A stretch of DNA of 64,000 nucleotides, taken from positions 612 through 64,611 of the forward strand of contig CAVVDW010000021.1 in the NCBI GenBank assembly GCA_963747175.1, written 5' to 3'. The number at the start of each line of letters is the position of its first letter. Within the stretch, counting starts at the first letter, position 1. Of the stretch, positions 1-64,000 are shown piece after piece. The stretch is from an uncultured Alphaproteobacteria bacterium (lineage in GTDB: Bacteria > Pseudomonadota > Alphaproteobacteria > Rhizobiales > Methyloligellaceae). Under the pieces are notes generated by a model. That model was given only the letters and a program-made list of their open reading frames with translations. It searched no databases and was not told the DNA's origin. Position numbers and translations under genes: made by a program.

Positions 1-96
1 TGGCAAAGAGCGGATGGGGCATATGGAGGGCGGCTAACCAGCAGAAGACGACATGCGCCGAAACCAAAACTCAACCTTGCCAGTCCGGTTGTCGTC

Positions 97-360
97 GTGC
101 TGTTAGCGGTGGCGTCACTCAAACCAGCCGACGCCAGCGTCCCGTGCCAGGGCAATTTCCAGATCACCAAATACGGCCCGATTGCCACGCCATATTGCGA
201 GGAGGAGCAGATCGCACTCGTGGCCCAGAGCCGCGGCTGGCATGTGTCCGCTTCTGAGGTTCACAACAATCCGCTGAAGAAGATCGAAATCTGCACAGAT
301 TTTGCGGGTGATGCACGGTTGAAGGGCTCTTGTCCGGTCCGAGCCAGGCGGGGCGGGTGA
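97..360 (+). CDS. Small secreted Cys-containing hypothetical protein
   Basis: Hydrophobic N-terminus with ADA cleavage-like site, then CQGNFQ...ATPYC...EIC...SC; frame is open back to base 1 so the start is uncertain. Confidence 0.6.
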   Translation: MLLAVASLKPADASVPCQGNFQITKYGPIATPYCEEEQIALVAQSRGWHVSASEVHNNPLKKIEICTDFAGDARLKGSCPVRARRGG

Positions 361-584
361 CCATGCTGCACCTTGCAGGGTCCCCATTCGCGGCGTTTGT
401 CCGTGCTGTGCTGTTGAAGTGTTGCGGTGTTGCGGTCGGAGAGGCTCCCCCTCGCATTGTGCTTCCCCCATCGGGTCCCTCGGTCTGAAGTAGCAAAGCT
501 CGGCGTCGCGCGCGGGATTGCTGGCGTTCCCGGAGTGGGACTATCATTCCGCCATCAAATGTGGGCCTCGTCATGAGGTGACAA

Positions 585-986
585 ATGCACAGGCAAGCGA
601 TCTTCGTACTGGCCGGGGCAGTGACTCTCGCCGCATCCATTCCTGCGCAGGCTTGGTGGTGGCAAGAACTTGTGAACGCCGCCACGAAAGGGGCCGCCGT
701 GCTCGAAAAGGCTGCACCAAAGGTTGCAGGTGAGCTTGAAAAGACCGCACCGAAAGCAACACATGCTTTCACTGAGAGCGAGGCTGTCAAGGCTTGGACG
801 AAAGTCGAGGGTGGCAAAAGCGCCAGTGAAGCGACTGGAGGCAAGGGCGCAGAGGTGTTTGAGGCAATCCACCACGGAACGCATATCGTAGACGCCGCGC
901 ACAAGGCTTTTTCAAATGACGAGCAGCAAGAAGAAAAAGGAATTGCAGTAGGGTCTTGCAATTGGCCCCCGAGCGACGCCCGGTAG
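585..986 (+). CDS. Secreted hypothetical protein
   Basis: Signal peptide MHRQAIFVLAGAVTLAASIPAQA; Ala/Lys/Glu-rich body; GAGG 7 nt upstream. Confidence 0.55.
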   Translation: MHRQAIFVLAGAVTLAASIPAQAWWWQELVNAATKGAAVLEKAAPKVAGELEKTAPKATHAFTESEAVKAWTKVEGGKSASEATGGKGAEVFEAIHHGTHIVDAAHKAFSNDEQQEEKGIAVGSCNWPPSDAR

Positions 987-1149
987 TGCTTCGTGTTGAC
1001 GCCTTCGCGGACCGAGGTCCTGCTCTGTTGTTCTCGCGGCTGGGCAATGATGGCAGCGAGGCAGTAGCCTTCATCGCGTTCCTCGCTTTGCGGAGATACG
1101 GCTTCCAGCCGCCTTGGTGATGGGTAGCGGCTACTCTACTGCGTGGCGG

Positions 1150-1312
1150 TTCGTTCCAGCCCCTTTGAAGATGCTTGATGCGGGCTCTGGCAAGTAGCTC
1201 CCAAGCATGCGCCATTTCTTCGAACTGCTGTTTCTGCTTCTGGGTCCTTCATTTGAGACGCGAGCCTTCGACACTCTACGGCGCGAAGCTCATATTCCGA
1301 CACCTTACGCAT
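1150..1312 (-). pseudogene. Frameshifted small helical protein, same family as 7565-7765
   Basis: Manual read MRKVSEYELRAVECRRLASQMKDP, then one extra base, then QKQQFEEMAHAWELLARAR; 3' end approximate. Confidence 0.55.
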
Positions 1313-1608
1313 GACGAGCCCCCCTGGTGCCTTAGGCTGCCGGGTAAACTCGCAACTGGGAAAACTGTTCGAGGCCCCCTCGGTGGGGTTCCTCTCTTCT
1401 CCTTACTAGATGCAACCCGAACCCTCAGCGTGAGCGGCCCTTAGTGGACCGACCACGAGCTTTGGAGGTGCGAGATTTCGAGGGTCGATAGGAGGACTGG
1501 AGGACTGACCCCCTCCGTGCCTAGACCCTCACAGTCGTAGCTCGACGCTGACTTTCCCCGCGGGTTCATAGGAGCCCTTGGTCCGTTTCCTAGTTGTGGC
1601 ACACACTC

Positions 1609-2002
1609 TGTAACCCTAACCCATTGGCGCGGCGGTCAGAACATGGGCCTTCTGAGACCACAGGGGGTCGGGCTTTGTAACGCCTGTAACGGGTGTCACG
1701 GCCTGCGCCAGCCTGGCGACGCGACGCGCGTCATGCACCCCACGCGCTCCGCTGTAACGATCCAATAGGCGGTGGCCGGGCTTAAGTCCGGCCCGCCTCG
1801 TTAGGTGGCACTAATGCATCAAGTGACACCCAGAGCCTCCCCCACCTGCGACGATGCAACGCTGCAACGCTTCTATTGGGGGTAGGACGTCACTTTCTTC
1901 GGGCAGAGCTTCATTGGGCAGAATGAGCGCCAGGGCAGCCCTTCTGCAGCTACTCCTGCGCGAAATAACCTAGCTCGATAGCCCTGCTAACGCGACGTGA
2001 CA
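1609..2002. repeat. Iteron-like TGYMAC(G) repeats, putative replication origin
   Basis: TGTAAC at 1609, 1676, 1685, 1753; TGTCAC 1694; TGCAAC 1855, 1863; inverted GTGACA 1823, 1997. Confidence 0.5.
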
Positions 2003-2076
2003 CAGTGGATTTGTCGAGTTTCATCCACTTTGCAAGCGCTGTGCATGACACCCCGCTCGGGTACCTGTCGATACTA

Positions 2077-3242
2077 TTACCATGACATTCTCAGAGTCAG
2101 GTAACGGACCGCTTCCACAGTTTCACGCACACTGTCGTCCACGCTGGCACCCGCACTTTCGGCCACCAAATCGGCTACGAGTTCTCTGACCACAGCGTAG
2201 TCGTCTAAGCTCGCTACAATTCTGCCTTGAGCGTCTCGTTGGCGTGCCGCCTGATGCAACAGGGCATGGGTGGTGATGAGCCCTAGAACGGCTGGAATGT
2301 CGCGGCGCAGCCGGAGGGTGACGGGTGGCACTAAACTCGCTAACACATCGGCGAACGGAATTACGACATTGCGATCGCCGTCTTCGAGCCACTCTTGAAG
2401 GCGATGCCACTCAGACAAATCAGGTTCCAAGCGTGACATATTTCCGGTGTAGAGCTAGAGGCCTGAGCGCGTATGACCGCAGAGGTTTGTTCTCGGCTAT
2501 CGTCAATGGGGATGCTCAGCATTTTGGTCTCAAGCTCACTATCGAGGTGGATGGCCGTCGTAGTAACGAGCAAGTTGGTCGGCCCTTCACGTTCGATGGT
2601 CTTCGGCTCAGGACCCTCCGAGCCGCAAACTACCGTCTTGTACTTGATGCGGCCCTCAGTCAGCAGGCTTCTCATGATGTAAGCTTTCCGAAGCCGGCAT
2701 CATTCCGGCCGCTTCAGCCATAACATTGTGCGATGTTCCAAGGGCTCGTCATCGTAGATCAGCGCTTTCTCGCTGGTGCTGGTAACGTCAGAGAACGCGG
2801 AGGAGGGGAAGAAGGCCAGTACTTTGTTGGCTGTGTGGGATTTGCCTGCGCTAGAAGGGCCTTTCACGGCACCAGATATTGGCCTGGTCAGCAGTCAAGC
2901 TCGTCATTATTAGGAAGATCAGCTTCGCGGCCCTCTGTTCACCAACGAAGCCTTGTCTCCCTAGCTCACCCACTAGACGAATCCAGGATGCGAGGTTTGG
3001 AGGCGAGATTGCCACACGCTAGCCAAGCGTCGTCGCCCGTGCTCGGTGCATTCCGGAACATGGCGTTGCGGTGTTGCGTCCTCAGGGGAGGAGAGGCCCA
3101 CCTCCTGTTCCACAGCGTCGACTTCATTGCTGGAGCACTCGGCCACGACTAACTGCGTGCCAAGATCGAGCGCCTGGTTGCAAATTGACCCCGACATGGT
3201 ATATTTGTAGCAGTCGTTACATCTTTGTTGTTCATTGTTCAT
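2077..3242 (-). pseudogene. Multi-frameshifted P-loop NTPase of the primase/helicase-associated type found in satellites and ICEs
   Basis: Walker A VKGPSSAGKS at 2838-2861 (not in ORF track); later pieces REGPTNLLVTTT and VVIPFA...RLRRD...HALLHQAAR lie in different frames; 5' limit approximate. Confidence 0.7.
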
Positions 3243-3295
3243 CCCTTCTTGTGGCCCCTCTCAGGAGGGGCTGCTTGTTTCTAGGAGTTCCGTCT

Positions 3296-3544
3296 TTAGC
3301 GATAATCCGCAATCCACTGGTCGCCCTCCGGCTTGGGGATCACCAACCGACCCCGCCTGGTTGAGACTCGGCCTCGCTTGTCAGGGGCAAACACGTTGGT
3401 GAGCCTCGGGCCTCGGCCCTGTTTGCAGAGCACATGAAGCCATTGGCGGGAAATACCCGCCCGGCGTGCGAATTCCTGCACGCCATAACCTTCGATCTGT
3501 CGGTCCAAGATATTCCCTCTGTTACGTCTGCCCCAATTGACCAT
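3296..3544 (-). CDS. Excisionase/AlpA-like helix-turn-helix protein
   Basis: YGVQEFARRAGISRQWLHVLCKQGRGP motif; directly downstream of the integrase. Confidence 0.75.
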   Translation of the reverse strand: MVNWGRRNRGNILDRQIEGYGVQEFARRAGISRQWLHVLCKQGRGPRLTNVFAPDKRGRVSTRRGRLVIPKPEGDQWIADYR

Positions 3545-3807
3545 TATACTGTTCTAGACCCCAATTGTCAATGGTATTGCAGAATAATATTCGGGAGGTG
3601 TCAGTATTGCGTGGCAAGTTGTACAATAAACTGAGTTAGCTAAGCCACCAAGTCTGCCTAACTTCCAATGCAAGCTTTTCTTAGGCTGCTTACCCAGGTG
3701 GTTGAATGGGGCGCTGGCTTCTGCCGTTAGGTTCGGCGATCACTCTATTAGGTCGGTGGTCGCTTCACCCGCAGAACGAGGGCGGCCCATGAGGCGCAGT
3801 GCAAGAG

Positions 3808-5190
3808 CTATGGTTTCAAGCCTGGAACGGATGCCTTCGCCAATTGCCTCTTGAAGCTCGATGAACCGTCCCCGACGGTCATCGTGAAGGAGCGACCCAG
3901 ATATTGCGGCGAGACAGTCCGACCCCTTCGTTTAACGGGGAGACCGTGCTTCCGCAAGTAGTCGGTTATGCGCTGTTGGGAGGGCCGCAACGCGTCAACG
4001 TCCTTAGAGACATAGCCAGCGTGTACATCATTCTTCGGCAGGGAGTGATTCGAGAGCAACTTAGAATGATAAGGTGAAACGCCCGCTGCTGAGGCGGCAC
4101 TTATGTATGTGTTCCTAAGTCCGTGAATAGTGTAGTTCACCTGAACCTTTTGAGTGCGGGGGTCTCGAATGTGGCCGCTTTTGCCGCTGCCCGGGAACAG
4201 CCACTCACTATTAGTTGCTGCAAGGCGGCGCTCCACAATCGTCATCGCAGCGTTGCTAAGCGGGATGGTGTAGGCACGATCAGCCCCACCCTTGGGTTTC
4301 GGGATGGGTAGAGTAGCCTTCTGTAAACTGACATCCTCCCAACGGATTGCACACACGGTTGCCTTGCGAAGACCAGTGAGGACGGTCAGGAAAAGAAGGT
4401 CACGGATTACGTTGTTGCTAAGCTCGTCTACTTCCGCGAACCATTTGGATAGTCGCCGGAGAGGGATGGCAGCATCCCGGCAATTCTCCTTGTACATTTC
4501 AACGGCGATGGTAGGTGACACCGTGAGCGACGTATCTTCCTTCTGAGCGGTGTTCCAGATGGCTCGGAAATACCGCATCGTCTTGTTAGCAGCGTAGTGA
4601 CCGCGGCTCTTTGCCGATTGCCTCATGTCTTTCACGAAGCATCGTGGGCGTGAGCTTCCCCAAGGGCAGGTCGAGCCAATCTCGCAGCCCGTGTTCGATG
4701 TGCCAGATGTATTCAGTTATCGAACTTTCTGACTTGCCTTTGTTTCGCATCCGTTGGACGTGCCGAGCCATGGCTTGTCGGAGTGTGAAGCCCTCGACAC
4801 CCCGCTCTCCCTTCGGGTCCAGCCCCGCACGCAGCTTACGCTGATAAGCTCTCGCGCCTTTCCGAAAGGGTTCGAGTGCGTCATCGAGGTGAAAGCTCGT
4901 TCCGGCAGAGCCGCTTTCGTCAGGTCCAATGCTCTCCAACCTTGCATCGGCCAAAGACGTGATTTCATCTTCGGTTGGTAGCCGACCAAGCTCAACTGGT
5001 CGACAACCGTTGTGAAGCTGTACCGGAACTGGGCGTACACAGCGAACTTCCCTGACGAGGAAGCCACACAGCGATAGCGCAACCCTCGAACGGCTGGGTC
5101 CGCCATGGTCATATTGGGTTTGAGTTTGAACAGGCGCCTGTAAGTGATGCTTGCAGAACTGGTTCTCATGGTGGCGACCTCGTTGACCAT
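3808..5190 (-). pseudogene. Tyrosine integrase with Arm-binding N-terminal domain, two frameshifts
   Basis: Three frames join into one protein: N-terminal arm domain (LGR...SLADAR), core domain, catalytic TGLR, PKGG, HGLR, NH, AGY. Confidence 0.9.
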
Positions 5191-5282
5191 GCATTAACCA
5201 AGCCTCGCAGAAAGTCAAGCTGAAGGGCAAAAGCCCTAGGAGAAAAGCGTTTTGGGGCAACATACAGCAGCAGGAAAGTGGT

Positions 5283-5348
5283 GAAACGCAGGACTTAAAA
5301 TCCTGAGGCCGCAAGGCCGTGAGGGTTCGACTCCCTCCGTCCGCACCA
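5283..5348 (+). pseudogene. tRNA-Leu(TAA) 3' fragment, att scar copy 1
   Basis: CAGGA-CTTAAAA-TCCTG anticodon arm, long variable arm GGCC-GCAA-GGCC, GAGGG-TTCGACT-CCCTC T arm, CGTCCGC-A-CCA end; no 5' acceptor strand GCGGACG. Confidence 0.9.
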
Positions 5349-5407
5349 CAAGATCAAGCGTTATTTGGCATTATCCTACAATTAAAGTCGGCAGAGCCGA
5401 TTTTTTT

Positions 5408-5428
5408 GCTTACCCACGCGCTTACCCA
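5408..5428 (+). repeat. GCTTACCCA direct repeat, possible integrase arm-type sites
   Basis: Copies at 5408 and 5420; a third at 3688. Confidence 0.45.
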
Positions 5429-5715
5429 AAGGCAACAGATCGCGTCGCCCGGGCGAGGCTATTCGCGGTGTGCTTCCCCCAGCCGGAGTCCCACAGTGGG
5501 TCCAGTTGCAACGGGGCCCCATCCATATGGCGAGGGTCTCGGCCGCGAGAGACCATCGAACTTTAGATGAGGCGTAGATGACTGCGGCGACCCGTCTGTG
5601 CTGCTGTTTGGGCAACACCCGCTAACCAACTTCGAGCCAGTCCGCATACGCGGCGGGCAACATATGGTAAATAAGTGGGTGCGCGTCCCTGCGCGCGTCT
5701 CGATAGGGGGAAATC

Positions 5716-6341
5716 ATGAAAAGCCACATATTGGATTGGCGGCTTTGACTGCCATCGGCTTATTGGGCGCTGCCTTTGCCGGAGAGGCCACCAAACCAAC
5801 TCAGATGACGGAGGAGCAGATGGATAATGTGACGGCGGGTGTTCTGCCAGAAGATTCCGACTTCGAGGAAGCGAAGAAGACGGCGCTGCGAAAGATGACC
5901 TACGGCATGTGGGTGCTCACCGCGGGCAAGGGCGACGACCTTGAGGGCTCGAGCGTCACCTGGGTGATGCAGACGTCGTTCAACCCGCCGCTGGTGGTGG
6001 TCGCGGTGAAGGTCGACAGCCACCTCGCGCAAGTGATCGAGCGGCACCAGGCGTTCGCGATTCACCTATTAACCAAGCAGCAGAAGGCGCTCGCCGAGGC
6101 GTTCACCAAGCCGACCACGGTGGGCGGCGGCAAGATCGGCGGCATCGCGTTCAAGCCCGCGCCGGTGACGGGGGCTCCGCTGCTCGAAGGCTTCAGCGCG
6201 TGGGCAGGAGCGAAGGTGACCGACGTGGTGCGCCGCGGCGACCACTCGCTCTTCGTCGCGCAAGTGGTCGAAGCGGGCGTGAGCGACGACAAGGCGCAGC
6301 CGCTGGTGCTGGCCGAAGTCGGCTGGAACTACGGCGGCTAA
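5716..6341 (+). CDS. Flavin reductase-like (FMN split-barrel) domain with an N-terminal signal-peptide-like extension; start needs one extra A
   Basis: YGMWVLT...SFNPPLVVVAV...GAPLL...GDHSLFVAQV...GWNYGG; ATG 5716 after a purine-rich SD enters frame if the A4 run is A5 (MKKPHIGLAALTAIGLLGAAFA). Confidence 0.8.
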
Positions 6342-6415
6342 TTCCTTTCCAGAAGGGAGAGGCCGACCAGGGACGAAGTCCCTCGCGGGTGAGGGAAGCA
6401 ACCCAAACCGTCGCC

Positions 6416-6565
6416 TTACGCCCAACTCACCGTCAGCACGCCGCGCTCGCCGCGCACCGACGCATCGACGCGACCTTCCTTCACGCCGAGCGCATCGAGC
6501 GCCGCCTCGAGGGCACCCGCGAGACCACGAGTGAGCGCAATTTCGCCGACTTCACCAGCGCCAAT
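6416..6565 (-). pseudogene. Orphan C-terminal gene fragment
   Basis: IGAGEVGEIALTRGLAGALEAALDALGVKEGRVDASVRGERGVLTVSWA*, strongly GC3-biased, in-frame stop immediately upstream. Confidence 0.45.
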
Positions 6566-6647
6566 TGATCAGCTTTAAATTCCCACTGCACAGCTTTTGC
6601 CGAGGTGGACTAGTCCGCGGGTGGCGCGTGATTCAAGGTAACTAAAA

Positions 6648-6710
6648 ACGCACGACTTAAAATCCTGAGGGGGAAACCCCGTCCGGGTTCGACTCCCGGC
6701 GTCCGCACCA
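6648..6710 (+). pseudogene. Divergent tRNA-Leu(TAA) 3' fragment, att scar copy 2
   Basis: CACGA-CTTAAAA-TCCTG, variable arm GGGG-GAAA-CCCC or similar, T arm CCGGG-TTCGACT-CCCGG, CGTCCGCACCA. Confidence 0.85.
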
Positions 6711-6915
6711 ACGCTTTCCGGGTGATGATGCGCTGGACCTGACTGGCTTCAGACCCCGTACAGACCCGAAGCACACTTCTCTAATATGTGCCCGCTTCTG
6801 GCGCCGAGCCGCCGCGCTGGCCGCTACCCCCAGCGTCGGCTTCTCCCCAGGCCCTACCTCCCGGCCGGGCTAGGACTGGGGCCCCGCCATGTTGCCCGAA
6901 CCGGTGAACTTGGGG

Positions 6916-6940
6916 GGAACCTTCCGTCAGACGACAAGTT
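6916..6940 (+). promoter_or_regulatory. EcfG/sigmaT-type promoter candidate
   Basis: GGAAC-N16-AGTT; SD AGGAGG at 6958 and ATG at 6969. Confidence 0.55.
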
Positions 6941-6968
6941 GGCCCCGTATAGCCAACAGGAGGAAATC

Positions 6969-7133
6969 ATGAGGGCCATCGTTGCTGTCCTCTTCGCCCT
7001 TGCTCTCGGGACCGCATTTTCAGCGCCCGGCTTTGCAGCCGACCCGACCCAGGCAAAGACCAAGGTCGAGTGCCAGAGGGCTGGTGGAATGTGGGACGTC
7101 AAGACGAACTCATGCCTTCGTGGCATGGCCTAG
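6969..7133 (+). CDS. 54-aa secreted two-Cys miniprotein
   Basis: AGGAGG SD; signal peptide MRAIVAVLFALALGTAFSAPGFA; mature part with C...GGMWD...C. Confidence 0.75.
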   Translation: MRAIVAVLFALALGTAFSAPGFAADPTQAKTKVECQRAGGMWDVKTNSCLRGMA

Positions 7134-7229
7134 CCCGGCGAGGGTTGATCGCGCCGCTCGGGGCACTACCTAACCGGCAGCGATGATATTACCCCCATCG
7201 CGAGGTCGCTTCCTCCCTGTGGCGACCGG

Positions 7230-7267
7230 AGAGCCCCGCGCCAGTCCACCGCGTTCGGGGCTCTTTC
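7230..7267 (+). terminator. Hairpin terminator candidate
   Basis: AGAGCCCCG ... CGGGGCTCT followed by TT. Confidence 0.45.
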
Positions 7268-7282
7268 CTAGTGACCTCGTCG

Positions 7283-7308
7283 GGAACTCAGTGCGGGCGG
7301 CCGACGTT
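7283..7308 (+). promoter_or_regulatory. EcfG/sigmaT-type promoter candidate
   Basis: GGAAC-N17-CGTT. Confidence 0.6.
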
Positions 7309-7314
7309 GAGCGC

Positions 7315-7520
7315 TAGCCCTAGCCAATCCAACCCACCGCTAGGGTATCCTGCAACGGCCCGGACCCATGACCCCGGGCCGTTCCCATGTGGGCAATGCC
7401 ACAGTCAGGCCCTCGCGTGTCGCTACAATATGCACACAGCCCAGCTGCCAGGGTCGTCGAGCAGACCCGAGGCGCGAGTTGTGGGGAAGCCCCGAAGCGA
7501 CACCTCCGGGGCTTCTTCCC
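7315..7520 (+). ncRNA. Candidate structured small RNA
   Basis: Lies between an EcfG-type promoter and a terminator-like hairpin; at least five stems; no convincing ORF. Confidence 0.4.
7486..7520 (+). terminator. Hairpin terminator candidate
   Basis: GAAGCCCCG ... CGGGGCTTC followed by TTCCC. Confidence 0.45.
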
Positions 7521-7531
7521 TGTCGGTGTTG

Positions 7532-7556
7532 GGAACTCACCGCGGGGAAGGCCGTT
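7532..7556 (+). promoter_or_regulatory. EcfG/sigmaT-type promoter candidate, leaderless transcript
   Basis: GGAAC-N16-CGTT, 8 nt before ATG 7565. Confidence 0.6.
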
Positions 7557-7564
7557 CCCTGAAC

Positions 7565-7765
7565 ATGCGTTCCACGCCGCAACAATGCCGAGAACATGCC
7601 GACCACTGTCGCAAGATGGCAGAGGACGCGCCGCCTGCGCTGGCACGTGAGTTTGAGAGCCTAGCCGCGACGTGGTTGCGCTTAGCAGGCGAGCTGGAAC
7701 GCGCAGAGGCGTTCCGCCCGGACGTTCTTCCCAACGTTATCCCGCTGGAGCGAGCCCGACGCTAG
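7565..7765 (+). CDS. Small helical hypothetical protein
   Basis: MRSTPQQCREHADHCRKMAE...FESLAATWLRLAGELE, a pattern common in Hyphomicrobiales small proteins. Confidence 0.7.
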   Translation: MRSTPQQCREHADHCRKMAEDAPPALAREFESLAATWLRLAGELERAEAFRPDVLPNVIPLERARR

Positions 7766-8053
7766 GCGGCTTCAGGCAGGCGCTCGATCTCGCTCCAGTG
7801 GTTCCCGCGTTGGCGGCTGGCTTCTTTGGCAATCACGCTCGGGGTGTTGTCCGTGGCGCGGGCCTGGACTGTAGATGGAGTGGGGCTAGTGTGGGGGGCA
7901 CTGGGCTCGGCATCGGTCGTGGCCAATTGTACGAAAACACCCCTAATGGCTGGCTCTTAGTCGCGGGCGATTCTTACACGAACTCAGAGTAAGGGCGGGT
8001 AACTGATCACCCCGCCTAACGCTGGAACTGAACGAATGCACCGCGTGGGTCGA

Positions 8054-8096
8054 AGGCCGCAAGGCCGCGAGGGTTCGACTCCCTCCGTCCGCACCA
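8054..8096 (+). pseudogene. tRNA-Leu 3' fragment, att scar copy 3
   Basis: AGGCCGCAAGGCCGCGAGGGTTCGACTCCCTCCGTCCGCACCA, one mismatch to copy 1. Confidence 0.9.
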
Positions 8097-8285
8097 ATCG
8101 CGAAGGCCGCCCTTACCGGTCGTCCTCTCGATGCCCCGTCGTGCACGGCAATGCCGACGCCTCATGACGGGGGATTAATCGCTGCGCGGGCATAAATCGC
8201 CGTGCGGCGGTAAACCGCTTTGTCATGGACCCGTCAGGGGGTAGGGCTATGACAATTCGTCTTTGTCATTACCAGGAGACCTCCC

Positions 8286-9068
8286 ATGCTCTCTGGCAAG
8301 ACTGCGGTCATCACCGGATCGACCAGCGGCATCGGGCTTGGCATCGCTGAGAGCCTTGCCGCCTCGGGCGCCAATATCGTGCTCAACGGTTTTGGCGACC
8401 CCAAGGCCATCGAGGAGACGAGAGCCAAGCTCGCCCGCGCCACGAATGTCGGCGTCGTCTACAGCGCCGCAGATATGAGCCGCCCGGCCGAAATCGAGGC
8501 CATGATGGCGCTCGCCGCGAAGGAGTTCGGGCGCGTCGACATCCTGGTCAACAATGCCGGCATCCAGCATGTCGATCCGATCGAGGACTTTCCCACCGAC
8601 AAGTGGGACGCCATCATCGCCATTACGCTCTCGGCCGCGTTCCACGCGACCCGCCTCGTCGTGCCCTCGATGAAGCAGCAGAATTGGGGGCGGATCATCA
8701 ATATCGCCTCGGCGCACGCGCTCGTCGCCTCTCCGTTCAAATCGGCCTATGTCGCCGCCAAGCATGGCCTCGCCGGCTTAACCAAGACTGTCGCCCTCGA
8801 GGTCGCCACGCATGGCATCACCGTCAATGCCGTGTGCCCGGGCTACGTCCTGACGCCGCTCGTCGAGCATCAGATCCCGGAGCAGGCCAAGGCGCGCGGC
8901 ATCTCCGAGGAGGACGTCGTCCGCAACGTGCTGCTTGCCGCGCAACCCACCAAGCGTTTCGTGACGGTGCCTGAGATCGCGGGCCTCGTCCACTTCCTCT
9001 GCGGCGACGACGCCAAATCGATCACCGGCGCCATGCTGCCCATCGATGGCGGCTGGACCGCGGAGTAG
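8286..9068 (+). CDS. bdhA: 3-hydroxybutyrate dehydrogenase (SDR)
   Basis: TGSTSGIG, NNAGIQHV, SAHALVASPFKSAYVAAKHG motifs. Confidence 0.92.
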   Translation: MLSGKTAVITGSTSGIGLGIAESLAASGANIVLNGFGDPKAIEETRAKLARATNVGVVYSAADMSRPAEIEAMMALAAKEFGRVDILVNNAGIQHVDPIEDFPTDKWDAIIAITLSAAFHATRLVVPSMKQQNWGRIINIASAHALVASPFKSAYVAAKHGLAGLTKTVALEVATHGITVNAVCPGYVLTPLVEHQIPEQAKARGISEEDVVRNVLLAAQPTKRFVTVPEIAGLVHFLCGDDAKSITGAMLPIDGGWTAE

Positions 9069-9076
9069 GAGGCGGC

Positions 9077-9826
9077 ATGCGCAAGGAAGACGTGCTGAAG
9101 CTGCCATCGATGCCGGCGGCAGGTCCGAGCTACCCGGCGGGGCCCTATCGCTTCGTCAATCGGGAATACATGGTCATAACCTACGAGACGGACGCGCAGG
9201 CCATCCGCGCGCAACTGCCTGAGCCGCTCGAGCCGCTCGAAGGATCCCTGGTCCACTACGAATGGATCAAGATGCCGGACAGCTCCGGCTTCGGCAGCTA
9301 CACGGAGTTGGGTTTGGTCATCCCGTGCCGATTTAAGGACGAGGAGGTCAATTTCGTCTCGCAGATGTATCTCGACGACGATCCGCCGATCGCCGCGGGG
9401 CGCGAGATCTGGGGCTTTCCCAAGAAATACGCTCACCCCAAGCTCGAAATCGTCAAGGACACGCTGACCGGCACGCTCGAATATGGCGGGCAGCTCGTGG
9501 CGATGGGCACGATGGGATATAAGCACGAGGCGATGGCGGGAAACGGCGAGCGGACGCGCGCCGCTCTGTCGAAGACGCAAGTCAATCTGAAGCTCATCCC
9601 GGGGGTCGACGGGTCGCCCGAGATCTGCCAGCTCGTCGCCTATAATCTCACCGAGATCAATGTGAAGGGGTCATGGATCGGACCGGGGCGGCTCCATCTC
9701 GTGCCCCATGTCAACGCGCCGGTCGCCGATCTTCCCGTGAAGAAGATCATCGTCGCGCATCATTTCTTGGCCGACCTCACGCTGCCTTATGGCCGCGTCA
9801 TCTACGACTATAACCGCGACGTGTGA
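9077..9826 (+). CDS. adc: Acetoacetate decarboxylase
   Basis: PYRFVNREY, GREIWGFPKK (Schiff-base Lys region); operonic with bdhA. Confidence 0.9.
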   Translation: MRKEDVLKLPSMPAAGPSYPAGPYRFVNREYMVITYETDAQAIRAQLPEPLEPLEGSLVHYEWIKMPDSSGFGSYTELGLVIPCRFKDEEVNFVSQMYLDDDPPIAAGREIWGFPKKYAHPKLEIVKDTLTGTLEYGGQLVAMGTMGYKHEAMAGNGERTRAALSKTQVNLKLIPGVDGSPEICQLVAYNLTEINVKGSWIGPGRLHLVPHVNAPVADLPVKKIIVAHHFLADLTLPYGRVIYDYNRDV

Positions 9827-9840
9827 GCGAAGCCTCTAGG

Positions 9841-10158
9841 CTAGCGCGGGACCAGCCCACCTTGGGGCAGCTTGAACGTCGGCGGACCGCCAGTCGATCC
9901 TCCTGAGGTCCCGCCCGTCCCTCCCGTCGAGCCTTCTGACGCTCCGCCAGTCGAGGGTTTGACGCAAGCAAACGCGTTGTTCCCGGTCGATGTGAGGTTC
10001 GTGCCCTTGGGGCAGACGCACCTGCCGTCCTTCACCTTTCCGCCGGTGCAGGTGATTTCAGGCGGAGTCTTGACGCACGCATAGGCGTTAGTTCCGGTCT
10101 GCTTGGTATCGTAACCCTCCGGACAGACACACTCGCCGTTCTTCACCTGGCCGCCGGT
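9841..10158 (-). pseudogene. 3' remnant of a Cys-rich repeat protein with Gly/Ser/Thr-rich tail
   Basis: Two repeats of (C)TGG.VK.G.CVCP.G...TG.NA.ACVK; 5' part missing. Confidence 0.65.
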
Positions 10159-10290
10159 ATCCTTGGAGGCCTGATCCTCCTGTCGGCGGCAATCCTCCTG
10201 TGGCGTCGCTCGAGGGTCAGCCTGCCCGAGATCGCCGTCTATGCGATGGGGGTGGCTTCGGCCTTCGTCGCCGTCCTGCTTCTCGTCTGA
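10156..10290 (+). pseudogene. 3' remnant of a membrane protein
   Basis: GILGGLILLSAAILLWRRSRVSLPEIAVYAMGVASAFVAVLLLV*, high GC3, no start codon. Confidence 0.55.
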
Positions 10291-10425
10291 GCGATAGCTC
10301 CCCTCGTCCTGCACGCGTTTTTCGATCGGGCCATTTGAAAACCCAATCGACAACGCTTCTCCCGCTTCGTAGGCTGATCTGGATCAGTCCCGCAAAGGGC
10401 AATGCAAAGGGGAGGGGCTAAGCCC

Positions 10426-12558
10426 ATGAATGACCAGCCGCAACGCCAAACCTTTTTCGGCGCCTGTCCGCATGACTGCCCCGACACCTGCGCCATGATC
10501 TACGAGGTTGACGACGGCAAGCTGGTCGAGGTCAGGGGCAATCGCGAGCATCCCATGACCCGCGGCGGGCTCTGCGTGAAGCTGAAGGACTTTCACGACC
10601 ACCACGCCAACCCGGATCGGCTCAAATATCCCTTGCGCCGGACTGGACCGAAGGGCTCGAAGCAGTTCGAGCGCATCTCCTGGGATGAGGCGATCGGGGA
10701 GATCGGCAAGCGCTGGCGCGAGATCATCGCGACCCATGGCAGCCAGGCGATCATGCCCTACTCCTATCTCGGCAATATGGGCCTCGTGCAGGGCATCAAT
10801 TCCGGCGATCCGTTCTTCAACCGGCTCGGCACGACGGTGAACGAGAAGACCTTCTGCGCGTCGGGCTCATCGACCGCATGGCTTCTCACCGTCGGCCCGA
10901 CCGGCGGCGTCGACCCCGAGAGCTTCGTGCACTCTCGCTATATCGTGATCTGGGCCTGCAACTCGATCTCGACCAATCTGCATCATTGGCCATTTGTGCT
11001 CGAAGCGCAGAAGAAGGGCGCCAAGGTGGTGGTGATCGATTCTTACCGGTCGCGCACGGCCAAGGCCGCCGACTGGCATATCTGCCCGCGGCCCGGCACC
11101 GACGGCGCCTTGGCCATGGGCTTCATCAATTCGATCATCAGCCAGGGCCTCGTCGATCGCGATTACGTCGATCAGCACACGTATGGCTTCGAGGCGCTGA
11201 AGGCGCGCGCCGCGGAGTTCACCCCGGACTATGTCGAGAAGATCACCGGCGTCAAAGCGGCGGACGTCACGACGTTTGCCAAAGAGTTCGCGACCACACA
11301 GCCTTCGGTCATCCGCATCGGCGTCGCGCTCGAGCGACATGCGGGCGGGGGCCAGGCGATCCGGGCGGTGTGCGCGCTGCCGGCTCTCGTCGGCTCATGG
11401 CGCCACGTCGGCGGCGGTCTGCTGCAGATGCCGCTCTGGGACTTCCCCGTCGATTGGATGAAGGTCTCGCGCGGGGATTGGATCAAACCCGGCACGCGCG
11501 CGATCAACAATCTCAAGCTTGGTGCGGCGCTGACCGGCGAGATGAAGCTCGATCCACCGCTGAAGAGCCTGTTCGTGTTCTGCACCAACCCGGTGAGCCA
11601 GGCGCCTGAGACCAACAAGATCGTCAAGGGGTTGCAGCGCGAGGATCTCTTCACAGTCGTCGCCGAGCATTTCCTCACCGACACCGCGAAATACGCCGAC
11701 ATCGTGCTCCCCGCCGCCATGGCGGGCGAAGCCGAGGACATGATGTGGTCCTGGGGACATTTCTATTTCACCTATAACCAGAAGGCGGTCGATGCGCCGG
11801 GCGAATGCAAGCCGACATCCGAGATGTGGCGGCTGCTCGCCAAGGAAATGGGCTTCGACGATCCCATCTTCAAAATGACCGACAGCGAGCTTGCCGCTCA
11901 CTACATCAACTGGACCGATCCCAAGATGGGCGGCATCGACATGGAGCATTTCAAGACGCACGGCTATTACAAGATCGACGTCGGCTCGGCCGATACGCGG
12001 GCGCCGCACAAGGACGGCAAGTTCCCCACCCCATCAGGCAAGGTGGAATTCCTGCTGCACGATGCCAAGAACTTCGTGGCGGGTCCGTTCCGCGCTATGT
12101 ACGAGGGCGATCAGGACGGCTCGCCGGTCGATCCGCTGCCGGGCTATCTGCCCAACCGCGAGGCGCCGGAGACTAATCCCGAGCGAGCCAAGCTCTATGC
12201 GCTCAGCATCATCTCGCCGAAGAGCCACGGATTCCTGAACTCGTGCTACGCCAACGAGAAGCACAAGATCAAGGGGCAGGGCGAGCAGTTCGTGCTAATC
12301 TCGCCGGCCGACGCCGCCAAGCGGAATATCCGCGAGGGCGACCCGGTGCGGGTCTACAACGACCGCGGCGATTTCGAGGGCGTGGCCAAGGTTACCGACG
12401 ACGTCAATCCCGGCATCGTCGTGGCGACGCTCGGCTATTGGCGAAGCCTCAACCGCTCCGACGGATCGGTGAATTCGATCTCATCCGACGCGCATTGCGG
12501 GCTCGGGCGCGCGCCGACCTTCTCCGACAATCTGGTCGAGGTGTCGCGCGTCAACTGA
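10426..12558 (+). CDS. Molybdopterin (bis-MGD) oxidoreductase of uncharacterised subfamily, cytoplasmic
   Basis: N-terminal CPHDCPDTC...GLCVK Fe-S motif, C-terminal molybdopterin dinucleotide-binding domain, no Tat signal. Confidence 0.9.
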   Translation: MNDQPQRQTFFGACPHDCPDTCAMIYEVDDGKLVEVRGNREHPMTRGGLCVKLKDFHDHHANPDRLKYPLRRTGPKGSKQFERISWDEAIGEIGKRWREIIATHGSQAIMPYSYLGNMGLVQGINSGDPFFNRLGTTVNEKTFCASGSSTAWLLTVGPTGGVDPESFVHSRYIVIWACNSISTNLHHWPFVLEAQKKGAKVVVIDSYRSRTAKAADWHICPRPGTDGALAMGFINSIISQGLVDRDYVDQHTYGFEALKARAAEFTPDYVEKITGVKAADVTTFAKEFATTQPSVIRIGVALERHAGGGQAIRAVCALPALVGSWRHVGGGLLQMPLWDFPVDWMKVSRGDWIKPGTRAINNLKLGAALTGEMKLDPPLKSLFVFCTNPVSQAPETNKIVKGLQREDLFTVVAEHFLTDTAKYADIVLPAAMAGEAEDMMWSWGHFYFTYNQKAVDAPGECKPTSEMWRLLAKEMGFDDPIFKMTDSELAAHYINWTDPKMGGIDMEHFKTHGYYKIDVGSADTRAPHKDGKFPTPSGKVEFLLHDAKNFVAGPFRAMYEGDQDGSPVDPLPGYLPNREAPETNPERAKLYALSIISPKSHGFLNSCYANEKHKIKGQGEQFVLISPADAAKRNIREGDPVRVYNDRGDFEGVAKVTDDVNPGIVVATLGYWRSLNRSDGSVNSISSDAHCGLGRAPTFSDNLVEVSRVN

Positions 12559-12564
12559 GGCGCC

Positions 12565-13701
12565 TTACATCGCGCGCTCTTTCGGGTCGGTATCGATCTC
12601 GCGCGTGAGGTCGAACACGCGCACGCCCTCCTCCGGTGGTTTGCGGTTCTTCCAGGCCGGATGGTTCAACGTGCGCATCACGTCGGCGCGCCCTGCCTGC
12701 CAATGCTCCTCGATCGAATAGCGCGAGAACTCGTAATCGTTCGACTCGGTCCAATAGGCAGCGCGGCGATGGATGAGCTGCACGATGGTGACGGCGGCGT
12801 CGCAGCTCAAGCGGTCGAGCAGTTGCCAGTGTGGGTTGTCGTCGAACTCGGGGGGCAGCTTGCCGCGCAAATGGCGGATGGCGCGGCGCATGGCTTGAAG
12901 CTTGCAGAAGATATCGGTGTTGAGCCGCGTGCGGCTCGAATAGCGGATTTCCTTCTCGCGTTGCGGAACCTCGAACAGGTTGTCGGGCAAGCAGCCTCTC
13001 GCGCTGAAGAGGTCGATCTGGAAGATGCACATGTTCTCGCGCGGGCCACTATGTTCGAGCACTTGCTGGAGCGGCGTGTTCGACACGAGCCCCCCGTCCC
13101 AATAAGGCTCTCCGTCGATCTCTATCGGGGGAAAGCCCGGAGGCAGCGCGCCGCTCGCCATCACATGGTCGGGCCCGATCCTCTGGTGGCTGGTGTCGAA
13201 ATATTGGTGGTTGCCAGTGAGCACCTGGACGGCGCCGATGCTGAGGCGAACCGCTCCGGAATTCAGCAGGTCGAAATCGACGAGGTCGAGCAAAGTGTCT
13301 CGGAGCGGAGCCGTGTCGTAGATGCTGATCGCCGCTTTCGTTCCTTGCGGGCTCAGCACGGCTGGCGGTATGCGCGGTGCGAAGAACCCCGGTACGCCGG
13401 ACAGCGCCGCAAGCGCGGCGCTCGTCTCGTTGAACACGCGCCGGGAATTGTCATCCTTGGCAAGTGGCCGGCCAGGGAGCCAGCTCGACACGCCATCCCA
13501 AAAGGCTCGCAAGCGTTCGACGCGCTTCTCCGGTGGATTGCCGGCGATGATCGAGGAATTGACGGCGCCGATCGAGACACCCGCGACCCAGCTGGGCATC
13601 TCGCCGGCCTCCGCAAGAGCCTCGTAAGCTCCGGCCTGATAGGCACCGAGCGCTCCGCCGCCCTGGAGCACGAGAATTGTCTTCTCGTCAAAAGCCGTCA
13701 T
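12565..13701 (-). CDS. Patatin-like phospholipase with DUF3734-like C-terminus
   Basis: GGGALGAYQAG, GVSIG, DGG motifs. Confidence 0.9.
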   Translation of the reverse strand: MTAFDEKTILVLQGGGALGAYQAGAYEALAEAGEMPSWVAGVSIGAVNSSIIAGNPPEKRVERLRAFWDGVSSWLPGRPLAKDDNSRRVFNETSAALAALSGVPGFFAPRIPPAVLSPQGTKAAISIYDTAPLRDTLLDLVDFDLLNSGAVRLSIGAVQVLTGNHQYFDTSHQRIGPDHVMASGALPPGFPPIEIDGEPYWDGGLVSNTPLQQVLEHSGPRENMCIFQIDLFSARGCLPDNLFEVPQREKEIRYSSRTRLNTDIFCKLQAMRRAIRHLRGKLPPEFDDNPHWQLLDRLSCDAAVTIVQLIHRRAAYWTESNDYEFSRYSIEEHWQAGRADVMRTLNHPAWKNRKPPEEGVRVFDLTREIDTDPKERAM

Positions 13702-13711
13702 GACTGGCGCA

Positions 13712-14050
13712 CTATTCCGCGGCGATCTTTGCGCCTTTGGCCTTCACCTTTTGCAGGGAGGTGAACCCCTCGAACTCGGGATGGCCGAGATAGAGCGGCT
13801 TGTTTCCGCCGGCACCCGCATGCGCCTTGCGGAAGGCCTCAGATTGCGTCCAGGCGCGGAAATTTGCCTCCGAGCGCCATGTCGAATGCGAGGCGTACAA
13901 CACATGGCCGTCCTGCTCGGGACCTTTGAGCAGATGAAACTCGATGAAGCCCGGGACCTCTTCGAGATGCGTCTTGCGGCTGAGCCAGACCTGCTCGAAG
14001 TCACGCTCGGACCCTTTCTTGACCTTGAACCGGTTCATGGCAATGAACAT
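13712..14050 (-). CDS. ABM-family monooxygenase, heme-degrading HmuQ/IsdG-like
   Basis: MFIAMNRF...FE.VW..R...PGF..FHLL...W...AFRKAH. Confidence 0.85.
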   Translation of the reverse strand: MFIAMNRFKVKKGSERDFEQVWLSRKTHLEEVPGFIEFHLLKGPEQDGHVLYASHSTWRSEANFRAWTQSEAFRKAHAGAGGNKPLYLGHPEFEGFTSLQKVKAKGAKIAAE

Positions 14051-14293
14051 TGACGCACTCCTTCACTTGCACTCATGACGGGCTGAACCAAGGATAGCCG
14101 ACAGGCGTTGGCCCCCGTAGCATTTTCGGTAAGAGCTTAAGCCACTCCACATCGTGATTTTTATCAAGGCGTGACAAGTGGCCTCAGGGATGGGATTCGT
14201 TCTGCAAGCTGGCCTTTTCCGCGAGCGCACCCCATCTTGTTGCCGAGAGCGCAGGTTTTCGCGCTTTTCCCGCCCATTCTTCGAGGAGAACCC

Positions 14294-14827
14294 ATGAGTA
14301 AGGAAACGACTGTCAAGGAGCGCCGCAAGGCGCCGCTGACCACGCCGACCGACCTCGGCGACAATGCCCGCAAGGACATCACCGGCGCGCTGAACGCGCT
14401 GCTGGCCGACGTGTTCGCGCTCTATCTCAAGACCAAGAACTTCCATTGGCATGTGAGCGGGCCACACTTCCGCGACTATCATTTGCTCCTCGACGAGCAG
14501 GCCGACCAGATCTTCGCCATCACCGACGACATTGCCGAGCGGGTGCGCAAGGTGGGCGGCATCACGTTGCATTCGATCGGCAATATCGCGCGGCTCCAGC
14601 GCATCCCGGACAACGATGCCGACTATGTCGATCCCCTCGATATGCTGGCCGAGCTCAGGTCCGACAACCAGGCGCTGATCGCAAGCATGCGCGAGGCGCA
14701 TGATCTTTGCGACGAGGAGAACGACGTGGCGACCACGAGCCTGCTCGAAGTGTGGATCGATCAGGCCGAGCGGCGCGTGTGGTTCCTCTATGAGGCGAGC
14801 CGCAGGGGCGATCCGACCGGTCACTAG
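14294..14827 (+). CDS. dps: Dps-family DNA starvation/stationary phase protein
   Basis: KTKNFHWHVSGPHFRDYHLLLDEQ...DDIAER; SD GAGGAG. Confidence 0.92.
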   Translation: MSKETTVKERRKAPLTTPTDLGDNARKDITGALNALLADVFALYLKTKNFHWHVSGPHFRDYHLLLDEQADQIFAITDDIAERVRKVGGITLHSIGNIARLQRIPDNDADYVDPLDMLAELRSDNQALIASMREAHDLCDEENDVATTSLLEVWIDQAERRVWFLYEASRRGDPTGH

Positions 14828-14939
14828 TGCGCGACGAAGCGTGCGGGATCATCAGCCCGGGAACTTTTTCGCGGTTTCCGGGCTTTTTCTTGCCAAATGG
14901 CCCGCCCGGGGCCATCCCCACCGCCATTCGGAGAACGCC

Positions 14940-15430
14940 ATGAGACATCCTTGGTCGGCGGCAGCCTTGGCCATGCTCGTTCCGCTCGCGCTAGCAGCCT
15001 GCGGGGCGCCCAGCACTCCGGACTTCGTCCAGCAGGTTGCCATGAGCGACCTGTACGAGGTGGAGGCGGGCAAGATCGCAGCCGCCAAGGGCCAGTCTGA
15101 CGCGGTGAAGCAGTTCGGCCAGCATATGGTCGAGGCCCACGCGCAGACCACAGCCGAACTGAAGGGCGTCGTCGAGGCGGAGAAGATCGATGTCGCTCTT
15201 CCCACCTCGACGAGAAGCATCAGCGCATGATCGAGGATCTGAATGCCGCGCATGACGCGGATTTCGACAAGACCTACGCCAGGCAGCAGGTCAGCGCGCA
15301 TGAGAAGGCCGTCGATCTGTTCTCGCAATATTCCGACAAGGGCGACGACGCCGTGGTGAAAGCCTTCGCCGCGAAGACGCTGCCGGTCATCAATCAGCAT
15401 CTCGAGGAGGCCAAGAAGCTCGCTCAATGA
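14940..15430 (+). pseudogene. DUF4142 lipoprotein, frameshift near 15205
   Basis: Lipobox LAAC; SDLYEVEAGK...VKQFGQHM; second half DFDKTYARQQV.AH...LP....HL in another frame. Confidence 0.8.
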
Positions 15431-15497
15431 GGCGCTCTTGCTGTTGCCTGTAGAGGAATTGTTTCAGGGGCTTGAGAGGCGCGGCTCAGCGTTTGAG

Positions 15498-16697
15498 TCA
15501 GTCGGGCGCCGCATAGAGCCAATCGAATCTGCTGAGCAGACGCTCGCCCCGCCGGGAGCGCAGCACAAGGTTCCGGGCGAGCCGCATGGCGCCCGCCATG
15601 TGATAGTGCTTCCCGTTTCGCTGTGAGCGTTCGGCGACACGCGCAGCGCGCTCCTTGCACATCGCTTCGTAGAGCGGAAAGCCCCTCAGAGCGTCTCCGC
15701 CACTCTCAGCCAAAGTCTTCGCCAGAGCGACAGCATCCTCGATGGCGAGAGCGGCGCCTTGGGCGAGATAGGGAAGAATGGGGTGGGCGGCATCGCCTAG
15801 AAGCGTGATCCTGCCGCTCGTCCACGAGGGCAAGCCGGTCAGACGATAAAGCGACCAGCACCGCCAGCCTGGCGCTCTTCCCAGCAATGATCTCGCCTTC
15901 TTGCACCAGCCTGCGAAGGCGGACCTCAAGACCGCTGCATCGCCGGCCTGGTTCCAGCTGCGCGTGTCGGAACCGCCTTCGGTGACGGCGACGACATTGA
16001 GCTCCTTGCCGCCGCGCACCGGGTAATGCACGAGATGCGTGTCAGGCCCGAGCCATATCGAGACGACCGGCGCGTCGAAGGGATGCGTGAGCTCACCGCG
16101 GGGAAGGAGGGTGCGCCAGGCGGTGGCGCCGGTGAAGAGTAGCCGCGCGTCCGGCGCGATCAGCTTGCGCACCTCCGACCAGATGCCGTCGGCGCCGATC
16201 AGCGCGGGGGCTGCAGCGACGCGCCCATCGGCGGCGATTGCCTTGACGCTTGCATCGAGGACGCTTGCGTCGAGCTCCTCGACGCCGGTCAGGTCAAAGC
16301 CTCCCCTCAGCGTTACGCCAGGAGCCGCCTTGCAGGCGGCGTGAAGCGCCGCGTGGAGGTCGGCGCGGTGAAGCGTGAGATAGGGGGCGCCGTAGCGCGC
16401 CTCGGCATAGGTGCCGAGTGGAATCTCGGCGAGGCGCTTGCCCGAGAGCCCATCGAAGATGAAGATTGCTGCCGGCCTGAACGCGACCTGCTCGATCGCC
16501 TCTAGCATGCCGAGCCGCTCGAGGAGGCGCGTGGCATTCGGTCCAAGCTGGATTCCGGCCCCGCTCTCTTCCTGGAAGTCCGAGCGCTCCAATACCGTTA
16601 CGCTCAAATCCTGCCGCGTGAGCGCGATTGCAGCGCTAAGTCCGCCGATCCCGCCGCCGGCTATCAGGAACTCGGTCTCCGGCGTCCGCGTGGTCAT
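15498..16697 (-). CDS. FAD-dependent monooxygenase, salicylate-hydroxylase-like
   Basis: GGGIGG, GADGIWS, LLGDAAHP..PYLAQGA motifs. Confidence 0.9.
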   Translation of the reverse strand: MTTRTPETEFLIAGGGIGGLSAAIALTRQDLSVTVLERSDFQEESGAGIQLGPNATRLLERLGMLEAIEQVAFRPAAIFIFDGLSGKRLAEIPLGTYAEARYGAPYLTLHRADLHAALHAACKAAPGVTLRGGFDLTGVEELDASVLDASVKAIAADGRVAAAPALIGADGIWSEVRKLIAPDARLLFTGATAWRTLLPRGELTHPFDAPVVSIWLGPDTHLVHYPVRGGKELNVVAVTEGGSDTRSWNQAGDAAVLRSAFAGWCKKARSLLGRAPGWRCWSLYRLTGLPSWTSGRITLLGDAAHPILPYLAQGAALAIEDAVALAKTLAESGGDALRGFPLYEAMCKERAARVAERSQRNGKHYHMAGAMRLARNLVLRSRRGERLLSRFDWLYAAPD

Positions 16698-16709
16698 GAA
16701 GTCCCGGGC

Positions 16710-16976
16710 TCAGGCCGCCGGCGCGCCAGGCGGCGAGGTCGCCACGTAGACGCAAGAAGGCGGGTCGCTCTCTCCGTCCGAGAGGGCCGCATCGTGCACG
16801 AACAGCGTCGAGCAATAGGGACAGACGATCTGTGCGTCGTGCCCCATGTCGAGATAGACGTGAGGATGGTCGTGGGGCGGCGCCGCGCCCATGCACTGAA
16901 ATTCCTTGACGCCGATCTTGATCTTGTCGACGCCCTTGTCGTTTACGAAATGTGGCACCTCAGTTTGCGCCGCCAT
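16710..16976 (-). CDS. zf-CHCC zinc-finger domain protein
   Basis: FQCMGAAPPHDHPHVYL...CPYCSTLF. Confidence 0.85.
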   Translation of the reverse strand: MAAQTEVPHFVNDKGVDKIKIGVKEFQCMGAAPPHDHPHVYLDMGHDAQIVCPYCSTLFVHDAALSDGESDPPSCVYVATSPPGAPAA

Positions 16977-17049
16977 GACCCTGCCGGTTCCAATCTTCTT
17001 AACAGTGGCGCGCAGCATAGTGACCCTTTGGAGAAAGCGGTAGAGCGGA

Positions 17050-17802
17050 ATGCCGAGCTTCGATTCTGACGGCGTCGAGATCGCCTATATGGACGAGGGG
17101 GAGGGCGCGCCCATCCTGCTCGTCCACGGCTTTGCCTCCAATGTCGTGACGAATTGGGTCGATCCGGGCTGGGTGCGCATGCTCGCGCAAAGCGGGCGCA
17201 GGGTCATCGCCTATGACAACAGAGGTCATGGCAGGAGCGAGAAGCTCTACGATCCGGAGGTCTATGGCGCGGCGTCGATGGCGGAGGACGCGCGGCGGCT
17301 GCTCGATCACCTTGCCATCGCGCAGGTCGACGTCATGGGCTATTCGATGGGGGCCCGCATCGCCGCCTTCCTCGTTCTGGCGCATCAAGGCCGCGTGCGG
17401 AGCGCGGTCCTTGGCGGGCTCGGCATCAATATGGTGAAGGGCACGGTCGGGAGCGGCCCGATCGCCAAGGCGCTCGAAGCACCGCGCATCGAGGACGTCG
17501 TCAACGAAACGGCGCGAAGCTTCAGGGCCTTCGCCGAGCAGACGAGAAGCGATCTCAAGGCCCTTGCCGCCTGCATCAGGGGACCGCGCGAGAGAATCAC
17601 GCCCGAGCAGCTCGCGACCATCGCCGTTCCAACCCTCGTTGCCGTCGGTAGCAACGACGTGATCGCGGGCTCAGCCGCCGAGCTTGCATCCTTGATCCCG
17701 GGCGCCAAATTTCTCGATATTCCGGGCCGCGACCATATGCGGGCAGTGGGCGATGCCACCTTCAGGCAGGGCGTGCTCGACTTTTTAACCCAGCGGCCTT
17801 AA
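17050..17802 (+). CDS. Alpha/beta hydrolase
   Basis: LLVHGF, DNRGHGRS, GYSMG nucleophile elbow, DH catalytic His. Confidence 0.9.
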   Translation: MPSFDSDGVEIAYMDEGEGAPILLVHGFASNVVTNWVDPGWVRMLAQSGRRVIAYDNRGHGRSEKLYDPEVYGAASMAEDARRLLDHLAIAQVDVMGYSMGARIAAFLVLAHQGRVRSAVLGGLGINMVKGTVGSGPIAKALEAPRIEDVVNETARSFRAFAEQTRSDLKALAACIRGPRERITPEQLATIAVPTLVAVGSNDVIAGSAAELASLIPGAKFLDIPGRDHMRAVGDATFRQGVLDFLTQRP

Positions 17803-17860
17803 GGCCATATGCTAATTATGCTGAAAGTTCCCCTTTAACGGGGGAGTCAGTGAGGATGCG

Positions 17861-18694
17861 ATGCAAAAGACCTTCGCTACGGCAGAGCGCGAGATCAAGA
17901 GCTACGATCCGGTCTGGAGCCAGGTCAGGCGCGAGGCCGAGGAGATCAGCGCGTCAGAGCCCGCGCTCGGCGGCTTCATCTATGCGACGGTGCTCGACCA
18001 CAAGCGTCTCGAGGATGCCGTCTGCCACCGGCTTGCGCGCCGGCTCCAGCATGCGGCGCTCGATTCAGGCCTCATGCACAAGATGTTCCACGAGGTGCTC
18101 GATTCCGAGCCGTCGCTCGGCGAAGCCTTCCGCGCCGACCTCGTCGCGGTCGCCAAGCGCGACCCCGCGTGCAGCCGTCTGATCGAGCCTCTGCTCTATT
18201 ACAAGGGCTTCCACGCGCTCGAGACCTACCGCATTGCGCATGCTCTTTGGCTGGCCGGGCGCAAGGACTTCGCCCTTTACCTGCAAAGCCTGACCTCGCG
18301 CTTCCTGCAAGTCGACATCCACCCGGCGGCGGTGATCGGCAAGGGCATCATGTTCGACCACGCCACGGGCATCGTCATCGGCGAGACCGCGGTGATCGGC
18401 GACAATTGCTCGATGCTGCATGGCGTGACGCTCGGCGGCACCGGTAACGAGCGCGGCAATCGCCATCCCAAGATCGGGCGCGGCGTCATGATGGGCGCGG
18501 GGGCCAAGATCCTCGGCAATATCAAGGTCGGCGATTGCGCGCGGGTGGCGGCGGGTAGCGTGGTTCTCCACGACGTTCCGCCGAGGCGCACTGTCGCTGG
18601 CGTGCCAGCGCGCGAGATCGGCTCTTCCGGTTGCGAGGAGCCGGCGCTTGCGATGGACCAGATGATCCCTGACGAGGACTGCGGCTGCCAATAG
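17861..18694 (+). CDS. cysE: Serine O-acetyltransferase
   Basis: YYKGFHA, VDIHPAA, DHATGIVIGET, RHPKIG hexapeptide region. Confidence 0.95.
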   Translation: MQKTFATAEREIKSYDPVWSQVRREAEEISASEPALGGFIYATVLDHKRLEDAVCHRLARRLQHAALDSGLMHKMFHEVLDSEPSLGEAFRADLVAVAKRDPACSRLIEPLLYYKGFHALETYRIAHALWLAGRKDFALYLQSLTSRFLQVDIHPAAVIGKGIMFDHATGIVIGETAVIGDNCSMLHGVTLGGTGNERGNRHPKIGRGVMMGAGAKILGNIKVGDCARVAAGSVVLHDVPPRRTVAGVPAREIGSSGCEEPALAMDQMIPDEDCGCQ

Positions 18695-18745
18695 GGCCGG
18701 TAGCAACGCTGACGCCCGTTCGATCGGGCTTTGATTGGAGGGGTG

Positions 18746-18958
18746 GTGACAAGGGACGAGATCATCAAGCTCGAGCGCTATCTGAAGAAGGTGTTTCGCC
18801 TTCCCGTGCTCGAGGTGAAGCAGCGGCCGCGCAAAGAGGACTCAGCCGAGGTCTTCGTCGGCGATGAGTTCATCGGCGTCATCTTCCGCGACGACGAGGA
18901 GGGCGAGACCGCCTACCAGTTCCAGATGGCCATCCTCGACTACGACCTCAAGGAGTGA
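18746..18958 (+). CDS. DUF3126-family protein
   Basis: EIIKLE.YLK..F...DSAEV..G.EFIGVI..D...Y.FQMAILD; usual position after cysE. Confidence 0.85.
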   Translation: MTRDEIIKLERYLKKVFRLPVLEVKQRPRKEDSAEVFVGDEFIGVIFRDDEEGETAYQFQMAILDYDLKE

Positions 18959-18990
18959 GCGGTGCTTTCCGTGCTAGCGTGGCACGAGCG

Positions 18991-19005
18991 TTAACTAGTC
19001 CTTAA
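18991..19005. promoter_or_regulatory. CtrA-type binding site
   Basis: Perfect TTAA-CTAGTCC-TTAA (TTAA-N7-TTAA) 78 nt before ATG 19084. Confidence 0.6.
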
Positions 19006-19083
19006 GAATTCGATCCAAGGGCCAGAGCCCCGAAGCTAGAGTGGTCGTTGCGGACAACGAGCACGGCGGCGAGGGGGTGCCCG

Positions 19084-19395
19084 ATGCAATTCCTGGCAAT
19101 TTATCTTTATGTGATGGCGGTCGGCTTCGTCGCTGCCGGGGTCTTGTCGAGCTTCGTCCAGCTCGTCTCTGGCGAGCCGATGCGCTTCTCCGTCGAGCCC
19201 AAATCGATCCTCGACTCGCTCGCCGGCGTCCTGCTTCGCGTGCTGGCGGGCCCGGCTATCCTGATGCGCAACGCCTGGCGGGGACAGATCATTCAAGGCC
19301 GGCCGAAGATCTGGTTCGGGGTCTCGGCGCTGATCGCCGCCCTGTGGAGCCTGTTCTCTGGCGCTCTCCTGCTTGATCTGATCGTCAAACTCTAG
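19084..19395 (+). CDS. Small membrane protein, DUF6949-like
   Basis: Three hydrophobic segments; AGP.ILMRNAWR motif. Confidence 0.75.
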   Translation: MQFLAIYLYVMAVGFVAAGVLSSFVQLVSGEPMRFSVEPKSILDSLAGVLLRVLAGPAILMRNAWRGQIIQGRPKIWFGVSALIAALWSLFSGALLLDLIVKL

Positions 19396-19529
19396 CGATC
19401 ATCACCCACCGGGCCTTGACGCCGCGCCGCGGCTTCGCGCCGCCCTCCGCGACTTTCAAACATGATGTAACTTGCGTGGGCCGTTCTGCTTTCGGAGTCC
19501 TGCAAGGAGGAGAGGATATGTGAAAAATC

Positions 19530-19754
19530 ATGATGATCTTGGCATCGTCGGCGCTCGTTCTGGGTGTCGTGCTCGGAGTATTGGCTTGGCAGGGACAGGC
19601 AGGGGCGCAAGACGCTCCCAGCCTTCACGCGCTCAAGAATCAAAGCCCGATTGTCAAGCTGGCAGCATGCAATGGATATACTGGCGGCTGTGGTTGCGCG
19701 CCTGGTTGGGTCAGCTCCTGCCGTCGCCGCTGCTGCCGTTGCGTTCCCTGTTAG
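19530..19754 (+). CDS. Secreted 8-Cys peptide precursor
   Basis: Signal-like N-terminus; C-terminal ACNGYTGGCGCAPGWVSSCRRRCCRCVPC; GGAGGAG upstream. Confidence 0.7.
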   Translation: MMILASSALVLGVVLGVLAWQGQAGAQDAPSLHALKNQSPIVKLAACNGYTGGCGCAPGWVSSCRRRCCRCVPC

Positions 19755-19795
19755 CTGAACTGCAGCGCCTGGAATTGCACCCCACCTGTTGTCGC

Positions 19796-19828
19796 AAAAA
19801 AGGAGCCGGTCTCTTGCGAGACCGGCTC
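19796..19828 (-). terminator. Intrinsic terminator
   Basis: 11-bp stem GAGCCGGTCTC/GAGACCGGCTC with A6 on its left (U-tract on the minus strand). Confidence 0.7.
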
Positions 19829-19923
19829 GAGGAAAGGCCCGGTTGGGTCGGGGATGGGTGGGGGATGATCACCGGGCCTTATTGCTGTCCCCAAACGGGG
19901 GATTTAGGGGGTCGAAAAACTCC

Positions 19924-20580
19924 TCAATGGCTGCTCGAGGCCGACACCGCCGTCTGCGGCACGCTGTCGGGCGGCAAGAGAGAAATCCAAACCAGCGGGT
20001 TACGCTCTGACTGCCGCTTGATGTAGGTGTAGGGCGTGTCGGCGAAGCGCAGGATCTCGCGGCGCTTGTTGTCGAGAACGAAGTCGCCCTTGTCGGTGCG
20101 GACAGTCAACACCGCGTGGCCCTCGTTGTTCTCGTCGCGCACGACAGTGATGAGAAGCGTGCTCTCCGGCCAGCCGCGCTCCATCAGGATGCGCTGCTTG
20201 AGCAGGACGTAATCCTCGCAATCGCCCTTGTTGTGGGTCGGATAGGTCCAATACTCGACCTTGCCGTAGAGATCGATGTCGGTCACCGGCTGGATCGAAG
20301 TATTGATTTGGTCATTGACCTGCTCGAGCTCGCGGAACTTTGCGCCCGTGAGCTGAACGCGGTCGGCGAACTTCGCCTCCGGCAAGCAGTCGGCCTGATG
20401 CTCGCGGCAGAAATTCACATAGCCGATAGGTGGCAAGGTATCGCCGAACGACTGCAAGAACGCCACCTTCTGAGGCTCGATCTTTGACGGCGCGACGCTG
20501 ATCGCGTGATCGTTGCTCGCGCCTGACGGCAAAGACGAAATAAACATCAAGAAGGCTGAGCCTAGAACAAACTGTTTCAT
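19924..20580 (-). CDS. Transglutaminase-like cysteine peptidase (BTLCP/LapG family)
   Basis: PPIGY..FC, GDCEDY.LLK, EGHAVL, LDN; signal peptide. Confidence 0.92.
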   Translation of the reverse strand: MKQFVLGSAFLMFISSLPSGASNDHAISVAPSKIEPQKVAFLQSFGDTLPPIGYVNFCREHQADCLPEAKFADRVQLTGAKFRELEQVNDQINTSIQPVTDIDLYGKVEYWTYPTHNKGDCEDYVLLKQRILMERGWPESTLLITVVRDENNEGHAVLTVRTDKGDFVLDNKRREILRFADTPYTYIKRQSERNPLVWISLLPPDSVPQTAVSASSSH

Positions 20581-20855
20581 TGCACCCCCCATTTTATTGG
20601 GATGCACTATGTCAGAAAGATTTTGAGAACCCGATAAAAGAAGGGATCGGTTTAAAGCAGTATTGGTAGGGGTTTTTTAGTGAGAACTACTCAAACCTGA
20701 AGAGGGCAGAGTTAGCGGGATGTTCCGGGAATCGCTAAAATTTTAGCGAACTTAAGAACAAACCGCGATTTTTGGCGGAAATCTGGGATTTATGGGATGG
20801 GCTTGCCTCGTCCGGAAAGCATCGATTCACGATAGAAGTGAGGGCAGCGTGCGCC

Positions 20856-21518
20856 CTAACTGAAGGAACGCGCAATACTGTCGGGATCTTGAAGCTCGAC
20901 GAATTTTATTGCCACGCCCTGATCGTGATGGCGGACGACGCGGCCCCGCATACGACCAAGAACCACCACGGTGTCGATCGGCGGCTTGACGGCGCAGGCG
21001 ATCGAAGCGCCGCTCAACGAAACGTCGAGCACGCGGCAACTATGCACATCGCCATTCGGCAGGATGAGCTTAGAGGCGCTGATGCGCGGCACGACGCGCT
21101 CGTGCTTCCGCTCCTCGCTCAAGCCGAGCGACTCTTGGTTGATGAGCCAGGTCAGGAGATTGACGATGCGCTCGCGCTTGGCAGCGCTTGCCAGGATGCG
21201 CACGGCAAATCCGCCTTCGACCACTCTGACCACGATGCCCTCGATGCGCCCTACATGGTCGAGATAGGCGACGATCCGCTCGCCTTCCTCGCATTTCACG
21301 GGAGCGAGCAGGGCCATACCTCCTGCGGACATCTGGGTCACTTGGCAGAGGTACTCCTCCCTGTTCTCGCGCATGAAGCGTCCGAACAGCGTGACGGCCA
21401 CGCGCCGGAAGCGGCGGCGATCGGGGACGATCGTGGCAAGGCGATGAGCGGTGGACTTGAGCGTTCGCAGTCGCAACGGCGTCGCGAGCGTCGATTCCTC
21501 AGGGGGTGCGGTATTCAT
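20856..21518 (-). CDS. Tandem PilZ-domain protein
   Basis: RRRFRRV...MSAGG and ERKHERV...DVSLSGA motifs. Confidence 0.88.
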   Translation of the reverse strand: MNTAPPEESTLATPLRLRTLKSTAHRLATIVPDRRRFRRVAVTLFGRFMRENREEYLCQVTQMSAGGMALLAPVKCEEGERIVAYLDHVGRIEGIVVRVVEGGFAVRILASAAKRERIVNLLTWLINQESLGLSEERKHERVVPRISASKLILPNGDVHSCRVLDVSLSGASIACAVKPPIDTVVVLGRMRGRVVRHHDQGVAIKFVELQDPDSIARSFS

Positions 21519-21637
21519 CGTCCTGCCATGCGCGGGGGTTCGTGGCAGGCGAAAACCTAGGTGGCTCCTGTTAAGGAGCGCATAAATTCATGGTCCAAAA
21601 TGATATCGTCAGTCTACGTTAGTTTTAACCGTAATGG

Positions 21638-22231
21638 TCAGTCGCGGCCCTCGGCGAGGCCCCCGTCGAGGACGCGGAAGCGCCGCGGCGACAGACGCAC
21701 GATCTCGGCGCTTTCCCGCGTGGCGTGAGCCGGGGGGCCATCAGGCCAATGCAAGTGCAATTCGACGAGTTCGTGGCGGAGCAGGGGATCCCCGCCGAGC
21801 CAGAACGGCGGCTCGATGGCCGTGATCACGCCGAGCAGTCGATTGATCGTCTCACCGGTATGGATGAGGGGCAAAAGGACGAGCTCGAATGTCACTTGCC
21901 GGTTGGTGCCGGTAAAGGAGCGGAACGACCCATGTCCGACCGCCCCATCGGTAAACACGGCATGCAGCATGGCTGCGAGCTGCTCGCGGTCGTCATCGCT
22001 AAAGAGGCTCAAAAGATCGATGCCTCTCAGCTCCTTACCGAATTGCTCGCAGATTTTGGTGCCGGCCAGCCGGAAGCGGAAACCGAGCAGTCCGGCGCCT
22101 TCGGCAATGAAGGTCTCCGGCAACAGAGCAGGGATCCTCGCCGGCTCGATCTCGAACCGGCGCGGCGCAACGCGGCCATTGCGTACGCGATCCCAATACG
22201 CGTAAAGCTGCCTGCTCGTTGGCTGCTGCAT
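21638..22231 (-). CDS. PAS_5 (DUF1457) domain protein
   Basis: LYAYW.R.RNGR.AP.R..IEP..I..LL...FRLAGT..C..FG.EL.G. Confidence 0.85.
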   Translation of the reverse strand: MQQPTSRQLYAYWDRVRNGRVAPRRFEIEPARIPALLPETFIAEGAGLLGFRFRLAGTKICEQFGKELRGIDLLSLFSDDDREQLAAMLHAVFTDGAVGHGSFRSFTGTNRQVTFELVLLPLIHTGETINRLLGVITAIEPPFWLGGDPLLRHELVELHLHWPDGPPAHATRESAEIVRLSPRRFRVLDGGLAEGRD

Positions 22232-22459
22232 AACCCACCCGACGCAAAACGCTACACCGTGGTCCTGCGCACGCCCATTCTTCGGCCATGGGAGGGTAAA
22301 CATCCCTCTTTGGCACAGAGATTGAGCTTGCGATGCTCGTGGGCTGACTAAGCAGGGAGTGTGCCAGGGCCGGGGAATTGGGCGTCGGGGATCTCATTCC
22401 GCGCCATTATGGTTGCTGCGGGCGGCTTTCGGGGTCGCCTCCTTGGAGCGCTTCGTCCG

Positions 22460-23182
22460 ATGGCCGCGACTGAGCCTATCCTTAACGTGCCACGCGGGGT
22501 CAGCGCCGCCGCAGGCCTAATGGTCGCGATCCAGCTCGTCAGGGGTCTGCTGCCCGACGATGTCGATCTGACCGTTCTACTCGCGCTGGCCTTCATCCCG
22601 GCGCGCTATAGCGGCGCGGCGGCGGAGCTGCCGGGCGGCTATCTTACCTGCGTCACGTCCTTCTTCACCTACATGGTGGTGCATGCGGGCTGGGTGCATC
22701 TCGTTGTGAATGTGCTCTGGATGCTCGCCTTCGGCAGCGCGGTGGCGCGTCGCGTCGGCGACCGCAAATTCGTGGTCTTCTCGGTGATGTGTGGTGTGGC
22801 CGGCGCCGTCACGCATCTCGTCTGCCACTTCGGCGAGATGGCCCCTGTGGTCGGGGCCTCCGCGGCGATTTCGGGCCAGATGGCTGGAGCGCTCAGATTC
22901 ATTTTCAAGGCCCAGCCGTCGCGGGTAGGGCGCACTTCCGATTTGCTATCAGCGCCGCTGATGCCGCTCGGCGAGACCGTGCGCGATCCGCGCATCCTCG
23001 TCTTTCTCGCTCTGTGGGTGGCGATCAACGCCTATTTCGGGCTGACCGTCATCAGGATCGCGGGCCAGGAAGGAGGCATCGCCTGGGAAGCGCATATCGG
23101 CGGCTTCCTGTTCGGGTTGCTGACCTTCGGCTTCTTCGACACGGAGAGCCGCTCGCCCAGGGAGGAACGGCGGATCATTTGA
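22460..23182 (+). CDS. Rhomboid intramembrane serine protease
   Basis: H..W.HL..N, GASAAISG, AWEAHIGGF. Confidence 0.92.
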   Translation: MAATEPILNVPRGVSAAAGLMVAIQLVRGLLPDDVDLTVLLALAFIPARYSGAAAELPGGYLTCVTSFFTYMVVHAGWVHLVVNVLWMLAFGSAVARRVGDRKFVVFSVMCGVAGAVTHLVCHFGEMAPVVGASAAISGQMAGALRFIFKAQPSRVGRTSDLLSAPLMPLGETVRDPRILVFLALWVAINAYFGLTVIRIAGQEGGIAWEAHIGGFLFGLLTFGFFDTESRSPREERRII

Positions 23183-23289
23183 GCCGCTGGGGCGTTTTGC
23201 CTGCATTCGCTGTCCCTTGCGTCGGCGTCAACGACGGGACAGAATGTCGCAGTCACGGGACGGAAGCTCTCGGACTGGAGGAAACGCTA

Positions 23290-23721
23290 ATGAACGTCGC
23301 TGCAATTCTGAAGCAGAAGGGCAGGGAGGTTTTCACCACCACGCCCGATACGACGCTGCTCGACATCACCAAGCTGCTCGGCCTGCACGGCATCGGCTGC
23401 GTGGTCATCACCGGGATCGAGGGAAAGGTCGTCGGCATCGTCAGCGAGCGGGACGTCGTCCGCGAAATCGCGCGAGCCGGATCGAAGGTCCTCAAGGAGC
23501 CCGTCGAGACCTGCATGACCAAGACCGTGGTGACATGCCGTGAGGCGGACACTATCGACCGGATCATGGCGGAGATGACGGCCCACCGTTTCCGGCACAT
23601 GCCCGTGGTAGAGCGCGGACGGCTCAGCGGGATCGTCTCGATCGGCGATGTGGTGAGGATGCGGATCGCTGAAGCGGAGATGGAAGCCGCGGCGATGCGG
23701 GAATATATCGCCACGGGCTGA
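23290..23721 (+). CDS. CBS-pair protein
   Basis: GIVSERDVVR, RFRHMPV, GIVSIGDVV. Confidence 0.92.
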   Translation: MNVAAILKQKGREVFTTTPDTTLLDITKLLGLHGIGCVVITGIEGKVVGIVSERDVVREIARAGSKVLKEPVETCMTKTVVTCREADTIDRIMAEMTAHRFRHMPVVERGRLSGIVSIGDVVRMRIAEAEMEAAAMREYIATG

Positions 23722-23794
23722 TCGGTGCTGATCGACGTCTTTGTCTCTGACGCATGATCTTGTCCGAAAAGTCGCAACTTTTCGGGATCATGCG

Positions 23795-24724
23795 TTAGGC
23801 GGCCAGCATCCTGAGCGCGTGCTTGATCTCCTCGATCTGCCGTTCGGCGGCCTTGGCTCCTTGCGCGATCGCTTCGCTCCCACGGTGGAAGTCGAACAGC
23901 CCGATGTCTCCAAGCCTTGGGCTGATGGCGATGTCTGGCGGATCGCCGGCGAGGCGTGAGCGGGCGATCCGGTCCTGCGTGATGTTCACGGCGTCCATCA
24001 TTACCGCCGACATGCCCGGCGCGCCGCTTCTGCCGAAGATTTGCCGGTGCAAGAGGTGGACCGCCGCACGGCCGTTCGAGCCGAGCAGCTCATGGCCCTC
24101 GGACGCCGATGGCGGCTCCGCCAAAGCCTCATGATCGTGGATCACGCCGCCCTTGCTGAAGACGTCGTTAGAGAGATTGACGGCGATGACGATGCGGGCG
24201 CCGAGCGCGCGGCAGACCGACACGGGAATAGGGTTGACGAGCGCGCCGTCGATCAGCCACCGGCCGTTGATTTGCACGGGACGGAAAATGCCCGGGAGCG
24301 CGAACGAGGCTTTGAGCGCATCCACCAGGCTTCCTTTGTTGAGCCAGACCTCGTGACCGGTGCCGAGCTCGGTCGCAACCGCGATGAACCTTCGGTCGAG
24401 CTTCTCGATCTGGAATTCTTGCAAATGATGCTCGAGCCGGGCGCTCAAGCGCTGCCCAGTGATCAGGCCTGAGCCTGCGAAATTGACGTCGAGAAAGCCG
24501 AAGACGCGGCGGCGTGTAAGCGCGTTCGCGAACTCCTCAAGCGCGTCGAGCCTCTTCGTGATGTAGCAGGCGCCGGCCACCGCGCCGATCGAGGTGCCGG
24601 CCACGATATCGGGCTCGAGCCCGGCCTCGACCAGGGTCTTGAGCACGCCGATATGGGCCCAGCCGCGCGCGGCGCCGCCGCCAAGCGCGATCCCAAGTTT
24701 CGGTCTGCGGGTATCACTCATCAC
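23795..24724 (-). CDS. Patatin-like phospholipase, RssA/NTE type
   Basis: GGGAARGWAHIG, GTSIG, DGALVNP. Confidence 0.92.
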   Translation of the reverse strand: MMSDTRRPKLGIALGGGAARGWAHIGVLKTLVEAGLEPDIVAGTSIGAVAGACYITKRLDALEEFANALTRRRVFGFLDVNFAGSGLITGQRLSARLEHHLQEFQIEKLDRRFIAVATELGTGHEVWLNKGSLVDALKASFALPGIFRPVQINGRWLIDGALVNPIPVSVCRALGARIVIAVNLSNDVFSKGGVIHDHEALAEPPSASEGHELLGSNGRAAVHLLHRQIFGRSGAPGMSAVMMDAVNITQDRIARSRLAGDPPDIAISPRLGDIGLFDFHRGSEAIAQGAKAAERQIEEIKHALRMLAA

Positions 24725-24839
24725 GCAAGCCTCATGCCGGATTTTGTCCGGCAGCTTGGCCGCAGGCGGCCATGCGCAAGCTTCGCTCGCGTGCTCGATG
24801 GGCTTGGCCGAATGCGAACTCGTCTAGCCGCCAAGTACC

Positions 24840-25343
24840 TTACTCCGACTTCTTTAAGGTTCCCTTTGCGGCACCAGCGTGACGGTAGACGCTCTCTGGG
24901 TCGAACTGACGCTCCGCATCGACCATGTGCAGTGCAACACCACCCTTGCCGATCGCCTCGCCGACGCGGACGGCGCGATAGAAACAGGACCTGCGGCCCG
25001 TGTGGCAACACGCCTCAGAGCCGGTCATCTCGACCTTGAGCAGGAGGGCGTCCTGGTCGCAGTCGGTACGGAGCTCGACGACGCGCTGAGAGTTGCCGCT
25101 CGTCTCGCCCTTGCGCCAGAGTTTTCCCCGCGAGCGCGACCAGTAATGCGCTTCTCCGGTCTCGATGGTGCGGGCGAGCGCCTCTGCGTTCATATAAGCG
25201 AGCATCAGCACCTCGCCGGTCGAGGCCGAGGTTGCGACCACGGTGATGAGGCCGTCCGCGTCGAAGCGCGGCGCGAACACGGTCCCTTCCTCGATCTCTG
25301 ACTTGTTGTTTCCCGGAGGGGGAAAGACGGCAGGCTTGCTCAC
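24840..25343 (-). CDS. hisI: Phosphoribosyl-AMP cyclohydrolase
   Basis: [31 protein letters not shown]. Confidence 0.95.
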
Positions 25344-25371
25344 CGCGATATGTCCTTCGCGGCCAATTCGA

Positions 25372-26016
25372 TCAGCCGCGCCCGCGGTCCGCGGCAAGCA
25401 TCATGAAGCGCGCCTGCTGCGCCGGATCCTCTTTGAAGATACCGGTGAACTGAGTGGTGATGGTAGCGACGTCCGGCTTCTTCACGCCGCGGATCGACAT
25501 GCATTGATGCACGGCCTCGATCATCACCGCAACGCCCTTGGGCTTGAGCGCCTTGTCGATGGTCTCGGCGATCTGCGCGGTCATGGTCTCCTGGGTCTGG
25601 AGCCGGTGGGCGAACACGTCGACCACACGGGCGAGCTTGGAGATGCCGACCACCCGGTCGGTCGGAAAATAGGCGACATGCGCCTTGCCGACGAAGGGGA
25701 TCATGTGGTGCTCGCAATGCGAGTTGAGCTCGATGTCGCGAAGCATCACGATGTCGTCATAGCCCGCCACTTCGTCGAAGGTGCGGGATAGCACCTCGAG
25801 CGGGTCCTCGCGATAGCCCGAGAAGAACTCGTCATAGGCAGAGGTGACGCGGCGCGGCGTCTCGCGCAGCCCCTCACGGTCGGGGTTATCGCCGGCATAG
25901 GCGATCAGCGTGCGCACCGCCTCCTCGGCCTCCTCACGCGACGGCCGCACGATGGCCGGCCCGCGGCCAACCTCGATTTGCGGCCGTGTTTTCAACTTCT
26001 TCACCGTGGCGTCCAT
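25372..26016 (-). CDS. folE: GTP cyclohydrolase I
   Basis: [30 protein letters not shown]. Confidence 0.95.
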
Positions 26017-26202
26017 GAATGAAACGTTCCTTTAGGGCTTCAACGCGGGAGGAATGTGTGGGTTGCCGTCGCCGAGAGGGCACGTCAACTATAGATGCCA
26101 CGTAGCCCCATTTGGTTACAGGCCCTCCATTCCCTAGCCCGGCTGCATATATAATGCGTGATTTCGGCCCGCAAGGCGAGCTTAAGGGTGACTGCGACCA
26201 GA

Positions 26203-26661
26203 ATGACACTGCCAGAAGACATCTATACCCAGCGCATCCTCGAGCTTGCCGCTGCCACTCCGCGCACCACGCGGCTCGCCTCGCCGCAAGCCTCGGCCAC
26301 CGCGCACTCCAAGCTGTGCGGCAGCACGGTCAGCGTCGACCTCTCAATGGACGGTGACCTAGTGACCGACTATGGCCAGAGCGTTAAGGCTTGCTTGCTC
26401 GGGCAGTCAGCGGCCTCGGTGATGGGGCGCGAGATCGTGGGCTCGAGCTCTGATGAGCTCAGAGCGGTTGGCGCGGCAATGCGGAAGATGCTGAAGCAGG
26501 GAGGTCCGCCCCCCTCCGGCAAATGGGCCGACCTCGCCACGCTCGAGCCGGTGCGCGACTATCGCGCACGCCACGCATCGACGCTGCTCGTGTTCGACGC
26601 CGTCGAGGACGCTATCCGCCAGATCGAGGCGAAACGGACGAAGGAGTTCGCGCATGGGTAA
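26203..26661 (+). CDS. IscU/NifU-N-like Fe-S scaffold protein
   Basis: SKLCGS...KACLLGQ...RHASTLL.FDA. Confidence 0.85.
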   Translation: MTLPEDIYTQRILELAAATPRTTRLASPQASATAHSKLCGSTVSVDLSMDGDLVTDYGQSVKACLLGQSAASVMGREIVGSSSDELRAVGAAMRKMLKQGGPPPSGKWADLATLEPVRDYRARHASTLLVFDAVEDAIRQIEAKRTKEFAHG

Positions 26662-27118
26662 TTCGCTCGACCCCGAAAGCGTGACCCCGAGGCGCGGGAG
26701 CATGTACCCGGCGCCCTTCGGCGAGCCGCTCGCGGGCCGCGAGAAACGCGCGCTCGGCGATCCGCTCGGGCTGACGCAGTTCGGCGTCAACCTTACAACG
26801 CTTCGCCCCGGCGCCTGGTCGTCGCAGCGACATTGGCATGAGAACGAGGACGAGTTTGTCTATGTCCTTGAGGGGGAGATCACCCTCGTCACCGATGTCG
26901 GCGAGACGGTACTGCGTCCAGGAATGGCCGCCGGCTTCCCAGCTGGCAATCCTGACGGACATCATTTGATCAATCGCACTGACAAGCCTGCGCACTATCT
27001 CGAAATTGGAACGCGCCTGCCTACAGAAGTTGCCCATTACAGCGACATCAATCTCGGCGGGCGCAAGGAAGGCGGCCGCTTCGTGTTCACACGCAAGAAC
27101 GGCGAGCCCTATCCGTGA
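26654..27118 (+). CDS. Cupin domain protein
   Basis: LGLTQFGVN...SSQRHWHENEDE...GHHL.N. Confidence 0.88.
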   Translation: MGNSLDPESVTPRRGSMYPAPFGEPLAGREKRALGDPLGLTQFGVNLTTLRPGAWSSQRHWHENEDEFVYVLEGEITLVTDVGETVLRPGMAAGFPAGNPDGHHLINRTDKPAHYLEIGTRLPTEVAHYSDINLGGRKEGGRFVFTRKNGEPYP

Positions 27119-27429
27119 GTCCGCTCGGCACCATCGCAAGAGCGCCGCTTCTGGCGGCGATCGCGCTTTATCGCGTCACACTGTCACCGCTTGTCGGGGC
27201 GAATTGCCGGCATCTCCCGACCTGCTCGGACTATGCGCGCGAGGCCATCGACAAGAACGGCGCATGGAAGGGCGGCTGGCTCACGCTCGCGAGACTCTGC
27301 CGCTGCCACCCTTGGGGCAGCCACGGCTTCGACCCGGTTCCCGATCTTCGTGCCGAGCGTCATCCTTTAGCTCCGTGGCGCTACGGGAGATGGCGCATGC
27401 CTCGTGACATGAGGTTGAAATCCGGGTAG
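27115..27429 (+). CDS. yidD: Membrane protein insertion efficiency factor
   Basis: [13 protein letters not shown]...G...G.WL...R..RCHPWG. Confidence 0.92.
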
Positions 27430-27454
27430 AACGCTCGCCTTCAACCACCCCTTA

Positions 27455-27472
27455 CCTGCGCTGGTACGCAGG
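27455..27472 (+). promoter_or_regulatory. thrS leader hairpin with a tRNA-Thr(GGU)-like loop
   Basis: CCTGCG-CTGGTA-CGCAGG directly upstream of SD GAGGAG. Confidence 0.4.
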
Positions 27473-27490
27473 AGTGAGAGGAGAGACTCG

Positions 27491-29440
27491 ATGTCGCAAA
27501 TCTGCCTGACGTTCCCCGATGGTTCCGCCCGCGCCTTCAAGCAAGGCATCACGGGGCGCGACATTGCCGAGCAGATCTCCAAATCCCTTGCCAAAAAGGC
27601 CGTCGCCGTCCAGCTCGACGGCAAGACGCGCGACCTTGCCGAGCCGATCAAGGACAACGCCAAGATCCGCATCCTGACGCGCGAGGATAAGGAGGCGCTT
27701 GATCTGATCCGCCACGACGCGGCACACGTGATGGCCGAAGCGGTGCAGGAGCTCTATCCCGGCACGCAGGTCACTATCGGCCCGGTCATCGAGAACGGCT
27801 TCTATTACGACTTCGCGCGGAAGGAGCCGTTTACGCCGGACGATCTGCCGAGGATCGAGGCGAAGATGGCCGAGATTGTCGCTCGCGACCGCCCCTTCAC
27901 GTGCGAGGTGGTGGATCGCAATAAGGCGAAAGCGTTGTTCAAGAAGAAGGGCGAGACCTTCAAGCTCGAGCTGATCGACGCCATCCCCGAGGGCGAGGAG
28001 GTCAAGCTCTATTCGCAAGGCGATTGGCTCGATCTCTGCCGCGGGCCGCATATGACCTCGACCGGCAAGGTCGGCAAGGGATTCAAGCTGCTTAAGATCG
28101 CCGGCGCCTATTGGCGCGGGGATTCGTCGAAGCCGATGCTCCAGCGCATCTACGGCACTGCCTGGGCAAGCGAGGAAGACCTCAAGGCCTATCTCAATCA
28201 GCTCGAAGAGGCGGAGAAGCGCGACCACCGCCGCCTGGGGCGCGAGATGGACCTGTTCCACTTCCAGGAGGAAGCGCCCGGCGCCGTGTTCTGGCACGCC
28301 AAGGGCTGGGCGCTGTTCACCGCTCTGATCGGCTATATGCGCCGCCGCCAGAACCAATGGGGCTATGTCGAGGTCAACTCGCCCGACATGATGGAGCGGA
28401 CGCTGTGGGAGCAGTCGGGCCATTGGGAGAAGTTCGGCGACCATATGTACGTCACCGAGACGCCCGACGAGCGCATCTATTGCTGCAAGCCCATGAACTG
28501 TCCGGGGCACGTGCAGATCTTCAAGCACGGGCTCAAGAGCTATCGCGATCTTCCCTTGTGCATCGCCGAGTTCGGCAAGGTGCATCGCTATGAGCCGTCA
28601 GGCGCGCTGCACGGACTCTTGCGCGTGCGTCACTTCACGCAGGACGATGCGCATATCTTCGCGACCGAGGACCAGATCACAGAGGAATGCATCAGACTCA
28701 ATGAGCAGATGCTGTCGATCTATCGCGACTTTGGCTTCACCGATGTGCGCATCAAATTCTCGGACCGGCCGGAAAAGCGGGTCGGCTCGGATGAGGTGTG
28801 GGACAAGGCGGAACCTGCGCTCAAGCGCGCGGTGGAGGCGGCGGGTCTGAGCTACGAGCTCAACCCGGGTGAGGGCGCCTTCTATGGGCCCAAGCTCGAA
28901 TATGTGTTGCGCGACGCGATCGGGCGCGATTGGCAATGCGGCACGATCCAGGTCGATCTCAATATGCCGGGCCGGCTCGGCGCCTTCTATATCGGCCCGG
29001 ACGGCGAGAAGAAGCTCCCAGTGATGATCCATCGCGCCATGTTCGGTTCGCTCGAGCGCTTCACCGGCATCCTCATCGAGCATTATGCGGGTCACCTGCC
29101 GCTCTGGCTCGCGCCGACGCAGGCGATCGTCGCCACTATCGTGTCCGACGCCGACGACTATGCCGGCGAGGTGCTGGAGAAGCTGAAGAAGGCCGGGCTC
29201 AGAGCCGAGGCCGATCTCCGCAACGAGAAGATCAACTACAAGGTGCGCGAGCATTCGCTCGCCAAGGTGCCGGTGCTGCTCGTGGTCGGCAAGCTCGAGG
29301 CCGAGGAGAAGACCGTCTCGGTGCGGCGGCTCGGCTCGCAGAAGCAGGAGGTGATGAGCCTCGATGTAGCCGTGAAGACGCTTCTCGATGAGTCGGTGCC
29401 GCCTGATCTCCGCGAGGCGGCCAAGGCCAAGGCGGCTTAG
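27491..29440 (+). CDS. thrS: Threonine--tRNA ligase
   Basis: TGS domain, [40 protein letters not shown]. Confidence 0.98.
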
Positions 29441-29448
29441 CCTAGCGA

Positions 29449-30081
29449 ATGGCAAGGCCGCACTCGATCTTCACCATCGGGCATTCGAACCACGCGCTCG
29501 CGAAGTTCATTGCGCTGTTGCAGGGCGCTGAGGTGACGGCGATCGCTGATGTGCGCTCGGCGCCGGTCTCGCGCTTCGCGCCTCACTTCAACAAAGATCG
29601 CTTGGCGACCTCGCTTGCCGAGCAAGGCATTGCCTATGTCTTTCTCGGCAAGGAGCTCGGGGGGCGCCCGCAGCTGCCCGAACTGTTCAGCGACGGCGTC
29701 GCCGATTACGAGAAGATGGCTGCGCTCCCCTCGTTCCAGGCCGGAATCGACCGGCTCATCACGGGTGCCGAAAGCCATCGCGTCGCAACAATGTGTGCCG
29801 AGGCCGATCCGCTCGACTGCCATCGCTGCCTGCTCGTCGGACGGGCCTTGGCCGAGGAAGGCGTCGATGTCGGCCATATCCTGTCCTCAGGACAGGTGCT
29901 TACCCACGCGGAGATCGAGGATCGGCTGCTCGATCTGGCCGGGCTCACCGATGAAAACCTGCTGGCCGCCTCACGTGGCGAGCGTCTGGCCGAAGCTTAT
30001 CGCGCCCGCGCGCGAAAGGCCGCTTATGCCGTGCGGAAGGCGTCGGTCAGCGCGAAGGGCGGAAGAGCGCGCCGGGATTGA
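29449..30081 (+). CDS. DUF488 domain protein
   Basis: IFTIGHSNH, DVRS.P.SR, MCAE.DP..CHR. Confidence 0.9.
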   Translation: MARPHSIFTIGHSNHALAKFIALLQGAEVTAIADVRSAPVSRFAPHFNKDRLATSLAEQGIAYVFLGKELGGRPQLPELFSDGVADYEKMAALPSFQAGIDRLITGAESHRVATMCAEADPLDCHRCLLVGRALAEEGVDVGHILSSGQVLTHAEIEDRLLDLAGLTDENLLAASRGERLAEAYRARARKAAYAVRKASVSAKGGRARRD

Positions 30082-32017
30082 TGAGGGGCGCGTTCGGATC
30101 GGCGGGGCCGCTATCGAAGCCGAGGCCTGTGTTGCCCGACGGAGCGCCGTCGCCGGCGATGCCGCCGGACGGCGGCGATGGCGGTGGCGGGGGCGGCGGC
30201 GGATCGAGCAATTCCTTGAGGGCCTCTGGCGTCGTGGGGCCGTCCTCGACCACGACCTCGATCTGCTTCGGTTCACTGGACTCGATCGAGAACTTCCGCG
30301 TGTAGTCCAGCCCGCTATGATCGGCGACGACCGCGTAGCTGCCGGTTGCGAGAATGTGGGTCGGCAACGCGCCGGCGTTTTCCTTCACCACGTCGCCCGC
30401 CGAGGTGAGAATCTTCCATTTGGTATCAGCGAGCGCCTCGCCTCCCAAGGTCTGCACCAGCCTGAAGGTGACCTTGGCCCCGGTCTGCTTCACCGTCGCC
30501 TCGGTGATCTTGCCGGGCTCGACCGTCACGTCGCACTTAACCTTCGCATTCGCATCGCCGTAGAGGCTGACGATGTGATAGGCGCCGGCATTGAGGCGGA
30601 TGACCACGCCGGGCTTGGCGTTGCCGAGGATCCTGTGGCGATTGCCGAACTGATCCTCCTCGTCCGAGAAGATGTCGAAGCGGACGCTTCCCTCCGGCAG
30701 CGGATCGCCGTTCGGCAGCGTCGCCGAGAGCTTCAGCGCGCCGGTATTGAGCACGAAGGTTTCCTCGATCGACTTCCCGCTTTCCACCGTGATCTTCTTG
30801 GTGAGGTTGGAGAGACCGTAAGCGGCGTTGACCAGGTAGTCGCCGGGAAGGAGAGCCGCCGTCGGCATCGCCTCGCGATGGGTGGCGATAAGTTTGCGCG
30901 TGCCGTCGGGAGAGAGCGCCGCGGAATAGACGCGCCACACGAGCCCTGAATCGAGCTTCGGTCCCTGCTCGGTGACGAGCGCCTTGAAGGTGACGGGGAC
31001 CGGCAGCTTGAGCTCTGGCGCCGTTGGCTTGGGAGGCGCCACGGGCCTGGCGAGCAGGAGCGACTGGCTTTGAGCCGGTACCGATTTGTTTACCGCGGTC
31101 TCGCCGCTCGCTGCTGGCGGCGGCGCGGCTTGTGGCTGCGATTTCACCGCGGCCGAACTTTCCCCGGTAGCTTGCGGCTCGATAACAGGGGGAGGGATGT
31201 CGATGGTGCGGACGCGGGACGGCACCGGCGCGTCTCCCGCATTTGGCGCCGGAACAGCGGGAGCGGCCGCATCGTCATCGCCGCCGCTCTCGGCGTCTTG
31301 GTCGGCGGCTTCGCTCGCCACTTCAGGCTGCGCGGCGTCTGCGCTGGATGCGGCATCGAGAACCGTGGCGAGGCCTTGCTTGAACTCGTCCTGATTGGTC
31401 GCCGCGACGAAGGTGCCGCCGGTCACAGCCGCCACACAAGCGAGCGGCTTGAGGCTCGCCTCCTTGTCGTCGAGCCCGATCACATGGATGCGCAGGCCTT
31501 GGGTCTTCTGTTTCAGAGAGGCGGCGGTTGCGCAGATATCGGCGTCGCAGCTATCGCCACCGTCGGCGATCAGCACGATTTCGAGCTTCGCGTTTGCCGC
31601 TTGCGTGTTTTTGGCGGCGTCGCTCAGGGCTGCTGCGACCGGAGCCGCGCCCTTCGGCTTGATCGCGCCGAGCATTTTCGCTTGCGTCTCCGCGGTGAGC
31701 ACTCCGGGCTTCGCCAACAGCTCGCTGTCGGCGCAGTTCGAGGCCTTGCGGTGGCCGAAGGCGACGAGGCCGAACGACAGCCGGTCGCCGTAAGTGCTGA
31801 TGGCCTTGCCGAGCTCGGAGCGGACGGTCGTGATCTTGCTCGCGCCCCCGACCTTCTCGTTCATGCTGCTCGAGGCATCGAGCACGATGATGGTCGAGGG
31901 GAGTCCGGGATCGGTGACCGGGGCTGGCGCGTCCTTGGCGAGAGCGGCCGCCCCCGCTCCAAGAAGAGCGGCGGGCAGGAGCGCAAGCCTAAGCCCCGCG
32001 CAGCGTTTCCCCCGCAT
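30047..32017 (-). CDS. Secreted vWA-domain protein with Pro/Ala linker and C-terminal beta domains
   Basis: Signal peptide; MIDAS DASSS; ADGGDSC. Confidence 0.85.
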   Translation of the reverse strand: MRGKRCAGLRLALLPAALLGAGAAALAKDAPAPVTDPGLPSTIIVLDASSSMNEKVGGASKITTVRSELGKAISTYGDRLSFGLVAFGHRKASNCADSELLAKPGVLTAETQAKMLGAIKPKGAAPVAAALSDAAKNTQAANAKLEIVLIADGGDSCDADICATAASLKQKTQGLRIHVIGLDDKEASLKPLACVAAVTGGTFVAATNQDEFKQGLATVLDAASSADAAQPEVASEAADQDAESGGDDDAAAPAVPAPNAGDAPVPSRVRTIDIPPPVIEPQATGESSAAVKSQPQAAPPPAASGETAVNKSVPAQSQSLLLARPVAPPKPTAPELKLPVPVTFKALVTEQGPKLDSGLVWRVYSAALSPDGTRKLIATHREAMPTAALLPGDYLVNAAYGLSNLTKKITVESGKSIEETFVLNTGALKLSATLPNGDPLPEGSVRFDIFSDEEDQFGNRHRILGNAKPGVVIRLNAGAYHIVSLYGDANAKVKCDVTVEPGKITEATVKQTGAKVTFRLVQTLGGEALADTKWKILTSAGDVVKENAGALPTHILATGSYAVVADHSGLDYTRKFSIESSEPKQIEVVVEDGPTTPEALKELLDPPPPPPPPSPPSGGIAGDGAPSGNTGLGFDSGPADPNAPLINPGALFRPSR

Positions 32018-32218
32018 GGCGTCTGCTCCGATAGTCTGGCCGCGCGCTGTTATACCTTTTTCCGGCACGCATATTCGCGCGAAATTCCTTTGGGAATGAG
32101 GCCGATTTGGGGAGGTTTGGCGGAGTCCGACGCTGCGGCAAAGCGCTGAAATCCGCCATTGTTCCAGCCGTGTTTTCGCGATAGGGAACGCGACCTTTTG
32201 GCCCACGCGGCGACCTTC

Positions 32219-32791
32219 ATGACCAATCCCGTTATCGACCTTCTCCTCACTCGCCGCTCCGTTTCGGCCAACAGCCTCGGCGAGCCCGGGCCAAGCCCTG
32301 CCGAGCTTGAGCTGATCCTGCGCGCTGCCTCGCGCGTCTCCGACCACAAGAAGCTCGTGCCGTGGCGCTTCTTGTTGTTCCAAGGCGAGGCGCGGGAGGC
32401 TTTCGGCAAGGTGCTGGCGGAGGTTTGCGCCGCCGAGGAGAGCGATCCCGGGCAGTTCCGGCTGGAGAACGAGGCGAAGCGTTTCTTGCGCGCGCCGCTC
32501 GTCATCGCCGTGATCTCACGCGTGGTGAAGAACCCGGCGGCGCCGGAATGGGAGCAGGTGCTTTCGGCCGGCGCCTCCTGCCAGAACCTCGTCCTCGCTG
32601 CGACCGCGCTCGGCTATGGGGTGCAATGGATCACCGAGTGGTACGGCTATAGCGAGGGTGTGCGAAAGGCTCTGTCTCTGGCGGAAAACGAGCGCGTCGC
32701 CGGCTTCATCTATATCGGTACGGCGAAGGAGAAGCCCGACGAGCGCGAGCGGCCGAGCCTTGCCAATATCGTTGCGCCTTGGCGTCCATAG
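32219..32791 (+). CDS. Nitroreductase family protein, YdjA-like
   Basis: LLTRRS, RV.DHKKL.PWRF, QW.TEW, AGFIYIGT. Confidence 0.9.
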   Translation: MTNPVIDLLLTRRSVSANSLGEPGPSPAELELILRAASRVSDHKKLVPWRFLLFQGEAREAFGKVLAEVCAAEESDPGQFRLENEAKRFLRAPLVIAVISRVVKNPAAPEWEQVLSAGASCQNLVLAATALGYGVQWITEWYGYSEGVRKALSLAENERVAGFIYIGTAKEKPDERERPSLANIVAPWRP

Positions 32792-32809
32792 CGGGCGGGG
32801 ACAATTGCC

Positions 32810-33424
32810 ATGTTCTACGACGCGGTCGCCAACACTCACGGACTTGCCGCGGACCCCTTCAAGGCGCTCGTCGCGCCGCGGCCGATCGGCTGGATCTCGA
32901 CGCTCGGCAAGAACGGCATCGTCAATCTCGCGCCCTACAGCTTCTTCAACGCCGTGTCGGAAGACCCGCATTTCGTGATGTTCGCCTCGGGCGGACGCAA
33001 GGACAGCCAGCGCAACGCCGAGGAGACGGGAGAGTTCGTCTGTTCTCTCGCGACCTACGAGCTGCGCGAGGTGATGAGCCGCACTTCGGCTCCGGTCGCG
33101 CCAGACGTCGACGAGATGAAGCTCGTCGGACTGACGCCCGCGCCTTGCCGCTTCGTCGCGCCGCCGCGGGTGAAGGAGTCTCCGGTTGCCTTCGAGTGCC
33201 GCTATTGGCGCACGATCGATCTGCCAGGCAAGGATGGTGGGCCTAGCACGCATGCGATCGTGCTCGGCCAGGTGGTCGGCATCCATATCGCAAACGAGGC
33301 GATCGTCAATGGCAAGGTCGATATCACGCGGCTGAAGCCGATCGCGCGGCTCGGCTATGGCGACTACGCGGTGATCGACAAGGTGTTCACCATAAAGCGC
33401 CCCACCCCGACGTCAGAGGTCTGA
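32810..33424 (+). CDS. Flavin reductase family protein
   Basis: PRPIGWIST, NLAPYSFFN, PPRV.ESP..FEC. Confidence 0.9.
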   Translation: MFYDAVANTHGLAADPFKALVAPRPIGWISTLGKNGIVNLAPYSFFNAVSEDPHFVMFASGGRKDSQRNAEETGEFVCSLATYELREVMSRTSAPVAPDVDEMKLVGLTPAPCRFVAPPRVKESPVAFECRYWRTIDLPGKDGGPSTHAIVLGQVVGIHIANEAIVNGKVDITRLKPIARLGYGDYAVIDKVFTIKRPTPTSEV

Positions 33425-33426
33425 CG

Positions 33427-34197
33427 TCAGAAGCCGAACTGCTCGGCCAAGATGCGCTCGGCAAGTGTGTGGCCAGGATCGAACATCATGAAGATGTCGA
33501 TGCCGCTCTCCTCCATCACCTCGACGCGCACCACGTTGCGGAACTCGGTATGGTCGGCGGTTGCGCTCACCGGGCGTTTGTCGGGCTCGAGCACCTCGAT
33601 CATGACCTTGGCGCCATTCGGCAGGAGCGCGCCACGCCAGCGGCGCGGACGGAACGGGCTGATCGGGGTGAGCGCGAGCAGGCCGGCATTGATCGGCAGG
33701 ATCGGCCCGTGCGCCGAGAGATTATAGGCGGTCGAGCCGGCAGGAGTTGAGACGAGCACGCCATCGCAGATCAGCTCGGCGAGGCGCACGGTGCTGTCGA
33801 CCGAGATCTTCAGTTTGGCTGCTTGATAAATCTGGCGGAACAGCGAGACCTCGTTGATGGCGAGAGCCTCCCGCTTGACGCCCTTGGCATCGTGCGTCGT
33901 CATGCGCAGCGGATGGATCACGGTGATCTCAGCCTTCGTCAGCCGCTCTTTCAGCCCATCCTCGCTATAGTCGTTGAGCAGGAAGCCGACCGAGCCCCGG
34001 TTCATGCCGTAAATCGGGATGCGGCTATTGAGGTGGGCGTGCATGGTCTGCAACATCAGCCCGTCCCCACCAAGGGCGACGATGGCGTCGGCGCCTTCCG
34101 GGGATGCGTCGCCATAACGCTTGGTCAGCGCCACGCGCGCCTCTTGGGCTTCTTGCGTGTCGCTGGCGACGAAGGCGATTTTGTCGAAGCGGGCCAT
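33427..34197 (-). CDS. nadK: NAD kinase
   Basis: [29 protein letters not shown]. Confidence 0.93.
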
Positions 34198-34298
34198 GAC
34201 CATGTCGATGCGCTTGGAGCTTGCTTAAGAAGCGGGCAGTATAAACGCGACCGCGCGCCCTCAATGCAAGTCCCTCGATGGGCGAGGATGGTGAATCC

Positions 34299-34640
34299 AT
34301 GGCGAACGCTGATCGGGTCGTCCTGATCTATACGACCTTGCCGACGCTCGACGACGCCAGGCGCGTGGGCGAAGCGCTGGTCGCGGCCAAGCTCGCAGCG
34401 TGCGTCAACATGTTCCCGGGCATGATCTCGATCTTCGAGTGGAAGGGCGTGCGCGAGGAGGCGAGCGAGGTCGCCATGATCATCAAAACGCGCGCCGCTC
34501 TGGCCGATGACGTGCTTGCCGAGATGAAGCGGCTCCATCCTTACGAGCTGCCGGCGCTGCTCGTTTTGCCGACCGAAGGCGGCAGTGCGGAATATTGCGG
34601 CTGGATCGTAAGCGAGACCGGAGGCGGGGCGGCGCGATGA
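34299..34640 (+). CDS. cutA: Divalent-cation tolerance protein CutA
   Basis: LAACVN, S...WKG, HPYE.P. Confidence 0.9.
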   Translation: MANADRVVLIYTTLPTLDDARRVGEALVAAKLAACVNMFPGMISIFEWKGVREEASEVAMIIKTRAALADDVLAEMKRLHPYELPALLVLPTEGGSAEYCGWIVSETGGGAAR

Positions 34641-36142
34641 GCGAGCGCTACGTGCTCGCCATCGATCAGGGCACGACCAGCACGCGCGCCATCCTGTTCG
34701 ATGCCAAGGCGAGCCCCTGCGCGACCGCGCAAACTCAACTCACGCAGATCTATCCAGCGCCGGGGTTCGTCGAGCACGCCCCTGAGGAGATTTTCCGTTC
34801 GGTGATCGAAACGGGGCGCGCGGCCGTTGCCGAGGTGGGCGCGAGCGCCATTGCGGCTATCGGCATCACCAATCAGCGCGAGACGACCGTCGTGTGGGAA
34901 AGGGCGACGGGGAGGCCGCTTGCCAATGCCATCGTCTGGCAGGACCGCCGCACGGCCGATCTTTGCGCCGAGCTTCGCGAGGAGGGCTGGGGTGCTCATG
35001 TCGCCGAGACGACGGGGCTGATCATCGATCCTTATTTCTCAGCGACCAAGCTCGCCTTTCTGTTGCGCCATGTGCCGGGATTGGAGGCGCGGGCAAGAAA
35101 AGGCGAAGTCTGCTTCGGGACCGTCGACAGCTTTCTCGTGTTCAGGCTGACCGGCGGCAGACTGCATGTGACCGACGCCTCTAACGCCGCGCGCACCATG
35201 CTCTACGACATCAGGTCCGGGTGGTGGGACGAGAGGCTGCTCGACCGGCTCGACGTGCCGCGGGCTATGCTGCCGGAAGTTCGCGACAGCCAGGGCGATT
35301 ATGGTGAGACCTCACCTGAGCATTTCGGCGCGGCGCTTCCTCTTCGAGCCGTCGCCGGAGACCAGCAGGCCGCCGCCTATGGTCAGGCCTGCTTCAAGCC
35401 CGGAATGCTGAAGGCGACTTATGGCACAGGCTGCTTCGTGCTCGCCAACACGGGCGCGGAGAAGATCGCCTCGGCGACGCGCATGCTGTCGACCGTGTTC
35501 CATCAGCTCGATGGCAAGCGGAGCTTCGCGCTCGAAGGCGCGATCTTCATGGCGGGCGCCACGGTGCAGTGGCTCCGAGACAGTCTTGGGCTGATTGCCA
35601 CCGCTGCCGAGAGCGAGGCGCTGGCGCGGCAAGCCGACCCAAGCTCGGGCGTCTATCTCGTCCCAGCCTTCCAAGGGCTCGGCGCGCCGTTCTGGGATGC
35701 AGGCGCCAAGGGGGCGGTGCTCGGCATGACGCTCGCCGCATCAAAGGCCGATCTCGTGGCCGCTGGGCTCGAGGCCGTGGCCTTCCAGACGCGCGATCTG
35801 CTCATCGCCATGCGCCGCGACATGGCGGTGAGCGCAATACCTCTTCCGCCAGTGCTCCGCGTGGATGGCGGCATGACCAGCAATGGTTGGTTCCTGCAAC
35901 GGCTTGCCGACATTCTCGGCGAGCGTGTCGAGGTCGCGCTGTACCCTGAGACGACGGCTCTCGGCGCCGCCTATCACGCGGGGCAGGCGCTCGGCCTTTA
36001 TGGGGATGCGGCGGAGCTCGAGGCGATGTGGAAGCCGGGCGCTGCCTTCGAGCCAATCATGAGCGCATCCGAGCGTGAAGCACGCTATGGCGGCTGGCTC
36101 GATGCGGTCGCTCGGGTCAGGAGCGAGATAGAGGCATGCTAA
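34637..36142 (+). CDS. glpK: Glycerol kinase
   Basis: DQGTTSTR, GITNQRET, DPYFSATK, GDQQAA, K.TYGTGCF, RVDGG. Confidence 0.95.
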   Translation: MSERYVLAIDQGTTSTRAILFDAKASPCATAQTQLTQIYPAPGFVEHAPEEIFRSVIETGRAAVAEVGASAIAAIGITNQRETTVVWERATGRPLANAIVWQDRRTADLCAELREEGWGAHVAETTGLIIDPYFSATKLAFLLRHVPGLEARARKGEVCFGTVDSFLVFRLTGGRLHVTDASNAARTMLYDIRSGWWDERLLDRLDVPRAMLPEVRDSQGDYGETSPEHFGAALPLRAVAGDQQAAAYGQACFKPGMLKATYGTGCFVLANTGAEKIASATRMLSTVFHQLDGKRSFALEGAIFMAGATVQWLRDSLGLIATAAESEALARQADPSSGVYLVPAFQGLGAPFWDAGAKGAVLGMTLAASKADLVAAGLEAVAFQTRDLLIAMRRDMAVSAIPLPPVLRVDGGMTSNGWFLQRLADILGERVEVALYPETTALGAAYHAGQALGLYGDAAELEAMWKPGAAFEPIMSASEREARYGGWLDAVARVRSEIEAC

Positions 36143-36248
36143 AATCGGCGTTGGGCAACGCCCTGTGAAGCGTCATAGAACCGTCTTGGCACTGTCATAG
36201 TTTTCTATCAGGGCTTGTCCGCGACAGGGGGCAGAGTGGGGTAGACGC

Positions 36249-36611
36249 ATGACGATCGCTGCAATCGATTTCCAGCTTCTTGCCAATGCGGGGTTCCCGC
36301 CCGCAAATTTTGCTCCCGGCGAGGTGATCTTCGCCAAGGGCGACAAGGGCGACAAGATGTACGTGATCCGCTCGGGCGAGATCGAGATCGAGCGGGACGG
36401 CAAAATCGTCGAGACGCTGTCATCGGGGGGGATTTTTGGCGAGATGGCCCTGATCGACGGTTCGCGCCGGGCTGCCACCGCGCGGGCCAAGACGACTTGC
36501 GAGGTTGCCCCGATTACTGAGAAGAGCTTCCTCTTCCTCGTGCACGAGACGCCGTTCTTCGCCATCGCCGTGATGCGGACGCTCGCCGAGCGGCTAAGGC
36601 GCGCGGCCTAG
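36249..36611 (+). CDS. Stand-alone cyclic-nucleotide-binding domain protein
   Basis: FGEMALIDGSRRAATARA phosphate-binding cassette. Confidence 0.9.
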   Translation: MTIAAIDFQLLANAGFPPANFAPGEVIFAKGDKGDKMYVIRSGEIEIERDGKIVETLSSGGIFGEMALIDGSRRAATARAKTTCEVAPITEKSFLFLVHETPFFAIAVMRTLAERLRRAA

Positions 36612-36656
36612 GAACGCACTTGGCGCAAGAGGTCTAATCTCCTTTCCACCTCCGTC

Positions 36657-38939
36657 TTGCTATTGCCGCTTGCGGAAGCCATGATCGGGCACGTCATCCC
36701 CCAACGGCTTCCGCGTATGTTATCGTTTGAAAATTTGGCCCTCCGGCGCCCTCGCAACGTCGATATGCCGACGCTGGGGCGCGATGCCGTAGCGGGGGCG
36801 ATCTCGGCCGTCGTGCAGATCGCCTACTGCATCTCCTTCGCCGCCCTCATCTTCACCGGTGATCTTGCCGGCGGTTTCTCGCTCGGACTTGCCGGACTTA
36901 TTATGGGTACCGTGGTCACCTGCTTGGTGATCGCGCTCACCTCGACTTTCTCGCCGGTGGTCGGCGGTCCGGATTCACCGGCGGTGGCGGTGATGAGCGT
37001 GCTGGCCGCTTCGATCGCTGCCGCGCTTCAAGCCAAGGGCGCGAGCACTGATGCCATCATCCTCAACGTGCTCGTGGCCCTAACGGTCAGCACGCTGCTC
37101 ACCGGCATCCTGCTCTACGGCACCGGCGCGCTCCGGCTCGGTCAGTGGCTTCGCTTCATTCCTTATCCGGTCATCGGCGGCTTCCTTGCCGCCTCCGGCA
37201 TCCTGCTCCTCACCGGCGGCATGGAGGTCATCACCCAGACCAACCTGACGCTGCAGCCGTCGAGCTGGCAGGTGCTCTATTCGTCGACCTACGGGCCTCA
37301 AATCATCATCGGCACGCTGTTCGCGACCTCGATTCCCATTCTCGGCCGCTTTGTCCCCGCCTACCTCGCCCTGCCGCTCGCCTTCTTCGGGTTTCTTATC
37401 GCTTTGGATGGGGGCCTGTTCTGGTTGGTGAAGGACGAGGCGGTCCGCAGGGCCTGGTTCTTGCCGAGCCTCGGAGAGCTCAGTCTGTGGCTGCCCATCA
37501 ATGCCGTCATGCGTGAGCATGTCGATTGGGGCGTGATCGCCCAGAGCGGCGCCGAGATTGGCTCGTTTTGCGGCGTGATGGCGATCGCGCTTTTGCTCGA
37601 TGTCACGAGCCTTGAGGTGGCGCGGCAAAAGACCGCCGACCTCGACCAGGAGTTCCGCTCGAACGGTCTCGCCAATCTGCTCGCCGCGATGTTCGGCGGA
37701 TTTGGCGGCTCGCTGTCGATGAATGCCTGCATCCTTCTCGACGAGTTGGGGGCGACGACGCGCTGGGCGGGCGCAATCGTCGGCATCGTCTGCGCCATCA
37801 TCCTGTTCTCCGGCGTCGACGTCGGCGGCGTGGTGCCGAAAGCCATCCTCGGCGGAATGCTCGCTTATCTCGGCGTGATGATCATCGTCGAGTTATGGGA
37901 AGCGCCGGCCAAGAGCTCGTGGATGGAGTGGGCTCTGACCGGCGTGATGACTCTCGTCATCATCAATTTCAGCTATTTCATGGGCGTGCTGCTCGGCGTC
38001 ATCGGCGCCTGCCTCATGTTCGCCCTGAGCTATAGCCGTATCGGCGTGATCAGGCGCCATCTTACCCGTTACGAGTTCTCCAGCAATGTCGAGCGCTCGC
38101 CGGAGCAAACGCGCCTGCTGCGCGAAGAGGGCAAGCGGGTCCACGTCTTCTGGCTCTCGGGCTTCATCTTCTTCGGCTCGTCCAACGGTCTGTTCGAGCG
38201 CATCAAGCGGGTCATCGAGGGACAGCAGGACAAACCCGTCGGCTATGTGGTGCTCGACTTCGGCCAGGTTCCAGGTCTCGATACCTCGGCGGTGCTGAGC
38301 CTCGTCAAGCTCCGCAACTATTGCGAGGAGCAGGGAGTCACGCTCGCTTTCTCCGGCTTGAGCGAGATCATGCAGCAAGGCTTCGAGAAAGCAGGGTTCT
38401 TCGGCAGCGAAAGGCCGCACCAATTGTTCGCCAGCCGCAACGAGGCGATCGAATGGTGCGAGGACATGCTGCTCCTCTACCATGAGGTGGGCGATGCTTC
38501 GGTGCACACCTTCGAGTCTTGGCTCGGCAAGGAGTTCGGGGGCCAGCTCGATTTTGCACGCATCGCTTCCTTCATGGAGCGCGAGGAGCTCGAGAAGGGA
38601 GCCTTCCTGTTCCGTCAGGGCGAACCGTCGGATTCGGTCGTGCTCCAGGCCTCAGGCTGCGTCGCCATCACCATCATGGACGAGCATGGCCGCCCGATCA
38701 GGCTAAGGCGCATGGTCGGCCACACCGTGGTGGGCGAGATGGGGTTCTACCGCCACGTGCCGCGCACGGCGAGCGTGATCGCCGAGGTGCCGACAGTGGT
38801 CTACAGGCTCCGCCGCGAGGCCTTCGACAGAATGCAGGCAGCAGACCCTGAGGCTGCGGCAGCTCTCCACAAGCTGATCATCCGCTTGTTGTCCGATCGG
38901 CTCGAATTCGCCAATCGCGAGATCTCGGCGCTGCTCTAG
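36657..38939 (+). CDS. SulP-family transporter with STAS and C-terminal cNMP-binding domain (start uncertain)
   Basis: Many TM segments; STAS (GFIFFGS...VLDF..V..LD.SA); GEMGFY...PRTASV. Confidence 0.9.
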   Translation: MLLPLAEAMIGHVIPQRLPRMLSFENLALRRPRNVDMPTLGRDAVAGAISAVVQIAYCISFAALIFTGDLAGGFSLGLAGLIMGTVVTCLVIALTSTFSPVVGGPDSPAVAVMSVLAASIAAALQAKGASTDAIILNVLVALTVSTLLTGILLYGTGALRLGQWLRFIPYPVIGGFLAASGILLLTGGMEVITQTNLTLQPSSWQVLYSSTYGPQIIIGTLFATSIPILGRFVPAYLALPLAFFGFLIALDGGLFWLVKDEAVRRAWFLPSLGELSLWLPINAVMREHVDWGVIAQSGAEIGSFCGVMAIALLLDVTSLEVARQKTADLDQEFRSNGLANLLAAMFGGFGGSLSMNACILLDELGATTRWAGAIVGIVCAIILFSGVDVGGVVPKAILGGMLAYLGVMIIVELWEAPAKSSWMEWALTGVMTLVIINFSYFMGVLLGVIGACLMFALSYSRIGVIRRHLTRYEFSSNVERSPEQTRLLREEGKRVHVFWLSGFIFFGSSNGLFERIKRVIEGQQDKPVGYVVLDFGQVPGLDTSAVLSLVKLRNYCEEQGVTLAFSGLSEIMQQGFEKAGFFGSERPHQLFASRNEAIEWCEDMLLLYHEVGDASVHTFESWLGKEFGGQLDFARIASFMEREELEKGAFLFRQGEPSDSVVLQASGCVAITIMDEHGRPIRLRRMVGHTVVGEMGFYRHVPRTASVIAEVPTVVYRLRREAFDRMQAADPEAAAALHKLIIRLLSDRLEFANREISALL

Positions 38940-38942
38940 CGC

Positions 38943-39335
38943 TTAGGACGTGGCTGCGAGGAGGATGGCGACCAAGGTGAGATAGGTCACCCCGTGCACC
39001 AGTTGGTCGGCGCCGAGCGCGTGCCAGAAGCCCGGATCGCGCGTCGTCCAGCCATTGCGGTGGGTAACCTGCTCCTTCAACCAGTCGACGTGGTAGTGAA
39101 CAGCAAACTCGCCGAGGGCGATGGCACCGGCGAGCAGAAGCGAGCTCGGCACCAACAGGAGATAAACGAGCGGGGTGAGCGCCACATGGATCCCGGCATG
39201 AACGAGGCCACCCGGATGGCCGTAAGTCCCCTTGTTCAAATATTGATAGGGGGTCTGCAGAAAGAAATCGGCGATGGTGTGCTTGAGCATCAACACTGCG
39301 ATGGCGGCGAGGGTGAGCAGTGTAAGCTTGGGCAT
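38943..39335 (-). CDS. DUF3307 domain membrane protein
   Basis: KH.IADFFLQT, H...H, HYHVDW.K, G.DQ..H. Confidence 0.88.
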   Translation of the reverse strand: MPKLTLLTLAAIAVLMLKHTIADFFLQTPYQYLNKGTYGHPGGLVHAGIHVALTPLVYLLLVPSSLLLAGAIALGEFAVHYHVDWLKEQVTHRNGWTTRDPGFWHALGADQLVHGVTYLTLVAILLAATS

Positions 39336-39340
39336 GGGCG

Positions 39341-41579
39341 CTATTTCGACAAGGCTTCGGCCGTACCGTCCCAATGGGGCGGGGGCGGGTTGATGCGGAA
39401 GAAGGCGATGCGCTCGCGGTAGAGCGCATAGAGGCGATCGAGGGGGGCGCTGTTCAGCTTTTGGCATTCGTGGGCGAGCGTCTCGGCCCCATCCCAGTCC
39501 ATCGCCCGGTAGCGCGCCAAGAACTCGGCGTGGGCCTCGGCGAGCTCGATGAACGCCTTGCTCTGTTTCATGCCGTTATCGCCGAGCAGCGCGAAGATGC
39601 GCGTCGCCTCTGTCTTGCCCTTCACCTTCAGGAGGTCGAGCTCGAGGAAAGCAAAATCGGGCGCCCGTGCCGTGGTGGTTTCGCCCACGACGGTGCCGAC
39701 GTCGTAGGTTTTCGATTGTCCCTCAAGGCGAGAGGCCACGTTGACGTTGTCGCCGATCACCGAATAATCGAAGCGCGTCTCGGAGCCGAGATTGCCGACG
39801 CAGCAAAGCCCCGTATTAAGCCCGATGCCGAGCTTGACGGGCTTGTAAGGCCGACCCTTGGCTTCTGCCTCTTCGCGCCAGAGCTCGTTCAGCGTGTGCA
39901 TCTCGCGCATCATGCGGAGTGCCGCGCTACAGGCGTGGCTCGGATGAGCGTTGTCGTCTAGCGGCGCGTTCCAGAAGGCCATCACCGCATCGCCCATGAA
40001 CTTGTCGATCGTGCCTTGCTCGTCGAGGATGATGTTGCTCAAGCGGCGTGAACAGGCTGTTGAGGAACTGGGTCAGCTCCTCGGCATCGAGCCCTTCGGA
40101 GATGGTGGTGAAGCCGCGCACATCGCTGAAGAGGAGCGTCATGTCGCGTGTCTCTCCGCCGAGCTTGAGCCGCGAAGGGTCGCCAGCTAGGCGCTCGACC
40201 AGCGCCGGCGCCATATAATGAGAGAAGGCATGGCGGACGCGATTCCGCTCTCGCTCCGTGCGCAGGAATACGAACAGCGTGCCGGCAAGATAGATCGCAG
40301 TGAGCGCGATGGCCGGATAGATCGGGTCGACGAGCCAGCCGAGAGCATCGAAAGCATACCAGGAGATCCCGATCACGGTGGCAACGGCAATGCCGCCGAG
40401 CACGGCGCTGCCAAAAGCTCCAGAGCGATAGATAAGGACGGCAATCATGATGCCAAGCGCGAGGATATAGAAGAGCTCGGCGGGGGTTGCGAAGTCGGGA
40501 CGCTGCAGGAAGGAGCTTTCAAGAATCTGCTCCAGCGGCTTGCGCGTGCAGCTCGACGCCAGGGACCGAGGCGTCCAGAGGGGTTGCTCTGCAGATCGAG
40601 CAGACCCGCAGCGCTCGTGCCAATGATGAGGATGCGGCCTGCGATTTCGTCCTTGCCGATCTCGCCGTTCAGCACTTTGGCGGCCGACAGGTAGCGTTGT
40701 TTCGAGCTGAGGCGTGAACTTCATCCACATCTGGCCGTGCGCTTCGGTCGGCACCTCGTAGTCGCCGACCTTGACGCCGACGATTCCGGTCTTCTCGCCG
40801 AAGGCCTTCTCGCCGCTCGCGCCCGAGCATTTCACGAAGTAGCTGGTTGCCCCTTGGGCGAGGCGCAGCAATTCGGCGGCGAAAGACGGGTAGAGCGTGT
40901 CGCCGACCCTGACCACCATGGGCATGCGGCGGATGATCTGGTCATGCTCCGGGATCCAGTTCAGCGAGCCAGCACCCTTTGCCTTGTCCTGAAGTTCTTT
41001 GAGGCTTGCAGCCGCGCCCGAGTAGTAAGGGGCGAAAGGGCTTAGGGTCGTCGCCGCCATGGGCGAAGCCAGCCTTGGTCTCGGAATCGAGGTGCCGGCG
41101 GGGCGGCGATGAAGCCGAGCACGACCGGGGCCTTGCCGATCGCATCGGCGAACACATGATCGTTGGACGGAAGCTTCTCGACCTCCTCCCTGAGGCTCGC
41201 AAGCGCATCCGACTTCGGCCAAGAGATGCAGCGCATTGGACGGCGACATGCGGTCGGGCTCGGGGAATACCGTGTCGAAACCGATCGCTGCCGCGCCACC
41301 CGCCGCGAGCTTATCGACGAGGTCGGCAAGTACGGTGCGTGGCCAGGGCCATTGCCCGATCTCCTTCAACGACTCCTCGTCGATATCGATGATGCGCACG
41401 GGCAGGTCGGGGTTGAAGGCGCGTGGGCTTACCTGCTGATAAGCATCGAACACGAGCGAGCTTAGCCGTCGCGACCGGGCTCGGATCCCAGACACGCAGA
41501 GCGAGCGCGGCGAAATGACCGCCCCACGATAAGTGACATAAAGAAGACGAGAACCCATCCCGTTGCCTGAACTTTGCAT
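39341..41579 (-). pseudogene. CHASE2-domain adenylate/guanylate cyclase with many frameshifts
   Basis: IIDIDE.SL..IGQWPWPR (CHASE2), three TM segments, LFSDVRGFT, DKFMGDAVMAFW, GD.VN.ASRLE; pieces in at least three frames. Confidence 0.88.
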
Positions 41580-41777
41580 TTTTTACCCTAGGAAAGCGTG
41601 CCGACCGGCCGAGGATGCCAGAACCTAGGCAAAGGTGGCCCGGTAGCTACAGTGTCATATTCGGGGGTCATGTGCGGGGCGAATTTACTCCGTTCAAGGC
41701 TCACGGCATTGAACGGAACGGCGGAATGAACTAGGAAGCCGGACCTCCGGGCACCTTTACACTCAAGGGCACATTTC

Positions 41778-43080
41778 GTGAACATTTGCATGATTGGGGC
41801 GGGCTATGTCGGCCTCGTCTCCGCCGCCTGCTTCTCCGAGTTCGGCTGGAACGTGACCTGCGTCGACAAGGATGCGGGCCGGATCGAACAGCTGTGCCAG
41901 GGGCGCGTGCCGATCTTCGAGCCGCGGCTGGAGGAGTTGCTCGAGCGCAAACTTGCGCATGGGGCGGATCAGCTTCTCGACCGAGCTTGACCCGGCGATC
42001 GGAGAGGCCGACCTCGTGTTCCTCGCCGTCGGCACGCCGATGCGCCGCGGCGACGGCCATGCCGACCTCTCCTTCGTCTTCCAGGCGGTCGAGGAGCTTG
42101 CGCCGCATCTTCGCGGCTTCACCGTGATCGCGACGAAATCGACGGTGCCGGTCGGAACGAGCCGGGAGATCGAGCGGCGCTTACGGCTGCTTAGGCCCGA
42201 CGCGGATTTCGCCGTCTGCTCCAATCCCGAGTTCCTGCGCGAGGGCTCGGCCATCTACGATTTCACCCATCCCGACCGCGTCCTGGTCGGCTGCGACGAG
42301 GAGCGTGCCAAGGCGCTGATGGAGCGCCTCTACAAGCCGCTCACTTTGCGTAACGCGCTTGTCATGTTCGTCGCCCGTGAATTGGCGGAGCTCGCCAAGT
42401 ACACGGCCAATGCCTTCCTCGCCATGAAGATCAGCTTCATCAATGAGGTCGCCGAACTTTGCGAGGCGGTCGGCGCCGACGTGCAGGAGGTGGCGACGGC
42501 GATCGGCGCCGACGGGCGCATCGGCAACAAGTTCCTGCATCCGGGTCCCGGCTATGGCGGCTCATGCTTTCCAAAGGATGTGGCGGCGCTGATCCGCACT
42601 GCGCGCGAGGAGCGCTCGCCGCTCTCGCTGATCGAGCAGGTGCAGACGGTCAACTCGGAGCGGAAGATCGCCATGGCAGGCCGGGTCGAGCGCGCGGCGG
42701 GCGGCTCGCTCGAGGGCAAGACCGTCGCCGTGCTCGGCGTCGCCTTCAAGCCGGACACCGACGACGTGCGCGACGCGCCGAGCCTCATCCTCATTCCCAT
42801 GCTGCAGGAGAGGGGCGCCAAGGTGCGCGCTTACGATCCGCACGCGCGGGAGAACGCCGAGCCGCTGCTACCTGGCATCGAGTGGTGCGAGAGCGCGCTT
42901 GCAGCGGCGGAAGCGGCCGACGTGACCGTGGTCGTGACCGAATGGAATGAGTTCCGCGCGCTCGACTTGGAAGCTCTCAAGCGTCGCATGAAGGGAGACG
43001 TTCTCGTCGATCTCCGCAACGTCTATGCGCCGGCGCAGGCGCGCGCCGCTGGCTTCACCTATTCCGGCATCGGCCGCTAG
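41778..43080 (+). pseudogene. ugd: UDP-glucose 6-dehydrogenase with one frameshift in the G4 run 41961-41964
   Basis: GAGYVG, KSTVP.GT, NPEFLREG, GYGGSCFPKD; deleting one G restores LAHGRISF. Confidence 0.9.
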
Positions 43081-43268
43081 GTCCGCTCCGCCTCCGCTTT
43101 GGCAAAGCGCGGTAGAAATCGCCGTACCGATCGCGCCAAAGTTAATCCCCGCCCGCGCGGCTCCGGGATAATATGGAGATCATGGGCGCGATTGACAAAA
43201 AGCGTTTGCGCTGCCCGCTTTGGAGGATAGGCTTTCTCAAGAAAGCGACTCGTGGCGGAGGGCTCATC

Positions 43269-43790
43269 ATGCGTCTTCCGATCATCGCCCTGGCTGCTAT
43301 CGCGGCTCTCGGGCTCAATTGCAGCGGGGCGCACGCGGGGAGGGGCCTGTCGACCACCGACAATCCCTACTGCGATGTCACCACTTACACGTTGCGCGAT
43401 TTGCCCGAGCAGGCCATGTCAACGCTCGATTCAAGCGGTCGCCCGGTGATCGTGGTGAGCTCCTCGGTGCTGACCCAAACGCCGGCCTATGGCCGCTTCC
43501 TCATGGCGCATGAATGTTGCCATCAAACGCTCGGCCATGTGCAGCGCTACCACGAAGGGTTCGGGCATGTCGGTCCGCAGCCTTTCTTCTATATCGCGCC
43601 TCAGCTGAAGCAGATGGAGCTCGATGCCGATTGCTGCGCGGTGAAGATGCTGAAATCGCTGCACGAGACCGACAGCATCGATGCGGCGCGGCAGACCATG
43701 ATGGGATTTGGCGCCGAGCCAACGGGTGCTTACTACCCGACCGGGATCGAGCGCGCGGACAATATCGACAAATGCGCGGCGGGCGACTGA
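43269..43790 (+). CDS. Secreted putative zinc metallopeptidase (HExxH)
   Basis: Signal peptide; AHECCH..LGH and ELDADC motifs. Confidence 0.75.
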   Translation: MRLPIIALAAIAALGLNCSGAHAGRGLSTTDNPYCDVTTYTLRDLPEQAMSTLDSSGRPVIVVSSSVLTQTPAYGRFLMAHECCHQTLGHVQRYHEGFGHVGPQPFFYIAPQLKQMELDADCCAVKMLKSLHETDSIDAARQTMMGFGAEPTGAYYPTGIERADNIDKCAAGD

Positions 43791-43904
43791 GCTCGCGTTA
43801 CCGGCCTTTAATTTGACCTTGAGGCCGTTTCCCCACAATGAGCCATTAGCTCTGGCGCGGTGCCGCCCGCGCCACACCTATATGCTATGTTCTAGGCTTC
43901 CGAG

Positions 43905-44789
43905 ATGGCTCAAGAGTTAGCCGTGCGCATCATTGCGATCATAGGCCTAGCGACGAAGCCGGTCGGGGCTTGGCTGCGCCGTGTCATCCTCGCCGTGCTC
44001 GTTGTGGGCGCTAGCGGCTTCAGCGGCGAGGCGTCGGCCGGCGTGATCCGCGTGTGCGCCGATCCCGACAACATGCCGTTCTCCAACGACAAGGGCGAGG
44101 GCTTCGAGAACAAGCTCGCCGAGCTGATCGCGGCCAAGCTCGACGACGCGGTCGACTACACCTGGTTCTCCGAATCGAGCGGCTATGTTCCGAACGCGGT
44201 CGGGACGGATGCTTGCGACCTCATCATGGGCTATGCCCAAGGCACGGGGCTGATCGACGACTCGAACCCCTATTACCGCACGTCCTATGTCCTCATTTAC
44301 CGGCAGAACGATCCCAATCTTGCCGGTGTCGACCGTCTCTCCGATCCGAGGCTGAAGGGAAAAAGGATCGGCCTCTTCGCTCGCACGCCGCCAGCGAGCA
44401 TGCTCGCTTTGTATGGCTTGGTGGCATACGCCAAGCCGGTCGAGGTCAATGCCGGCGAGAGCGCGTCTAAGGCGGCGGAAGCCATGATCGGAGAGATCGC
44501 CTCCGGCAAGCTCGATGCTGGGCTCTTGTGGGGCCCGGTCGGGGGTTATTACGCACAGCGCTCCTCGGTGGCGCTCGCGCTGGTGCCGCTCGTCAAGGAG
44601 AACGCGGGGCCGAGCACGATCTATGGCATCACGCTCGGGCTTCGCCCGAACGACCCGCAATGGAAGCACCAGATCAACAAGGTGATTGCCGAGAACGAGC
44701 GCGAGATCGACGGGATCCTGCAGAGCTATAACGTGCCGGTGTTGGACCAGGACGGCAATCTGATCGCGCCCTCAGCCGCCGAGCGCTAG
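43905..44789 (+). CDS. Quinoprotein dehydrogenase-associated substrate-binding protein, MoxJ/XoxJ-like
   Basis: RVCADP.NMPFSN..GEGFENK.AE, PYYR.SY, WGP..GY. Confidence 0.88.
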   Translation: MAQELAVRIIAIIGLATKPVGAWLRRVILAVLVVGASGFSGEASAGVIRVCADPDNMPFSNDKGEGFENKLAELIAAKLDDAVDYTWFSESSGYVPNAVGTDACDLIMGYAQGTGLIDDSNPYYRTSYVLIYRQNDPNLAGVDRLSDPRLKGKRIGLFARTPPASMLALYGLVAYAKPVEVNAGESASKAAEAMIGEIASGKLDAGLLWGPVGGYYAQRSSVALALVPLVKENAGPSTIYGITLGLRPNDPQWKHQINKVIAENEREIDGILQSYNVPVLDQDGNLIAPSAAER

Positions 44790-44803
44790 ATCGGCGGCTT
44801 CCG

Positions 44804-46105
44804 TTACATCTTGCACTTGCTCTCCGGCTCGTCGATGCCGAGCGTGTCGACCTCGATCTCGGCGTGGGAGGCATGCGGGAAGCCCCGCTGCGGCGACATC
44901 GAGACGGGAACCTTGTCGGTCGCGATCAGGATCGGCTGGCGGAACTGGCCGTCCCAGGGACGGTATTGCTGTTTGATGCCCTTGAAGGGTGCGAGCTGGA
45001 GGTCGGGCCCGTGGATGAAGGCGGCGACGGTGGCGAAATCGGCACCGTGGTTCCGGGTCACGGCCTCGCCGACCGTGCGCGCGGCGACGTAGGCCTGATA
45101 GTCGATCGGCAGCATCAGGCGCTTATAGTCCTTCTCGAAATGGTTGTTGGCCTGTGTCGCCCCCCATTTCTCATGGCCGGGGCTCCAGGTGGTCGCGGTC
45201 AAGCCCGTGGTGCCGGCGACGGGTCTTGGATCGGCCCCGCCGCGATAAGGCATATAGGGACCGAAGAGCTGATCCTCGTCGGCGACGATGATGACCTGAT
45301 AGTCCTGACCGGCAAAATTCTCATCGGTGCTTGCCTGCTTGCCCGGCGGAATGGTACCGACGTCGTCGCGCCTGCCGCCTGAATTGTCCTTGTACTCGCG
45401 CACATCGACGAGCGTCGCGCCGAAGCGAGCGGCGGCGCGCTTGATCGCGTCGGCATAGGCGATGTCGCCGGGCGTCGAGCCGCGCACGACAAGCCAGTTC
45501 GTCCATTTCTGCAGCACGAGATATTGGGCAAGCGCGTCGGCCATCATGTAGCGGTCGGGCACGACATGCATGATGTTCTTGCGGCAGTCCTCTTGTCGGA
45601 GCGACACGTCGGGAGCGCGGATGTTGAACAGGAGCACATCCTTGTCCTTGGCGAAGTCCGAGAGCTTGAGCAGCGTGTCCGCCGAGGCATCTACGATGAA
45701 ATAATGATGGCCGCTCTCGAGCAACTTGCCCAAGGCCTCGACCGCCTTGTCGGGCGAAGCGACCGTGCTGACGTCGAGCGAGTAGAGGTCGCCGACGAAC
45801 TTGCCGCCGGCATTGTCCTCATCGATAGCCATCTTGGCGCCGGCGATTCCGGCATCGATAGGCTCGACATCAACGCGGGAGGCGGGACGCGGGTGCTCGG
45901 TCACCTCGCGGATATAGCCGATGGGCAGAGGCGTCAGCGGCGGCGATTGCGGGATCTCGACCGATACGCCGCCGGGCTTGTCAACCGCTGGCGCGTCCTC
46001 GGCGCTCGCCGCAAGGCTCGACAGCGCGCTACCGAGAAAGAACGAAACGAGAAGCGCCGGTGCATAGCCGAAGAGACGACCTTTGTCGGTGAATGACAGC
46101 TGCAT
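44804..46105 (-). CDS. PQQ-catabolism-associated ABC-type substrate-binding protein (TIGR03863-like)
   Basis: LR...CR.N..H..P...M.ADALAQYL...W, W...HE.WGA.Q, RPWDGQ.RQP. Confidence 0.85.
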   Translation of the reverse strand: MQLSFTDKGRLFGYAPALLVSFFLGSALSSLAASAEDAPAVDKPGGVSVEIPQSPPLTPLPIGYIREVTEHPRPASRVDVEPIDAGIAGAKMAIDEDNAGGKFVGDLYSLDVSTVASPDKAVEALGKLLESGHHYFIVDASADTLLKLSDFAKDKDVLLFNIRAPDVSLRQEDCRKNIMHVVPDRYMMADALAQYLVLQKWTNWLVVRGSTPGDIAYADAIKRAAARFGATLVDVREYKDNSGGRRDDVGTIPPGKQASTDENFAGQDYQVIIVADEDQLFGPYMPYRGGADPRPVAGTTGLTATTWSPGHEKWGATQANNHFEKDYKRLMLPIDYQAYVAARTVGEAVTRNHGADFATVAAFIHGPDLQLAPFKGIKQQYRPWDGQFRQPILIATDKVPVSMSPQRGFPHASHAEIEVDTLGIDEPESKCKM

Positions 46106-46371
46106 CGCGATGGCCTGGAGGCGCGAAACGCCGCGCCGGTTATGGAGGAGCGAGGGGTCGTGTTCATGGTAGCGATAAAAAAATAGGCATTGCAAGCCTA
46201 CAATACCACTACCATCGTCCAAATAATTCAATGAGTTACTGGTTACTGTCCAAAATTTGGCCAATAAGCACCAGCGCTCTCATCCGCCAGTTACTCTAAC
46301 AAAATGTTTGCGTTTGGGAAGAACGTGATCAGTTCCGGTGCGGGCTCAGGGCGCGCCAGTGAGGATGGCGA

Positions 46372-47266
46372 TCAATGCGCCGGACGGGCACGCGGCCGCG
46401 CGGATGGTGACGATGTGATGGACCTCTCCTTTGGAGCAGCCTTGCCCGTTCGCTTACGCACTACATCTCGCACTTTGCCCCGACCCTTCGCTTCCATGCT
46501 CTCCTTGAGAGCGGCCATGATGTTGATGACCTTCGGCTGTGACTTACCTTCCTCCGCGACTATTATCTCCGGCGCCCGCTGTTCGATCTTCGCTTGGATC
46601 AACTCACGGACAGCGGCAGCGAACTGATCGGGCATCTTCTCGGGCTCAAACCGCCCGCTCTCACGCTCCATCAACTCGGCCGCGAGAGTGACGGCTTGCT
46701 GATTGGCTTCCGCGTTAAGTTCTCAAAATAAGGCTCGGCGGGACGGCATCTCGTTCGCATAACGGAGGATGCAAGCACCAGCCCGCGACGCAGCGCCTTG
46801 ATGCCACTAGGTGCTCGCGCCTGCATGATGAGCTGGCCAATGGCGACCTTGCGGTGCCTTTAGCGCATCGCGGATGACGCATAGCCTTCGTCGGCCTCGT
46901 CACCGTCCGGCACGAGGTAATACGGCTTCTCCCAATAGCGACGTGTCGATTTCAGCCTCATCGACGAAACGCGCCATGTCGATTGTGTGCTTGGCTTCGA
47001 GCTTGAGCTCGTCAATCTCCTTGGGGTGAAGCAGGACGTGACTGCCCTTTGGCGTACTCGTAGCCTTTGACGACTTCCTCGTCTGGCACGTCAGTAAAGG
47101 TGTCTCCCTCGCGAATGCCCTTGACGTATTTGATCGGCTCGCCAGAGGGCTCATGAATTTGTCGGAAGCTAATCGCCTCCTCGGTTGAAACGGCCGGGAC
47201 AAGCCTGACGGGGATCAGAACGAGGGAGAGGCGGAGATTGCCCGACCAGAGGGAAGGAGGTGCCAT
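46372..47266 (-). pseudogene. ku: Ku NHEJ protein, many frameshifts
   Basis: SLWSG.L..SLV.IPV.L, VKGYE..KG..V.....EID.L, YWEKPYYL.P; K/R-rich tail. Confidence 0.88.
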
Positions 47267-47627
47267 AACGCAAACTCAGAACTGAACATGACGAAGAGTT
47301 CCGAATCTGGTCGCGTAACTGGCTGACACAAGAGGAACAAAAGCGGTTCATCTGCGTGTCCGTGGAGTGATGACCCGCGTGGACGAGGTCGTGTTTAGCT
47401 GTTCGGCGGACGTTCTCGGCGCGCTGCTACTCTTCGCTTTCGCGCTTCCTAATCTTTTGAAGCGCGCGAAGATCCTCCTCAGGCAACTCCATGAAAAGGT
47501 CATCGCCCCCGGGCCAACCCAGCGATTGCATTCTACGCAGCCGATGAGCACCGCTCGCCGTAGCGATCGATCTCGATGAGCGGGCGCTTACAGCGGTCGC
47601 AGTGCTCAGACATGGGGAGCTAGTCGA

Positions 47628-47872
47628 CTATCTTCCGACTGCATCCTTCACACATTGCTTGATGAAGGAGTCTTTGTCTTGATCCGGGATCTTTTGGTCT
47701 ATCGCGCGCCCTTCGCAAGCGATCACCATAAGGTCTTTGCAATTGGCCATGAAGTTTTTGAGTTCTTCAGCGCGCAACTCGTTCGCCGCCGCTTGAGCCC
47801 AACAGGAGTCCTCTGCCATCGCCGCGGTGATCCGAAAGCCAACGGGCACGAATGTAGGGCAAGAACTTTCAT
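47628..47872 (-). pseudogene. Small secreted PsiF-like two-repeat Cys protein; signal peptide frameshifted
   Basis: ATG 47872 MKVLAL in one frame; AEDSC.AQA...FM.NC / C..RA......SF.K.C in another. Confidence 0.55.
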
Positions 47873-48524
47873 CGGCGAATGCCCCACGCACGCATCTGTC
47901 GGATAATCCTCCCAAGATGACGCACACAATCCAGAGCGGCTGATAGTCCCAGCCTGCGATTGGAGTGCCGTCGGCTCAGCGCTTCGGCTTAAAATGGGCA
48001 GGCGCTCGCTTCCCATGCCCTCCTGAGGGTTTTGATGAAGAGATGTCTGATAATAGCGATGACAGATCGAAACCCACCGACCGCCCCTTAAGGTTTCGAC
48101 AAATTCTCATCCTAGCCGCGCTGGTTTTCGGATTTGCATTTGCGATTTGATCGCAGGGGGCGAACCGCTTCCTCGTGATCTTCAAGATTTTATTGCACGC
48201 TATTTTCTTGGATGAGGTGTGTTTGAATGGTGAAGCAGGTCACCGCCATCACACGATCCCAAGCGGCTGCCAGTCGAGCTGGCGATCGAAGCGCGCCGAC
48301 CCGAAGGCACGCGTTGCGCTTGGCCCCTTGCGCTTGCGATAGGTCTTCAATCTCGCCGAGAGGATCAAAGCTGGCGGCAGAAGGCCGAGGTCGCCTCGAA
48401 GAGATAACGCTCTTACTCAGCGCGATCAACGCTCTATGACGGCCTCGAATCGCGAAGCCTGAACCGTGTTTCTAGGCGTACCTGTTGGACGACCCCACCT
48501 TGGTCAACAACGTGCCGTAGCGGG

Positions 48525-49028
48525 CTATATTTCATATCCCGCTAACAGTTTCTCCTGAGTTTGCTTGTCGTAATATTTTCGCCAATCGAGACTTAGCAAT
48601 CCTTCGATCCTCTCGACTGTTTTGTCGATCAGACCAGGCGGCTCGCCGGCCTTAAGCTGGGCCTTTAGTTCGAGGAAGGCTTGGTTGGTGCCATCAAGAC
48701 GCCGGGCCAAGTTTGTCGCAACGTAAAGGAGCGCGGCTGGGTCTTGCACAAGAAATGCGGCAGCGTCGGCAACGTGAAACTGCGAGGGCGCCAAGGTGAG
48801 CACGTCCGCGGTATGCGGTTTATCGAGCAGCGCGGAGATCTCGCCGAAGACCACGCCGGGTTCCGCCACTTTTGCAATCTCAGTGCCACCCTTGACGATG
48901 CTTACCAGGCCGGTTTTGAGAATCAGCAGCCGCCCGGTTTTGGTGCCGTCCGAGAACACGGTCTCACCCGCGCCGTAGCTTGCAAGCGGGAGTGTGGCGA
49001 GCCTTTTCTGCCAGACTTCGGTGTCCAT
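48525..49028 (-). CDS. Cyclic-nucleotide-binding domain protein
   Basis: GETVF..G..TGRL.IL..G, FGEISALL..PHTADV. Confidence 0.85.
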   Translation of the reverse strand: MDTEVWQKRLATLPLASYGAGETVFSDGTKTGRLLILKTGLVSIVKGGTEIAKVAEPGVVFGEISALLDKPHTADVLTLAPSQFHVADAAAFLVQDPAALLYVATNLARRLDGTNQAFLELKAQLKAGEPPGLIDKTVERIEGLLSLDWRKYYDKQTQEKLLAGYEI

Positions 49029-49461
49029 TGGCGGTTCCTCATTCTGCTACGAAAGTAGGCTCTGTGAGCGCGGCAACATCGAGGCGAAGCGTGGGAGAGA
49101 AAGTGGAGAGCCCCAGCTCACGGGGGAGAGCCAGGGCTCTCCGGTTCCTAACGGGGGAACCAGCCAGGGTGCCATAGAGTTGCTTCGCCTTGACGCTGTG
49201 ATTAGCAGCGGGTACGTCGCGTAAACAGGCAGACCGCACCTCGGTTTGTGTGGGGGCTCTCGAGCTCATAGAGAAATCCCACCATAGGCCGCGGTCATGG
49301 GCAAAAAAACGGCCCGCAGGAGTACGGGCCGTCAAGGAGGCTTTTTTGATGCAACCTGCAAATTACACCCTCACCACGCCTCACTGCAACCAACCTTGCA
49401 AGAAATGAGAAAGGGACCGAAGCGGGTCCCTTTCTTCGCAATCTCGATCTTAGTCTGCTGA

Positions 49462-49698
49462 TTATGCTTTGGGGGCCTTCTGAGCCTTCCAGGCTAGCTT
49501 GCACTCGTGCCTGTAGGCGTGGCGGCCCTTCCTATCCGTCGGGAATTCGAGCTTGGCCGCCTCCTTACAGGTGAGTGACGCTGGCGCTGCCGCCTGCGAC
49601 GCGACGTGACCGCTGTGGCCATAATATCCGCGGCCATAATATCCTTGGCCATAATATGCCCGGCAGGCGTCACGCGTTTCTTGGGGAAAGCTGATCTG
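49462..49698 (-). pseudogene. Truncated small protein with (GYYGx)3 repeat
   Basis: ACRAYYGQGYYGRGYYGH...CKEAAKLEFPTDRKGRHAYRHECKLAWKAQKAPKA*; no in-frame start; hairpins downstream. Confidence 0.5.
49617..49657. repeat. GGCCATAATAT x3, 15-bp period
   Basis: Copies at 49617, 49632, 49647. Confidence 0.9.
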
Positions 49699-49750
49699 CT
49701 GTCATGAAGTCTTGCCAGACAAAAGAAGCGGCCTCGCTTATGGTCTGCGC

Positions 49751-50419
49751 ATGGAACTCTCGACCGGATCGTTCGTCAGCTTCGGCTGGGAAACCTTCAA
49801 GAAGCGCCCGTGGTTCTTCATCGGCGCGAGCGTCGTCGTCCTGATCGTTTATCTTGTGGCCGGATCGCTCGTCGAGGCCATCGACAGCGCCTTTTCGGGC
49901 AACCCGAAGGATCCCTCCCTTGTCGGCTCGGTGCTCAATCTCGCTTTGAGCACCCTGATCAACATGGGTGTGACCGCGTTTTACCTGAACGCGCACGACA
50001 ATCCCGAAACCGTCACGCTGTCATCGCTCTGGCACCCGCAGTCGTTTTGGAACTTTCTCGCGGCGACGATTCTCACAGGCCTTGCGATCATTGCCGGGTT
50101 TATCCTGCTCATCGTGCCGGGCATCATCTTCATGTTGATGTTCATGTTCACGATGTTCATCGTCATCGACCGTGGGCTCGGCCCGATCGTGGCGATGAAA
50201 GAGAGCAGGCGCATCACGCGCGGCTACAAATGGCAGCTGCTCGGTTTCGTTCTGGTGCTGACGCTCATCAACCTAGTCGGCGCGCTGGCCGTTTTGGTCG
50301 GGCTTCTCGTCACCATACCGGTCACGTCGCTCGCCTTCGTGCACGCTTATCGCGCGCTGACCGCCAACGCTGGTGCGCCTCCCGCGGTCATGGCGCCTCA
50401 GGCGACGCCGGTTACCTGA
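49751..50419 (+). CDS. Integral membrane protein, DUF975-like
   Basis: Hydrophobic segments; FILLIVPGII, AMKES..IT.G.KWQL. Confidence 0.8.
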   Translation: MELSTGSFVSFGWETFKKRPWFFIGASVVVLIVYLVAGSLVEAIDSAFSGNPKDPSLVGSVLNLALSTLINMGVTAFYLNAHDNPETVTLSSLWHPQSFWNFLAATILTGLAIIAGFILLIVPGIIFMLMFMFTMFIVIDRGLGPIVAMKESRRITRGYKWQLLGFVLVLTLINLVGALAVLVGLLVTIPVTSLAFVHAYRALTANAGAPPAVMAPQATPVT

Positions 50420-50433
50420 CATCCGCGCGAGGC

Positions 50434-51234
50434 TTATTTCACGCTCGGAACGTTGGGAACGACGAAATCGCGGACGTGACTTCCAAAGCCGGGGTTCGAT
50501 TCCGGCCCGACGATGGCGTTCGTACCCTTATATCCAAGGCGGCTGACGCCCTTGTTACCGATGGTGAAGATATGCGCGGCCGGTACGCCGGTAGCCAGAA
50601 AGGCGTCCGCGACCACATCGGAGTCGACATAGCCATAACTCGGCACGATGGCATACTTCTCCTTCACCCCCTCGACCATCGAACGAAACAAGTCAGTGCC
50701 GTGTTCGTCCATCCACTCCGCCATCGCCGTGCCTCTGTCCTTGGCGTCGACGACGGCTTGCGAACCATCTCTCAGTAAAAGCAGCGTGTCGCCTGGGTCG
50801 GTCGGAAATCCGTTCGCCTTGAGCCAGTCAAGCGTCGCCTCGCACATGCTTTTGCCGAGCACGTTCATTTGGCGGGGGCGTCCCGCCATGTAGACGATTA
50901 AATATCCGCGACGGAGATAGATGTTCATCATCAAGGCGGCATCCTCGCGCGGATAGGCGACACCCAGGTCGAGAAATGCGGCATTGGTCGGGCCGTAGTC
51001 CAGCAGGACATACTGGCTGAGCACGCCATCGATATCGGCTAGGACAGCGGGCCGGTTCTGCAGTTTTGCCGCATCCGTCCCGGAGATCTCCCCGCAGGTG
51101 TCGACCTGCTCGGCGGCGATCGACGGGGCTGTAGCTGCCAGCGCCAAAGCAAGACCGGTTGCCGCCGTTATGAGCGCGCGTCTCATGACCAAGCGACTCT
51201 TTGAATGTATTCGAGAGCGGGCGGCTGCGGTCAT
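50434..51234 (-). CDS. Secreted HAD-fold protein resembling the LNS2 (lipin/Nir2-RdgB C-terminal) domain
   Basis: SD AGGAG; signal peptide; VLADIDGV, YMAGRP, WL..NGFP, YGYVDSD. Confidence 0.7.
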   Translation of the reverse strand: MTAAARSRIHSKSRLVMRRALITAATGLALALAATAPSIAAEQVDTCGEISGTDAAKLQNRPAVLADIDGVLSQYVLLDYGPTNAAFLDLGVAYPREDAALMMNIYLRRGYLIVYMAGRPRQMNVLGKSMCEATLDWLKANGFPTDPGDTLLLLRDGSQAVVDAKDRGTAMAEWMDEHGTDLFRSMVEGVKEKYAIVPSYGYVDSDVVADAFLATGVPAAHIFTIGNKGVSRLGYKGTNAIVGPESNPGFGSHVRDFVVPNVPSVK

Positions 51235-51293
51235 CGTCTTCTCCTTGATGCAGCCGTCCTGGGCTCTCACCACTCGGAAGAGGGAGTGAATGC

Positions 51294-52526
51294 TTATTCG
51301 GCAGGGACGAGCGGGCGCTGCGCGATCTTGGCGGCTTCGGCCGCATTGCGCGGATTGCGATAGACGAAGGGCGCAGGTGGCTTGGCCGCTTCGGCGCGGG
51401 CAAGCGCCACCATCTCGCCGTGATAGGGCGACAGCGCGCAGGCAGGATCCGTATTGCGAGCGTCGCCGGTGATGGCCATGGCTTGGCAGCGGCAGCCACC
51501 GAAGTCGATTTCCTTGAACGCGCAAGAGCGGCAGGGCTCCTTCATCCACTCGGTGCCGCGGAAGGCGTTGAACGCCTTGCCGTTCAGCCAGATGTCGAGC
51601 AGAGGCCGGTCGAGCACATTGTCGAACTCGAGGCCCTTGATCGTCTCGGCCGCATGGCAGGGGAGCACCTTGCCTGCTGGCGTGATGTTCATGAAGCCTT
51701 TGCCCCATCCGCCCATGCAGGGCTTCGGGCGCTTCGCGTAGTAATCGGGCACCACCATGTCGATGGTCAGCACGCCCTTGAGCCGCTCGCGCTCGCGCTC
51801 GACGAACTCGATCGATTCGAGTGTCTGCTCGTAAGTCGGGATCAGGGCGGCGCGGTTGAGATAAGCCCAGCCGTAATATTGCACATGGGCAACCTCGAGG
51901 CGCTGAGCGCCAAGTTTCACCGCAAGCTCGATATAGCGGGGGACATTGTGGATGTTCTGGCGATGGATGGGGGCGTTGACGGTCAGAGGAAGCCCGAGCT
52001 CGGTCACCCAGCGGGCGACGTCGAGCTTCTTTTGTGTGGCGCCGGGATATGCGCCGATCCGCTCGGCGTTTTCGGCGTCGACGTCCTGGAACGAGATCTG
52101 CACGTGATCGAGGCCGCGCTTGGCGAGGTCCTCGAGGCGTGCGCGGTTGAGCGTAACAGCGGCGGTGATCAGGTTCGAGTAGAGGCCCGCCTCTGACGCG
52201 GCCGAGACGATGTCCTCGAGGTCCTTGCGCGCGGTCGGCTCGCCACCCGAGAGGTGCACCTGCAGGATGCCCATCTCGCCGGCCTGTTTCATCACCGAGA
52301 TCCACATCTCGGTCGAGAGCTCCTTGTTGACGCGCTCGAGCTCGATCGGGTTCGAGCAATAGGAGCATTGCAGCGGGCAGCGATGGGTCAGCTCGGCAAG
52401 AAGGCCGACCGGCGCGCGGGCGCATAGCGCCGCCGTCGCGTTCTTGGTGCCGACCACGCCTTCCGTCGGCTCGTCATCGACGGTCACCGACGGACAATGC
52501 CCGTTGCCCTTAAGCTCTTCGCTCAT
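51294..52526 (-). CDS. pqqE: PqqA peptide cyclase (radical SAM/SPASM)
   Basis: [38 protein letters not shown]. Confidence 0.97.
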
Positions 52527-52825
52527 CCCTTTATGTACCCTTTGTCAGCCAGGCCCTGGAGCAAGTCCAGCACGTCGGCGCGGATCACGTCGGCCGGTGC
52601 CGAATATTCCTTGGCCAGAGCCTCGACGATTTCCTCTACGCTTCTCTTGCCGTCGCAGAGCTTGAGCACCGCAACGGCGGTCTGGTCCGGTGTGAGCACG
52701 CGCTCCGGCGCCAGCAACACCCACCGGTCGCGCCCCGCATCGAAGCGGAGCTTGAGATAGGTGGGCAAATGGGGCCGCGTCTCACGACCGACAACGAGAC
52801 GCTCCGGCAATGCGGCGTCGTTCAT
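52523..52825 (-). CDS. pqqD: PqqA-binding chaperone
   Basis: [14 protein letters not shown]...D..A..VL.LCDG. Confidence 0.95.
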
Positions 52826-53559
52826 CACGCTTTGCCCGGAACGAAGGCGCCGGGCGGAATCATGCCCGGATCGACATAAGCGAGATAAAGCGCGTCGAGC
52901 TGCGCCCACAGCACGTTGCATTTGAATCTGAGCGCATCCAGCGCGCCTTGCTGCGCCTCAGGCGTGCGCGCGTTGCGCTTCACGTATTGCAGGGCGAAAT
53001 CGGCATCATCAGGTGCCTGGGTGAGGCGGCGCTTGAAATACGCCATCACCTCGTCGCTGATGAAGTCGTAGCTCTCGAGCATGCCCGAGATGCGCTCCTT
53101 GTGGATCTTCGGCGCGAACAGCTCGGTGAGCGAGGAGGCGACGGCCTCGACCAGGGTCTTCTCCCGCACGAAATTGACATAGGCCTCGACGGCGAAGCGC
53201 GTCTCGGGCAGCGCGCCCTTCATGGAGATGACGTAGTCGCGGTCGAGCCCGAGCCCGTCGGTCAACACCAGCCAGCGCTCGATGCCGCCTTCTTCCTCGC
53301 CATAGCCGTCATGATCCATGATGCGATGAATCCAGTCGCGGCGGAGCTGGCGGTCATGGCAGCGGCTCATCAGGGCCGCGTCCTTGCGCGGCACGGCGGA
53401 CTGATAGCAATAGCGGTTCAGAGCCCAGGCCTGAACCTGGCCCTTGTTGAGCTTCCCGCCATGCAGCAGCTTATGAAACGGATGCTTGTCGTGATAGCGC
53501 TCGGCGCCAATGGCGCGAAGCTCTTGCTCCAGCTCCTCGGGACTCATGATCTTGGTCAC
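52825..53559 (-). CDS. pqqC: PQQ synthase
   Basis: RYH.KHPFH, WALNRY.YQ..VPRKDA, DHDG, SSLTELFAP.IH..R, FKC..LW..LD. Confidence 0.97.
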   Translation of the reverse strand: MTKIMSPEELEQELRAIGAERYHDKHPFHKLLHGGKLNKGQVQAWALNRYCYQSAVPRKDAALMSRCHDRQLRRDWIHRIMDHDGYGEEEGGIERWLVLTDGLGLDRDYVISMKGALPETRFAVEAYVNFVREKTLVEAVASSLTELFAPKIHKERISGMLESYDFISDEVMAYFKRRLTQAPDDADFALQYVKRNARTPEAQQGALDALRFKCNVLWAQLDALYLAYVDPGMIPPGAFVPGKA

Positions 53560-53813
53560 GGCGTTTACCTCTTGTCCTACCCGAGTGGCGATCAGGCACC
53601 TCCCATGGCGGTTCGTGGATGCGACCGCCTTGATGGGCGTCAACTGCTTGGCAGGCCTCTACAATAACTGAAGACCTTGGCAACGGAAACTTGGGGCGTA
53701 ATCCGACGAATGCAATATAGGGCGGCGCGATGAGAGTTGCATGAGCAGCCCATGAACACTGCCTCTATGCCTCATTAAGAAATTCTGAAGGGGAAGTGAG
53801 CGCCAAGAATCAC

Positions 53814-53848
53814 GAACGGCGATCGGGCTTTTCGCCGGATCGCCGTTC
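53814..53848 (-). terminator. Hairpin downstream of pqqA
   Basis: GAACGGCGATC / GATCGCCGTTC 11-bp stem; weak U-tract. Confidence 0.55.
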
Positions 53849-53876
53849 GCTTCGGTTCCGAGATGAGAAGGGCGGA

Positions 53877-53966
53877 TTAAGCGCGATCCAGCTCAGCCGG
53901 CAGGTAGCTCGTCACTTCCATGCCAGACTCCGTCTCCTCGATCGTCGGCTTGTGCCACTCACGCAT
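53877..53966 (-). CDS. pqqA: PQQ precursor peptide, 29 aa, absent from ORF track
   Basis: MREWHKPTIEETESGMEVTSYLPAELDRA; E-x3-Y core GMEVTSY; SD AAGGAG. Confidence 0.93.
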   Translation of the reverse strand: MREWHKPTIEETESGMEVTSYLPAELDRA

Positions 53967-54088
53967 GTAGGCTCTCCTTCCGCGAGTTTGGGCCAAGCAT
54001 GGCCGGTGCGGCCGGCGTTTTGCGAACCCGGATTTCGGCCGAACCGGCTCTGCACTTTCACCATGAGTGCCGACTATGATAATTTTAA

Positions 54089-54126
54089 ATCGTATTTCCT
54101 TATAGGAAGGATAAGGTCACCTTATC
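54089..54126. promoter_or_regulatory. OxyR-like four-box binding site
   Basis: ATCG-N7-TTAT-N7-ATAA-N7-TTAT vs consensus ATAG-N7-CTAT-N7-ATAG-N7-CTAT; includes the palindrome GATAAGGT-C-ACCTTATC. Confidence 0.65.
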
Positions 54127-54129
54127 GTC

Positions 54130-55041
54130 ATGGTCTCGCTTAGGCAGTTGCGCTACCTCGAATCTTTGGCCGAAACGCGCCATTTCGGCCATGCAGCGGA
54201 GGCTTGCGCCGTGAGCCAGCCGGCGCTCAGCATGCAGATCAAGGAACTCGAGGACGAGCTTCGCTTGAGCCTCGTCGAGCGGCGCAAGTCGGGGGTCGAG
54301 CTCACCGACCAGGGCGAGGAGATCGTCAGGCGCGCGCGGACCATCCTCGCCTCCGTGCGCGACCTCGTCGATTACGCCAAGCATCAGGAGGGCGTGCTGT
54401 CGGGCACCCTCAAGCTCGGCGCCATTCCCTCGATCGCGCCCTATCTCTTGCCGGCAGCTTTGCCCGAGCTGCATCGCCGCTTCCCCGCTCTCAACCTGCA
54501 ACTCCGCGAGACGCTGACTGCCAATCTCGTGCGCGAGCTCGTGACCGGCGATCTCGACGTGATCCTCGTCGCGCTGCCGATCGAGGACCCCGAGGTCGAG
54601 ACGCTTTCTCTCTTCGACGACCGGTTCATCCTTGCGACCAAGGCGTCCCCGCGCAACAAGCGGCTCCGTCACGCCAACGCGGACATGCTCGGCGAAGAGC
54701 GCCTGCTGCTCCTCGAGGAGGGCCACTGCCTGCGCGACCAGGCGCTCTCCTACTGCCATATGCTGACGCCTGAGGCGCGCGAGTCGTTCGGCGCCTCGAG
54801 CCTCGCCACCATCGTGCAGATGGTCGCCAACGGCTATGGCATCACGCTCCTGCCGGAGATGGCGATTGCGAGCGAGGTGCATCGCGGCGACATCCGCCTG
54901 TTGCGGTTTCGCGCGCCCGAGCCTAAACGCGAGATCGGGCTTGCCTGGCGCAAGACCTCACCGCGCAAGGCGGACTTTGAGCAGCTCGCCGAGTTGCTGC
55001 GCGATGTCGCCCCGCGACCCGGAAAACACGCGCTCAAGTAG
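54130..55041 (+). CDS. oxyR: OxyR-type LysR regulator
   Basis: LysR HTH; LLLEEGHCLRDQALSYC with both redox cysteines; SL.T.VQMVA.G.G.TLLP. Confidence 0.88.
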   Translation: MVSLRQLRYLESLAETRHFGHAAEACAVSQPALSMQIKELEDELRLSLVERRKSGVELTDQGEEIVRRARTILASVRDLVDYAKHQEGVLSGTLKLGAIPSIAPYLLPAALPELHRRFPALNLQLRETLTANLVRELVTGDLDVILVALPIEDPEVETLSLFDDRFILATKASPRNKRLRHANADMLGEERLLLLEEGHCLRDQALSYCHMLTPEARESFGASSLATIVQMVANGYGITLLPEMAIASEVHRGDIRLLRFRAPEPKREIGLAWRKTSPRKADFEQLAELLRDVAPRPGKHALK

Positions 55042-55084
55042 CGCAAAGCGCGGTAGCGCATAGAAACAGGCGCTCAAGTAGCGC
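55030..55084. repeat. GCGCTCAAGTAGCGC x2, self-complementary ends, 40-bp spacing
   Basis: Copies at 55030 and 55070; partial third copy between them. Confidence 0.75.
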
Positions 55085-55157
55085 GTTAAAGACAAGGTGC
55101 ACAAAGCACGGTGGCGCATAAAAAGAAGGAGGCAGGGAGACGCTGACCATCCAAATC

Positions 55158-56720
55158 ATGGTGCTCGTGGCGTTGCTGGTCTACGCCTGGGCAGGGGCCG
55201 TCGCTCTCGCGCGGCCGATCTCCGATTTCTATGCGGCGGGGCACGCGATTCCGGCTGCCTATAATGGGATGGCGATCGCCGCCTGCTTCGTCGCGGCGCT
55301 CGCTTACCCAACTCTTGCCGGCGTCCTGGGCCCGGGATGGCAGGGCTCGCTCCTCGTCCTTGCCGGCGGGGCAGGGGCGCTTCTCGCCATCGCTTTCTTG
55401 CTCGCGCCTTACCTTCGCAGGTTTGGCGGCTACACCCTTCCCGATTTCCTCGGCGAGCGCTTCGGCTCCGCCGGCTTGCGGCCACTCGCAGTCGCTGCGG
55501 TCTTTCTCTGCTCGTTTCCCGCACTTGCCGCTGTGCTTCTTGCTCTTGCCGTCATCGTCACCCGCCTCTTCGCGCTCGATCTCCCGAGCAGCCTTGGCGC
55601 GGCCGTGGCGATGCTCTTTCTCTGTACCTTCCTTGGCGGGATGCGCTCAGCGTCTCGCGCTGGCGTTTTGCAATATGCCGTCATGCTTGCGGGCTCAGTG
55701 GCCGCGCTCACCATCCTGCTTTGGCAGCGCCGTGCCACCTCGGGCGCACTCGATGCCAGCGCCCTGCTCGATGCGCTCGCGGCGCTTAACCTCGACATGT
55801 TCGTGGCGCCTGACCGCGTGAACCGGATCGCGCTCGTCTTTTGCCTCGTCGCCGGAACGGCCGCGCTGCCCCATCTCGTGGTGCGCACTTTCACCGCGCG
55901 TTCGATCGAGGAGGCGCGAAGCTCGTTTCTCTACGCCGTGCCCTTGCTCTTGGTGCTCTTCTTCCTTGCCGCGCCGGCCTATGCGCCGCTCTTCTCCGGA
56001 GAGGCTGTGGCGGCCGGCGATACGCTGTCGGGCGTCTCGATGGGGCTCATCGCGACCGCTGCGATCGCGGCCTTGCTTGCGCTCGGAAGCGGGCTCCTCC
56101 TTGCCATGGCGAACGCGATCTCTTACGACCTTTATTACAAGTCGTGGCATCTCACGGCGCCAGCCGACAGGAGGCTTCTCGTCGCGCGCGGTGCAATCCT
56201 GCTCGTGGCCGCGCTAGCAGCTCTCGCCGCGTTTTTTCTCCCACGCACGATGCTCGCATTTGCCGGCGCATCGTTCTCGGTTGCCGCGAGCGCGTTTCTG
56301 CCGGCGCTTCTGCTCGGAGTGTGGTGGAAGCGCGCCAACGGGCAGGGGGCGCTCGCGGGGATGATCGCGGGCCTTATCGTCTGTCTCTATTACATGATCG
56401 TGCCGCGCTATTTCCCTTACGCCTTCTACGAGACCTCGCGTCTCTTCTCGAGCGCATCCGAGCAGCAAGCCTCCGCTTACGACCTGCTGCAGCGGATGTA
56501 CTACCTCGCCGATCCCGCCAACCGGCCGGCGGTGGCCATGCTGTGGGAGCTGAATGTGCGCGCGATCGCCAATTGGTGGGGGGTGAGGGGCATCTTCGCA
56601 GGTGTGTTCGGCGTGCCGGTCGGCCTGGTCGTGACGATCGCCGTCAGCCTGCTCACGCCGGCGCCGTCAGAGGACGTGCAGAGCTTCGTCGAGGATCTGC
56701 GCAAGCCGCAGCCCGCTTAG
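55158..56720 (+). CDS. Sodium:solute symporter, ActP/VC_2705-like and divergent
   Basis: FYAAG..IPA.YNGMA, YTLPDFLG.RF, GTA.LPH...R.FT, LGVWWKR.N..GA..GM. Confidence 0.88.
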   Translation: MVLVALLVYAWAGAVALARPISDFYAAGHAIPAAYNGMAIAACFVAALAYPTLAGVLGPGWQGSLLVLAGGAGALLAIAFLLAPYLRRFGGYTLPDFLGERFGSAGLRPLAVAAVFLCSFPALAAVLLALAVIVTRLFALDLPSSLGAAVAMLFLCTFLGGMRSASRAGVLQYAVMLAGSVAALTILLWQRRATSGALDASALLDALAALNLDMFVAPDRVNRIALVFCLVAGTAALPHLVVRTFTARSIEEARSSFLYAVPLLLVLFFLAAPAYAPLFSGEAVAAGDTLSGVSMGLIATAAIAALLALGSGLLLAMANAISYDLYYKSWHLTAPADRRLLVARGAILLVAALAALAAFFLPRTMLAFAGASFSVAASAFLPALLLGVWWKRANGQGALAGMIAGLIVCLYYMIVPRYFPYAFYETSRLFSSASEQQASAYDLLQRMYYLADPANRPAVAMLWELNVRAIANWWGVRGIFAGVFGVPVGLVVTIAVSLLTPAPSEDVQSFVEDLRKPQPA

Positions 56721-56733
56721 CGGCAATGCAACG

Positions 56734-57354
56734 CTATTGCGCCGCGGGATTGGCCGCCGATTGCGCCTCGGGCTGCTGCTCGGTCTGATCGCCGAGAATG
56801 CGGAAGGAGTTGCGGAAGCGCTCGGCATCGTCGTCGGTGGCGTGGCCCTTGGGACCCGCCGACACGAGCATATAGATGCGGTCGCCGGCCGGAACGACGT
56901 CGACGAGGTGATTGAGCTTGCCCTTGCCGCTGTCGCCGTCCGCGATAGCCTCGAAGCCCGGACGTCCGGCGAGCGTCGCCTCGCCTCTCTTGCGCAGCCG
57001 CGAGTCGCTCCCCTTGGCGTAGGCGTTCACGAGCTTCACATAGAAGTCGTTGGTGATCGGGTTCGGCGCCTTGCCCGGAGGATATTCGAACACGACCACC
57101 GAGTAGATGGTGTCCTCGCCGACGTTCACCTGGAAATCGTATTGCAGGAGCGGGTTCTGCCCCTCGACCGGTGTGCTCGTCACCTTGGGCGCGCCGGGAA
57201 ACTCAATGGCGAAACCGCGCTCGGGCGATTGGAACTCGCTCCATTGCGGCTCGCTCGCCGGCGCTGGCTGTGTCGTGGGCTGGTCCTCCGCGGCCACCGG
57301 CGAGACCGCGGCCAACAGCAGCAGCGAAGCCAAGGTCAAGCTTCTGATCGACAT
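56734..57354 (-). CDS. Secreted hypothetical protein
   Basis: Signal peptide; W..F.S....F...FPG.P pattern. Confidence 0.75.
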   Translation of the reverse strand: MSIRSLTLASLLLLAAVSPVAAEDQPTTQPAPASEPQWSEFQSPERGFAIEFPGAPKVTSTPVEGQNPLLQYDFQVNVGEDTIYSVVVFEYPPGKAPNPITNDFYVKLVNAYAKGSDSRLRKRGEATLAGRPGFEAIADGDSGKGKLNHLVDVVPAGDRIYMLVSAGPKGHATDDDAERFRNSFRILGDQTEQQPEAQSAANPAAQ

Positions 57355-57438
57355 CGCGCTTCCCTTCGTCGATTACCGCCCGATTCGCCCATCTTAGCTC
57401 ATCGTGACGGAGGGTCCATCCCGCCGAGGGAGTGATCC

Positions 57439-59055
57439 TTAGCCTTGCGGCTGGGACTTCAGGACCTTCTCATACATCGCCTCGGCGTCCTGCTTCAGCG
57501 CGCGCCGGGAATCCGGGCGGAGATAGAGCATGTGGCCACCGGCATAATCCTCGACCGTGATCGGGGTCGCGCCTTGAAGCGGCGGAAGCTGGTTCACGAG
57601 ATAAGACGGGGCGAGATAGGGCGTGATCAGATCCGTGTAGCCCGCGGCGATGAGAACGCCGAGCGAGCGGTTGGCGGTGCGCGCATCCTGGATGTCGTCG
57701 ATCACCCCGGCGTAGCCTTGATGGGTCGGGCTCGTGCCGAAATCCCATTTCGAGCGAACATCGCGATTGAGCAGCCGATAGGTGGCTTCGGTCTTATACG
57801 AGAGCTCGTCCTGCGCATATTGGATGAAGGCCGCGGTCCATAGCGGCACGGTCGAGTCGAGAACCGGGTCGGGCCCGCGCGGCCATGAGCTTGCAGGGTT
57901 CGGATCGGGCCCGCCGACACTTCCGTCATAGCGGCTCAACACCTGACCGTGGGAGCGGTCGAACTCCTTGATGAAGACGGGCGGCTCGATGCGGGCGAGA
58001 TGCCGCTCGACCACCTCCGCCGGGAGTCCGGTCAACTCGGCAACCTTGCCGCTCGCGAGCTTCCCGCCTTCCTCGGCTCCGGAGGCGAGATCCACCAGAT
58101 AGTCCGACAGCGCATAATGCTCGGCGTCCTTGAGCGCGGTCCCAAGCGCCTCCCGCCCGGTGACGCCTTTGCTCTCGAGATTGACCGCCGCATAAGAGGG
58201 GAGCGCGAGCGCCCAGGAGAGCGGGTCGTAATCCTCGCCATTGAGAAGCGCGAATTCGAGCGCGGGCGAGATGAGAACGAACCCGCTCGGCGACACGCCG
58301 CCCTTTTTCTGCAGATCGCGCGTGATGGTGACGGCGCGGAAGCCGCCATAGCTCTCTCCGGTCAGGAACACCGGCGAGGACATCCGCCCGTTGTCGATAA
58401 GATACGTGCGAATGAAATCAGCGAGATATTCGGTGTCGTGCTCGATGCCGAAGAAGTCGCGCTCGTCCTTGCCGTCAGCCACGCGGCTGTAGCCGGTGCC
58501 GACCGGATCGACGAAGACGAGGTCGGTGAAGTCGAGCCAGCTCGAATCGTTATCGACGAGGTGGGGAGGGGGGCCTTGCACCTCGCCCTTGGCCGAGACC
58601 TCGATCGCCTTCGGTCCGAGAGCGCCGAGATGGAGATAGGCGGAGGCGGCGCCGGGACCGCCGTTGAACACGAAGGTGATGGGACGCTTGCTGTCGCCCG
58701 GCTCCCGCGCATAGGCGACATAGAAGATCGAGGCGAGCGGCTTGCCCTGCTCATCGCGCACGGGAAGCGTTCCGGCCGTCGCGGCGTAATGGATCGTCTC
58801 TCCGGAGAGGGTGATCGTGTGATGCGTGACCGAAGTTGGCGGCAGGAGATCGGGAGCCGCTTCATGCTCGGACTTCGCCTCAGCCTGCCCCTCCTTTCCA
58901 CTGGGCGCGCTCGCCTGGCTGACCTCGGTGGCGATCGCCTGCGCGGCGTCCTCTGCGGGGGCGGGCGCGAGCGATGCGAGCATCAGAAGGCACGCACCGA
59001 GGCCCAAGACGCAAGCGATGCGGCGGTAAGCCTTTGTCACTGAGCTTTGCTCCAT
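57439..59055 (-). CDS. S10-family serine carboxypeptidase
   Basis: FNGGPG.AS, DPVGTG.S, GESYG, D.IT, GGHM.Y. Confidence 0.92.
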   Translation of the reverse strand: MEQSSVTKAYRRIACVLGLGACLLMLASLAPAPAEDAAQAIATEVSQASAPSGKEGQAEAKSEHEAAPDLLPPTSVTHHTITLSGETIHYAATAGTLPVRDEQGKPLASIFYVAYAREPGDSKRPITFVFNGGPGAASAYLHLGALGPKAIEVSAKGEVQGPPPHLVDNDSSWLDFTDLVFVDPVGTGYSRVADGKDERDFFGIEHDTEYLADFIRTYLIDNGRMSSPVFLTGESYGGFRAVTITRDLQKKGGVSPSGFVLISPALEFALLNGEDYDPLSWALALPSYAAVNLESKGVTGREALGTALKDAEHYALSDYLVDLASGAEEGGKLASGKVAELTGLPAEVVERHLARIEPPVFIKEFDRSHGQVLSRYDGSVGGPDPNPASSWPRGPDPVLDSTVPLWTAAFIQYAQDELSYKTEATYRLLNRDVRSKWDFGTSPTHQGYAGVIDDIQDARTANRSLGVLIAAGYTDLITPYLAPSYLVNQLPPLQGATPITVEDYAGGHMLYLRPDSRRALKQDAEAMYEKVLKSQPQG

Positions 59056-59180
59056 TTTGGGGGAGAGTGGGGCAGGGGCTTTTCGAGCAAAGACTTAAGC
59101 AGCAGACCGGGCAGTCTCAAGGCGACCGAACATTAAGCTTCGACCATCTGGGTGCCATGATTATGCGGGACTTACGCTTG

Positions 59181-59471
59181 ATGCCGAGGACCGTTCTGAC
59201 CATTGCCCTGCTCCTCCCTTTGCTTGGCGCCGCCGGCTGCGCCGACCGCGAGCAGATCCGCGCCAAGCAGGTTGCCGAGGAGGCGGATACGGCGAGCGCC
59301 GACGATGCCGCCTGCCGGCCCAAGGGCACTCCGGGAACCAAACCTTACGACGAATGCCGCCAGCAACTGGCGCAAGCGCGCGCCGAGAGGAACGCGGCGC
59401 AATATCAGAAGCGGCGGGATTTCGATCGCGTCCTCGGCGCCGGCACGTCGGACTCGGGCGGAAGCTACTGA
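59181..59471 (+). CDS. Small lipoprotein
   Basis: Lipobox-like AAGC; DDA.C...G..G..PY..CR. Confidence 0.7.
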   Translation: MPRTVLTIALLLPLLGAAGCADREQIRAKQVAEEADTASADDAACRPKGTPGTKPYDECRQQLAQARAERNAAQYQKRRDFDRVLGAGTSDSGGSY

Positions 59472-59505
59472 CGGCCGAGTGCCGAGAACGGCTAAATGCT
59501 CGACC

Positions 59506-59817
59506 CTAGACGTTGGTGTCGCCGGGGAAGCTGCCGTCGGGATGCGGACACTTCACCCTTTTCACGTACCAGCCCGGGTGGTCCAATTCCCAGCGCGGCG
59601 TCTCCATCAGGCTGGCGCGCGAGCAGACATAAGGATCGGCGAAATTGGGCGTGGGCGCGCCGTTGCCGAAATCGTTCGGGTCGTACATCTGAATGATCTC
59701 GTTGCGGCAGGTCGCCTCGTCGAGCTTAATGCCGTCGACGGGATTGCCGTTCACGTCCAATGGCCCCTGATTGGAGAGGGCGTGACACACGACGAACATG
59801 AGCGCGGTCGGGGTCAT
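59506..59817 (-). CDS. Small Cys-containing hypothetical protein
   Basis: VVCH...C...C...PGW.VKRVKC pattern; plausible codon bias. Confidence 0.55.
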   Translation of the reverse strand: MTPTALMFVVCHALSNQGPLDVNGNPVDGIKLDEATCRNEIIQMYDPNDFGNGAPTPNFADPYVCSRASLMETPRWELDHPGWYVKRVKCPHPDGSFPGDTNV

Positions 59818-60269
59818 TCAGATCACCAGCAATCAGCTATTTGCGGCTCCAAGCGCTTACAATCAGCCCGAGGTTGCCGAAGCGCAACAGAATTCAGGTA
59901 TTTGGCCAGGTTGCGCCCGTTCAACTCTTCGAGCATACCCCCTCCAGCCTGCCCGCGGATTCGGCCGCGCCTCTTTGGCCCCGTCACTTAGATAAAGTGA
60001 TATGCGAAGGGCCCATTTGGCCGCTAATGTAGGGTGTTAAGCGGGAGAGCAGACGGCCGCGCGGTCCGGCACGGTTCGGCATTGGCTCGCATTAGCGCCT
60101 CAAGGGCGCGCAATTGAGGGACATTCGGTGGCCTTCTCGCGATCCAAGCCTTCGGCGTCGGCCGGGGAGTAGCGGCGCGTTCGTTCAGTGTCCTTGGAGT
60201 TGGCATCTTCATGCGTCCTACGAGACATGAGGCTCGCCATGAACCCGGGCGGTAGCGGAGCATCACCGC

Positions 60270-62238
60270 ATGGCAAGCCCTTTGCGTGAGAAACGCACTT
60301 GGCCTCCGCGGGAAAAGGACGCGGACTCGGCAGAGTCCGCCGCGTTCGAGGCGACCGTTGCCGTCGTCAAGGAGACCGTTGTCAGGTCCGGCGAGGTCCT
60401 TGTCTCGGCGAAGGAGGACCTAACCGACCATAAGCGCTGGCTCGAGGCGCAGCGCGCGGCGGTTCAGGCCGACCGCGCGCGTCATGAGCGTTGGCTTCTG
60501 AAGCAGCAGGAGAAGCAGGAGGCGCTTGATAGGCGCGAGCGCGCCAAGCGCCGGCGCCAACTGATGCGCCAGAATGCCATGCGCGCCGTCGAGAACGCGG
60601 CCTTTGCTGTCCTCGAACTCGGTGCTGTCGCTGTTCTGGACCTGCGTCGGCAAGATCGCTGCCTTCTTCGCCTATCTGCGCGACTCGATCTTACGTGGCT
60701 TCGCCTGGGTCGGTGCACGGCTCCGCGACCTCGCCGCGCACGTCACGCGACTGGCCAAGGCCGGCGCCTCGGCCATCGCCGGCAAGACACGCGCGCTCGC
60801 GGGCTCAGCGGGGAGCGCGCTCTCGGCGGCAGGCTCCTCTGTCGCCGCCAAATCCGGCGAGCTTGCGCGGTTCACAGGAAGCGCGCTTACCGCCGCAAGC
60901 TCATTGGTCGCGGCAAAGTCCGCCGAGATGGCGCGCTCGACCGGCAATGCGCTTTCGGCAGCGGGCTCTTCGGTCGCAGCCAAATCGGCCGAGATTGCAG
61001 AGGCGGCTGGCCTCCATTCCACAGCCGCGAGTTCGCCGGCTCCCGCAGAGCTCGCGGATGTCGGTGGCGATCAGGCTGCGGTCGCCCCGGCCGAGCCAAT
61101 TCCGGCAGGCACACCTTATGCTCTCGCCGAAGCAGCTCCCGTCGCTCTCGCAGAGGAACCCGCTGCGCCTCTTGCGGAGGAATCTGCTCCCGTCCAACCA
61201 GTTGAAGGCGCCGCGGTGCCCACGGCAGGGACAGCGATCGCAGCGCGGCTCGCCCCCATTTTCGCGCGCGTGGCGACGACCGTGCGCACGAGCGTGGAAA
61301 CGCTCGCGCGTCTGATAGCGGCGCTATCGGCCAAGGCGGCTCCTCTCGCGCGTTCCAGCGCTGAACGGGTGTCGGCCGGTCTCTCGGCGATCTCCGCGAA
61401 GGTGCGCACGGCTTCGCCGCAGCTTCATGGCGCGTTTCGCAAGGGCACGGAGACGGCCGGGCTCTATGCGAAGGAGGCTGCCGCGCGATCTGGCGCCCTG
61501 CTCGCCAGGATCAAGCCCTCTCCGAGCGCGCACGAAAACGAAGTATCTTCGTCGCCTGACGCGCTATCCTCGCAGGCTCCGGCGCGCGTAGGGGGCTACG
61601 ACCTTAGTCAAATGCTGATCATCTCTGGCGTCGTATTGCTCGTCTGCGGTGGGCTCCTGGTGGGGAGCGGCCTCGTGCTGCGCGCCGCCGGGAGCGGCTC
61701 GGGACCCTTGCTCGGGACGGCGGCGGTCGAGAAGCCGCCGTCGCCGCATGCCGTCGCCTGGTTCTTCGAGGAGCCGGAGCTTCCGATCGTCGAGCGGTCG
61801 GTTTTCTCGGCAGAGCTTACGCCGCACGGCGTGCGCCTCACCGGGCTCGCCATCAAGGCCGAGAACAATTCCGATGACCCGCTGTCGGGGCTGGAAGGCG
61901 TGGTCAAGCCCGACGCGAAGCGGCTCGACCTCAAGCTCGAGGTGAAGGTCGACATGGTCCCGGCCGAGGGGACAGAAGGTGCCGCGGCAGCGGCGGTGCA
62001 GGGGAACGGCGTCATTCCTCCGCACGCCTTCTTCAGGCTCGTGTTCTCCTTCCCGCCCGAGGCGCATGGCGAGGAGCCTGGCATCGCGCTCAACGACTTC
62101 ATCGCCGCTTATGGCGGCTTGATGCTGAAGCTTCGCTATAACGTGGCCGGCACGCAGAAATCGCTCATTCATTATTTGTCGCCGGAGATGCTGAAGGCGC
62201 AGCTCACCGAGATTCAGCACGAGGCCGACGGCTCCTAG
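60270..62238 (+). pseudogene. Large membrane-anchored Ala-rich protein, frameshift near 60610
   Basis: Coiled-coil N-terminus in one frame; 22-aa repeats, TM helix and C-terminal beta domain in another. Confidence 0.7.
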
Positions 62239-62257
62239 CTGGCGACGGTTCCGCCCC

Positions 62258-62620
62258 TCAGAAGCAGTTGACCGAGGTCAGCGCGCCACACCCCCTGATG
62301 CTGAGACAGGCCCTGAACTGGCTGCAACAGCGCGTGCCGCAGCCGGCGACGTCGGCCGTGGGATCGAGCGCTGTGGCCGTGCACACGCTGTTACAAGACT
62401 GAAAGTCGTTGTTGCAGACGCGCACGCTCTGGCTGCCCGGGCCGCACACCGAAGGCGGAGGCGCAGTCGACTGCGCCGGCGGGATCGGATTGCCGAACGA
62501 CTGGCCCTGCGTCCCTTGGGTACCTTGTGTTCCTTGCAAGCTCGTTTGCGCGAGCGCACCGGACTGGAGCAACAGCAATAGAAGAAGAGCCGACAATCCC
62601 CGTCTGATCATGTCCCTCAA
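62258..62620 (-). CDS. Secreted Cys-rich protein with (QGT)n linker
   Basis: Signal peptide; 10 Cys in the C-terminal half. Confidence 0.75.
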   Translation of the reverse strand: MRDMIRRGLSALLLLLLLQSGALAQTSLQGTQGTQGTQGQSFGNPIPPAQSTAPPPSVCGPGSQSVRVCNNDFQSCNSVCTATALDPTADVAGCGTRCCSQFRACLSIRGCGALTSVNCF

Positions 62621-62737
62621 ACTCGTAGTTCAAAAACTGCGTCTGAACGCTCGCATGATGCGGATTTCCCCGCGAGCGGCACCTGAGGAGTACAGTATCA
62701 CGGCAATATGGCGCGCCCTAGCGTCGGCCGCCGGCGC

Positions 62738-62843
62738 AAAGAAAAAGCCCGGCGGGATGGAGACCGGGCTTTCTCTTTTCGCTGACCTGAGCGGACCATC
62801 GGCTGGTGCTGGGTGGGAAGGCGGGCGCCGATGGCCAAAGGAC
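62738..62843 (-). ncRNA. Candidate EcfG-dependent small RNA with C-rich loops
   Basis: Upstream GGAAC-N17-AGTT (62875-62850); hairpin GCCATCGGC/GCCGATGGT; terminator AAGCCCGGT/GCCGGGCTT plus U-tract. Confidence 0.55.
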
Positions 62844-62990
62844 TCGTTGAACTCGGCCCCATGCCCGAAAGTTCCCCCTACAGGAATTGGACTCTTAGGC
62901 TCTCGCCGACAGACTTGGGCTCATTGTTGCCGCGATGGAAAAATACTGTCTCGCCGCCCTCGATTCTGAGATCTCCATAGAGCAGGCAAA

Positions 62991-63533
62991 ATGAAATCCT
63001 TAATAGCGCTGTTCCTCATTTCGCTCGCGACGCTCGCCGCGCCGGACATTGCCGCGGCCGCCACGGCGGATGAGATAAACACGTCCGCCAACGCCACTCT
63101 TCACCGGTTCGTCGAGCAAAATACAAGCGCCGAGGAGCTTGGCCGCAAGGCGGCGGGGGCCTTGGTGTTTCCCTCCATCATCAAGGCCGGCTTTGGATTA
63201 GGCGGCGCGTATGGAGAGGGCGTTCTCATCGTCCATGGCAATGCCGCCGGCTACTACAACATCGTGTCGGCCTCATTCGGCTTTCAAATGGGGGTACAAT
63301 CTCAGTCGCTCATCGTCCTGTTCATGACGGAAGAGGCCTTGAACCAATTCGAGCAGTCTTATGGATGGAAGGTCGGCGTCGACGGTTCGATCGTGGTCGT
63401 CACGCTCGGCGCGTCCGGCTCGATCGACACCAACAACCTGACGAGCCCGATCCTCGGCTTCGTCACGGATGAGACGGGGCTGATGTACAGCTTGAGCCTC
63501 GAAGGCTCCAAGATCACGCGCGTCACGCCCTGA
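62991..63533 (+). CDS. YSC84/SYLF lipid-binding domain protein
   Basis: LVFP.IIKAGF..GG.YGEG, S.GFQ.G.Q, GLM..LSLEG.KI. Confidence 0.9.
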   Translation: MKSLIALFLISLATLAAPDIAAAATADEINTSANATLHRFVEQNTSAEELGRKAAGALVFPSIIKAGFGLGGAYGEGVLIVHGNAAGYYNIVSASFGFQMGVQSQSLIVLFMTEEALNQFEQSYGWKVGVDGSIVVVTLGASGSIDTNNLTSPILGFVTDETGLMYSLSLEGSKITRVTP

Positions 63534-63558
63534 GTGCGGAGTGGAAAGGACGCCAAAC

Positions 63559-63765
63559 ATGGATTGGAACCGGGTCGAAGGTAACTGGAAGCAGGCGAAG
63601 GGGAAGGTCAAAGAGAAGTGGGGCAAACTCACGGACGATGACCTAACCACCATCAATGGCCGCCGCGATCAACTCGAAGGAAAGATTTAGGAGCGGTATG
63701 GCTTGGCCAAAGATCAAGTCAAGCGAGACGTAGACGACTGGTACGCCGCTCAAGACTGGTCGTGA
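63559..63765 (+). pseudogene. csbD: CsbD-family stress protein with in-frame TAG at codon 44
   Basis: MDWNRVEGNWKQAKGKVKEKWGKLTDDDL...QLEGKI*ERYG. Confidence 0.85.
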
Positions 63766-64000
63766 GTTAGGCAGCATAGCCAACTTTTGCTGTCTGGCTA
63801 GAGGAGCCCAGGCCGTTCCCAATTCCGGCGTGGGCTTCCTCGCTTTTTCACAGCGTTGGCAGCTTGGCAATGGGCGGGGTTAATTCACCCGATGGGGGTA
63901 AGGGCAGGGCACCGATGGACTTAGTGACCAAGCCCAAGACCCTTCACCGGCAGTTAGTCGCACTTCAGTTGATGCGAACCAGCTTTATTGCTGTTTATTG

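Follow-up and report, generated by a model that had tools for sequence, protein, structure and literature searches.

How did three 3′ parts of a single tRNA gene come to lie in a row, all in the same orientation, with no complete gene beside them? We analysed a 64-kb stretch of DNA (64,000 nt, hereafter the window) from an uncultured soil alphaproteobacterium, in which a sequence-only reading had seen three same-strand tRNA-Leu(TAA) 3′ fragments of unequal length ending at 5348, 6710 and 8096, and had ascribed them to repeated integration at one tRNA gene. The copies are very probably displaced attR-type scars of serial site-specific integration in one tRNA gene, the older elements having decayed by deletion. 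The locus is a known phenomenon, a genomic-island hotspot, with no new mechanism.

Three tRNA-Leu(TAA) 3′ fragments from different lineages

An exact search of the 64 kb placed CGTCCGCACCA on the plus strand at 5338-5348, 6700-6710 and 8086-8096, and the T-loop block GGGTTCGACTCCC was present at three sites only, all in the copies, where 0.10 were expected. A repeat search returned a single family (5284-5348, 6646-6710 and 8032-8096). The second family member is 85% identical to the first and the third 69% overall; real similarity of the third begins at ∼8054, within the variable arm, and these 43 nt are 97.7% identical to copy 1. Copies 1 and 2 are each 60-65 nt long and copy 3 is ∼43 nt, all are in direct orientation with spacings of 1362 and 1386 nt, and copies 1 and 2 hold the anticodon stem-loop CTTAAAA with anticodon TAA (Table 1). 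A fourth exact CGTCCGCACCA 11-mer, at 31204-31214 on the minus strand, lies in a coding-like run with no further tRNA features, and we take it as a chance occurrence.

ARAGORN found no tRNA gene in the 64-kb window, and Rfam gave no match over the whole window at the gathering score and only partial T-arm matches to unrelated families at an E-value threshold. The 45 nt upstream of copies 1, 2 and 3 resembled the native 5′ half no better than random window segments (background fraction at or above the 5′-half score of 0.05, 0.36 and 0.05, respectively), consistent with the earlier observation that the 5′ acceptor strand is absent from all copies. Reading the arms as degenerate tRNA 5′ halves was rejected because the similarity was not significant against the window background. 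The 3′ acceptor strand of copy 2 has a possible pairing partner in the motif GCGGGTG (6617-6623); a fold of the copy 2 region including this possible pairing did not rise above shuffles (z −0.66) and was likewise rejected.

Four compensatory pair changes set copy 2 apart from copy 1 and leave the stems of its variable and T arms intact; its anticodon stem has a C-C mismatch. Copy 1 is identical to the 3′ part of an intact tRNA at the same place in contig L002, and the native tRNA of the relative L011 matches copy 2 at 95.9% identity, with 10 nt of 3′ flank included. The paired changes and the match to the L011 native tRNA thus indicate that each 3′ half derives from a functional tRNA and that these tRNAs belonged to different lineages, and the locus illustrates how a tRNA 3′ half is replaced by the sequence of another lineage. 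This different lineage of copy 2 had been missed by the sequence-only reading, as had the intact tRNA outside the window.

Table 1. Features of the tRNA-Leu(TAA) locus, in window coordinates
Feature	Position	Strand	Remarks
Element X, body	1-3295	.	Broken P-loop/helicase-like ORFs on minus strand (2077-3242) and small secreted-protein ORFs
AlpA/HTH_17-like small gene of X	3296-3544	-	tblastn with L091 HTH_17 protein: 76% over 70 aa at 3508-3299
Tyrosine integrase of X	3937-5169	-	PF00589 E 9e-9; phrog_1 integrase E 1.6e-26
Integrase-proximal arm of X	5170-5288	+	Putative attP-derived side of attR; arm shared with L090
Copy 1	5289-5348	+	tRNA-Leu(TAA), anticodon stem through CCA, type A 3′ half
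Interval 1	5349-6650	+	Between copies 1 and 2; probable integrated-element remnant
Terminator, interval 1	5384-5404
Paired repeat, interval 1	5408-5428		GCTTACCCA-CGC-GCTTACCCA
Conserved 90-nt segment, interval 1	5462-5550		85% to L001 3447-3533
Flavin reductase gene, interval 1	5820-6341		PF01613 E 6e-31
Gene fragment, interval 1	6416-6568	-	Stops upstream; truncated
Arm preceding copy 2, interval 1	6569-6650
Copy 2	6651-6710	+	tRNA-Leu(TAA) 3′ part, type B
Interval 2	6711-8053	+	Between copies 2 and 3; probable older remnant
Paired repeat, interval 2	6750-6767		CAGACCC-CGTA-CAGACCC
Signal-peptide ORF, interval 2	6969-7133		54 aa
ORF, interval 2	7565-7765		66 aa
Copy 3	8054-8096	+	Final 43 nt of tRNA-Leu(TAA), type A, on native downstream flank
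Native core flank	8097-9068	+	Anchors locus; includes bdh
bdh	8286-9068		3-hydroxybutyrate-dehydrogenase-like SDR gene

Alleles in same-species contigs and related species

The bdh protein of the right flank is found unchanged in eight contigs, and its identity in the three nearest species representatives (L009, L010 and L011) is 94, 89 and 84%. These three relatives share the order aspS-ceramidase-intact tRNA-Leu(TAA), with the tRNA 579-1748 bp upstream of bdh, and window positions 8106-8161 are homologous to the post-tRNA flank of L009 and L010. Judged by sequence, the ancestral tRNA end is represented by copy 3 and the flank to its right.

Contig L002 corresponds to window positions 5276-19062 at 99.8% identity, yet it has an intact tRNA exactly at the position of copy 1, and a second integrase (Y) lies directly upstream of this tRNA. 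In L001, which is of the same species (flanks 99.6-99.9% identical), ceramidase and tRNA are followed by a different 5.1-kb insert, and at its right end an arm of the type found in element X, left of copy 1, is fused to the copy 2 3′ part. The intact tRNA of both L001 and L002 is on the side expected for a tDNA-integrated island, and all breakpoints of the three alleles (L001, L002 and the window) fall within tRNA-like sequence. Metagenome unitigs with GTAGACACA ahead of 5289 represent the intact-tRNA allele; unitigs with intact-tRNA 5′ context were present before 5289 in runs X7 and X14 and before 6654 in run X12. A constant association of integrase Y with a tRNA was considered and is unsupported by its relatives: the 84% relative L108 has the same arm and no tRNA, and L109 and L110 have no tRNA within 21 kb.

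The sequence-only reading had proposed an accretion hotspot, and had named an identical arrangement in distant relatives with no empty-site alleles as evidence against it. As for tDNA islands, near-empty sites are found in L009, L010 and L011, breakpoints between same-species alleles lie at the tDNA, and same-species contigs differ in the number and content of their intervals. Alleles, lineages and near-empty sites thus agree with serial integration at one tRNA leaving 3′ duplications, and accretion hotspot is a fitting name. The locus is a clean, datable example of how islands accrete step by step at a tRNA gene and then decay, here in an abundant uncultured soil alphaproteobacterium, and intermediate alleles persist in public metagenomes.

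Element X and the relatives of its integrase

The body of element X has a GC content of 0.53-0.60, compared with 0.62-0.66 in the core, and its AlpA-like gene is, by sequence likeness, likely an excisionase or regulator. Neither the left end of X nor the intact tRNA lies within the window, and attL of X was not seen (source contig, 65,522 nt). The integrase ORF of X carries the C-terminal PF00589 catalytic domain, above the cut-off, with R, HxxR and Y (motifs LTGLRKA, HGLRNTY and HAGY). Aligned with its L090 counterpart (95% DNA identity), this gene has two single-nucleotide indels, one base lost at ∼5018/5019 and one gained at ∼4605, which put ∼137 codons out of frame, and full-length relatives align to it in three pieces in frames −2/−1/−2. 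Both indels fall in short homopolymers, and the frameshifts could be assembly errors. The N-terminal arm-binding domain PF13356, expected in P4-like (Arm-DNA-bind_3/DUF4102) tyrosine integrases, scored only 15 bits (E 0.028; cut-off 27) on P0002, the intact 94% relative, and relatives at 35-44% identity carry both PF13356 and PF00589. Exact-protein look-ups with window ORF 585-986 and the integrase ORF (P0001) gave no match. Viral contigs scanned for both integrases, for the 90-nt segment and for the type A 3′ half yielded one remote match (34% over 75 residues, L089) or none.

The arm of X contains the paired repeat TTGACCA-TGCA-TTAACCA at 5183-5200, its stretch ending in ...GGCAACATACAGCAGCAGGAAAGTGGTGAAACGCAG is identical in L090, where it adjoins the 94%-identical integrase, and window positions 5256-5288 recur at L001 8354-8385; a metagenome scan gave no match to the arm. 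The link between integrase, arm and tRNA fragment is conserved, as both L090 (94%) and L091 (81%) have an integrase, ∼100 nt, the arm and then a divergent tRNA-Leu(TAA) 3′ part. The L090 contig is unrelated to the window, with an identical arm and a different 3′ half and flank. Among more distant relatives, the integrase of L094 (49%) is just downstream of a full tRNA-Leu(TAA), that of L092 (52%) adjoins a tRNA-like 3′ part of no assigned identity, and those of L098, L102 and L104 (39-43%) adjoin tRNA-Lys-like 3′ parts. Copy 2, L090 and L091 all have mismatches in the 5′ strand of the anticodon stem and are tRNA-perfect from the loop onward, which suggests a crossover at or after the anticodon loop. 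The intact L090 integrase, the arm and a 60-nt core form a candidate integrase/att pair specific for tRNA-Leu(UAA), testable as an integration tool.

Proposed history of the locus

In the model that we favour, the tRNA-Leu(UAA) gene would be the attachment site for tyrosine-integrase elements, and the locus its downstream side. The attP of each incoming element would bear its own copy of the tRNA 3′ part, and a crossover in or next to the anticodon loop would join the host 5′ half to the element 3′ half, so that a functional tRNA is kept. The 3′ half that stood there before would end up as an attR scar at the opposite end of the inserted element. The right end would then be the oldest and the left end the youngest: copy 3 would be what is left of the original tRNA, next to its native flank, copy 2 would be the 3′ half delivered by a first element, and copy 1 that delivered by a second element, the bearer of the flavin reductase. 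Element X would have arrived last, its integrase-proximal arm now adjoining copy 1, and the live tRNA would be expected at the far left end of X, beyond the window. Deletions would then have stripped the older elements of integrases and most other genes, leaving two 1.3-kb att-flanked remnants, and X itself would be in decay. Several points speak against the model. The intact tRNA of this genome lies outside the window, the junction of X and copy 1 is found in this contig only, the integrase frameshifts could be assembly errors, and assembled contigs showed neither excised circles nor empty-site joints. Copy 3 is without the anticodon part, which would require another crossover point for its element or later trimming, and in its simple form the model does not predict the position of integrase Y directly upstream of the intact tRNA in L002.

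Intervals 1 and 2 and the possibility of active cassettes

Both 1.3-kb intervals lie between tRNA 3′ copies in direct orientation, and each is without integration or transfer genes; tblastn found no X-family integrase in 5349-8053, and Pfam found no integrase among the interval ORFs. A promoter scan found nothing. The recognisable content of the intervals is limited to the flavin reductase, which scored below the cut-offs of the NCBIfam flavin-reductase models, the two small ORFs of interval 2, which had no family matches, and the gene fragment of interval 1, whose parent gene runs beyond 6511 in other contigs. The intervals have no sequence in common. L001 is without interval 1, and interval 2 is found in L001, L002 and L004 and has zero coverage in run X7. 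The intervals look like deletion remnants of once-complete elements and are best read as such, comparable to CIMEs.

Alternatively, the intervals may be active cis-mobilizable cassettes, with an X-family integrase recombining any two copies in an integron-like exchange. Being bounded by direct tRNA 3′ copies with no recombinase of their own, they correspond to the definition of CIMEs (PMC5704250), their content varies among same-species contigs, and copies 1 and 2 are each followed closely by a pair of short repeats with a spacing of one helical turn, like arm-type sites. However, different insertion histories account for the differences between alleles, and in L001 the arm to the left of copy 2 is another one, unlike a clean copy 1/copy 2 recombinant. 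Moreover, copy 3 is without the anticodon-loop region in which the crossover would occur, and the anticodon stem of copy 2 is mismatched. Assembled contigs of public runs gave no reliable excision joints, excised circles or empty-site joints, and no joints at 95% likeness were reported in four runs. At 90% likeness, run X5 gave two skip-joints (5337 to 6680 and 5338 to 6684), which look like artefacts; their sides span 20-21 nt in the T-arm, and we took them as misalignments of other tRNAs. Active exchange is thus unlikely, and the suggestion of the sequence-only reading that the locus behaves like a cassette array was not borne out: the intervals have no integrase, one ends in a truncated gene fragment, excision joints are missing from assembled contigs, and the sole nearby integrase is frameshifted and belongs to X, the third and larger element, to the left of copy 1. 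It is likewise unlikely that the integrase-less intervals are a working pool of tRNA-fragment-bounded cassettes, excised, picked up and redistributed among soil alphaproteobacteria by X-family visitors; if they were, tRNA-Leu(UAA) would offer a natural landing pad with several slots, at which the tRNA 3′ half is repeatedly swapped between species.

Support for the junction of X and copy 1

The junction of X and copy 1 is found in this contig only, and the contig could be chimeric inside the conserved tRNA, so that copy 1 would be no scar, two scars only would remain and X would come from another organism. X was beside the locus in none of the eight metagenomes holding the locus, window positions 3000-5170 had no coverage in four metagenomes with the rest of the locus, and other soil runs (X1-X4) contained X as scattered low-depth pieces only; at the same site, L002 and runs X7 and X14 have the intact tRNA. 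A chimera is nevertheless very unlikely, because the X-type arm fused to copy 2 in the same-species contig L001 indicates that X-family elements do integrate here, the geometry of X-type arm and tRNA fragment is real in L090 and L091, and the sole known X-family 3′ half (type D) shares just ∼15 nt exactly with type A, an overlap too short to deceive an assembler. Local duplication of the tRNA 3′ end with neighbouring sequence by slippage or unequal crossing-over, with no mobile elements, would suit the direct orientation and similar spacing of the copies and is barely credible, as the intervals are unlike each other, copy 2 represents another tRNA lineage with compensatory changes, copy 1 adjoins an integrase with a conserved arm, and relatives have empty sites.

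Comparison with known systems

Integron arrays resemble the locus in picture only, with short gene units between repeated recombination sites near an integrase. Here, an IntI-type integrase, attI and Pc are all absent, the integrase present is of phage/island type, the repeats are tRNA 3′ halves and not attC hairpins (Rfam being empty at the gathering score), and the units hold their own non-coding arms and gene fragments.

Tandem genomic islands at tRNA and tmRNA genes are listed in Islander (Hudson, Lau & Williams 2015, PMC4383910; Williams 2002 cited there), where the displaced-fragment principle, tandem arrays and anticodon-centred sites are described, with 2083 anticodon-centred sites, 3760 islands bearing a 3′ fragment and 125 tandems with at least two members (PMC4383910). 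As in those islands, a tyrosine-integrase element would split and restore the tDNA and leave a displaced 3′ fragment at its far end, reuse of the site would give arrays, and the crossover would be centred on the anticodon. All three fragments are direct and derived from tRNA-Leu(TAA); however, the intact cognate tDNA is outside the window. A tandem in Islander requires an integrase for each member, whereas two of the three members here are without one and only element X has an integrase, which is frameshifted. Moreover, this integrase is at the attR end, reading away from the fragment, and not beside the regenerated tRNA.

Decay to CIMEs and accretion were described for ICESt1/ICESt3 of Streptococcus thermophilus (Pavlovic 2004; Bellanger 2011; summarised in PMC5704250). 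Like CIMEs, intervals 1 and 2 lie between attL/attR-type sites and have no integration or transfer genes. In contrast to ICESt1/ICESt3, the locus has no recognisable conjugation or mobilisation genes, cis-mobilisation of the intervals is putative, and the host is an uncultured alphaproteobacterium with tRNA-Leu(UAA) as the target. The tandem ssrA islands of Dehalococcoides (McMurdie et al. 2011, PMC3146451) are similar in lying downstream of one small-RNA gene with direct 3′-end repeats as bounds; their number and content vary by strain, and some members are without integration modules and were proposed to be CIMEs. Those islands have a serine recombinase beside attL, a 20 bp ssrA repeat and reductive dehalogenase cargo, whereas the present locus has tyrosine integrases, 43-65-nt tRNA repeats and small or uncharacterised cargo.

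Truncated tRNA-Leu(TAA) copies and their origin

The sequence-only reading had placed three same-strand fragments of tRNA-Leu(TAA) with ends at 5348, 6710 and 8096, none with a 5′ acceptor strand, and both statements held. A window search located the 11-mer CGTCCGCACCA on the + strand exactly at the three ends, a repeat search returned one family of 65-nt units (5284–5348, 6646–6710 at 85%, and 8032–8096), and the T-loop block GGGTTCGACTCCC is confined to the three copies in 64 kb (0.10 expected); the anticodon block GACTTAAAATCCTGAG is restricted to copies 1 and 2. Upstream of each copy, likeness to a native 5′ half was not above that of random window segments, and the single candidate for acceptor pairing upstream of copy 2 folded no better than shuffles. 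ARAGORN called no tRNA gene in the window, and Rfam gave no match across it at gathering score. A fourth exact CGTCCGCACCA at 31204–31214 (− strand), within a coding-like run where other tRNA features are absent, is taken as a chance match.

Features of the tRNA-Leu(TAA) locus (window coordinates unless a contig is named)
Feature	Position	Strand	Description
AlpA/HTH_17-like gene of X	3299–3508		behind integrase
Broken P-loop ORFs of X			behind integrase
Tyrosine integrase of X	start 5169	−	PF00589, phrog_1; faces copy 1 across ~120 nt
Copies 1 and 2		+	anticodon stem, long variable arm, T arm, CCA; loop CTTAAAA, anticodon TAA
Copy 3	8054–8096	+	43 nt, recognisable from variable arm on; 97.7% to copy 1
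Interval 1 (copies 1 to 2)	5349–6650		opens with intrinsic terminator
Flavin reductase	called start 5820		173 aa, intact-looking
Gene fragment, interval 1 end	6416–6568	−	48-codon C-terminal piece (...GERGVLTVSWA*), stop codons upstream
Interval 2 (copies 2 to 3)	6711–8053		54-aa signal-peptide ORF, 66-aa ORF
Core chromosome	right of copy 3		SDR, 3-hydroxybutyrate dehydrogenase type (8286–9068); acetoacetate decarboxylase; molybdopterin oxidoreductase
Repeat pair, TTGACCA-type	X arms, left arm of L001 insert
Repeat pair, GCTTACCCA x2	after copy 1
Repeat pair, CAGACCC x2	after copy 2
Integrase Y	L002 2878–4298		P4-like, PF13356+PF22022+PF00589; split over three frames

Copies 1 and 2 differ at ten positions, eight of which make up four pair changes that leave two stems paired: from copy 1 to copy 2, GGCC/GGCC becomes GGGG/CCCC in the variable arm and GAGGG/CCCTC becomes CCGGG/CCCGG in the T arm. 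Moreover, the native intact tRNA-Leu(TAA) of one related species (L011) is 95.9% identical to copy 2 plus 10 nt of its 3′ flank, and native tRNAs of two others (L009, L010) match copies 1 and 3. Stem-preserving pair changes and matches to different native tRNAs show that each copy is half of a functional tRNA and that more than one lineage contributed them; they are not drifted duplicates.

The nearest species representatives by SDR protein are three MAGs at 94, 89 and 84%, labelled uncultured Alphaproteobacteria (94%, 84%) and Methyloceanibacter sp. (89%). All three share the order aspS, small gene, ceramidase, intact tRNA-Leu(TAA), 579–1748 bp, SDR gene, so that the arrangement is not identical in relatives and empty sites occur. 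Because the DNA downstream of their tRNAs is homologous to the window just right of copy 3, copy 3 with its flank is the ancestral end of the tRNA, still at its native position.

Same-species alleles

Exact-protein look-up of the SDR recovered two long contigs of the same species, L001 and L002, with flanks 99.6–99.9% identical to the window; these contigs and metagenome unitigs differ from the window in interval number or content. L002 equals window 5276–19062 except for an intact tRNA-Leu(TAA) exactly at the place of copy 1, upstream of which lies different DNA with another integrase, Y. L001 keeps aspS-ceramidase-intact tRNA with a 3′ half of a third type, followed by a different 5.1-kb insert without integrase, and interval 1 is absent. 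At 8354–8436 in L001 lies a decayed attR, in which 33 nt of X-type arm (window 5256–5288) run directly into a decayed copy 2 that lacks the anticodon stem-loop (GTGAAACG-GAGAAACCCCG); beyond this attR, L001 is identical to the window. In unitigs of two runs, GTAGACACA stands before 5289, showing the tRNA intact where the window has copy 1, and in one run GACACACAG before 6654, without coverage of the window arm 6512–6653, suggests that the tRNA is likewise intact at the position of copy 2. Metagenome run X7 has zero coverage of interval 2. All breakpoints between alleles fall within tRNA-like sequences. Single-base homopolymer differences inside tRNA copies of L001 and L002, e.g. GACTCCCCTCC, are probably long-read errors.

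Element X, its integrase and the probable exchange site

Left of copy 1, in element X, GC drops from 0.62–0.66 to 0.53–0.60; the left end of X, where its attL would lie, is outside the window. Full-length relatives cover the X integrase in three pieces (frames −2/−1/−2), and comparison with an intact gene on contig L090 (95% identical) places a 1-nt deletion at ~5018 and a 1-nt insertion at ~4605 in the window; both are located in short homopolymers and could be assembly errors. Beside the L090 integrase (94% aa), the arm matches the window perfectly over the 36 nt up to ...GTGGTGAAACGCAG, and beyond that point neither the tRNA-Leu(TAA) 3′ half nor the flank is that of the window; around the L091 integrase (81% aa) the arm is another one, the foreign 3′ half is shared with L090, and the genes form an int-HTH_17-AAA_25 set. 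As expected of attR, the arm moves with the integrase, and the 3′ half and flank vary. The same divergent geometry is found adjoining a tRNA-like 3′ part in L092 (52%) and beside tRNA-Lys-like 3′ parts in L098, L102 and L104 (39–43%), and the L094 homologue (49%) closely follows a complete tRNA-Leu(TAA). Since this geometry recurs across homologues, the pairing of the integrase clade with tRNA 3′ parts is conserved.

The anticodon stem is mismatched on its 5′ strand in copy 2, L090 and L091, and all sequence from the loop onward is tRNA-perfect; from this we infer that exchange occurs at the anticodon loop or directly after it, which would correspond to the anticodon-centred class of sites in Islander (PMC4383910). 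The arms carry pairs of 7–9-nt direct repeats one helical turn apart, and none follows the native tRNAs of relatives. Each pair is weak alone, as the window background is ~1.1 per kb; taken together they fit putative arm-type integrase sites. The motif GGCAACA, a candidate arm-type binding site, occurs four times on the + strand in 406 nt around copy 1 (5256–5662) against 14 occurrences over all 64 kb, also at 6890 (−), and is doubled in the integrase Y arm of L002 and L108 (GGGCAACAT twice, period 11). A ~90-nt segment (GTGCTTCCCCCAGCCGGAGTCCCA...GGCGAGGGTCTCGGC...), 85% conserved between window 5462–5550 and L001 3447–3533, is located 110–180 nt from the tRNA end both after copy 1 and after the L001 intact tRNA, in each case with a small signal-peptide ORF downstream of it; Rfam gave no match and viral contigs no exact one, and the segment could be part of an attP arm, or a leader.

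Probable serial integration and its alternatives

Serial integration at one tRNA, as the sequence-only reading proposed, fits the different 3′-half lineages, the ancestral flank and the breakpoints in tRNA-like sequence. In the classical scheme, which these data fit, the attP of an incoming element would hold a tRNA 3′ part; integration would rebuild the tRNA by joining the incoming 3′ half to the 5′ half of the host gene, and the resident 3′ half would end up at the distal end of the element, behind the element's arm. History would then read from right to left: copy 3 as the original tRNA end, a first element delivering a type B half (copy 2), a second, carrying the flavin reductase, delivering a type A half (copy 1), and X inserting last, with the live tRNA at its left end beyond the window. 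L002 and the unitigs would represent the stage prior to X, and L001 a branch in which arrival of an X-family element preceded that of the flavin-reductase element. Decay by deletion presumably followed, since integrases have been lost, the gene that closes interval 1 is truncated and the L001 junction is decayed.

The locus had also been read as an accretion hotspot behaving like a cassette array, of which the first part stands. That the intervals behave as active cassettes is unlikely: the allele differences are attributable to different insertion histories, the presumed crossover region is missing from copy 3, the anticodon stem of copy 2 is damaged, the local integrase is broken, and no credible excision joints between copies were present in the metagenome runs examined. 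Integron features are absent at this locus. Both intervals agree with the description of cis-mobilizable elements (CIMEs), att-flanked and without integration or transfer genes (PMC5704250). A chimeric contig at the X-copy 1 join is very improbable: the junction is found in this contig alone and X lay beside the locus in none of the eight metagenome runs examined, but L001 shows X-family elements using this locus in the same species. For tRNA-Leu(UAA) of this uncultured soil alphaproteobacterium, tandem accretion with decayed members is real and well supported, and the locus adds another member to a known kind of site (PMC4383910, PMC5704250, PMC3146451).

Gene content and neighbouring elements

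Neither interval shows integrase similarity, and the two ORFs of interval 2 had no family matches. Contigs of runs X7 and X14 agree with the interval 1 gene fragment to 6511 and then continue into other coding-like sequence; therefore an intact parent gene exists elsewhere. At 5716 a good RBS and ATG open a 10-codon ORF (MKSHILDWRL*), and one frame away a signal-peptide-like stretch (IGLAALTAIGLLGAAFAGEA...) continues in-frame, ahead of the called start at 5820, to the flavin reductase domain. The stretch 5716–5830 is a small secreted-protein gene with a frameshift, or else an unusual N-terminal extension. Farther right, ~100–200 nt (9959–10158) inside a 170-aa minus-strand ORF (9841–10353) have many overlapping matches in L009 at about 11970–12800, which suggests a repeat-containing protein expanded in L009.

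Integrase Y starts 157 nt upstream of the L002 intact tRNA-Leu(TAA), diverging from it, with its arm extending to the first base of the tRNA. A contig with an 84% relative of Y (L108, 7000–7460) has the same arm followed by non-tRNA DNA. Y may mark an element inserted at the tRNA 5′ edge, or one carrying a whole tRNA copy.

Follow-up and report, generated by a model that had tools for sequence, protein, structure and literature searches.

Does the crowded stretch at 6916-7860, in which three very short units follow one another behind GGAAC-type motifs, form one transcript or several, which sigma factor would read it, and did it arrive as a mobile element? We addressed these questions in the window, that is, the whole 64,000-nt stretch of DNA analysed, which comes from an uncultured soil bacterium. 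The explanation that we consider probable is that 6916-7860 contains three independent micro-units on the same strand, which are served by EcfG-class promoters and are each closed by a G+C-rich hairpin.

The sequence-only reading had placed three promoter motifs at 6916, 7283 and 7532, and all three are found there on the + strand. Specifically, P1 (6916..6940) is an ECF/EcfG-type promoter-like site with the sequence GGAAC-N16-AGTT, P2 (7283..7308) reads GGAAC-N17-CGTT, and P3 (7532..7556) reads GGAAC-N16-CGTT and is followed by an ATG 8 nt downstream. The -35 GGAAC is thus present at three of three sites, with -10 boxes of CGTT at P2 and P3 and AGTT at P1; across all orthologous promoters the AAC is retained, and the -10 boxes of orthologs are CGTT, TGTT or GGTT. 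The assignment of these motifs to the EcfG/sigmaT/RpoE2 consensus agrees with the published consensus GGAAC-N16-CGTT, in which AAC is nearly invariant and the -10 is flexible (TGTT, CATT, GGTT), TGTT being a functional EcfG -10 variant on record (PMC7083833). A literature search did not confirm the AGTT of P1 among published EcfG -10 variants. When both strands of the 64-kb window were scanned for GGAAC-N16/17-CGTT, only the sites at 7283 and 7532 were returned, against an expectation of 0.68, and relaxation of the pattern to GGAAC-N16/17-NGTT gained the site at 6916. Of 4000 permutations, 3 placed at least three relaxed motifs within 700 nt of the same strand, and 8 placed two strict motifs within 300 nt. 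A reverse-strand match at 7558-7534 was rejected as a by-product of P3, as CGTTCC contains the reverse complement of GGAAC. No sigma-70-like promoter was found within 6600-8200.

Comparison of related loci supports P1-P3 as putative promoters of ECF/EcfG type, because in orthologous loci the -35 and -10 boxes persist around diverged spacers. The P3 geometry, GGAAC-N16-(C/G)GTT-N8-ATG, is identical in the window, in three related loci (L014, L006 and L020) and in a paralog in L033. In the P3 alignment, eight of nine motif positions are invariant compared with 3 of 24 other positions (Fisher p of about 1e-4 to 3e-5), and the spacers vary freely. P1 is found as NNAAC-N16/17-NGTT, 28-33 nt upstream of the ATG, in five lineages (window, L014, L001-8, L011 and L009/12/13), with homologous promoters carrying AGAAC or GAAAC as -35 and AGTT as -10. 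The counterpart of P2 in L014, a relative of about 90% identity, is GGAAC-N16-TGTT and lies where the two cassettes differ most (a segment of 73% identity); in a variant from one RNA run, the P2 spacer is 6 nt shorter through a deletion. Additionally, in L001-8 units 1 and 3 are linked and each has its own promoter, that of unit 3 lying 180 nt past unit 1.

Unit 1 (6969..7133, + strand) had been read as a gene for a 54-aa secreted protein, and its features bear this out. It has a Shine-Dalgarno (SD) sequence, AGGAGG, at 6958-6963, and a predicted signal peptide that ends in GFA, directly before ADP, leaving a mature part of 31 aa with two cysteines. Homologs fall into nine clusters, in which the core CQRAGGMWD..TNSCLR of the mature part is invariant and the signal peptides are variable. 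Scans located unit 1 at two loci in genomes and three in metagenomes. A Methyloceanibacter MAG and an uncultured alphaproteobacterial MAG contain homologs, which places the host only indirectly within the Alphaproteobacteria. Neither this protein nor that of unit 3 has a match in Pfam or NCBIfam, and tblastn with both proteins gave no match in plasmids; the comparisons show that both are under purifying conservation. Downstream of unit 1 stands hairpin T1 (7228..7266, + strand; GAGCCCCG...CGGGGCTC; GGAGAGCCCCG...CGGGGCUCUUUCC), with -21.9 kcal/mol. T1 is a leaky terminator of unit 1: some RNA contigs stop at 7237-7242 and others run through to 7296/7316.

Unit 2 (7315..7520, + strand) is a structured, non-coding RNA of about 200 nt. 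Its fold has -93 kcal/mol and z = -4.2 (z = -5.1 for the L014 version), and its ORFs are disrupted by a 2-nt indel in L014 and by an 8-nt deletion in an RNA variant, in keeping with the structured RNA that had been proposed as the second unit. The predicted structure consists of a 5' hairpin with a C/A-rich loop, a second hairpin of 9-10 bp and a terminator hairpin at 7483-7520 (+ strand; AAGCCCCG...CGGGGCTT). The hairpins said to close units 1 and 2 just before the next promoter are thus present, T1 lying 16 nt before the GGAAC of P2 and the 7483-7520 hairpin 11 nt before that of P3. Both fail a canonical terminator scan, because their U-tracts are short. Relative to L014, the paired positions of unit 2 show one compensatory and three one-sided changes in a comparison of only two diverged sequences, and a common polymorphism, G7376T, weakens one stem pair; DNA metagenome contigs of the locus are at least 99% identical and are therefore of no use for covariation. 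Across versions of unit 2 the stem of the 5' hairpin differs in sequence and the C-rich loop is kept, the predicted loop being CAAUCCAACCCACC in the window and UCGUCCCCAACCAACC in L014, both C-rich without a C6 run. Taken together, these data show that unit 2 has a stable, partly covarying fold and lacks a conserved ORF.

The C/A-rich loop that its 5' hairpin would expose makes a GsrN-type regulatory small RNA that acts by base pairing the most likely identity of unit 2. GsrN is a known example of an EcfG-dependent small RNA with a C-rich 5' loop (PMC5869019). Like GsrN, which is sigma-T-dependent in Caulobacter, and like the predicted GsrN-like sRNAs of Alphaproteobacteria, unit 2 has an EcfG-type promoter (P2) and a non-coding transcript (PMC5869019), and, as in GsrN, a terminator hairpin stands at its 3' end, where RNA contigs stop at 7501/7518; its predicted 5' hairpin would present a C-rich loop comparable to the unpaired loop of GsrN. 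Unlike GsrN (106 nt), however, it is about twice as long, carries the C/A-rich loop CCAACCCACC instead of a C6 run, lies away from a phyR-ecfG locus and matches no Rfam family; neither the gathering threshold nor a cut-off of E up to 10 gave a credible match for unit 2 or for the RNA of L033 described below.

Unit 3 (7565..7765, + strand) encodes a 66-aa protein whose ATG stands 8 nt past the CGTT box with no SD, as expected of the leaderless unit that had been described here. Its translation would accordingly be leaderless: a unit without an SD makes sense only if transcription begins at the ATG. Leaderless mRNAs are common in Alphaproteobacteria, for example in Caulobacter. As in these mRNAs, unit 3 has its ATG at the predicted +1 and no SD, and its distance from -10 to ATG is conserved; unlike them, it couples the leaderless design to an ECF-type promoter, and our literature search found no leaderless EcfG targets. 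The design is conserved in one subfamily, whereas the distant family members L024 and L028 have SD leaders. The AlphaFold model (pLDDT 86) is a two-helix hairpin with helices at residues 5-21 and 24-49, the first of which carries a CxxHxxHC motif, and a Foldseek search of the PDB gave only generic helical hairpins, all with E>1. The protein belongs to a large, uncharacterised and unannotated family, with 125 representatives at E<1e-3 and 883 clusters at E<1e-5. A 13-bp hairpin spans the stop codon (7742..7801, + strand; -39.8 kcal/mol, z = -3.6) and may act as a terminator or stabiliser; RNA contigs near the end of unit 3 stop at 7773-7776 or 7841-7856.

All three units are represented in RNA. 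RNA contigs were obtained from eight metatranscriptomes (soil, sediment and mine drainage) from at least four studies; they are Logan contigs, which are unstranded and in which transcript ends are lost. They form three blocks, 6964-7316, 7281-7518 and 7577-7856, with contigs at 6964-7242 for unit 1, 7302-7518 and 7311-7501 for unit 2, and 7577-7856 for unit 3. In the eight runs no contig bridges the gap 7518-7577 and none extends upstream of 6964, and the cassette flanks have no RNA contigs except for tRNA-like pieces at the repeats in one run. The unstranded contigs start at 6964, 7281-7311 and 7577, positions that fit P1 and P3 but leave P2 ambiguous. Of the four contigs for unit 2, three already begin 4-34 nt before its predicted start, and the contigs 7154-7316, 7000-7296 and 7188-7435 cross the junction between units 1 and 2; unit 2 may for these reasons be partly a read-through product. 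Elsewhere in 20 kb, good coverage was seen for just two genes, one ferritin/Dps-like and one DUF4142.

The three units lie in cassette B (6711-8031), part of a tandem island array whose modules are separated by repeats of the 3' fragment of tRNA-Leu(UAA) (direct-repeat family D1). Its left boundary, repeat copy 2 (6646..6710, + strand), is a 65-nt fragment that runs from the anticodon stem-loop to CCA; its right boundary is copy 3 (8032..8096, + strand), in which the last 43 nt match the tRNA. Copy 1 (5284..5348, + strand) is the 3' part of a tRNA-Leu that is intact in other strains and has lost its 5' half in the window. ARAGORN calls an intact tRNA-Leu(UAA) with the same 3' part in the strain contigs L032-L036, and one RNA contig fuses an intact tRNA 5' half to 6654-6752. 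Two other readings of these repeats were rejected: they are not tmRNA 3' ends, given the anticodon loop CUUAAAA and the intact tRNA-Leu(UAA) called in other strains, nor do they delimit an integron cassette, for which an attC-like repeat and an integron integrase are both absent. A frameshifted tyrosine integrase at 3808..5314 (- strand; Phage_integrase match on ORF 3808-4635, with ORF 4586-5314 in another frame) belongs to a further, lower-GC island to the left (GC 0.53-0.60 at that island compared with 0.62-0.67 elsewhere). Site-specific integration into the 3' part of tRNA genes gives rise to tandem arrays of island remnants at these genes, and tRNA-gene integration sites were reportedly treated by K. 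P. Williams in 2002. The present array resembles such arrays in that tRNA-Leu(UAA) 3'-end repeats separate modules of 1.3-5 kb that differ between strains and in that a broken P4-type tyrosine integrase lies nearby. Unlike usual islands, however, cassette B has no integrase and looks fixed, and regulatory micro-genes take the place of the metabolic, virulence or defence genes that islands usually carry. A stress-response ICE is the topic of a preprint in which EcfG promoters are not treated.

Similar tandem units recur at independent loci. L011 has three serial promoters with small genes, the core chromosome carries two tandem consensus promoters with small genes upstream of aspS, and the exact GGAAC-N16/17-CGTT motif also occurs at many other units of the same organism. 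In L033, a strain-variable module contains four units, including an 89-nt GsrN-like RNA (L033 6946-7034; hairpin loop CCCCCC) directly upstream of the leaderless unit 3 paralog. The sRNA-then-leaderless-protein design exists in two non-homologous versions at one locus, at 7283-7765 in the window and at 6914-7258 in L033. We raise, as a rather doubtful but conceivable extension, that the tRNA-Leu(UAA) hot spot is an exchange platform for an accessory general-stress layer made of EcfG-wired micro-units, in which a recurrent sRNA with a C-rich loop and a leaderless CxxHxxHC protein act together. Such joint action would be an example of a stress switch at the post-transcriptional plus the protein level.

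That the promoters are genuinely of ECF type and yet are read by another ECF sigma factor, as part of some other envelope or oxidative stress regulon outside PhyR-NepR control, is unlikely. It draws on the fact that the sequence motif is the only link to EcfG: a -35 with AAC and a -10 of the CGT type are common to many ECF groups (PMC7083833), similar GAAC/CGT-type boxes serve other ECF groups, the P1 homologs combine AGAAC or GAAAC with AGTT, and among the 30 window ORFs scanned none is phyR, nepR or ecfG by sigma-70_r2/r4, NepR or PhyR matches. However, P2, P3 and many units of the same organism match the full GGAAC-N16/17-CGTT exactly, and a general-stress or starvation regulon would suit both the products (a small RNA and small proteins that are secreted or in the membrane) and the detection of a Dps-like gene alongside them in soil RNA. 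We infer from the motifs that the sigma factor is EcfG. Less probable still is a single operon transcribed from P1 or elsewhere, in which P2 and P3 are unused and the hairpins are processing or stability elements. The contigs across the unit 1-unit 2 junction, the early starts of unit 2 contigs and the poor U-tracts of the hairpins would all suit it; against it, 7518-7577 is unbridged in all eight runs, the -35 and -10 of P3 and its distance to the ATG are conserved with free spacers at four to five loci, unit 3 lacks an SD, and in L001-8 unit 3 has a promoter of its own.

The proposal of a mobile plug-in holds only in part. What stands is that tRNA-Leu(UAA) 3' repeats flank the cassette and that a strain-variable neighbour carries EcfG-type micro-units. 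Neighbouring modules are indeed swapped between strains (in L033 and L014 a different module stands in place of cassette A), the unit 1-unit 3 pair occurs in two unrelated contexts, and the tract 7714-8161 is about 99% identical between genomes that are otherwise about 90% identical. Other findings speak against it. No integrase or recombinase lies within 6711-8031, and all strain contigs that extend to the site (L014, L016, L032-L039 and L041) contain cassette B; in this sample, which is biased because most of the contigs were retrieved via unit 1, no empty site was found. Moreover, the other lineage with the unit 1-unit 3 pair has no tRNA repeats, and the core chromosome holds similar tandem units. 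We therefore regard it as highly improbable that cassette B is a currently mobile element, either integron-like or a mobilisable islet, that moves as a unit and supplies any alphaproteobacterial host with micro-genes wired into its regulon. Instead, it is apparently fixed, as the innermost module of an island-remnant array at tRNA-Leu(UAA).

In the favoured explanation of three EcfG-type units, stress or starvation would cause PhyR-NepR to release EcfG, which would switch on the three units together. Unit 1 would yield an SD-led mRNA for a 54-aa pre-peptide that is exported and cleaved to a 31-aa two-cysteine peptide; unit 2 would yield a non-coding RNA of about 200 nt with a C/A-rich loop exposed on its 5' hairpin; and the mRNA of unit 3, whose first nucleotide would be the A of the ATG or an adjacent one, would be leaderless and encode a cytoplasmic two-helix hairpin protein of 66 aa. 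We likewise infer the exact transcription starts and the molecular functions of all products. The units resemble known EcfG regulons, such as the EcfG/sigma-T/RpoE2 regulon of Sphingopyxis granuli TFA with its 79 transcription units (PMC7083833), in the -35 GGAAC with its invariant AAC, the 16-17-nt spacer and the -10 CGTT (TGTT/GGTT in relatives), and in that small proteins of the hypothetical, envelope or secreted kind predominate among EcfG targets. Unlike those regulons, three units fall within 0.9 kb and one -10 is AGTT. The units are additions to a known kind of regulon, and the mechanism is not new.

If the model is confirmed, the general stress response of Alphaproteobacteria would gain three uncharacterised products: a secreted disulfide peptide of 31 aa that is widely expressed, a new small RNA and a member of a large, unannotated two-helix family. 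Within a 20-kb region of this uncultured soil bacterium, few genes besides them can be detected in soil metatranscriptomes, and GGAAC-N16-CGTT-N8-ATG provides a compact example of an ECF-driven leaderless gene. More broadly, strain-variable modules at tRNA genes can arrive pre-fitted with promoters for the stress sigma factor of the host, and such promoters would offer accessory genes a simple route into a global regulon.

Three EcfG-type motifs, GGAAC-N16-AGTT at 6916-6940 (P1), GGAAC-N17-CGTT at 7283-7308 (P2) and GGAAC-N16-CGTT at 7532-7556 (P3), are read on the plus strand of cassette B, each at the position where the sequence-only reading had placed it. The consensus named in that reading, GGAAC-N16/17-CGTT, agrees with the published GGAAC-N16-CGTT, whose AAC triplet hardly varies and whose -10 box tolerates variants, TGTT, CATT and GGTT among them (PMC7083833). 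AGTT, the -10 box of P1, was not confirmed among the EcfG -10 variants in the literature. In a pattern search of both strands of the 64-kb window, the strict form GGAAC-N16/17-CGTT occurs at 7283 and 7532 only (0.68 expected), and the relaxed NGTT form adds 6916 and three unrelated sites, one of which was set aside as an echo of P3 on the opposite strand, since the P3 -10 region runs CGTTCC. Of 4000 window permutations, 3 placed at least three relaxed motifs on a single strand inside 700 nt, and 8 placed two strict motifs inside 300 nt. The motif cluster is real and well above chance. Additionally, a promoter scan of 6600-8200 found no sigma-70-like promoter.

P3 precedes unit 3 (7565-7765, plus strand), which starts 8 nt past the CGTT and lacks a Shine-Dalgarno sequence. 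We compared P3 across four independent versions of the unit 3 ortholog, namely GGAAC-TCACCGCGGGGAAGGC-CGTT-CCCTGAAC-ATG in the window, GGAAC-TCGCGGCGCGATAGGC-CGTT-GTCCGAAC-ATG in L014, a relative about 90% identical, GGAAC-CCCGGCGAGCGGGAGC-CGTT-CTCACCGT-ATG in L006 and GGAAC-CCCGCGGGATAAGCGC-GGTT-TCGTTAGC-ATG in L020, and with a paralog in L033, a strain carrying an alternative module (GGAAC-CTCCGCAGCCTCACGC-CGTT-CCAACTTC-ATG). Eight of nine motif positions are invariant, against 3 of 24 spacer and discriminator positions (Fisher p = 1e-4); adding the paralog lowers the latter to 2 of 24 and p to 3e-5. The distance of 8 nt to the ATG is kept in all four ortholog versions, which fits the requirement of a putative leaderless mRNA and is consistent with the leaderless gene that had been proposed. 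The unit 3 ortholog of L001 and L003, near 4390, carries AGG where the ATG is expected, with an in-frame TTG two codons further on, which reflects either an error in sequencing or a lost leaderless start. Downstream of the L020 ortholog, at 1014-1150, another GGAAC-N16-GGTT leads into roughly 105 nt that are free of ORFs and contain C-rich runs and a hairpin, GAGAAGCCCG...CGGGCUUCUC, a candidate small RNA of weak fold (z = -1.5).

The unit 3 family is large and unannotated, with 125 representatives in a 50%-clustered library (E<1e-3) and 883 clusters at E<1e-5. Its AlphaFold2 model is a two-helix hairpin (helices 5-21 and 24-49, mean pLDDT 86) with no informative PDB neighbour, and a CxxHxxHC motif in helix 1 is invariant among the closest relatives. 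Two distant members (L024 and L028) have ordinary Shine-Dalgarno leaders and no such promoter, so the leaderless design is a subfamily trait rather than a family-wide one. In L021-23, the family gene comes after a 25-aa membrane ORF, itself behind GGAAC-N16-TGTT.

Unit 1 (6969-7133, plus strand) follows P1 and has a Shine-Dalgarno sequence, AGGAGG, at 6958-6963. Its product consists of a signal peptide, MRAIVAVLFALALGTAFSAPGFA, and a mature part, ADPTQAKTKVECQRAGGMWDVKTNSCLRGMA, and belongs to no Pfam or NCBIfam family. Across nine homolog clusters from soil metagenomes, the signal peptides vary and the mature part is almost invariant (consensus DPTxAKTKxxCQRAGGMWDVKTNSCLRG), which makes unit 1 a real gene under purifying selection and bears out its description as a small secreted protein. 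In every lineage examined, NNAAC-N16/17-NGTT sits 28-33 nt upstream of the unit 1 ATG. Specifically, the boxes are GGAAC and AGTT in the window and L014, AGAAC-N17-AGTT in the second lineage, L001-8, AGAAC-N16-CGTT in L011, and GAAAC-N16-AGTT in a Methyloceanibacter MAG (L009) and L012/13.

Unit 2 (about 7315-7520) folds at -93 kcal/mol with z = -4.2 relative to shuffled sequence, and its L014 version reaches z = -5.1. Its ORFs are not conserved, being disrupted by a 2-nt indel in L014 just past the start of the sole ATG-initiated ORF and by an 8-nt deletion in an expressed variant; together with the folding score, this upholds its reading as a structured RNA, one with no Rfam match. The 8-nt deletion, at 7386-7394 in two soil metatranscriptomes, removes the third small hairpin, and the variant also carries G7376T, a common polymorphism that weakens one pair and is the commoner allele among strain contigs. 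Between the window and L014, pairing of the second hairpin is kept via one CG-to-GC swap and one CG-to-UG change, and the first stem is rebuilt with different sequence and still presents a C-rich loop in the predicted fold (CAAUCCAACCCACC in the window, UCGUCCCCAACCAACC in L014). This apparent covariation, drawn from just two diverged sequences, is thin. A precedent is GsrN of Caulobacter, a small RNA that depends on EcfG and has a 5' loop rich in C, and RNAs of this type are predicted to be widespread (PMC5869019); the predicted 5' hairpin loop of unit 2 is C-rich but has no run of six Cs.

RNA matching the cassette at 99-100% was found as Logan contigs, which are unstranded and have lost transcript ends, in eight metatranscriptomes from soil, sediment and mine drainage (at least four studies). 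The contigs form three blocks: 6964-7242, with some reaching 7296/7316; starts at 7281/7302/7311 and ends at 7461/7501/7518; and starts at 7577/7589 and ends at 7773/7856. Across the eight metatranscriptomes, no contig lies in 6753-6963 or 7857-8053 and none bridges 7518-7577. The sole flanking contigs are tRNA-like pieces at the repeats in one run, X32 (6654-6752, running 42 nt into the left end of the cassette, and 8054-8100). The confinement of the contigs to three blocks speaks for true RNA, not DNA contamination, and for high expression in situ. Among the other genes in the first 20 kb, just two are clearly covered, a ferritin/Dps-like gene (14295-14827) and the adjacent DUF4142 gene (14940-15430). 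TGAAC-N17-CGTT lies at 14084-14109, about 185 nt upstream of the ferritin/Dps-like gene, and shares with P1 the downstream sequence GTTGGCCCC(C)GTA.

The proposed hairpins at the ends of units 1 and 2 exist: T1, GGAGAGCCCCG...CGGGGCUCUUUCC (7228-7266), ends 16 nt ahead of the next GGAAC, and GGGGAAGCCCCG...CGGGGCUUCUUCCC (7483-7520) ends 11 nt ahead. Because their U-tracts are short, neither is a canonical terminator. Several unit 2 contigs start upstream of the predicted start and some span the junction between units 1 and 2, so T1 is leaky. P2 reads GGAAC-N17-CGTT in the window versus GGAAC-N16-TGTT in L014, lies in the cassette segment most diverged between the two (73% identity at 7271-7415), and has a 6-nt spacer deletion in one variant RNA contig. 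Its independent use is the least secure point.

Cassette B (6711-8031) is bounded by direct repeats of the tRNA-Leu(UAA) 3' part, copies of which lie at 5284-5348, 6646-6710 and 8032-8096. Compensatory differences in the variable and T arms indicate that the fragments derive from different donor tRNAs. The usual strain order is aspS, ceramidase, tRNA-Leu, cassette A (flavin reductase), a 65-nt fragment, cassette B, a 43-nt fragment, hbdH and acetoacetate decarboxylase. The window contains no intact tRNA; strain contigs encoding an identical unit 1 protein have an intact tRNA-Leu(UAA) (ARAGORN) at the position of copy 1, and in the window its 5' half is displaced by a further, lower-GC island ending with a frameshifted tyrosine integrase (3808-4635 and 4586-5314, minus strand) that abuts copy 1. 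This island (window 1-5600, GC 0.53-0.60, no high-GC3 ORFs) is decaying, and its far end falls beyond the window. Sites in this array in other strains are L032 8296-8382 and L033 4501-4589. The flavin-reductase ORF of cassette A (5598-6341) has an N-terminal extension of roughly 95 aa, in which a signal-peptide-like stretch, IGLAALTAIGLLGAAFA, is out of frame with a good Shine-Dalgarno and ATG at 5716; the extension may represent a small secreted-protein gene that was frameshifted and joined to the reductase ORF. Elsewhere, at 19924-22303 on the minus strand, lies a cluster of BTLCP transglutaminase-like protease, PilZ and PAS_5 genes, unrelated to the three units.

The proposal of a mobile plug-in holds in part. 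Variable modules at the tRNA-Leu gene do carry EcfG-type units, and L033 and L014 have a different 5.1-kb module in place of cassette A; cassette B itself, however, is probably not mobile at present: it has no recombinase and occurs in every contig reaching the site, three of them retrieved via hbdH and not via unit 1. The cassette fits best as a fixed remnant, the innermost in the island array. A 450-nt tract at 7714-8161, about 99% identical between the window and L014 in genomes otherwise about 90% identical, points to recent recombination over the right-hand part of the cassette.

The same design recurs at other loci. In L001-8, which lacks the tRNA repeats, units 1 and 3 are direct neighbours, each with its own promoter, and unit 2 is absent from the interval. 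L011 has a series of three promoters in 0.9 kb (GGAAC-N17-CGTT, GGAAC-N16-CGTT and AGAAC-N16-CGTT), which precede, in order, membrane ORFs of 71 and 65 aa and then the unit 1 homolog. In the L033 module we counted four units: behind GGAAC-N17-GGTT, a secreted ORF of 102 aa; behind GGAAC-N16-CGTT, a GsrN-like RNA of 89 nt that lacks ORFs (z = -4.2, strong 13-bp terminator) and contains CCCCCC in its 5' hairpin loop, UCCUUCCCAUCUCCCCCCUC; GGAAC-N16-CGTT-N8-ATG, 9 nt past that RNA, opening the 62-aa leaderless unit 3 paralog; and TGAAC-N16-CGTT before a homolog of the L011 71-aa membrane ORF (9724-9429, minus strand). The RNA and paralog span 6914-7258; a small RNA is paired with a leaderless two-helix protein twice at the tRNA-Leu locus, in non-homologous versions. 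Two further paralogs lie nearby at 7437-7631 (plus) and 6400-6681 (minus). The L033 TGAAC-N16-CGTT is built partly from the reverse complement of the T arm of a tRNA fragment (GGGTTCA), which would make it a promoter box supplied by a tRNA remnant; the same arrangement is seen in L014 at about 600-760. The core chromosome has a pair of consensus GGAAC-N16-CGTT sites upstream of aspS (minus strand; 720 and 345 in L033, 4512 and 4136 in L032), separated by 375 nt and preceding 102-aa and 77-aa ORFs, so tandem micro-units occur outside the island array as well.

Taken together, the data are best explained by three independent promoter units of the EcfG class, one for a secreted peptide, one for a GsrN-like regulatory RNA and one for a leaderless two-helix protein. 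Homologs occur in a Methyloceanibacter MAG and an uncultured alphaproteobacterial MAG, and the assignment of the host to the Alphaproteobacteria is drawn from them. No general-stress regulator is found among the 30 window ORFs scanned; from sequence and conservation we infer that the units belong to the EcfG regulon, in which case the general stress response would switch on all three together. The genomic arrangement is tidy and not unprecedented. The units in L001-8, L011, L033 and the core chromosome mark tandem ECF-type micro-units as a habit of the host organism, and the three described here would add to the known targets of general-stress promoters, including one candidate small RNA.

Follow-up and report, generated by a model that had tools for sequence, protein, structure and literature searches.

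Positions 6916-7765 of the window, by which we mean the whole 64-kb stretch of DNA that was analysed, contain three consecutive units, every one of which has its own GGAAC-type promoter and is transcribed in soils. Along the locus the features follow one another in the order P1, ORF1, hairpin T1, P2, the candidate RNA, T2, P3 and ORF3 (Table 1). The cassette that contains the three units is bracketed by tRNA-Leu 3' scars ending in CGTCCGCACCA at 6710 and 8096.

Table 1. Coordinates of the features discussed, given as positions of the window.
Feature	Position	Strand	Remarks
tRNA-Leu(TAA) 3' scars ending in CGTCCGCACCA	5276-5348, 6617-6710, 8036-8097		Bracket small cassettes
P1, EcfG-like promoter GGAAC-N16-AGTT (relaxed form)	6916-6940	+	5' of ORF1; possible source of read-through
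ORF1, 54-aa signal-peptide (secreted) miniprotein	6969-7133	+	Upstream unit
T1, terminator-like hairpin AGAGCCCCG...CGGGGCTCT, then TTCC	7228-7268	+	3' of ORF1; conserved in L087
P2, strict EcfG/sigmaT-type motif GGAAC-N17-CGTT	7283-7308	+	Directly 5' of the candidate
Candidate non-coding RNA	7311-7518	+	About 205 nt, 5' end within 7300-7316; drawn from fold z and RNA contigs
Hairpin 1	7317-7346	+	8-bp stem; 14-nt G-free loop CAAUCCAACCCACC at 7325-7338; putative seed
Hairpin 2	7354-7383	+	Perfect 10-bp stem, 10-nt loop
Hairpin 3	7388-7403	+	TGTGG 7388-7392 / CCACA 7399-7403; dispensable
3' domain	7412-7478	+	CTCGCG 7412-7417 / CGCGAG 7473-7478; structure not conserved
T2, intrinsic-terminator-like hairpin	7483-7518	+	12 + 2 bp, U-poor tail
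P3, strict EcfG-type motif GGAAC-N16-CGTT	7532-7556	+	249 nt downstream of P2, 3' of T2, 5' of ORF3
ORF3, 66-aa protein	7565-7765	+	Downstream unit
Second EcfG-motif sRNA candidate	62736-62845 (locus 62736-62875)	-	About 108 nt, GGAAC-N18-GTT, fold z = -4.55

The EcfG/sigmaT promoter has been defined as GGAAC and CGTT separated by a spacer of 15-17 nt (Tien et al. 2018, PMC5869019). A scan for strict GGAAC-N15-18-CGTT returned two matches in the 64-kb window, both on the + strand and bracketing the candidate, where 1.6 would be expected by chance in 128 kb. The upstream match, P2, ends 3-8 nt ahead of the first stem. We compared all three motifs with those of L087, the sole locus in which we found an orthologue of the candidate. 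P1 shares 24 of its 25 bases with that locus, and P2 corresponds there to GGAAC-N16-TGTT, in which GGAAC is kept and the -10 element is altered. At P3 the -35 and -10 elements are kept and five spacer bases differ, a pattern of conservation that reads as a good promoter signature. The mRNA of ORF3 is probably leaderless.

Between P2 and P3, the sequence-only reading had placed a multi-hairpin non-coding RNA of about 200 nt that starts right after an EcfG-type -10 element and ends in a terminator-like hairpin. Every stem that it had listed is found in the sequence, and all of them recur in the minimum free energy fold of the + strand of 7315-7520, which has an energy of -93.1 kcal/mol and a z-score of -4.2 (none of 200 dinucleotide shuffles folded as well). 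The - strand of the candidate reaches a fold z of only -1.8. When each helix was compared separately with 500 dinucleotide shuffles, hairpin 1 (core arms CCCTAGC 7318-7324 and GCTAGGG 7339-7345; z = -2.5, 6/500), hairpin 2 (arms AACGGCCCGG 7354-7363 and CCGGGCCGTT 7374-7383; z = -3.8, 1/500) and T2 (z = -2.95, 4/500) beat the shuffles, whereas hairpin 3 (56/500) and the domain closed by CTCGCG/CGCGAG (35/500) were no better than chance. The latter domain encloses the GGGTC 7451-7455 / GACCC 7464-7468 pairing and a conserved A/U-rich block, GTCGCTACAATATGCAC (7419-7435). The observation of stems and motif is confirmed, and three of the five helices exceed chance; as a multi-hairpin architecture, the proposal holds for hairpins 1 and 2 and the terminator but not for hairpin 3 and the 3' domain. 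The tail of T2 is poor in U (UUCUUCC), and a simple terminator scanner made no call at this hairpin.

Four studies, of soil, mine drainage and sediment, contribute the seven metatranscriptome runs in which the region is present. RNA contigs cover 6962-7518 and 7589-7841, the candidate being covered over 7300-7518, and across the metatranscriptome runs none lies over 7519-7588. Individual contigs extend over 7311-7501 (X28), 7302-7518 (X25), 7300-7434 (X30) and 6978-7508 (X26), and their 3' ends at 7501, 7503, 7508 and 7518 all fall within T2. RNA of the region thus exists, in contigs that end in the terminator, and the terminator-like character assigned to the last hairpin is borne out by RNA that stops inside 7483-7518 and is followed by a gap up to 7589. 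Since the contigs carry no strand information, the + strand was deduced from the orientation of the terminator, the promoter motifs and the asymmetry of the fold.

P16 soil runs, together with X29 for the first 20 kb, were mapped as contigs over 60 kb of the window. Only about five places are consistently detected in these 60 kb: the candidate locus, the gene of a CBS-pair protein, dps, the 5' region of pqqC and a few fragments. Coverage of the CBS-pair protein gene extends over 23264-23895 (the ORF ends at 23721), that of the Dps-like gene (14171-14827) over 14311-14611, and that of the PqqC-like gene (52825-53643, - strand) over its 5' end plus leader, 53471-53713. RNA coverage is so uneven over the 60 kb that DNA contamination is excluded, and with so few places detected the locus is among the most abundant in-situ transcripts of the organism, together with typical stress genes. 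The co-detected genes point to a methylotroph-like physiology under stress or in stationary phase in situ.

The homologues of the flanking genes form nine clusters for ORF1 (67-96% identity) and only three for ORF3 among 5.8 billion proteins. L087, with 96% ORF1 identity, has the same cassette with both scars and the same bdh context. The candidate is absent from L001 and L002, the loci of the two diverged ORF3 clusters, and from the ORF1 homologue loci L098-L102. In the lineage with 78% ORF1 identity (L089-L097), ORF1 is followed by about 180 nt and then by P3 and a stop-interrupted ORF3 remnant, and the candidate is again absent. A covariance model of 7311-7410, run on the window and 29 related loci, matched the window itself at 131 bits and L087 at 57 bits and nothing else, with no paralogue in either set. 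The exact 30-mer of hairpin 2 had no match in genome contigs (the common allele G7376T would break such a match), the block pattern had none in JGI metagenome contigs or IMG/VR, and plasmids gave no blastn match. The search for homologues proposed with the original reading therefore yields one diverged orthologue, in which the pairing is kept in part. Many metagenomes from soil, rhizosphere and sediment contain the lineage itself at about 99% identity; as far as these searches reach, the element is confined to a narrow lineage.

Nucleotide identity between the window and L087 is 97% for ORF1, 97% for T2, 93.5% for ORF3, 83% for the spacer from ORF1 to P2 and 79% for the candidate body, which diverges about as fast as third codon positions do (~10% divergence at the latter). 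The L087 orthologue nevertheless folds well (z = -5.1). Hairpin 2 carries three substitutions there, all of which keep the pairing: C7356G and G7381C compensate each other (C-G to G-C), and with C7359T the pair becomes G-U. A rough post-hoc estimate puts the probability of the double change at p ~0.04, and the support from covariation is anecdotal because only one or two diverged orthologues exist. The stem of hairpin 1 is GCCCUAGC / GCUAGGGU in the window and UGGCGCA / UGCGCCA in L087, where it closes the loop UCGUCCCCAACCAACC (12/500 shuffles). The X44 lineage, found in sediment DNA, has a stem of the L087 type around a loop motif of the window type (CCTGGCGCA-TCGTCCCCAACCCACC-TGCGC). Two unrelated stems thus keep CCAACC(C/A)ACC in the exposed loop of the predicted folds of three lineages. 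T2 is the same in 35 of 36 bases, and the single change turns a G-U pair into G-C. Conservation of the architecture accordingly applies to hairpins 1 and 2 and the terminator but not to the 3' domain: in L087, C7414G breaks its closing stem and CCCUGGCGG/CCGCCAGGG is formed instead, and in the X44 lineage it has lost 9 nt, including the GGGTC arm.

The blocks 7382-7406, 7419-7435 and 7468-7515 are unchanged between the window and L087, where about 10% change would be expected. Within the population the locus is mosaic through recombination, and this mosaicism could in part lie behind the unchanged blocks. Population alleles that break pairs are G7376T (the commonest, giving a C-U mismatch in hairpin 2), G7389A (X32; in hairpin 3) and G7317C; C7333T is an allele in the loop.

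We read 7311-7518 (+) as the gene, or gene segment, of a structured non-coding regulatory RNA of about 205 nt that is induced in the alphaproteobacterial general stress response (GSR) and has a small GSR-type gene on either side, in a cassette at a tRNA-Leu integration site of an uncultured soil bacterium resembling Methyloceanibacter; we give this reading a probability of about 0.5. Where the RNA starts bears directly on it. Contig 5' ends at 7300 (X30), 7302 (X25) and 7311 (X28) cluster at P2, and contigs at P1 begin at 6962-6965; at P1 and P3 contigs set in 15 nt or more downstream of where transcription is expected to start, and at P2 at or upstream of that point. The candidate might instead be a long structured 3' UTR, or read-through tail, of an ORF1 mRNA that starts at P1, runs past T1 and stops at T2. 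The P2 motif would then be inactive or minor, and the segment would function in cis, on mRNA stability, or as a tail that is processed to a 3'-UTR-derived sRNA. We consider this the main alternative, less probable than a dedicated RNA gene. T1 is leaky, judging by the RNA contigs that cross it and P2 from upstream in at least four runs (X26, 6978-7508; X27 and X31, from 7188; X25, 7154-7316), and a contig of X29 starts at 7281, ahead of P2. In X28, however, the locus is resolved into three separate contigs, one per unit (6965-7237, 7311-7501 and 7628-7841), with a gap at 7238-7310, and T1 is built like T2, which terminates well. Depth over the candidate is about half (~50-60%) of that over ORF1, which is what one would see if T1 stopped only part of the transcripts. 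Chance alone is unlikely to put a strict EcfG motif at precisely this position, yet its -10 element is altered in L087, and the variant in X31, in which a 6-nt deletion in the spacer of P2 destroys the spacing, is still transcribed. The ORF1 homologues at 67-78% identity (L089-L102) lack such a tail, which argues that the ORF1 mRNA does not inherently include it. Part of the candidate RNA certainly comes from P1 by read-through, and much of that RNA may be read-through from ORF1; an independent start at P2 is plausible. For the proposed start right after an EcfG-type -10 element the evidence is mixed: the strict motif lies directly upstream, but contigs cross it from ORF1 and the spacer-deletion variant still gives RNA. 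Taken as a whole, the sequence-only interpretation is partly supported.

The evolutionary comparison weighs on a different alternative, which we regard as unlikely: a transcribed but functionless remnant, such as a decayed cassette that once held a small gene between promoter and terminator, with GC-rich hairpins that are not under selection. The near-neutral divergence of the body, the frequent indels, the common pair-breaking alleles and the unconserved 3' domain are all consistent with decay, but decay does not readily account for a pairing in hairpin 2 that is kept by a double change, for a hairpin 1 that is rebuilt around one loop motif in three lineages, or for substitution-free blocks. 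Neither the closest genomes nor the other lineages with ORF1 or ORF3 carry the element, and no paralogue of it turned up in the window or the 29 related loci, which also fits a remnant; on the other hand, its expression in situ is high, and we found no remnant of an ORF with Pfam similarity. A small protein is far less probable still. It would be encoded by one of the overlapping ORFs (7368-7562 or 7387-7650) or by the one frame that is open over the whole region into ORF3 (7271-7765), and gene callers do extend ORF3 to 94 aa (P0001). Such an extended ORF would run across the terminator hairpin, and no start codon has a Shine-Dalgarno sequence ahead of it. Every frame is shifted by an 8-nt deletion allele (7386 and 7388-7394), which occurs in contigs of four RNA runs and removes the 5' arm of hairpin 3, and by indels of +5, -9 and -2 nt relative to L087. 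The substitutions relative to L087 show no codon periodicity in the candidate (6/7/10 at the three codon positions, compared with 1/0/4 in ORF1 and 4/1/8 in ORF3), and none of the ORFs overlapping the candidate has a Pfam match. The region is non-coding, as the sequence-only reading had judged, and relatives conserve no ORF in place of the pairing, which is kept in hairpin 2.

The candidate matches no Rfam family. A search of the whole window with Rfam 15 gave no match at the gathering threshold, and a permissive search within 7300-7520 gave only IhtA, whose score of 18.6 bits (threshold 76, E = 1.9) is noise. ARAGORN found no tRNA or tmRNA over the window. We rejected a permuted tmRNA, for which there is no model match, and a riboswitch or attenuator, given that no model matches, P3 lies 3' of the terminator and no RNA reads through into ORF3. 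The tRNA-like pieces at 6617-6709 and 8036-8097 were also rejected as parts of the RNA; they are tRNA-Leu scars, and ARAGORN calls no tRNA there.

For the stress-induced regulatory RNA that we prefer, three elements would form the functional core: the 5' hairpin, whose C-rich loop is predicted to be exposed, hairpin 2 with its stable stem, and T2. Release of EcfG would lead to transcription from P2, with an additional supply from P1 by read-through across the leaky T1. Like GsrN, the RNA would act in trans: its exposed 5' loop, which is free of G (CCAACCCACC), would pair with G-rich tracts resembling GGUGGGUUGG in mRNA leaders, and this pairing would change the translation or stability of the target mRNAs. 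Hairpin 2 and the terminator would provide stability and possibly a platform for Hfq, and the 3' domain would be a fast-evolving spacer. When the complement of the loop was sought in the window, matches were no more frequent than by chance and gave no target.

GsrN of Caulobacter crescentus is transcribed from an EcfG-type promoter and pairs through a C-rich 5' loop with G-tracts in mRNA leaders, for example that of katG (PMC5869019). Homologues of GsrN were found by BLASTn in Caulobacteraceae only, and the same study predicted 'GsrN-like' sRNAs under sigmaEcfG control for Rhizobiaceae and Bradyrhizobiaceae (Tien et al. 2018, PMC5869019). The candidate shares with GsrN a GGAAC/CGTT EcfG-type promoter motif (a match at the level of the motif), intergenic transcription, seen here in the seven runs of four studies, and a 5' hairpin with a predicted exposed C-rich loop, which has equivalents in L087 and the X44 lineage and in which sequence conservation peaks. 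It differs from GsrN in its length (about 205 nt as opposed to about 100 nt), in its loop, which is CCAACCCACC instead of a run of six C, and in its position within a tRNA-Leu island cassette. Sequence homology is not apparent either, judging by the restriction of GsrN to Caulobacteraceae in BLASTn and by the lack of an Rfam match. Because the lengths differ and homology is not demonstrable, we describe the candidate as an RNA that would work like GsrN, not as a member of that family by descent; it is probably a lineage-restricted sRNA, new but ordinary. Its location in a tRNA-Leu cassette adjoining bdh argues against proximity to the ecfG-nepR-phyR locus, from which C. crescentus gsrN is likewise distal.

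The same genome holds a second sRNA candidate with an EcfG motif (Table 1), which resembles the present RNA in having a GGAAC-N-GTT promoter, a large C-rich 5' loop with CCCACC and a strong terminator. The loop of its 5' hairpin contains CCUUCCCACCCAGCACC. It differs in being only about 108 nt long, with two hairpins, and has no similarity to the present RNA in sequence or by covariance model; it was undetected in four soil metatranscriptomes that contain the present RNA. The exposure of CCCACC in the predicted folds of both candidates hints at a shared seed. The arrangement at P2 also recalls MicL of E. coli, described where it is cited in PMC8103513 as a sigmaE-dependent sRNA that is embedded in a 3' UTR and has its own ECF promoter. 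On that account, both RNAs have an ECF-sigma promoter downstream of another gene on the same strand and a terminator common to the RNA and to read-through from the upstream gene, and both would be a non-coding arm of a stress regulon. In contrast to the candidate, whose promoter follows a terminator-like hairpin, MicL is there described as having its promoter inside a coding region and as being processed to a shorter RNA; the two are not homologous.

By the BDH protein encoded downstream, the closest relatives of the organism are uncultured Alphaproteobacteria and a Methyloceanibacter MAG (94, 89 and 84% identity), and in their genomes (L007-L009) one tRNA-Leu adjoins bdh, without the cassette. 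In a bolder reading of this setting, a small cassette array without an integrase at tRNA-Leu would carry the candidate as cargo. Modules consisting of an EcfG promoter, a small gene or sRNA and a terminator would wire horizontally acquired functions into the general stress regulon of the host, the sRNA would be a mobile post-transcriptional regulator that retunes the stress response, and its very strong expression in situ, in soils around the world, would be a sign of ecological importance. We consider this extended scenario improbable. If the narrower interpretation as a stress-induced regulatory RNA is correct, the locus encodes a general-stress-response sRNA of an uncultured, globally distributed soil relative of methylotrophs, first seen through its expression in situ and not in culture. 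It would extend the GsrN idea, an EcfG promoter combined with an exposed C-rich loop, to Methyloceanibacter-like Hyphomicrobiales, and would indicate that small islands linked to tRNA genes can carry regulators of this kind. In practical terms the gain would be modest, in that one lineage-restricted example is added to a known class and no new question is opened; the unusual aspects are the small tRNA-Leu cassette as carrier and the conspicuous expression in soils.

Two further observations concern the surroundings of ORF3. On L001, a metagenome contig with a 76% homologue of ORF3, positions 1010-1140 contain a GGAAC-N17-GTT motif, after which come some 90 nt that include a C-rich stretch and a strong terminator (GAGAAGCCCG...CGGGCTTCTC); the element may be an unrelated EcfG-driven sRNA downstream of ORF3. 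In the population of the window itself, DNA contigs of the runs X36 and X37 match the window up to 7519 and then continue with L087-type sequence (TTGCCGCAGGTCTTCGGAACTCGCGG...), and the identity of the window to L087 jumps from about 80% to nearly 100% after ~7640.

Follow-up and report, generated by a model that had tools for sequence, protein, structure and literature searches.

A single anticodon-like hairpin next to the thrS ribosome-binding site of Hyphomicrobiales, a probable operator for threonyl-tRNA synthetase

In Escherichia coli, threonyl-tRNA synthetase (ThrRS) binds anticodon-like hairpins in the leader of its own mRNA and prevents binding of the 30S subunit, and swapping the anticodon-like triplet for that of tRNA-Met brings the gene under the control of MetRS (PMC11088916, PMC9976931, PMC3858243). 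The leader consists of domains I–IV, and the operator uses two of its hairpins, II and IV (PMC11088916). The Shine-Dalgarno sequence (SD) of E. coli thrS is weak (PMC3858243). In the reviews cited here, the E. coli enzyme is the only bacterial synthetase described as autoregulating its translation by tRNA mimicry.

Autoregulation by synthetases through anticodon mimics has also been described for the yeast AspRS mRNA (PMC9976931), and further cases are yeast HisRS and ThrRS-RPC10 (PMC6542539, PMC9956033). The yeast cases resemble the arrangement proposed below in that an mRNA mimic of the anticodon stem-loop is bound by the cognate synthetase and translation is controlled. However, they are eukaryotic, involve other enzymes or targets, and have other architectures. 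In Bacillus subtilis, thrS is controlled by a T-box leader, which is compared with the present locus further below.

The window, a stretch of 64,000 nt of DNA from an uncultured alphaproteobacterium of the order Hyphomicrobiales, contains the single thrS gene of the assembly:

27491–29440, plus strand: thrS, encoding a full-length bacterial-type ThrRS (assigned by Pfam and structure alignments); the proposed repressor as well as the regulated gene

The encoded protein has the Pfam domains TGS, tRNA_SAD, tRNA-synt_2b (the class II core) and HGTP_anticodon (anticodon-binding). Residues 6–625 of its 649 align with E. coli ThrRS in structure 1QF6 (708 bits), and residues 244–625 align with the core fragment in 1KOG; 1QF6 is the complex with tRNA-Thr and 1KOG the complex with the operator. 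A cupin gene and yidD (27115–27429) lie 5′ of thrS, with a spacer of 61 nt between yidD and thrS, and the gene on the 3′ side encodes a DUF488 protein rather than being infC.

The spacer contains a 6-bp hairpin in which CCUGCG pairs with CGCAGG around the loop CUGGUA. Numbered as in tRNA, G34, G35 and U36 of this loop fall at −28 to −26, counted from the A of the ATG at 27491. The first-pass annotation of the window had pointed out this stem, its loop and the triplet just 5′ of the SD, and all of these coordinates hold. As a description of extent, it captured the upper stem and the loop. The full conserved element is larger, with 28 nt at 27451–27478, and the 6-bp hairpin is the top of a two-tier structure with a lower stem CUUA/UGAG, a bulge on the 3′ side, an upper stem CCUGC/GCAGG and the loop. 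Its parts are:

27451–27454, plus strand: 5′ strand of the lower stem, CUUA, pairing with UGAG at 27475–27478
27455–27460, plus strand: 5′ strand of the upper stem, CCUGCG, a putative mimic of the anticodon stem, from its pairing and from cross-family covariation
27461–27466, plus strand: anticodon-like loop CUGGUA, with U33 at 27462, G34 at 27463, G35 at 27464, U36 at 27465 and A37 at 27466
27467–27472, plus strand: 3′ strand of the upper stem, CGCAGG, from its pairing with 27455–27460 and from covariation
27473–27474, plus strand: 2-nt bulge AG on the 3′ side, with the A near-invariant across families
27475–27478, plus strand: 3′ strand of the lower stem, UGAG, pairing with CUUA at 27451–27454
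27480–27483, plus strand: SD GGAG, within GAGAGGAGAG (27476–27485), 7 nt 5′ of the AUG

The SD of the window is strong and unpaired, with GGAG inside GAGAGGAG, and the element ends 1 nt 5′ of GGAG and 12 nt 5′ of the ATG. Five bases of the loop, UGGUA, are identical to positions 33–37 of the tRNA-Thr(GGU) of the same genome, whose anticodon loop is UUGGUAA; that of the tRNA-Thr(CGU) of this genome is UUCGUAA. ARAGORN found 39 tRNA genes in the assembly, including those for tRNA-Thr(GGU) and tRNA-Thr(CGU). A gene for tRNA-Thr(UGU) was not found among them, which probably reflects the incompleteness of the 23-contig assembly.

Taken alone, the hairpin in the window is statistically unremarkable and barely more than would be expected by chance. 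Hairpins of at least 5 bp with a Y-N-G-U loop occur at 0.71 per kb per strand in the window, a rate that gives a chance of ∼3% of one such hairpin per 40-nt stretch. Nor is the fold unusually stable, with folding z-scores of −1.95 (35 nt) and −0.29 (131 nt). Both the frequency of similar hairpins and the unexceptional folding energy would suit a chance hairpin without function. That reading is refuted by comparative data, since 53 of the 59 families have the element, its stems covary and its position is fixed, so that we give it virtually no credence; it is the conservation among relatives that makes the element more than chance.

A nearly equal alternative fold was noted in the window. In the 35-nt segment at 27450–27483, the minimum free energy structure has CCUU (27450–27453) paired not with UGAG but with some of the bases around the SD (−11.7 vs −11.6 kcal/mol for the conserved fold). 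This possible fold would occlude the SD. Its 5′ partner, CCUU at 27450–27453, is not conserved outside the genus.

For the comparative analysis, protein searches for ThrRS were run in 30 relatives and in 150 genomes sampled evenly from the order. They served to choose 89 thrS leaders from 59 families of Hyphomicrobiales, so that selection depended on the gene rather than on the motif. An alignment of the raw leaders with MAFFT and RNAalifold (A1) sets the 7-nt and 8-nt loop classes out of register, and its consensus of −0.4 kcal/mol is meaningless. It was replaced by an ungapped seed of 25 leaders (A2), which led to the covariance model R1. The model-based alignment (A3) contains 78 leaders; it is fitted to the model, so that pairing counts taken from it lean towards the model. 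In addition, 75 leaders were parsed by the two helices only, without any condition on the loop.

The element is present in 78 of the 89 leaders, representing 53 of the 59 families. Its consensus reads CUUAC, CUGC, a loop of 7–8 nt, GCAG, (N)GA(N) and UGAG, followed by the SD. The unified structure consists of a 4-bp lower stem CUUA/UGAG with an invariant U·G pair, a 2-nt bulge on the 3′ strand (A, N), and a 5-bp upper stem in which the first pair is C-G, followed by an optional 1-nt bulge and by CUGC/GCAG. The lower-stem pairs C-G, U-A, U·G and A-U are kept in all 78 aligned leaders, and the linker (N)GA(N) is found in 74 of them. A reading of the GA bulge as part of a K-turn was rejected, as there is no GA on the opposite strand.

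The first-pass annotation had suggested comparing thrS leaders across the order for a GU-containing loop and for covariation of the stem, and both were found. All 620 cells of A3 that should pair contain standard pairs (100%), with the lean towards the model mentioned above, compared to 23–59% in slid controls. Compensatory changes occur at four pairs, and the observed values were reached by none of 500 shuffles. They comprise U-A to C-G in 13 leaders, G-C to A-U in two, C-G to G-C or U-A, and a lower-stem change from U-A to C-G. Variants of the upper stem CUGC/GCAG include CCGC/GCGG (12 leaders), CCGG/CCGG, CCAC/GUGG, CUGU/ACAG and GCCGC/GCGGC; in one leader (L076), U-A replaces C-G at the base of the upper stem.

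Three further leaders have a lower stem CCA/UGG instead of CUUA/UGAG. These leaders (L019, L045 and L082, from genomes of 5.6–6.8 Mb in two families) share the variant ACCAC-CCGC-loop-GCGG-GA(U/C)-UGGA-UAGGAG, which is missed by R1. Six families of the order are without the element; an alternative mimic was looked for there and none was found. Second thrS copies are also without the element. In one genome (G046), the second copy (L047, G046:C14:48086-48365) lies directly 3′ of yidD and is without the hairpin, while the first copy (L046) has it, and a second thrS copy is also found in G100, of the same family. The second copy in this family may be a paralogue that escapes regulation, perhaps one that confers antibiotic resistance.

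The position of the element relative to the start of translation is also conserved. An SD-like GGAG, GAGG or AGGA starts 0–2 nt 3′ of the lower stem in 60 of the 78 leaders, and the distance from the end of the hairpin to the first in-frame start codon is 10–16 nt in 63 of the 78, with a mode of 12.

The loop carries the threonine anticodon pattern. G35 and U36 are invariant in all 75 leaders parsed without a loop requirement. Position 34 varies freely (C in 34, G in 29, U in 12 and A in 3 of 78 leaders), and position 33 is U in 58, C in 19 and A in one. Loops such as CUGGUA, CCCGUA, CCGGUA and CUCGUA occur within the genus. NGU is the exact set of threonine anticodons, and G35 and U36 specifically are the carriers of threonine identity. 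A free position 34 with fixed G35 and U36 is the pattern predicted from the tRNA-Thr anticodon alone. Together with acceptor-stem base pairs, the anticodon nucleotides are identity elements of tRNA-Thr (PMC9976931).

The loop varies in length. Counting the first leader of each family, it has 7 nt in 32 families and 8 nt in 21. Most families have the canonical 7-mer N-Y-N-G-U-N-N, while an additional base is found at the 5′ side of the loop in this genus and in some others. In this genus the outermost loop bases pair as G-C, which leaves 6 nt, or 8 nt if the pair is open. The 6-nt loop described in the first-pass annotation is therefore correct for the window; this G-C-closed form is a feature of this genus and of a few others, and does not describe the remaining families.

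Position 37 is A in 44, U in 20, G in 7 and C in 7 of the 78 leaders, and position 38 is A in only 3, whereas the tRNA-Thr of this genome has both A37 and A38. The enzymes of t6A synthesis read U36-A37, and G35 is not needed. The element could accordingly be imagined as a site for another factor that binds tRNA-Thr or the ANN-decoding tRNAs, such as the t6A37 machinery, which would tie thrS to tRNA modification. The invariant U36 and the prevalence of A at position 37 would fit such a factor; however, 34 of the 78 leaders have U, G or C where A37 would be expected, while G35 is invariant, and we know of no precedent for regulation of thrS by the t6A machinery. We regard this explanation as very improbable.

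The element is closely linked to thrS. A search of this genome with R1 gave 26.7 bits for the thrS leader and 15 bits for the next best match, and the motif occurs there only once. A pattern scan of one genome for each of 185,579 species matched at least 120 stretches; among the matches listed, 115 lie within 160 nt 5′ of thrS, two are at contig ends and three are elsewhere. Named records among the matches listed include Hyphomicrobium, Ancylobacter, Rhodoplanes, Pseudolabrys, Pseudorhodoplanes, Hansschlegelia, Methylopila, Amorphus, Acuticoccus, Anderseniella, Methyloligellaceae, the diatom symbiont Ca. Tectiglobus, and Parvibaculaceae.

Outside the order, matches were found among 401 genomes of the class in two genomes of one family (Parvibaculaceae), both directly 5′ of thrS, and two further matches elsewhere in the same scan are chance. 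R1, applied with filters off to thrS leaders of 27 other alphaproteobacterial families, found no counterpart. Because those leaders gave none, the element is, on the sequences compared, a lineage-specific family and not a general alphaproteobacterial feature. A search of whole genomes with R1 gave no match in 151 genomes of the class, not even in the assembly of the window (G000), because a 41-nt model reaches only E∼0.003 per genome; this negative is thus uninformative. Hairpins with a Y-N-G-U loop 5′ of thrS in 29 other families of the class numbered three, compared to 1.9 expected from shuffles, and none of them adjoins the SD. The 29 class-level leaders from outside the order include one (L235) from a genome flagged as unpublished (G206), and the negative result is independent of it.

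In a further family of the class, one leader (L231, genome G237) has the hairpin GCAUU-UUCGUAA-AAUGC ∼100 nt 5′ of thrS, with a loop identical to that of tRNA-Thr(CGU). This hairpin sits 5′ of a −35-like box, CTTGAC, and is probably outside the transcript; it may well be due to chance.

Among known RNA families, none corresponds to the element. An Rfam search of 26900–27800 at permissive thresholds (E up to 10) returned no family for it and two chance matches elsewhere, and no description of an alphaproteobacterial thrS operator was found in the literature searched.

A candidate promoter lies upstream of the hairpin:

27404–27432, plus strand: candidate promoter, with a −35 box GTGACA at 27404–27409, a 17-nt spacer and a −10 box TAGAAC at 27427–27432

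The −10 box overlaps the stop codon of yidD. GTGAC-N17-TA(A/G)AA recurs at this location in other thrS leaders of the genus, and it is this within-genus conservation alone that leads us to propose the promoter. TTGAC is found 40–80 nt 5′ of the hairpin in several other families, and promoter-like hexamers are found at this distance in about a third of the leaders. A strict sigma-70 promoter scan returned no match, the candidate at 27404–27432 included. It is possible that thrS has its own promoter inside the end of yidD, from which a leader of ∼50 nt would start ∼10–15 nt 5′ of the hairpin. Co-transcription of thrS with yidD is also possible.

A G+C-rich hairpin in the 61-nt intergenic space after yidD could in principle be a transcriptional device, such as the yidD terminator, an attenuator or a T-box-like riboswitch. 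However, no U tract follows the hairpin and a terminator scan was negative, the element is kept where yidD is not the upstream gene, and no Rfam family matches it at E up to 10, T-box included. A T-box resembles the element in acting in cis, as RNA, from the leader of thrS and in using the codon-anticodon logic of tRNA-Thr. It differs in binding tRNA through a specifier codon (ACC), in controlling a terminator or the SD, and in its size of ∼200 nt, whereas the element has 28 nt, too small for a riboswitch, displays the anticodon and not the codon that the specifier needs, and is without a terminator. A transcriptional role thus appears highly unlikely, slightly more so than a site for the t6A machinery.

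The E. coli operator is the closest described system. In both cases a loop with the threonine anticodon is present in the thrS leader, and its G35 and U36 keep the anticodon register (−27 and −26 here; −32 and −31 in E. coli K-12). In both, a two-tier hairpin with extra unpaired bases on the 3′ strand is followed directly by the SD, with 12 nt to the AUG, and both enzymes are full-length ThrRS of one type that has the N-terminal domains. Domain 2 of the K-12 leader has a lower stem UUUGUA/UGCAAA, a U opposite CAC, an upper stem GUGAUCU/GGGUCAC and the loop UUCGUGU; its SD begins 1 nt after the hairpin, which ends 12 nt from the AUG.

The differences are also clear. One hairpin is present here as opposed to two in E. 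coli, and no equivalent of domains III and IV was found. Nothing is conserved 5′ of the hairpin in alignment A1, so that a two-hairpin arrangement was not recovered, and the promoter-like hexamers 40–80 nt upstream, if correctly read, leave little room for a second hairpin. The upper stem has 4–6 bp here compared to 7 in E. coli, and the SD is strong here and weak there. The flanks CUUAC … GA-N-UGAG are near-invariant here and absent from E. coli, and the organisms belong to Hyphomicrobiales (Alphaproteobacteria) and Gammaproteobacteria, respectively. With filters off and E values up to 10 admitted, R1 found nothing in the thrS leader of E. coli K-12 (L254), and there is thus no sign of common descent. 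The likeness to the E. coli operator drawn in the first-pass annotation is therefore sound as regards position and does not extend to the two-hairpin architecture or to any detectable sequence relationship.

We consider it probable that the element at 27451–27478 is a ThrRS-binding translational operator of thrS, a single-hairpin variant of the E. coli operator. The similar autoregulation proposed in the first-pass annotation is thus supported: as in E. coli, ThrRS probably represses translation of its own mRNA, here with a simpler and unrelated one-hairpin design. Free ThrRS would bind the hairpin through its C-terminal anticodon-binding domain and would read G35 and U36 of the loop as in tRNA-Thr. 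The bound dimeric enzyme would then keep the 30S subunit off the ribosome-binding site, since the hairpin ends 1 nt 5′ of the SD and 12 nt 5′ of the AUG. When tRNA-Thr occupies ThrRS, the mRNA would be left free and ThrRS would be made. We infer the binding of ThrRS, the competition with the ribosome, the relief by tRNA-Thr and the start of transcription from the features described here; at the level of sequence, the element has everything that the E. coli mechanism requires, within one hairpin.

Several lines of evidence speak for an operator: the position 5′ of the SD, conservation established in leaders chosen by gene, the loop pattern, covariation, the link to thrS, a geometry and an enzyme like those of E. 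coli, and the fact that the mechanism is established in E. coli. Against it count the presence of one hairpin only, with no second conserved hairpin found upstream, and the strong SD, which could make competition with the ribosome less effective. Further points against it are the 6-nt G-C-closed (or 8-nt) loop of the genus, the sparse adenines at positions 37 and 38, and the six families and second thrS copies without the element. Finally, anticodon mimicry by itself does not account for the near-invariant lower stem, the U·G pair and the GA bulge. The lower stem and the bulge may form a second contact surface, or may serve another partner.

The same features could be explained by an element next to the ribosome-binding site that acts independently of ThrRS, for example a 5′ stabilizer hairpin, a device for ribosome standby or positioning, or a site for another protein or a small RNA, with the GU of the loop conserved for that partner. 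CUUA/UGAG, the U·G pair and the GA bulge, all of which lie outside the mimicry of tRNA-Thr, are more conserved than the loop, there is one hairpin only, and with a strong unpaired SD translation could proceed regardless. However, the element occurs only at thrS in this genome, and among the matches listed from the species-wide scan (at least 120 in all), 115 lie 5′ of thrS. Two invariant loop bases in anticodon register, with position 34 free, fit ThrRS, and we know of no other partner that reads N-G-U in a 7-nt loop and is specific to thrS. Independence from ThrRS is thus rather unlikely, though it deserves more weight than the t6A-related and transcriptional explanations.

The ThrRS operator may also be considered in a wider form, which we put forward tentatively and with considerable reserve. 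It would be an ancient operator, kept across nearly the whole order and arisen independently of that of E. coli, as a case of convergent tRNA mimicry. The invariant lower stem, the U·G pair and the GA bulge would provide another surface for recognition, contacted either by ThrRS beyond its anticodon-binding domain or by an additional factor, and one hairpin would do the work of the two in E. coli. A distinct and simpler operator in most Hyphomicrobiales would in any case mean that control by tRNA mimicry is widespread and evolved more than once, and the element would offer a minimal RNA of 28 nt with which to study the recognition of an anticodon mimic by ThrRS. It would also represent a cis-regulatory family missing from RNA databases, and its inclusion would improve the annotation of thrS leaders in thousands of genomes.

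Two groups of leaders show unusual arrangements downstream of the hairpin. In leaders from five other families (L031, L036, L042, L048 and L060), the hairpin is followed by a GAGAGGCGG-like sequence and an extra 26–42 nt, which folds into another small hairpin ahead of the first start codon in frame. Either translation starts elsewhere in these genes, or a module has been added between the operator and the ribosome-binding site. In L058 and L069, the hairpin and the SD lie ∼110–120 nt 5′ of the conserved N-terminus of ThrRS and are followed by an in-frame ATG; the ThrRS proteins of these two loci seem to carry an N-terminal extension of ∼35–40 residues.

Follow-up and report, generated by a model that had tools for sequence, protein, structure and literature searches.

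In Escherichia coli, OxyR activates oxyS, and the two genes are divergently arranged around a single OxyR site. In methylotrophs, Methylobacterium extorquens pqqAB provides a known case of a short pqqA transcript. PQQ is the cofactor of methanol dehydrogenase and other alcohol dehydrogenases, on which methylotrophs such as Methyloceanibacter depend. The release of H2O2 by PqqC and the redox activity of PQQ are established; they give a rationale for OxyR control of PQQ synthesis but are not evidence for it. To our knowledge, the regulation of PQQ synthesis is poorly known, and we know of no previous report of oxyR next to pqqA. In Rhizobiales, one bidirectional promoter regulated by OxyR serves both katG and oxyR (PMC11975290).

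In the window analyzed here, by which we mean the whole 64-kb stretch of DNA, oxyR is instead divergent from pqqA. The features of this region are as follows.

51294–52526, minus strand: pqqE (TIGR02109, 555 bits, above cut-off)
52523–52921, minus strand: pqqD open reading frame (TIGR03859, 75 bits, above cut-off)
52825–53643, minus strand: pqqC open reading frame (TIGR02111, 384 bits, above cut-off)
53812–53850, minus strand: strong hairpin 3' of pqqA (fold energy -35.8 kcal/mol, z = -3.9)
53877–53966, minus strand: pqqA, 29-aa PQQ precursor peptide MREWHKPTIEETESGMEVTSYLPAELDRA (TIGR02107, 32.7 bits, cut-off 20)
54089–54125, no strand: OxyR-type operator ATCG-N7-TTAT-N7-ATAA-N7-TTAT (box match, shuffles, conservation)
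54130–55041, plus strand: oxyR, 303-aa LysR-type peroxide sensor (NCBIfam and PDB matches, Cys pair)

The assignment of pqqA agrees with the E-x3-Y core (EVTSY) of this short peptide and with the presence of pqqC, pqqD, and pqqE downstream. No pqqB was found in the pqq cluster (51294–53966), which runs from pqqA through the hairpin to pqqC, pqqD, and pqqE. It is likewise unlinked in M. caenitepidi Gela4 (PMC6417678), suggesting that its absence from the cluster is normal for the genus. The hairpin probably terminates or attenuates transcription, giving a short RNA with pqqA only.

The top NCBIfam match of the regulator was OxyR PRK11151 (270.5 bits, residues 3–292), with CynR as the runner-up at 152 bits. 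This score falls below the curated equivalog cut-off of 329 for PRK11151. Because the katG-linked OxyR of an outgroup locus from a Rhodoplanes genome (L074) scored similarly on the same profile (264.9 bits), the low score appears to be a property of the order and not the mark of a diverged paralog. The top PDB match was OxyR of Pseudomonas aeruginosa (4x6g, 7e-60), with the GHCLRDQ..C pair aligned, and every one of the top 17 PDB matches was OxyR or an OxyR-like LysR regulator. The full-length LysR architecture also fits OxyR better than other LTTR families. Both redox cysteines, which had been noticed from the sequence alone, were confirmed by alignment to 4x6g: they occur in the context EEGHCLRDQALSYC and align with C199 and C208 of P. 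aeruginosa OxyR, the HCxRDQ-context pair GHCLRDQALSYC falling on 4x6g positions 199 and 208 (position 199 is D in the crystallized sequence). The pair is retained in 79 of 80 related loci. Judged from these alignments, the regulator at 54130–55041 is a genuine two-cysteine OxyR, and a peroxide switch is predicted for it.

The oxyR gene has no recognizable Shine-Dalgarno sequence in the window (54104–54133), and the operator extends to 4 nt before its start codon. This codon is ATG, GTG, or TTG depending on the species, with its position unchanged. Downstream of oxyR, on the same strand and after a 116-nt gap, lies a sodium/solute symporter gene of the VC_2705 family (55158–56720), which is found there in most related loci.

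The original prediction placed 163 bp between the two start codons, and this is exactly what we found (pqqA ATG at 53966 on the minus strand, oxyR ATG at 54130 on the plus strand). It had also described four tetranucleotides at exact N7 spacing, each one mismatch from ATAG/CTAT. These are indeed present at 54089–54125: ATCG (54089–54092), TTAT (54100–54103), ATAA (54111–54114), and TTAT (54122–54125), which together match the consensus at 12 of 16 positions in an 11-bp register with dyad symmetry. The description of the site as lying between the genes holds insofar as it is within the spacer, but it is not in the middle: it abuts oxyR, 4 nt short of the oxyR ATG and 122 nt from the pqqA ATG. 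When up to four mismatches were allowed, 54089–54125 was the only such place in the 64-kb window, and no second operator scored at least 12 bits in the window with a weight matrix built from 59 operators.

We then compared 67 aligned spacers, those of the window and of 66 related loci. The boxes carry 1.79–2.00 bits per position. The stretch between boxes 1 and 2 (TATTTCC) carries 1.61 bits per position, those between boxes 2 and 3 and between boxes 3 and 4 are drifting at 0.97 and 0.85, and the pqqA leader has 1.05. Since the contacts are invariant at an 11-bp phase and the intervening positions are free to vary, 54089–54125 is most simply understood as a protein-binding site. It could be argued that the four boxes are only an AT-rich promoter region to which OxyR does not bind, considering that no box matches the E. 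coli consensus perfectly and that the extra consensus positions T6 and A10 are unmatched. However, the E. coli oxyR–oxyS site itself has ATCG boxes, the boxes here are invariant in at least 59 species while the sequences between them vary, and a site with four or fewer mismatches arose in only 0.26% of shuffled versions of the 163-bp spacer (p ~0.003), or in 0.04% with at most one mismatch per box. Such a chance resemblance is therefore very improbable. We are highly confident that 54089–54125, as predicted from its sequence and conservation, functions as an OxyR operator in the autoregulation of oxyR.

An Rfam scan of 53600–54200 gave only sub-threshold chance matches, so no known RNA element explains the conservation. 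RNA structure as the cause of box conservation was considered separately and rejected (fold z = -1.5 for the operator and -0.7 for the pqqA leader). In two loci (L036 and L054, each at about 5930–6000), the right half of the operator, ATAAG-N6-CTTAT, is doubled in tandem to give six boxes, and the extra boxes move the oxyR ATG ~22–34 nt further off.

A synteny survey had been proposed together with the original prediction. Searching the OxyR protein against species-representative genomes returned 80 loci, nearly all from Methyloceanibacter or close relatives (soil, sediment, and water), which were arranged as follows.

66 of 80 loci: pqqE-D-C-A divergent from oxyR (Methyloceanibacter-like, OxyR identity down to 72%)
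3 of 80 loci: contig end just upstream of oxyR (L007 and L016 with a partial pqqA leader, L024 with the last 9 nt of the spacer)
4 of 80 loci: pqqC facing oxyR directly, without pqqA (L061, L062, L064, and L068)
3 of 80 loci: groEL (L054), irr (L059), or a soxY-like gene (L073) beside oxyR
4 of 80 loci: katG divergent from oxyR (L074 and L078–L080, ~50–55% identity; Rhodoplanes, Bradyrhizobium, and others)

The arrangement of the window recurs in most of these loci, and its boxes are nearly invariant. The divergent partner known from the Rhizobiales unit, katG, is not the partner in this group, where pqqA takes that position here and in the 66 loci. It should be mentioned that a DUF975 gene, the pqq genes, oxyR, the symporter gene, a 206-aa gene, and an S10-type peptidase gene are syntenic in most loci. 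Because this whole surrounding block is conserved, the adjacency of pqqA and oxyR does not appear to be specifically maintained and carries little weight.

The loci in which pqqA is not the neighbor are informative about the age of the operator. The katG-linked outgroup L074 contains AATCGTATTGTC TGAC CGCGTCG ATAA GCTTAGC TTAT CGAC ATG, which has the same design and the same position relative to the oxyR ATG. The operator, together with a TGATAA(T/A) element to its left, is also kept in L054, L059, and L073. On this comparison of sequences, the operator predates the link with pqqA, and the outgroups pair the same kind of site with katG. This bears directly on the possibility that the site serves autoregulation only, that is, an ancestral oxyR site was left behind when the pqq cluster replaced katG, and pqqA is transcribed from a strong promoter of its own, constitutive or controlled by methylotrophy, on which OxyR has no meaningful effect. 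In favor of this possibility, the operator also abuts the oxyR ATG in the katG outgroups and in three loci with other neighbors: L054, with groEL upstream; L059, with irr upstream; and L073, with a divergent soxY-like gene. The synteny of the neighborhood as a whole speaks for it as well. Since both katG-linked outgroups and loci lacking an adjacent pqqA keep the operator, its conservation needs only oxyR autoregulation; because autoregulation explains the conserved adjacency as well, neither proves that pqqA is a target. Pure autoregulation after the loss of a catalase gene had been offered as the alternative in the original prediction. This was half right: katG is found at the pqqA position in the outgroups, and the operator is kept in the absence of pqqA.

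Several of the deviating loci have features of their own. The four loci in which pqqC faces oxyR, where no pqqA ORF was found between the two genes, form a sister clade with a degenerate operator. Another block of ~50 nt is conserved in them at about 5760–5830 (…CATGACTCGTTCATGAACAC.G..TTGA.CCGGATTAA.AACGTCTGAA…). In L073, a gene for a SoxY-related carrier (5291–5797, minus strand) is divergent from oxyR and pqqA is missing. In L059, which also lacks pqqA, the gene upstream of oxyR is irr (2292–2729, plus strand), which encodes an iron regulator.

Two further conserved blocks were observed to the left of the operator, (T)TTGAATATG at 54056–54065 and TGATAAT at 54077–54083, the latter being nearly invariant (0.97). 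They are separated by 11 nt of variable sequence, a length that is fixed in 66 of the 67 spacers. A scan of 53700–54250 for sigma-70 promoters and terminators returned nothing at its thresholds, and the promoters listed below are proposed from comparative conservation.

53967–54053, minus strand: pqqA 5' leader, with a putative start near 54053 at the conserved GCAGAGCC and the ribosome-binding site GGAAGGAGAG before the ATG
54057–54062, plus strand: putative -35 of the oxyR promoter (consensus TTGAAT, TTCACC in the window)
54060–54065, minus strand: putative -10 of the pqqA promoter (CATATT in 37 of 67 spacers, CATGGT in the window), 18 nt from the -35
54077–54085, plus strand: putative extended -10 of the oxyR promoter, TGATAATTT, its direction likewise proposed from conservation
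54084–54089, minus strand: putative -35 of the pqqA promoter (TTGGAA in 43 of 67 spacers, TTTGAA in 17 of 67, TTTAAA in the window)

Read rightward, TTGAAT-N17-TAATTT with its TG extension predicts an oxyR start inside box 1. If so, the operator would cover approximately +1 to +35 of the oxyR transcript, an arrangement typical of classical autorepression. The survival of the TGATAAT element in loci without pqqA fits this rightward reading. On the leftward side, the A at position 2 and the T at position 6 of the -10 are retained in 61 of 67 spacers, whereas the inner positions vary. The plus-strand T at 54064, which pairs with the position-2 A, falls beyond the rightward -35 hexamer, and the leftward -10 accounts better for its conservation. 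In the window itself, the leftward hexamers (TTTAAA and CATGGT) are weak.

Two observations were made on individual spacers. In the L053 spacer, the AATATGGTT(G/A)GCGCCT block, corresponding to the proposed -35/-10 region, is duplicated in tandem (16 bp), and no other of the 67 spacers departs from the fixed distance between the promoter blocks. L059 has CGCATT as its putative leftward -10, without the A at position 2.

The location of the operator relative to the proposed pqqA promoter is of particular relevance to autoregulation only. The leftward -35 hexamer overlaps box 1 by 1 nt, and the operator center would be at about -54 of the pqqA transcript, compared with -56 at E. coli oxyS. A tetramer bound in this position could hardly be neutral for pqqA. 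Moreover, the distance from the operator to the leftward -10 is fixed in 66 of 67 spacers. On the other hand, the consensus TTGGAA-N18-CATATT is adequate for activator-independent transcription, and our literature search found no paper linking OxyR to pqq genes or reporting OxyR control of them. The resemblance of the register to that of oxyS is the strongest argument that bound OxyR affects pqqA, and it depends on the proposed start.

For RNA evidence, we used assembled, unstranded contigs of public mixed-community metatranscriptomes and placed the pqqA start from contig ends. Contigs covered pqqA and its leader in eight runs (X26, X29, X31, X34, X35, X36, X37, and X38). Most of their right ends were at 54021, 54022, 54030 (twice), 54032, 54037, 54038, 54039, and 54044, the end at 54037 being joined to adapter sequence. 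Left ends of the pqqA RNA contigs were at 53821–53873, around the hairpin. In the same eight runs, no coverage was found over the invariant stretch 54077–54125, although RNA of any strain would match there. On L023, which belongs to a species with a consensus promoter, run X44 contained a 175-nt contig (depth 14) ending at the equivalent of 54053. Past an 8-nt strain difference, its end is exactly ...GCTCTGC, 7 nt beyond CATATT, which is the predicted start. Contigs of X46, X47, X53, and X58 on L023 ended 11–31 nt short of the predicted start, with unmatched contig tails counted, and in X53 the depth reached ~900 over pqqA and was zero over the upstream spacer. There were exceptions, including contigs reaching 54074, 54085, 54106, and 54118, a contig of X33 that runs into oxyR, and read-length contigs of depth 2 that cross the spacer in X45 and X51; several of the exceptional contigs came from libraries flagged as uncertain RNA. 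Overall, these contigs point to a pqqA RNA that is short and abundant and whose 5' boundary lies at ~54053 or slightly below. Its high abundance in ordinary soil metatranscriptomes speaks for autoregulation only. Taking the evidence from operator, promoters, and RNA together, we consider autoregulation only a serious possibility, if a somewhat doubtful one.

Run X30 (metatranscriptomic, of uncertain RNA status) contained exact contigs at 54050–54134 and 54105–54267 and no exact pqqA contig. If these contigs are RNA, an oxyR transcript would start well upstream of the predicted oxyR start. Metatranscriptomes of soil, rhizosphere, sediment, freshwater, estuary, ice, and plant samples also contained pqqA RNA of this genus (window 53877–53966; L023 2684–2770), at depths of up to ~900, and this RNA is a potential marker for Methyloceanibacter activity.

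Considering the features above, control of pqqA by OxyR through 54089–54125, beyond autoregulation of oxyR, is plausible, and we lean toward it. A peroxide-responsive pqqA had been suggested in the original prediction. A real OxyR, a conserved operator, and an oxyS-like register speak for this suggestion, which is mechanistically plausible. Autoregulation is sufficient for the existence and conservation of the operator. Under peroxide stress, activation would be the most likely sign of an OxyR effect on pqqA.

The opposite sign should also be considered. OxyR might act as a repressor or brake on pqqA, by means of an extended footprint of the reduced form or through overlapping promoter occupancy, and precursor supply would then fall, or be derepressed, under peroxide; such a brake would shield PqqE, a radical-SAM enzyme sensitive to oxygen, or keep down the H2O2 released by PqqC. 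The two proposed promoters overlap back-to-back, each -10 beside the other's -35, so that occupancy of one side must affect the other. In addition, OxyR has been reported to repress other targets, such as catalase in Corynebacterium (PMC3306370). However, the operator is upstream of the -35 and not over the pqqA -10 or start, which is the geometry of oxyS activation, and we regard a brake as unlikely.

Our preferred model is a bidirectional OxyR control region of the katG–oxyR or oxyS–oxyR type in which pqqA stands where the catalase gene would otherwise be. A single OxyR tetramer at 54089–54125 would lie across the oxyR transcript start and repress oxyR. The operator would end where the leftward -35 begins (TTGGAA-N18-CATATT, start near 54053), and the leftward promoter would make the short, abundant pqqA RNA. 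With the site at approximately -36 to -72 relative to pqqA, where OxyR is also placed when it activates E. coli oxyS, OxyR would most likely adjust PQQ precursor supply to the peroxide status of the cell. More tentatively, the region may be a directional switch across Methyloceanibacter, in which the promoters are overlapping and mutually exclusive and OxyR occupancy shuts oxyR and sends RNA polymerase leftward onto pqqA. PQQ precursor supply would thereby have joined the peroxide regulon, the pqq cluster having captured a catalase control region. Such a switch might constitute an antioxidant response or provide feedback on the H2O2 made by PqqC and PQQ enzymes.

Control of pqqA by OxyR would couple peroxide stress directly to cofactor supply and hence to the capacity for C1 oxidation in methylotrophs that are widespread in soil and sediment. 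It would also be a clear example in which gene replacement (katG to pqqA) gave a conserved regulator–operator module a new target. If the site only autoregulates oxyR, this would be an ordinary OxyR gene with an unusual neighbor.

The locus can be compared with three known systems. It resembles the methylotroph short pqqA transcript in that an abundant short pqqA RNA ends at a hairpin before the next pqq gene, and differs from M. extorquens pqqAB in that no pqqB follows pqqA. With Rhizobiales katG–oxyR (e.g., katG/katA–oxyR of Agrobacterium tumefaciens), it shares the taxonomic order (Hyphomicrobiales/Rhizobiales), an oxyR gene divergent from its target (putative in the case of pqqA), and an operator abutting the oxyR start, and the outgroups L074 and L078–L080 have the katG–oxyR arrangement with a ATCGTATT...GATAAGC...GCTTATCG type site. 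In all 66 Methyloceanibacter-like loci, however, the partner is pqqA-pqqCDE and not katG, and the pqqA-side sequence has no evident homology to the katG side. The E. coli K-12 oxyS–oxyR region was scored by the same four-box rule, with the annotated oxyS 5' end as reference. Its site, ATCG TTCATTG CTAT TCTACCT ATCG CCATGAA CTAT, has two mismatches, compared with four in the window, and ATCG occurs there as boxes 1 and 3 and here as box 1. The E. coli locus has a longer distance from the site to the oxyR ATG (21 nt vs. 4 nt here) and a shorter spacer (95 bp vs. 163 bp), and its divergent product is the regulatory sRNA oxyS, whereas here it is a 29-codon mRNA for the PQQ precursor. In both loci, a single four-box site is located between divergent promoters, near the oxyR ATG and across the oxyR promoter or start region (as proposed here), and the divergent product is a short RNA closed by a hairpin. 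The site spans -38 to -74 of oxyS, with its center at -56, and would span -36 to -72 of pqqA, with its center at about -54, when counted from the proposed start.
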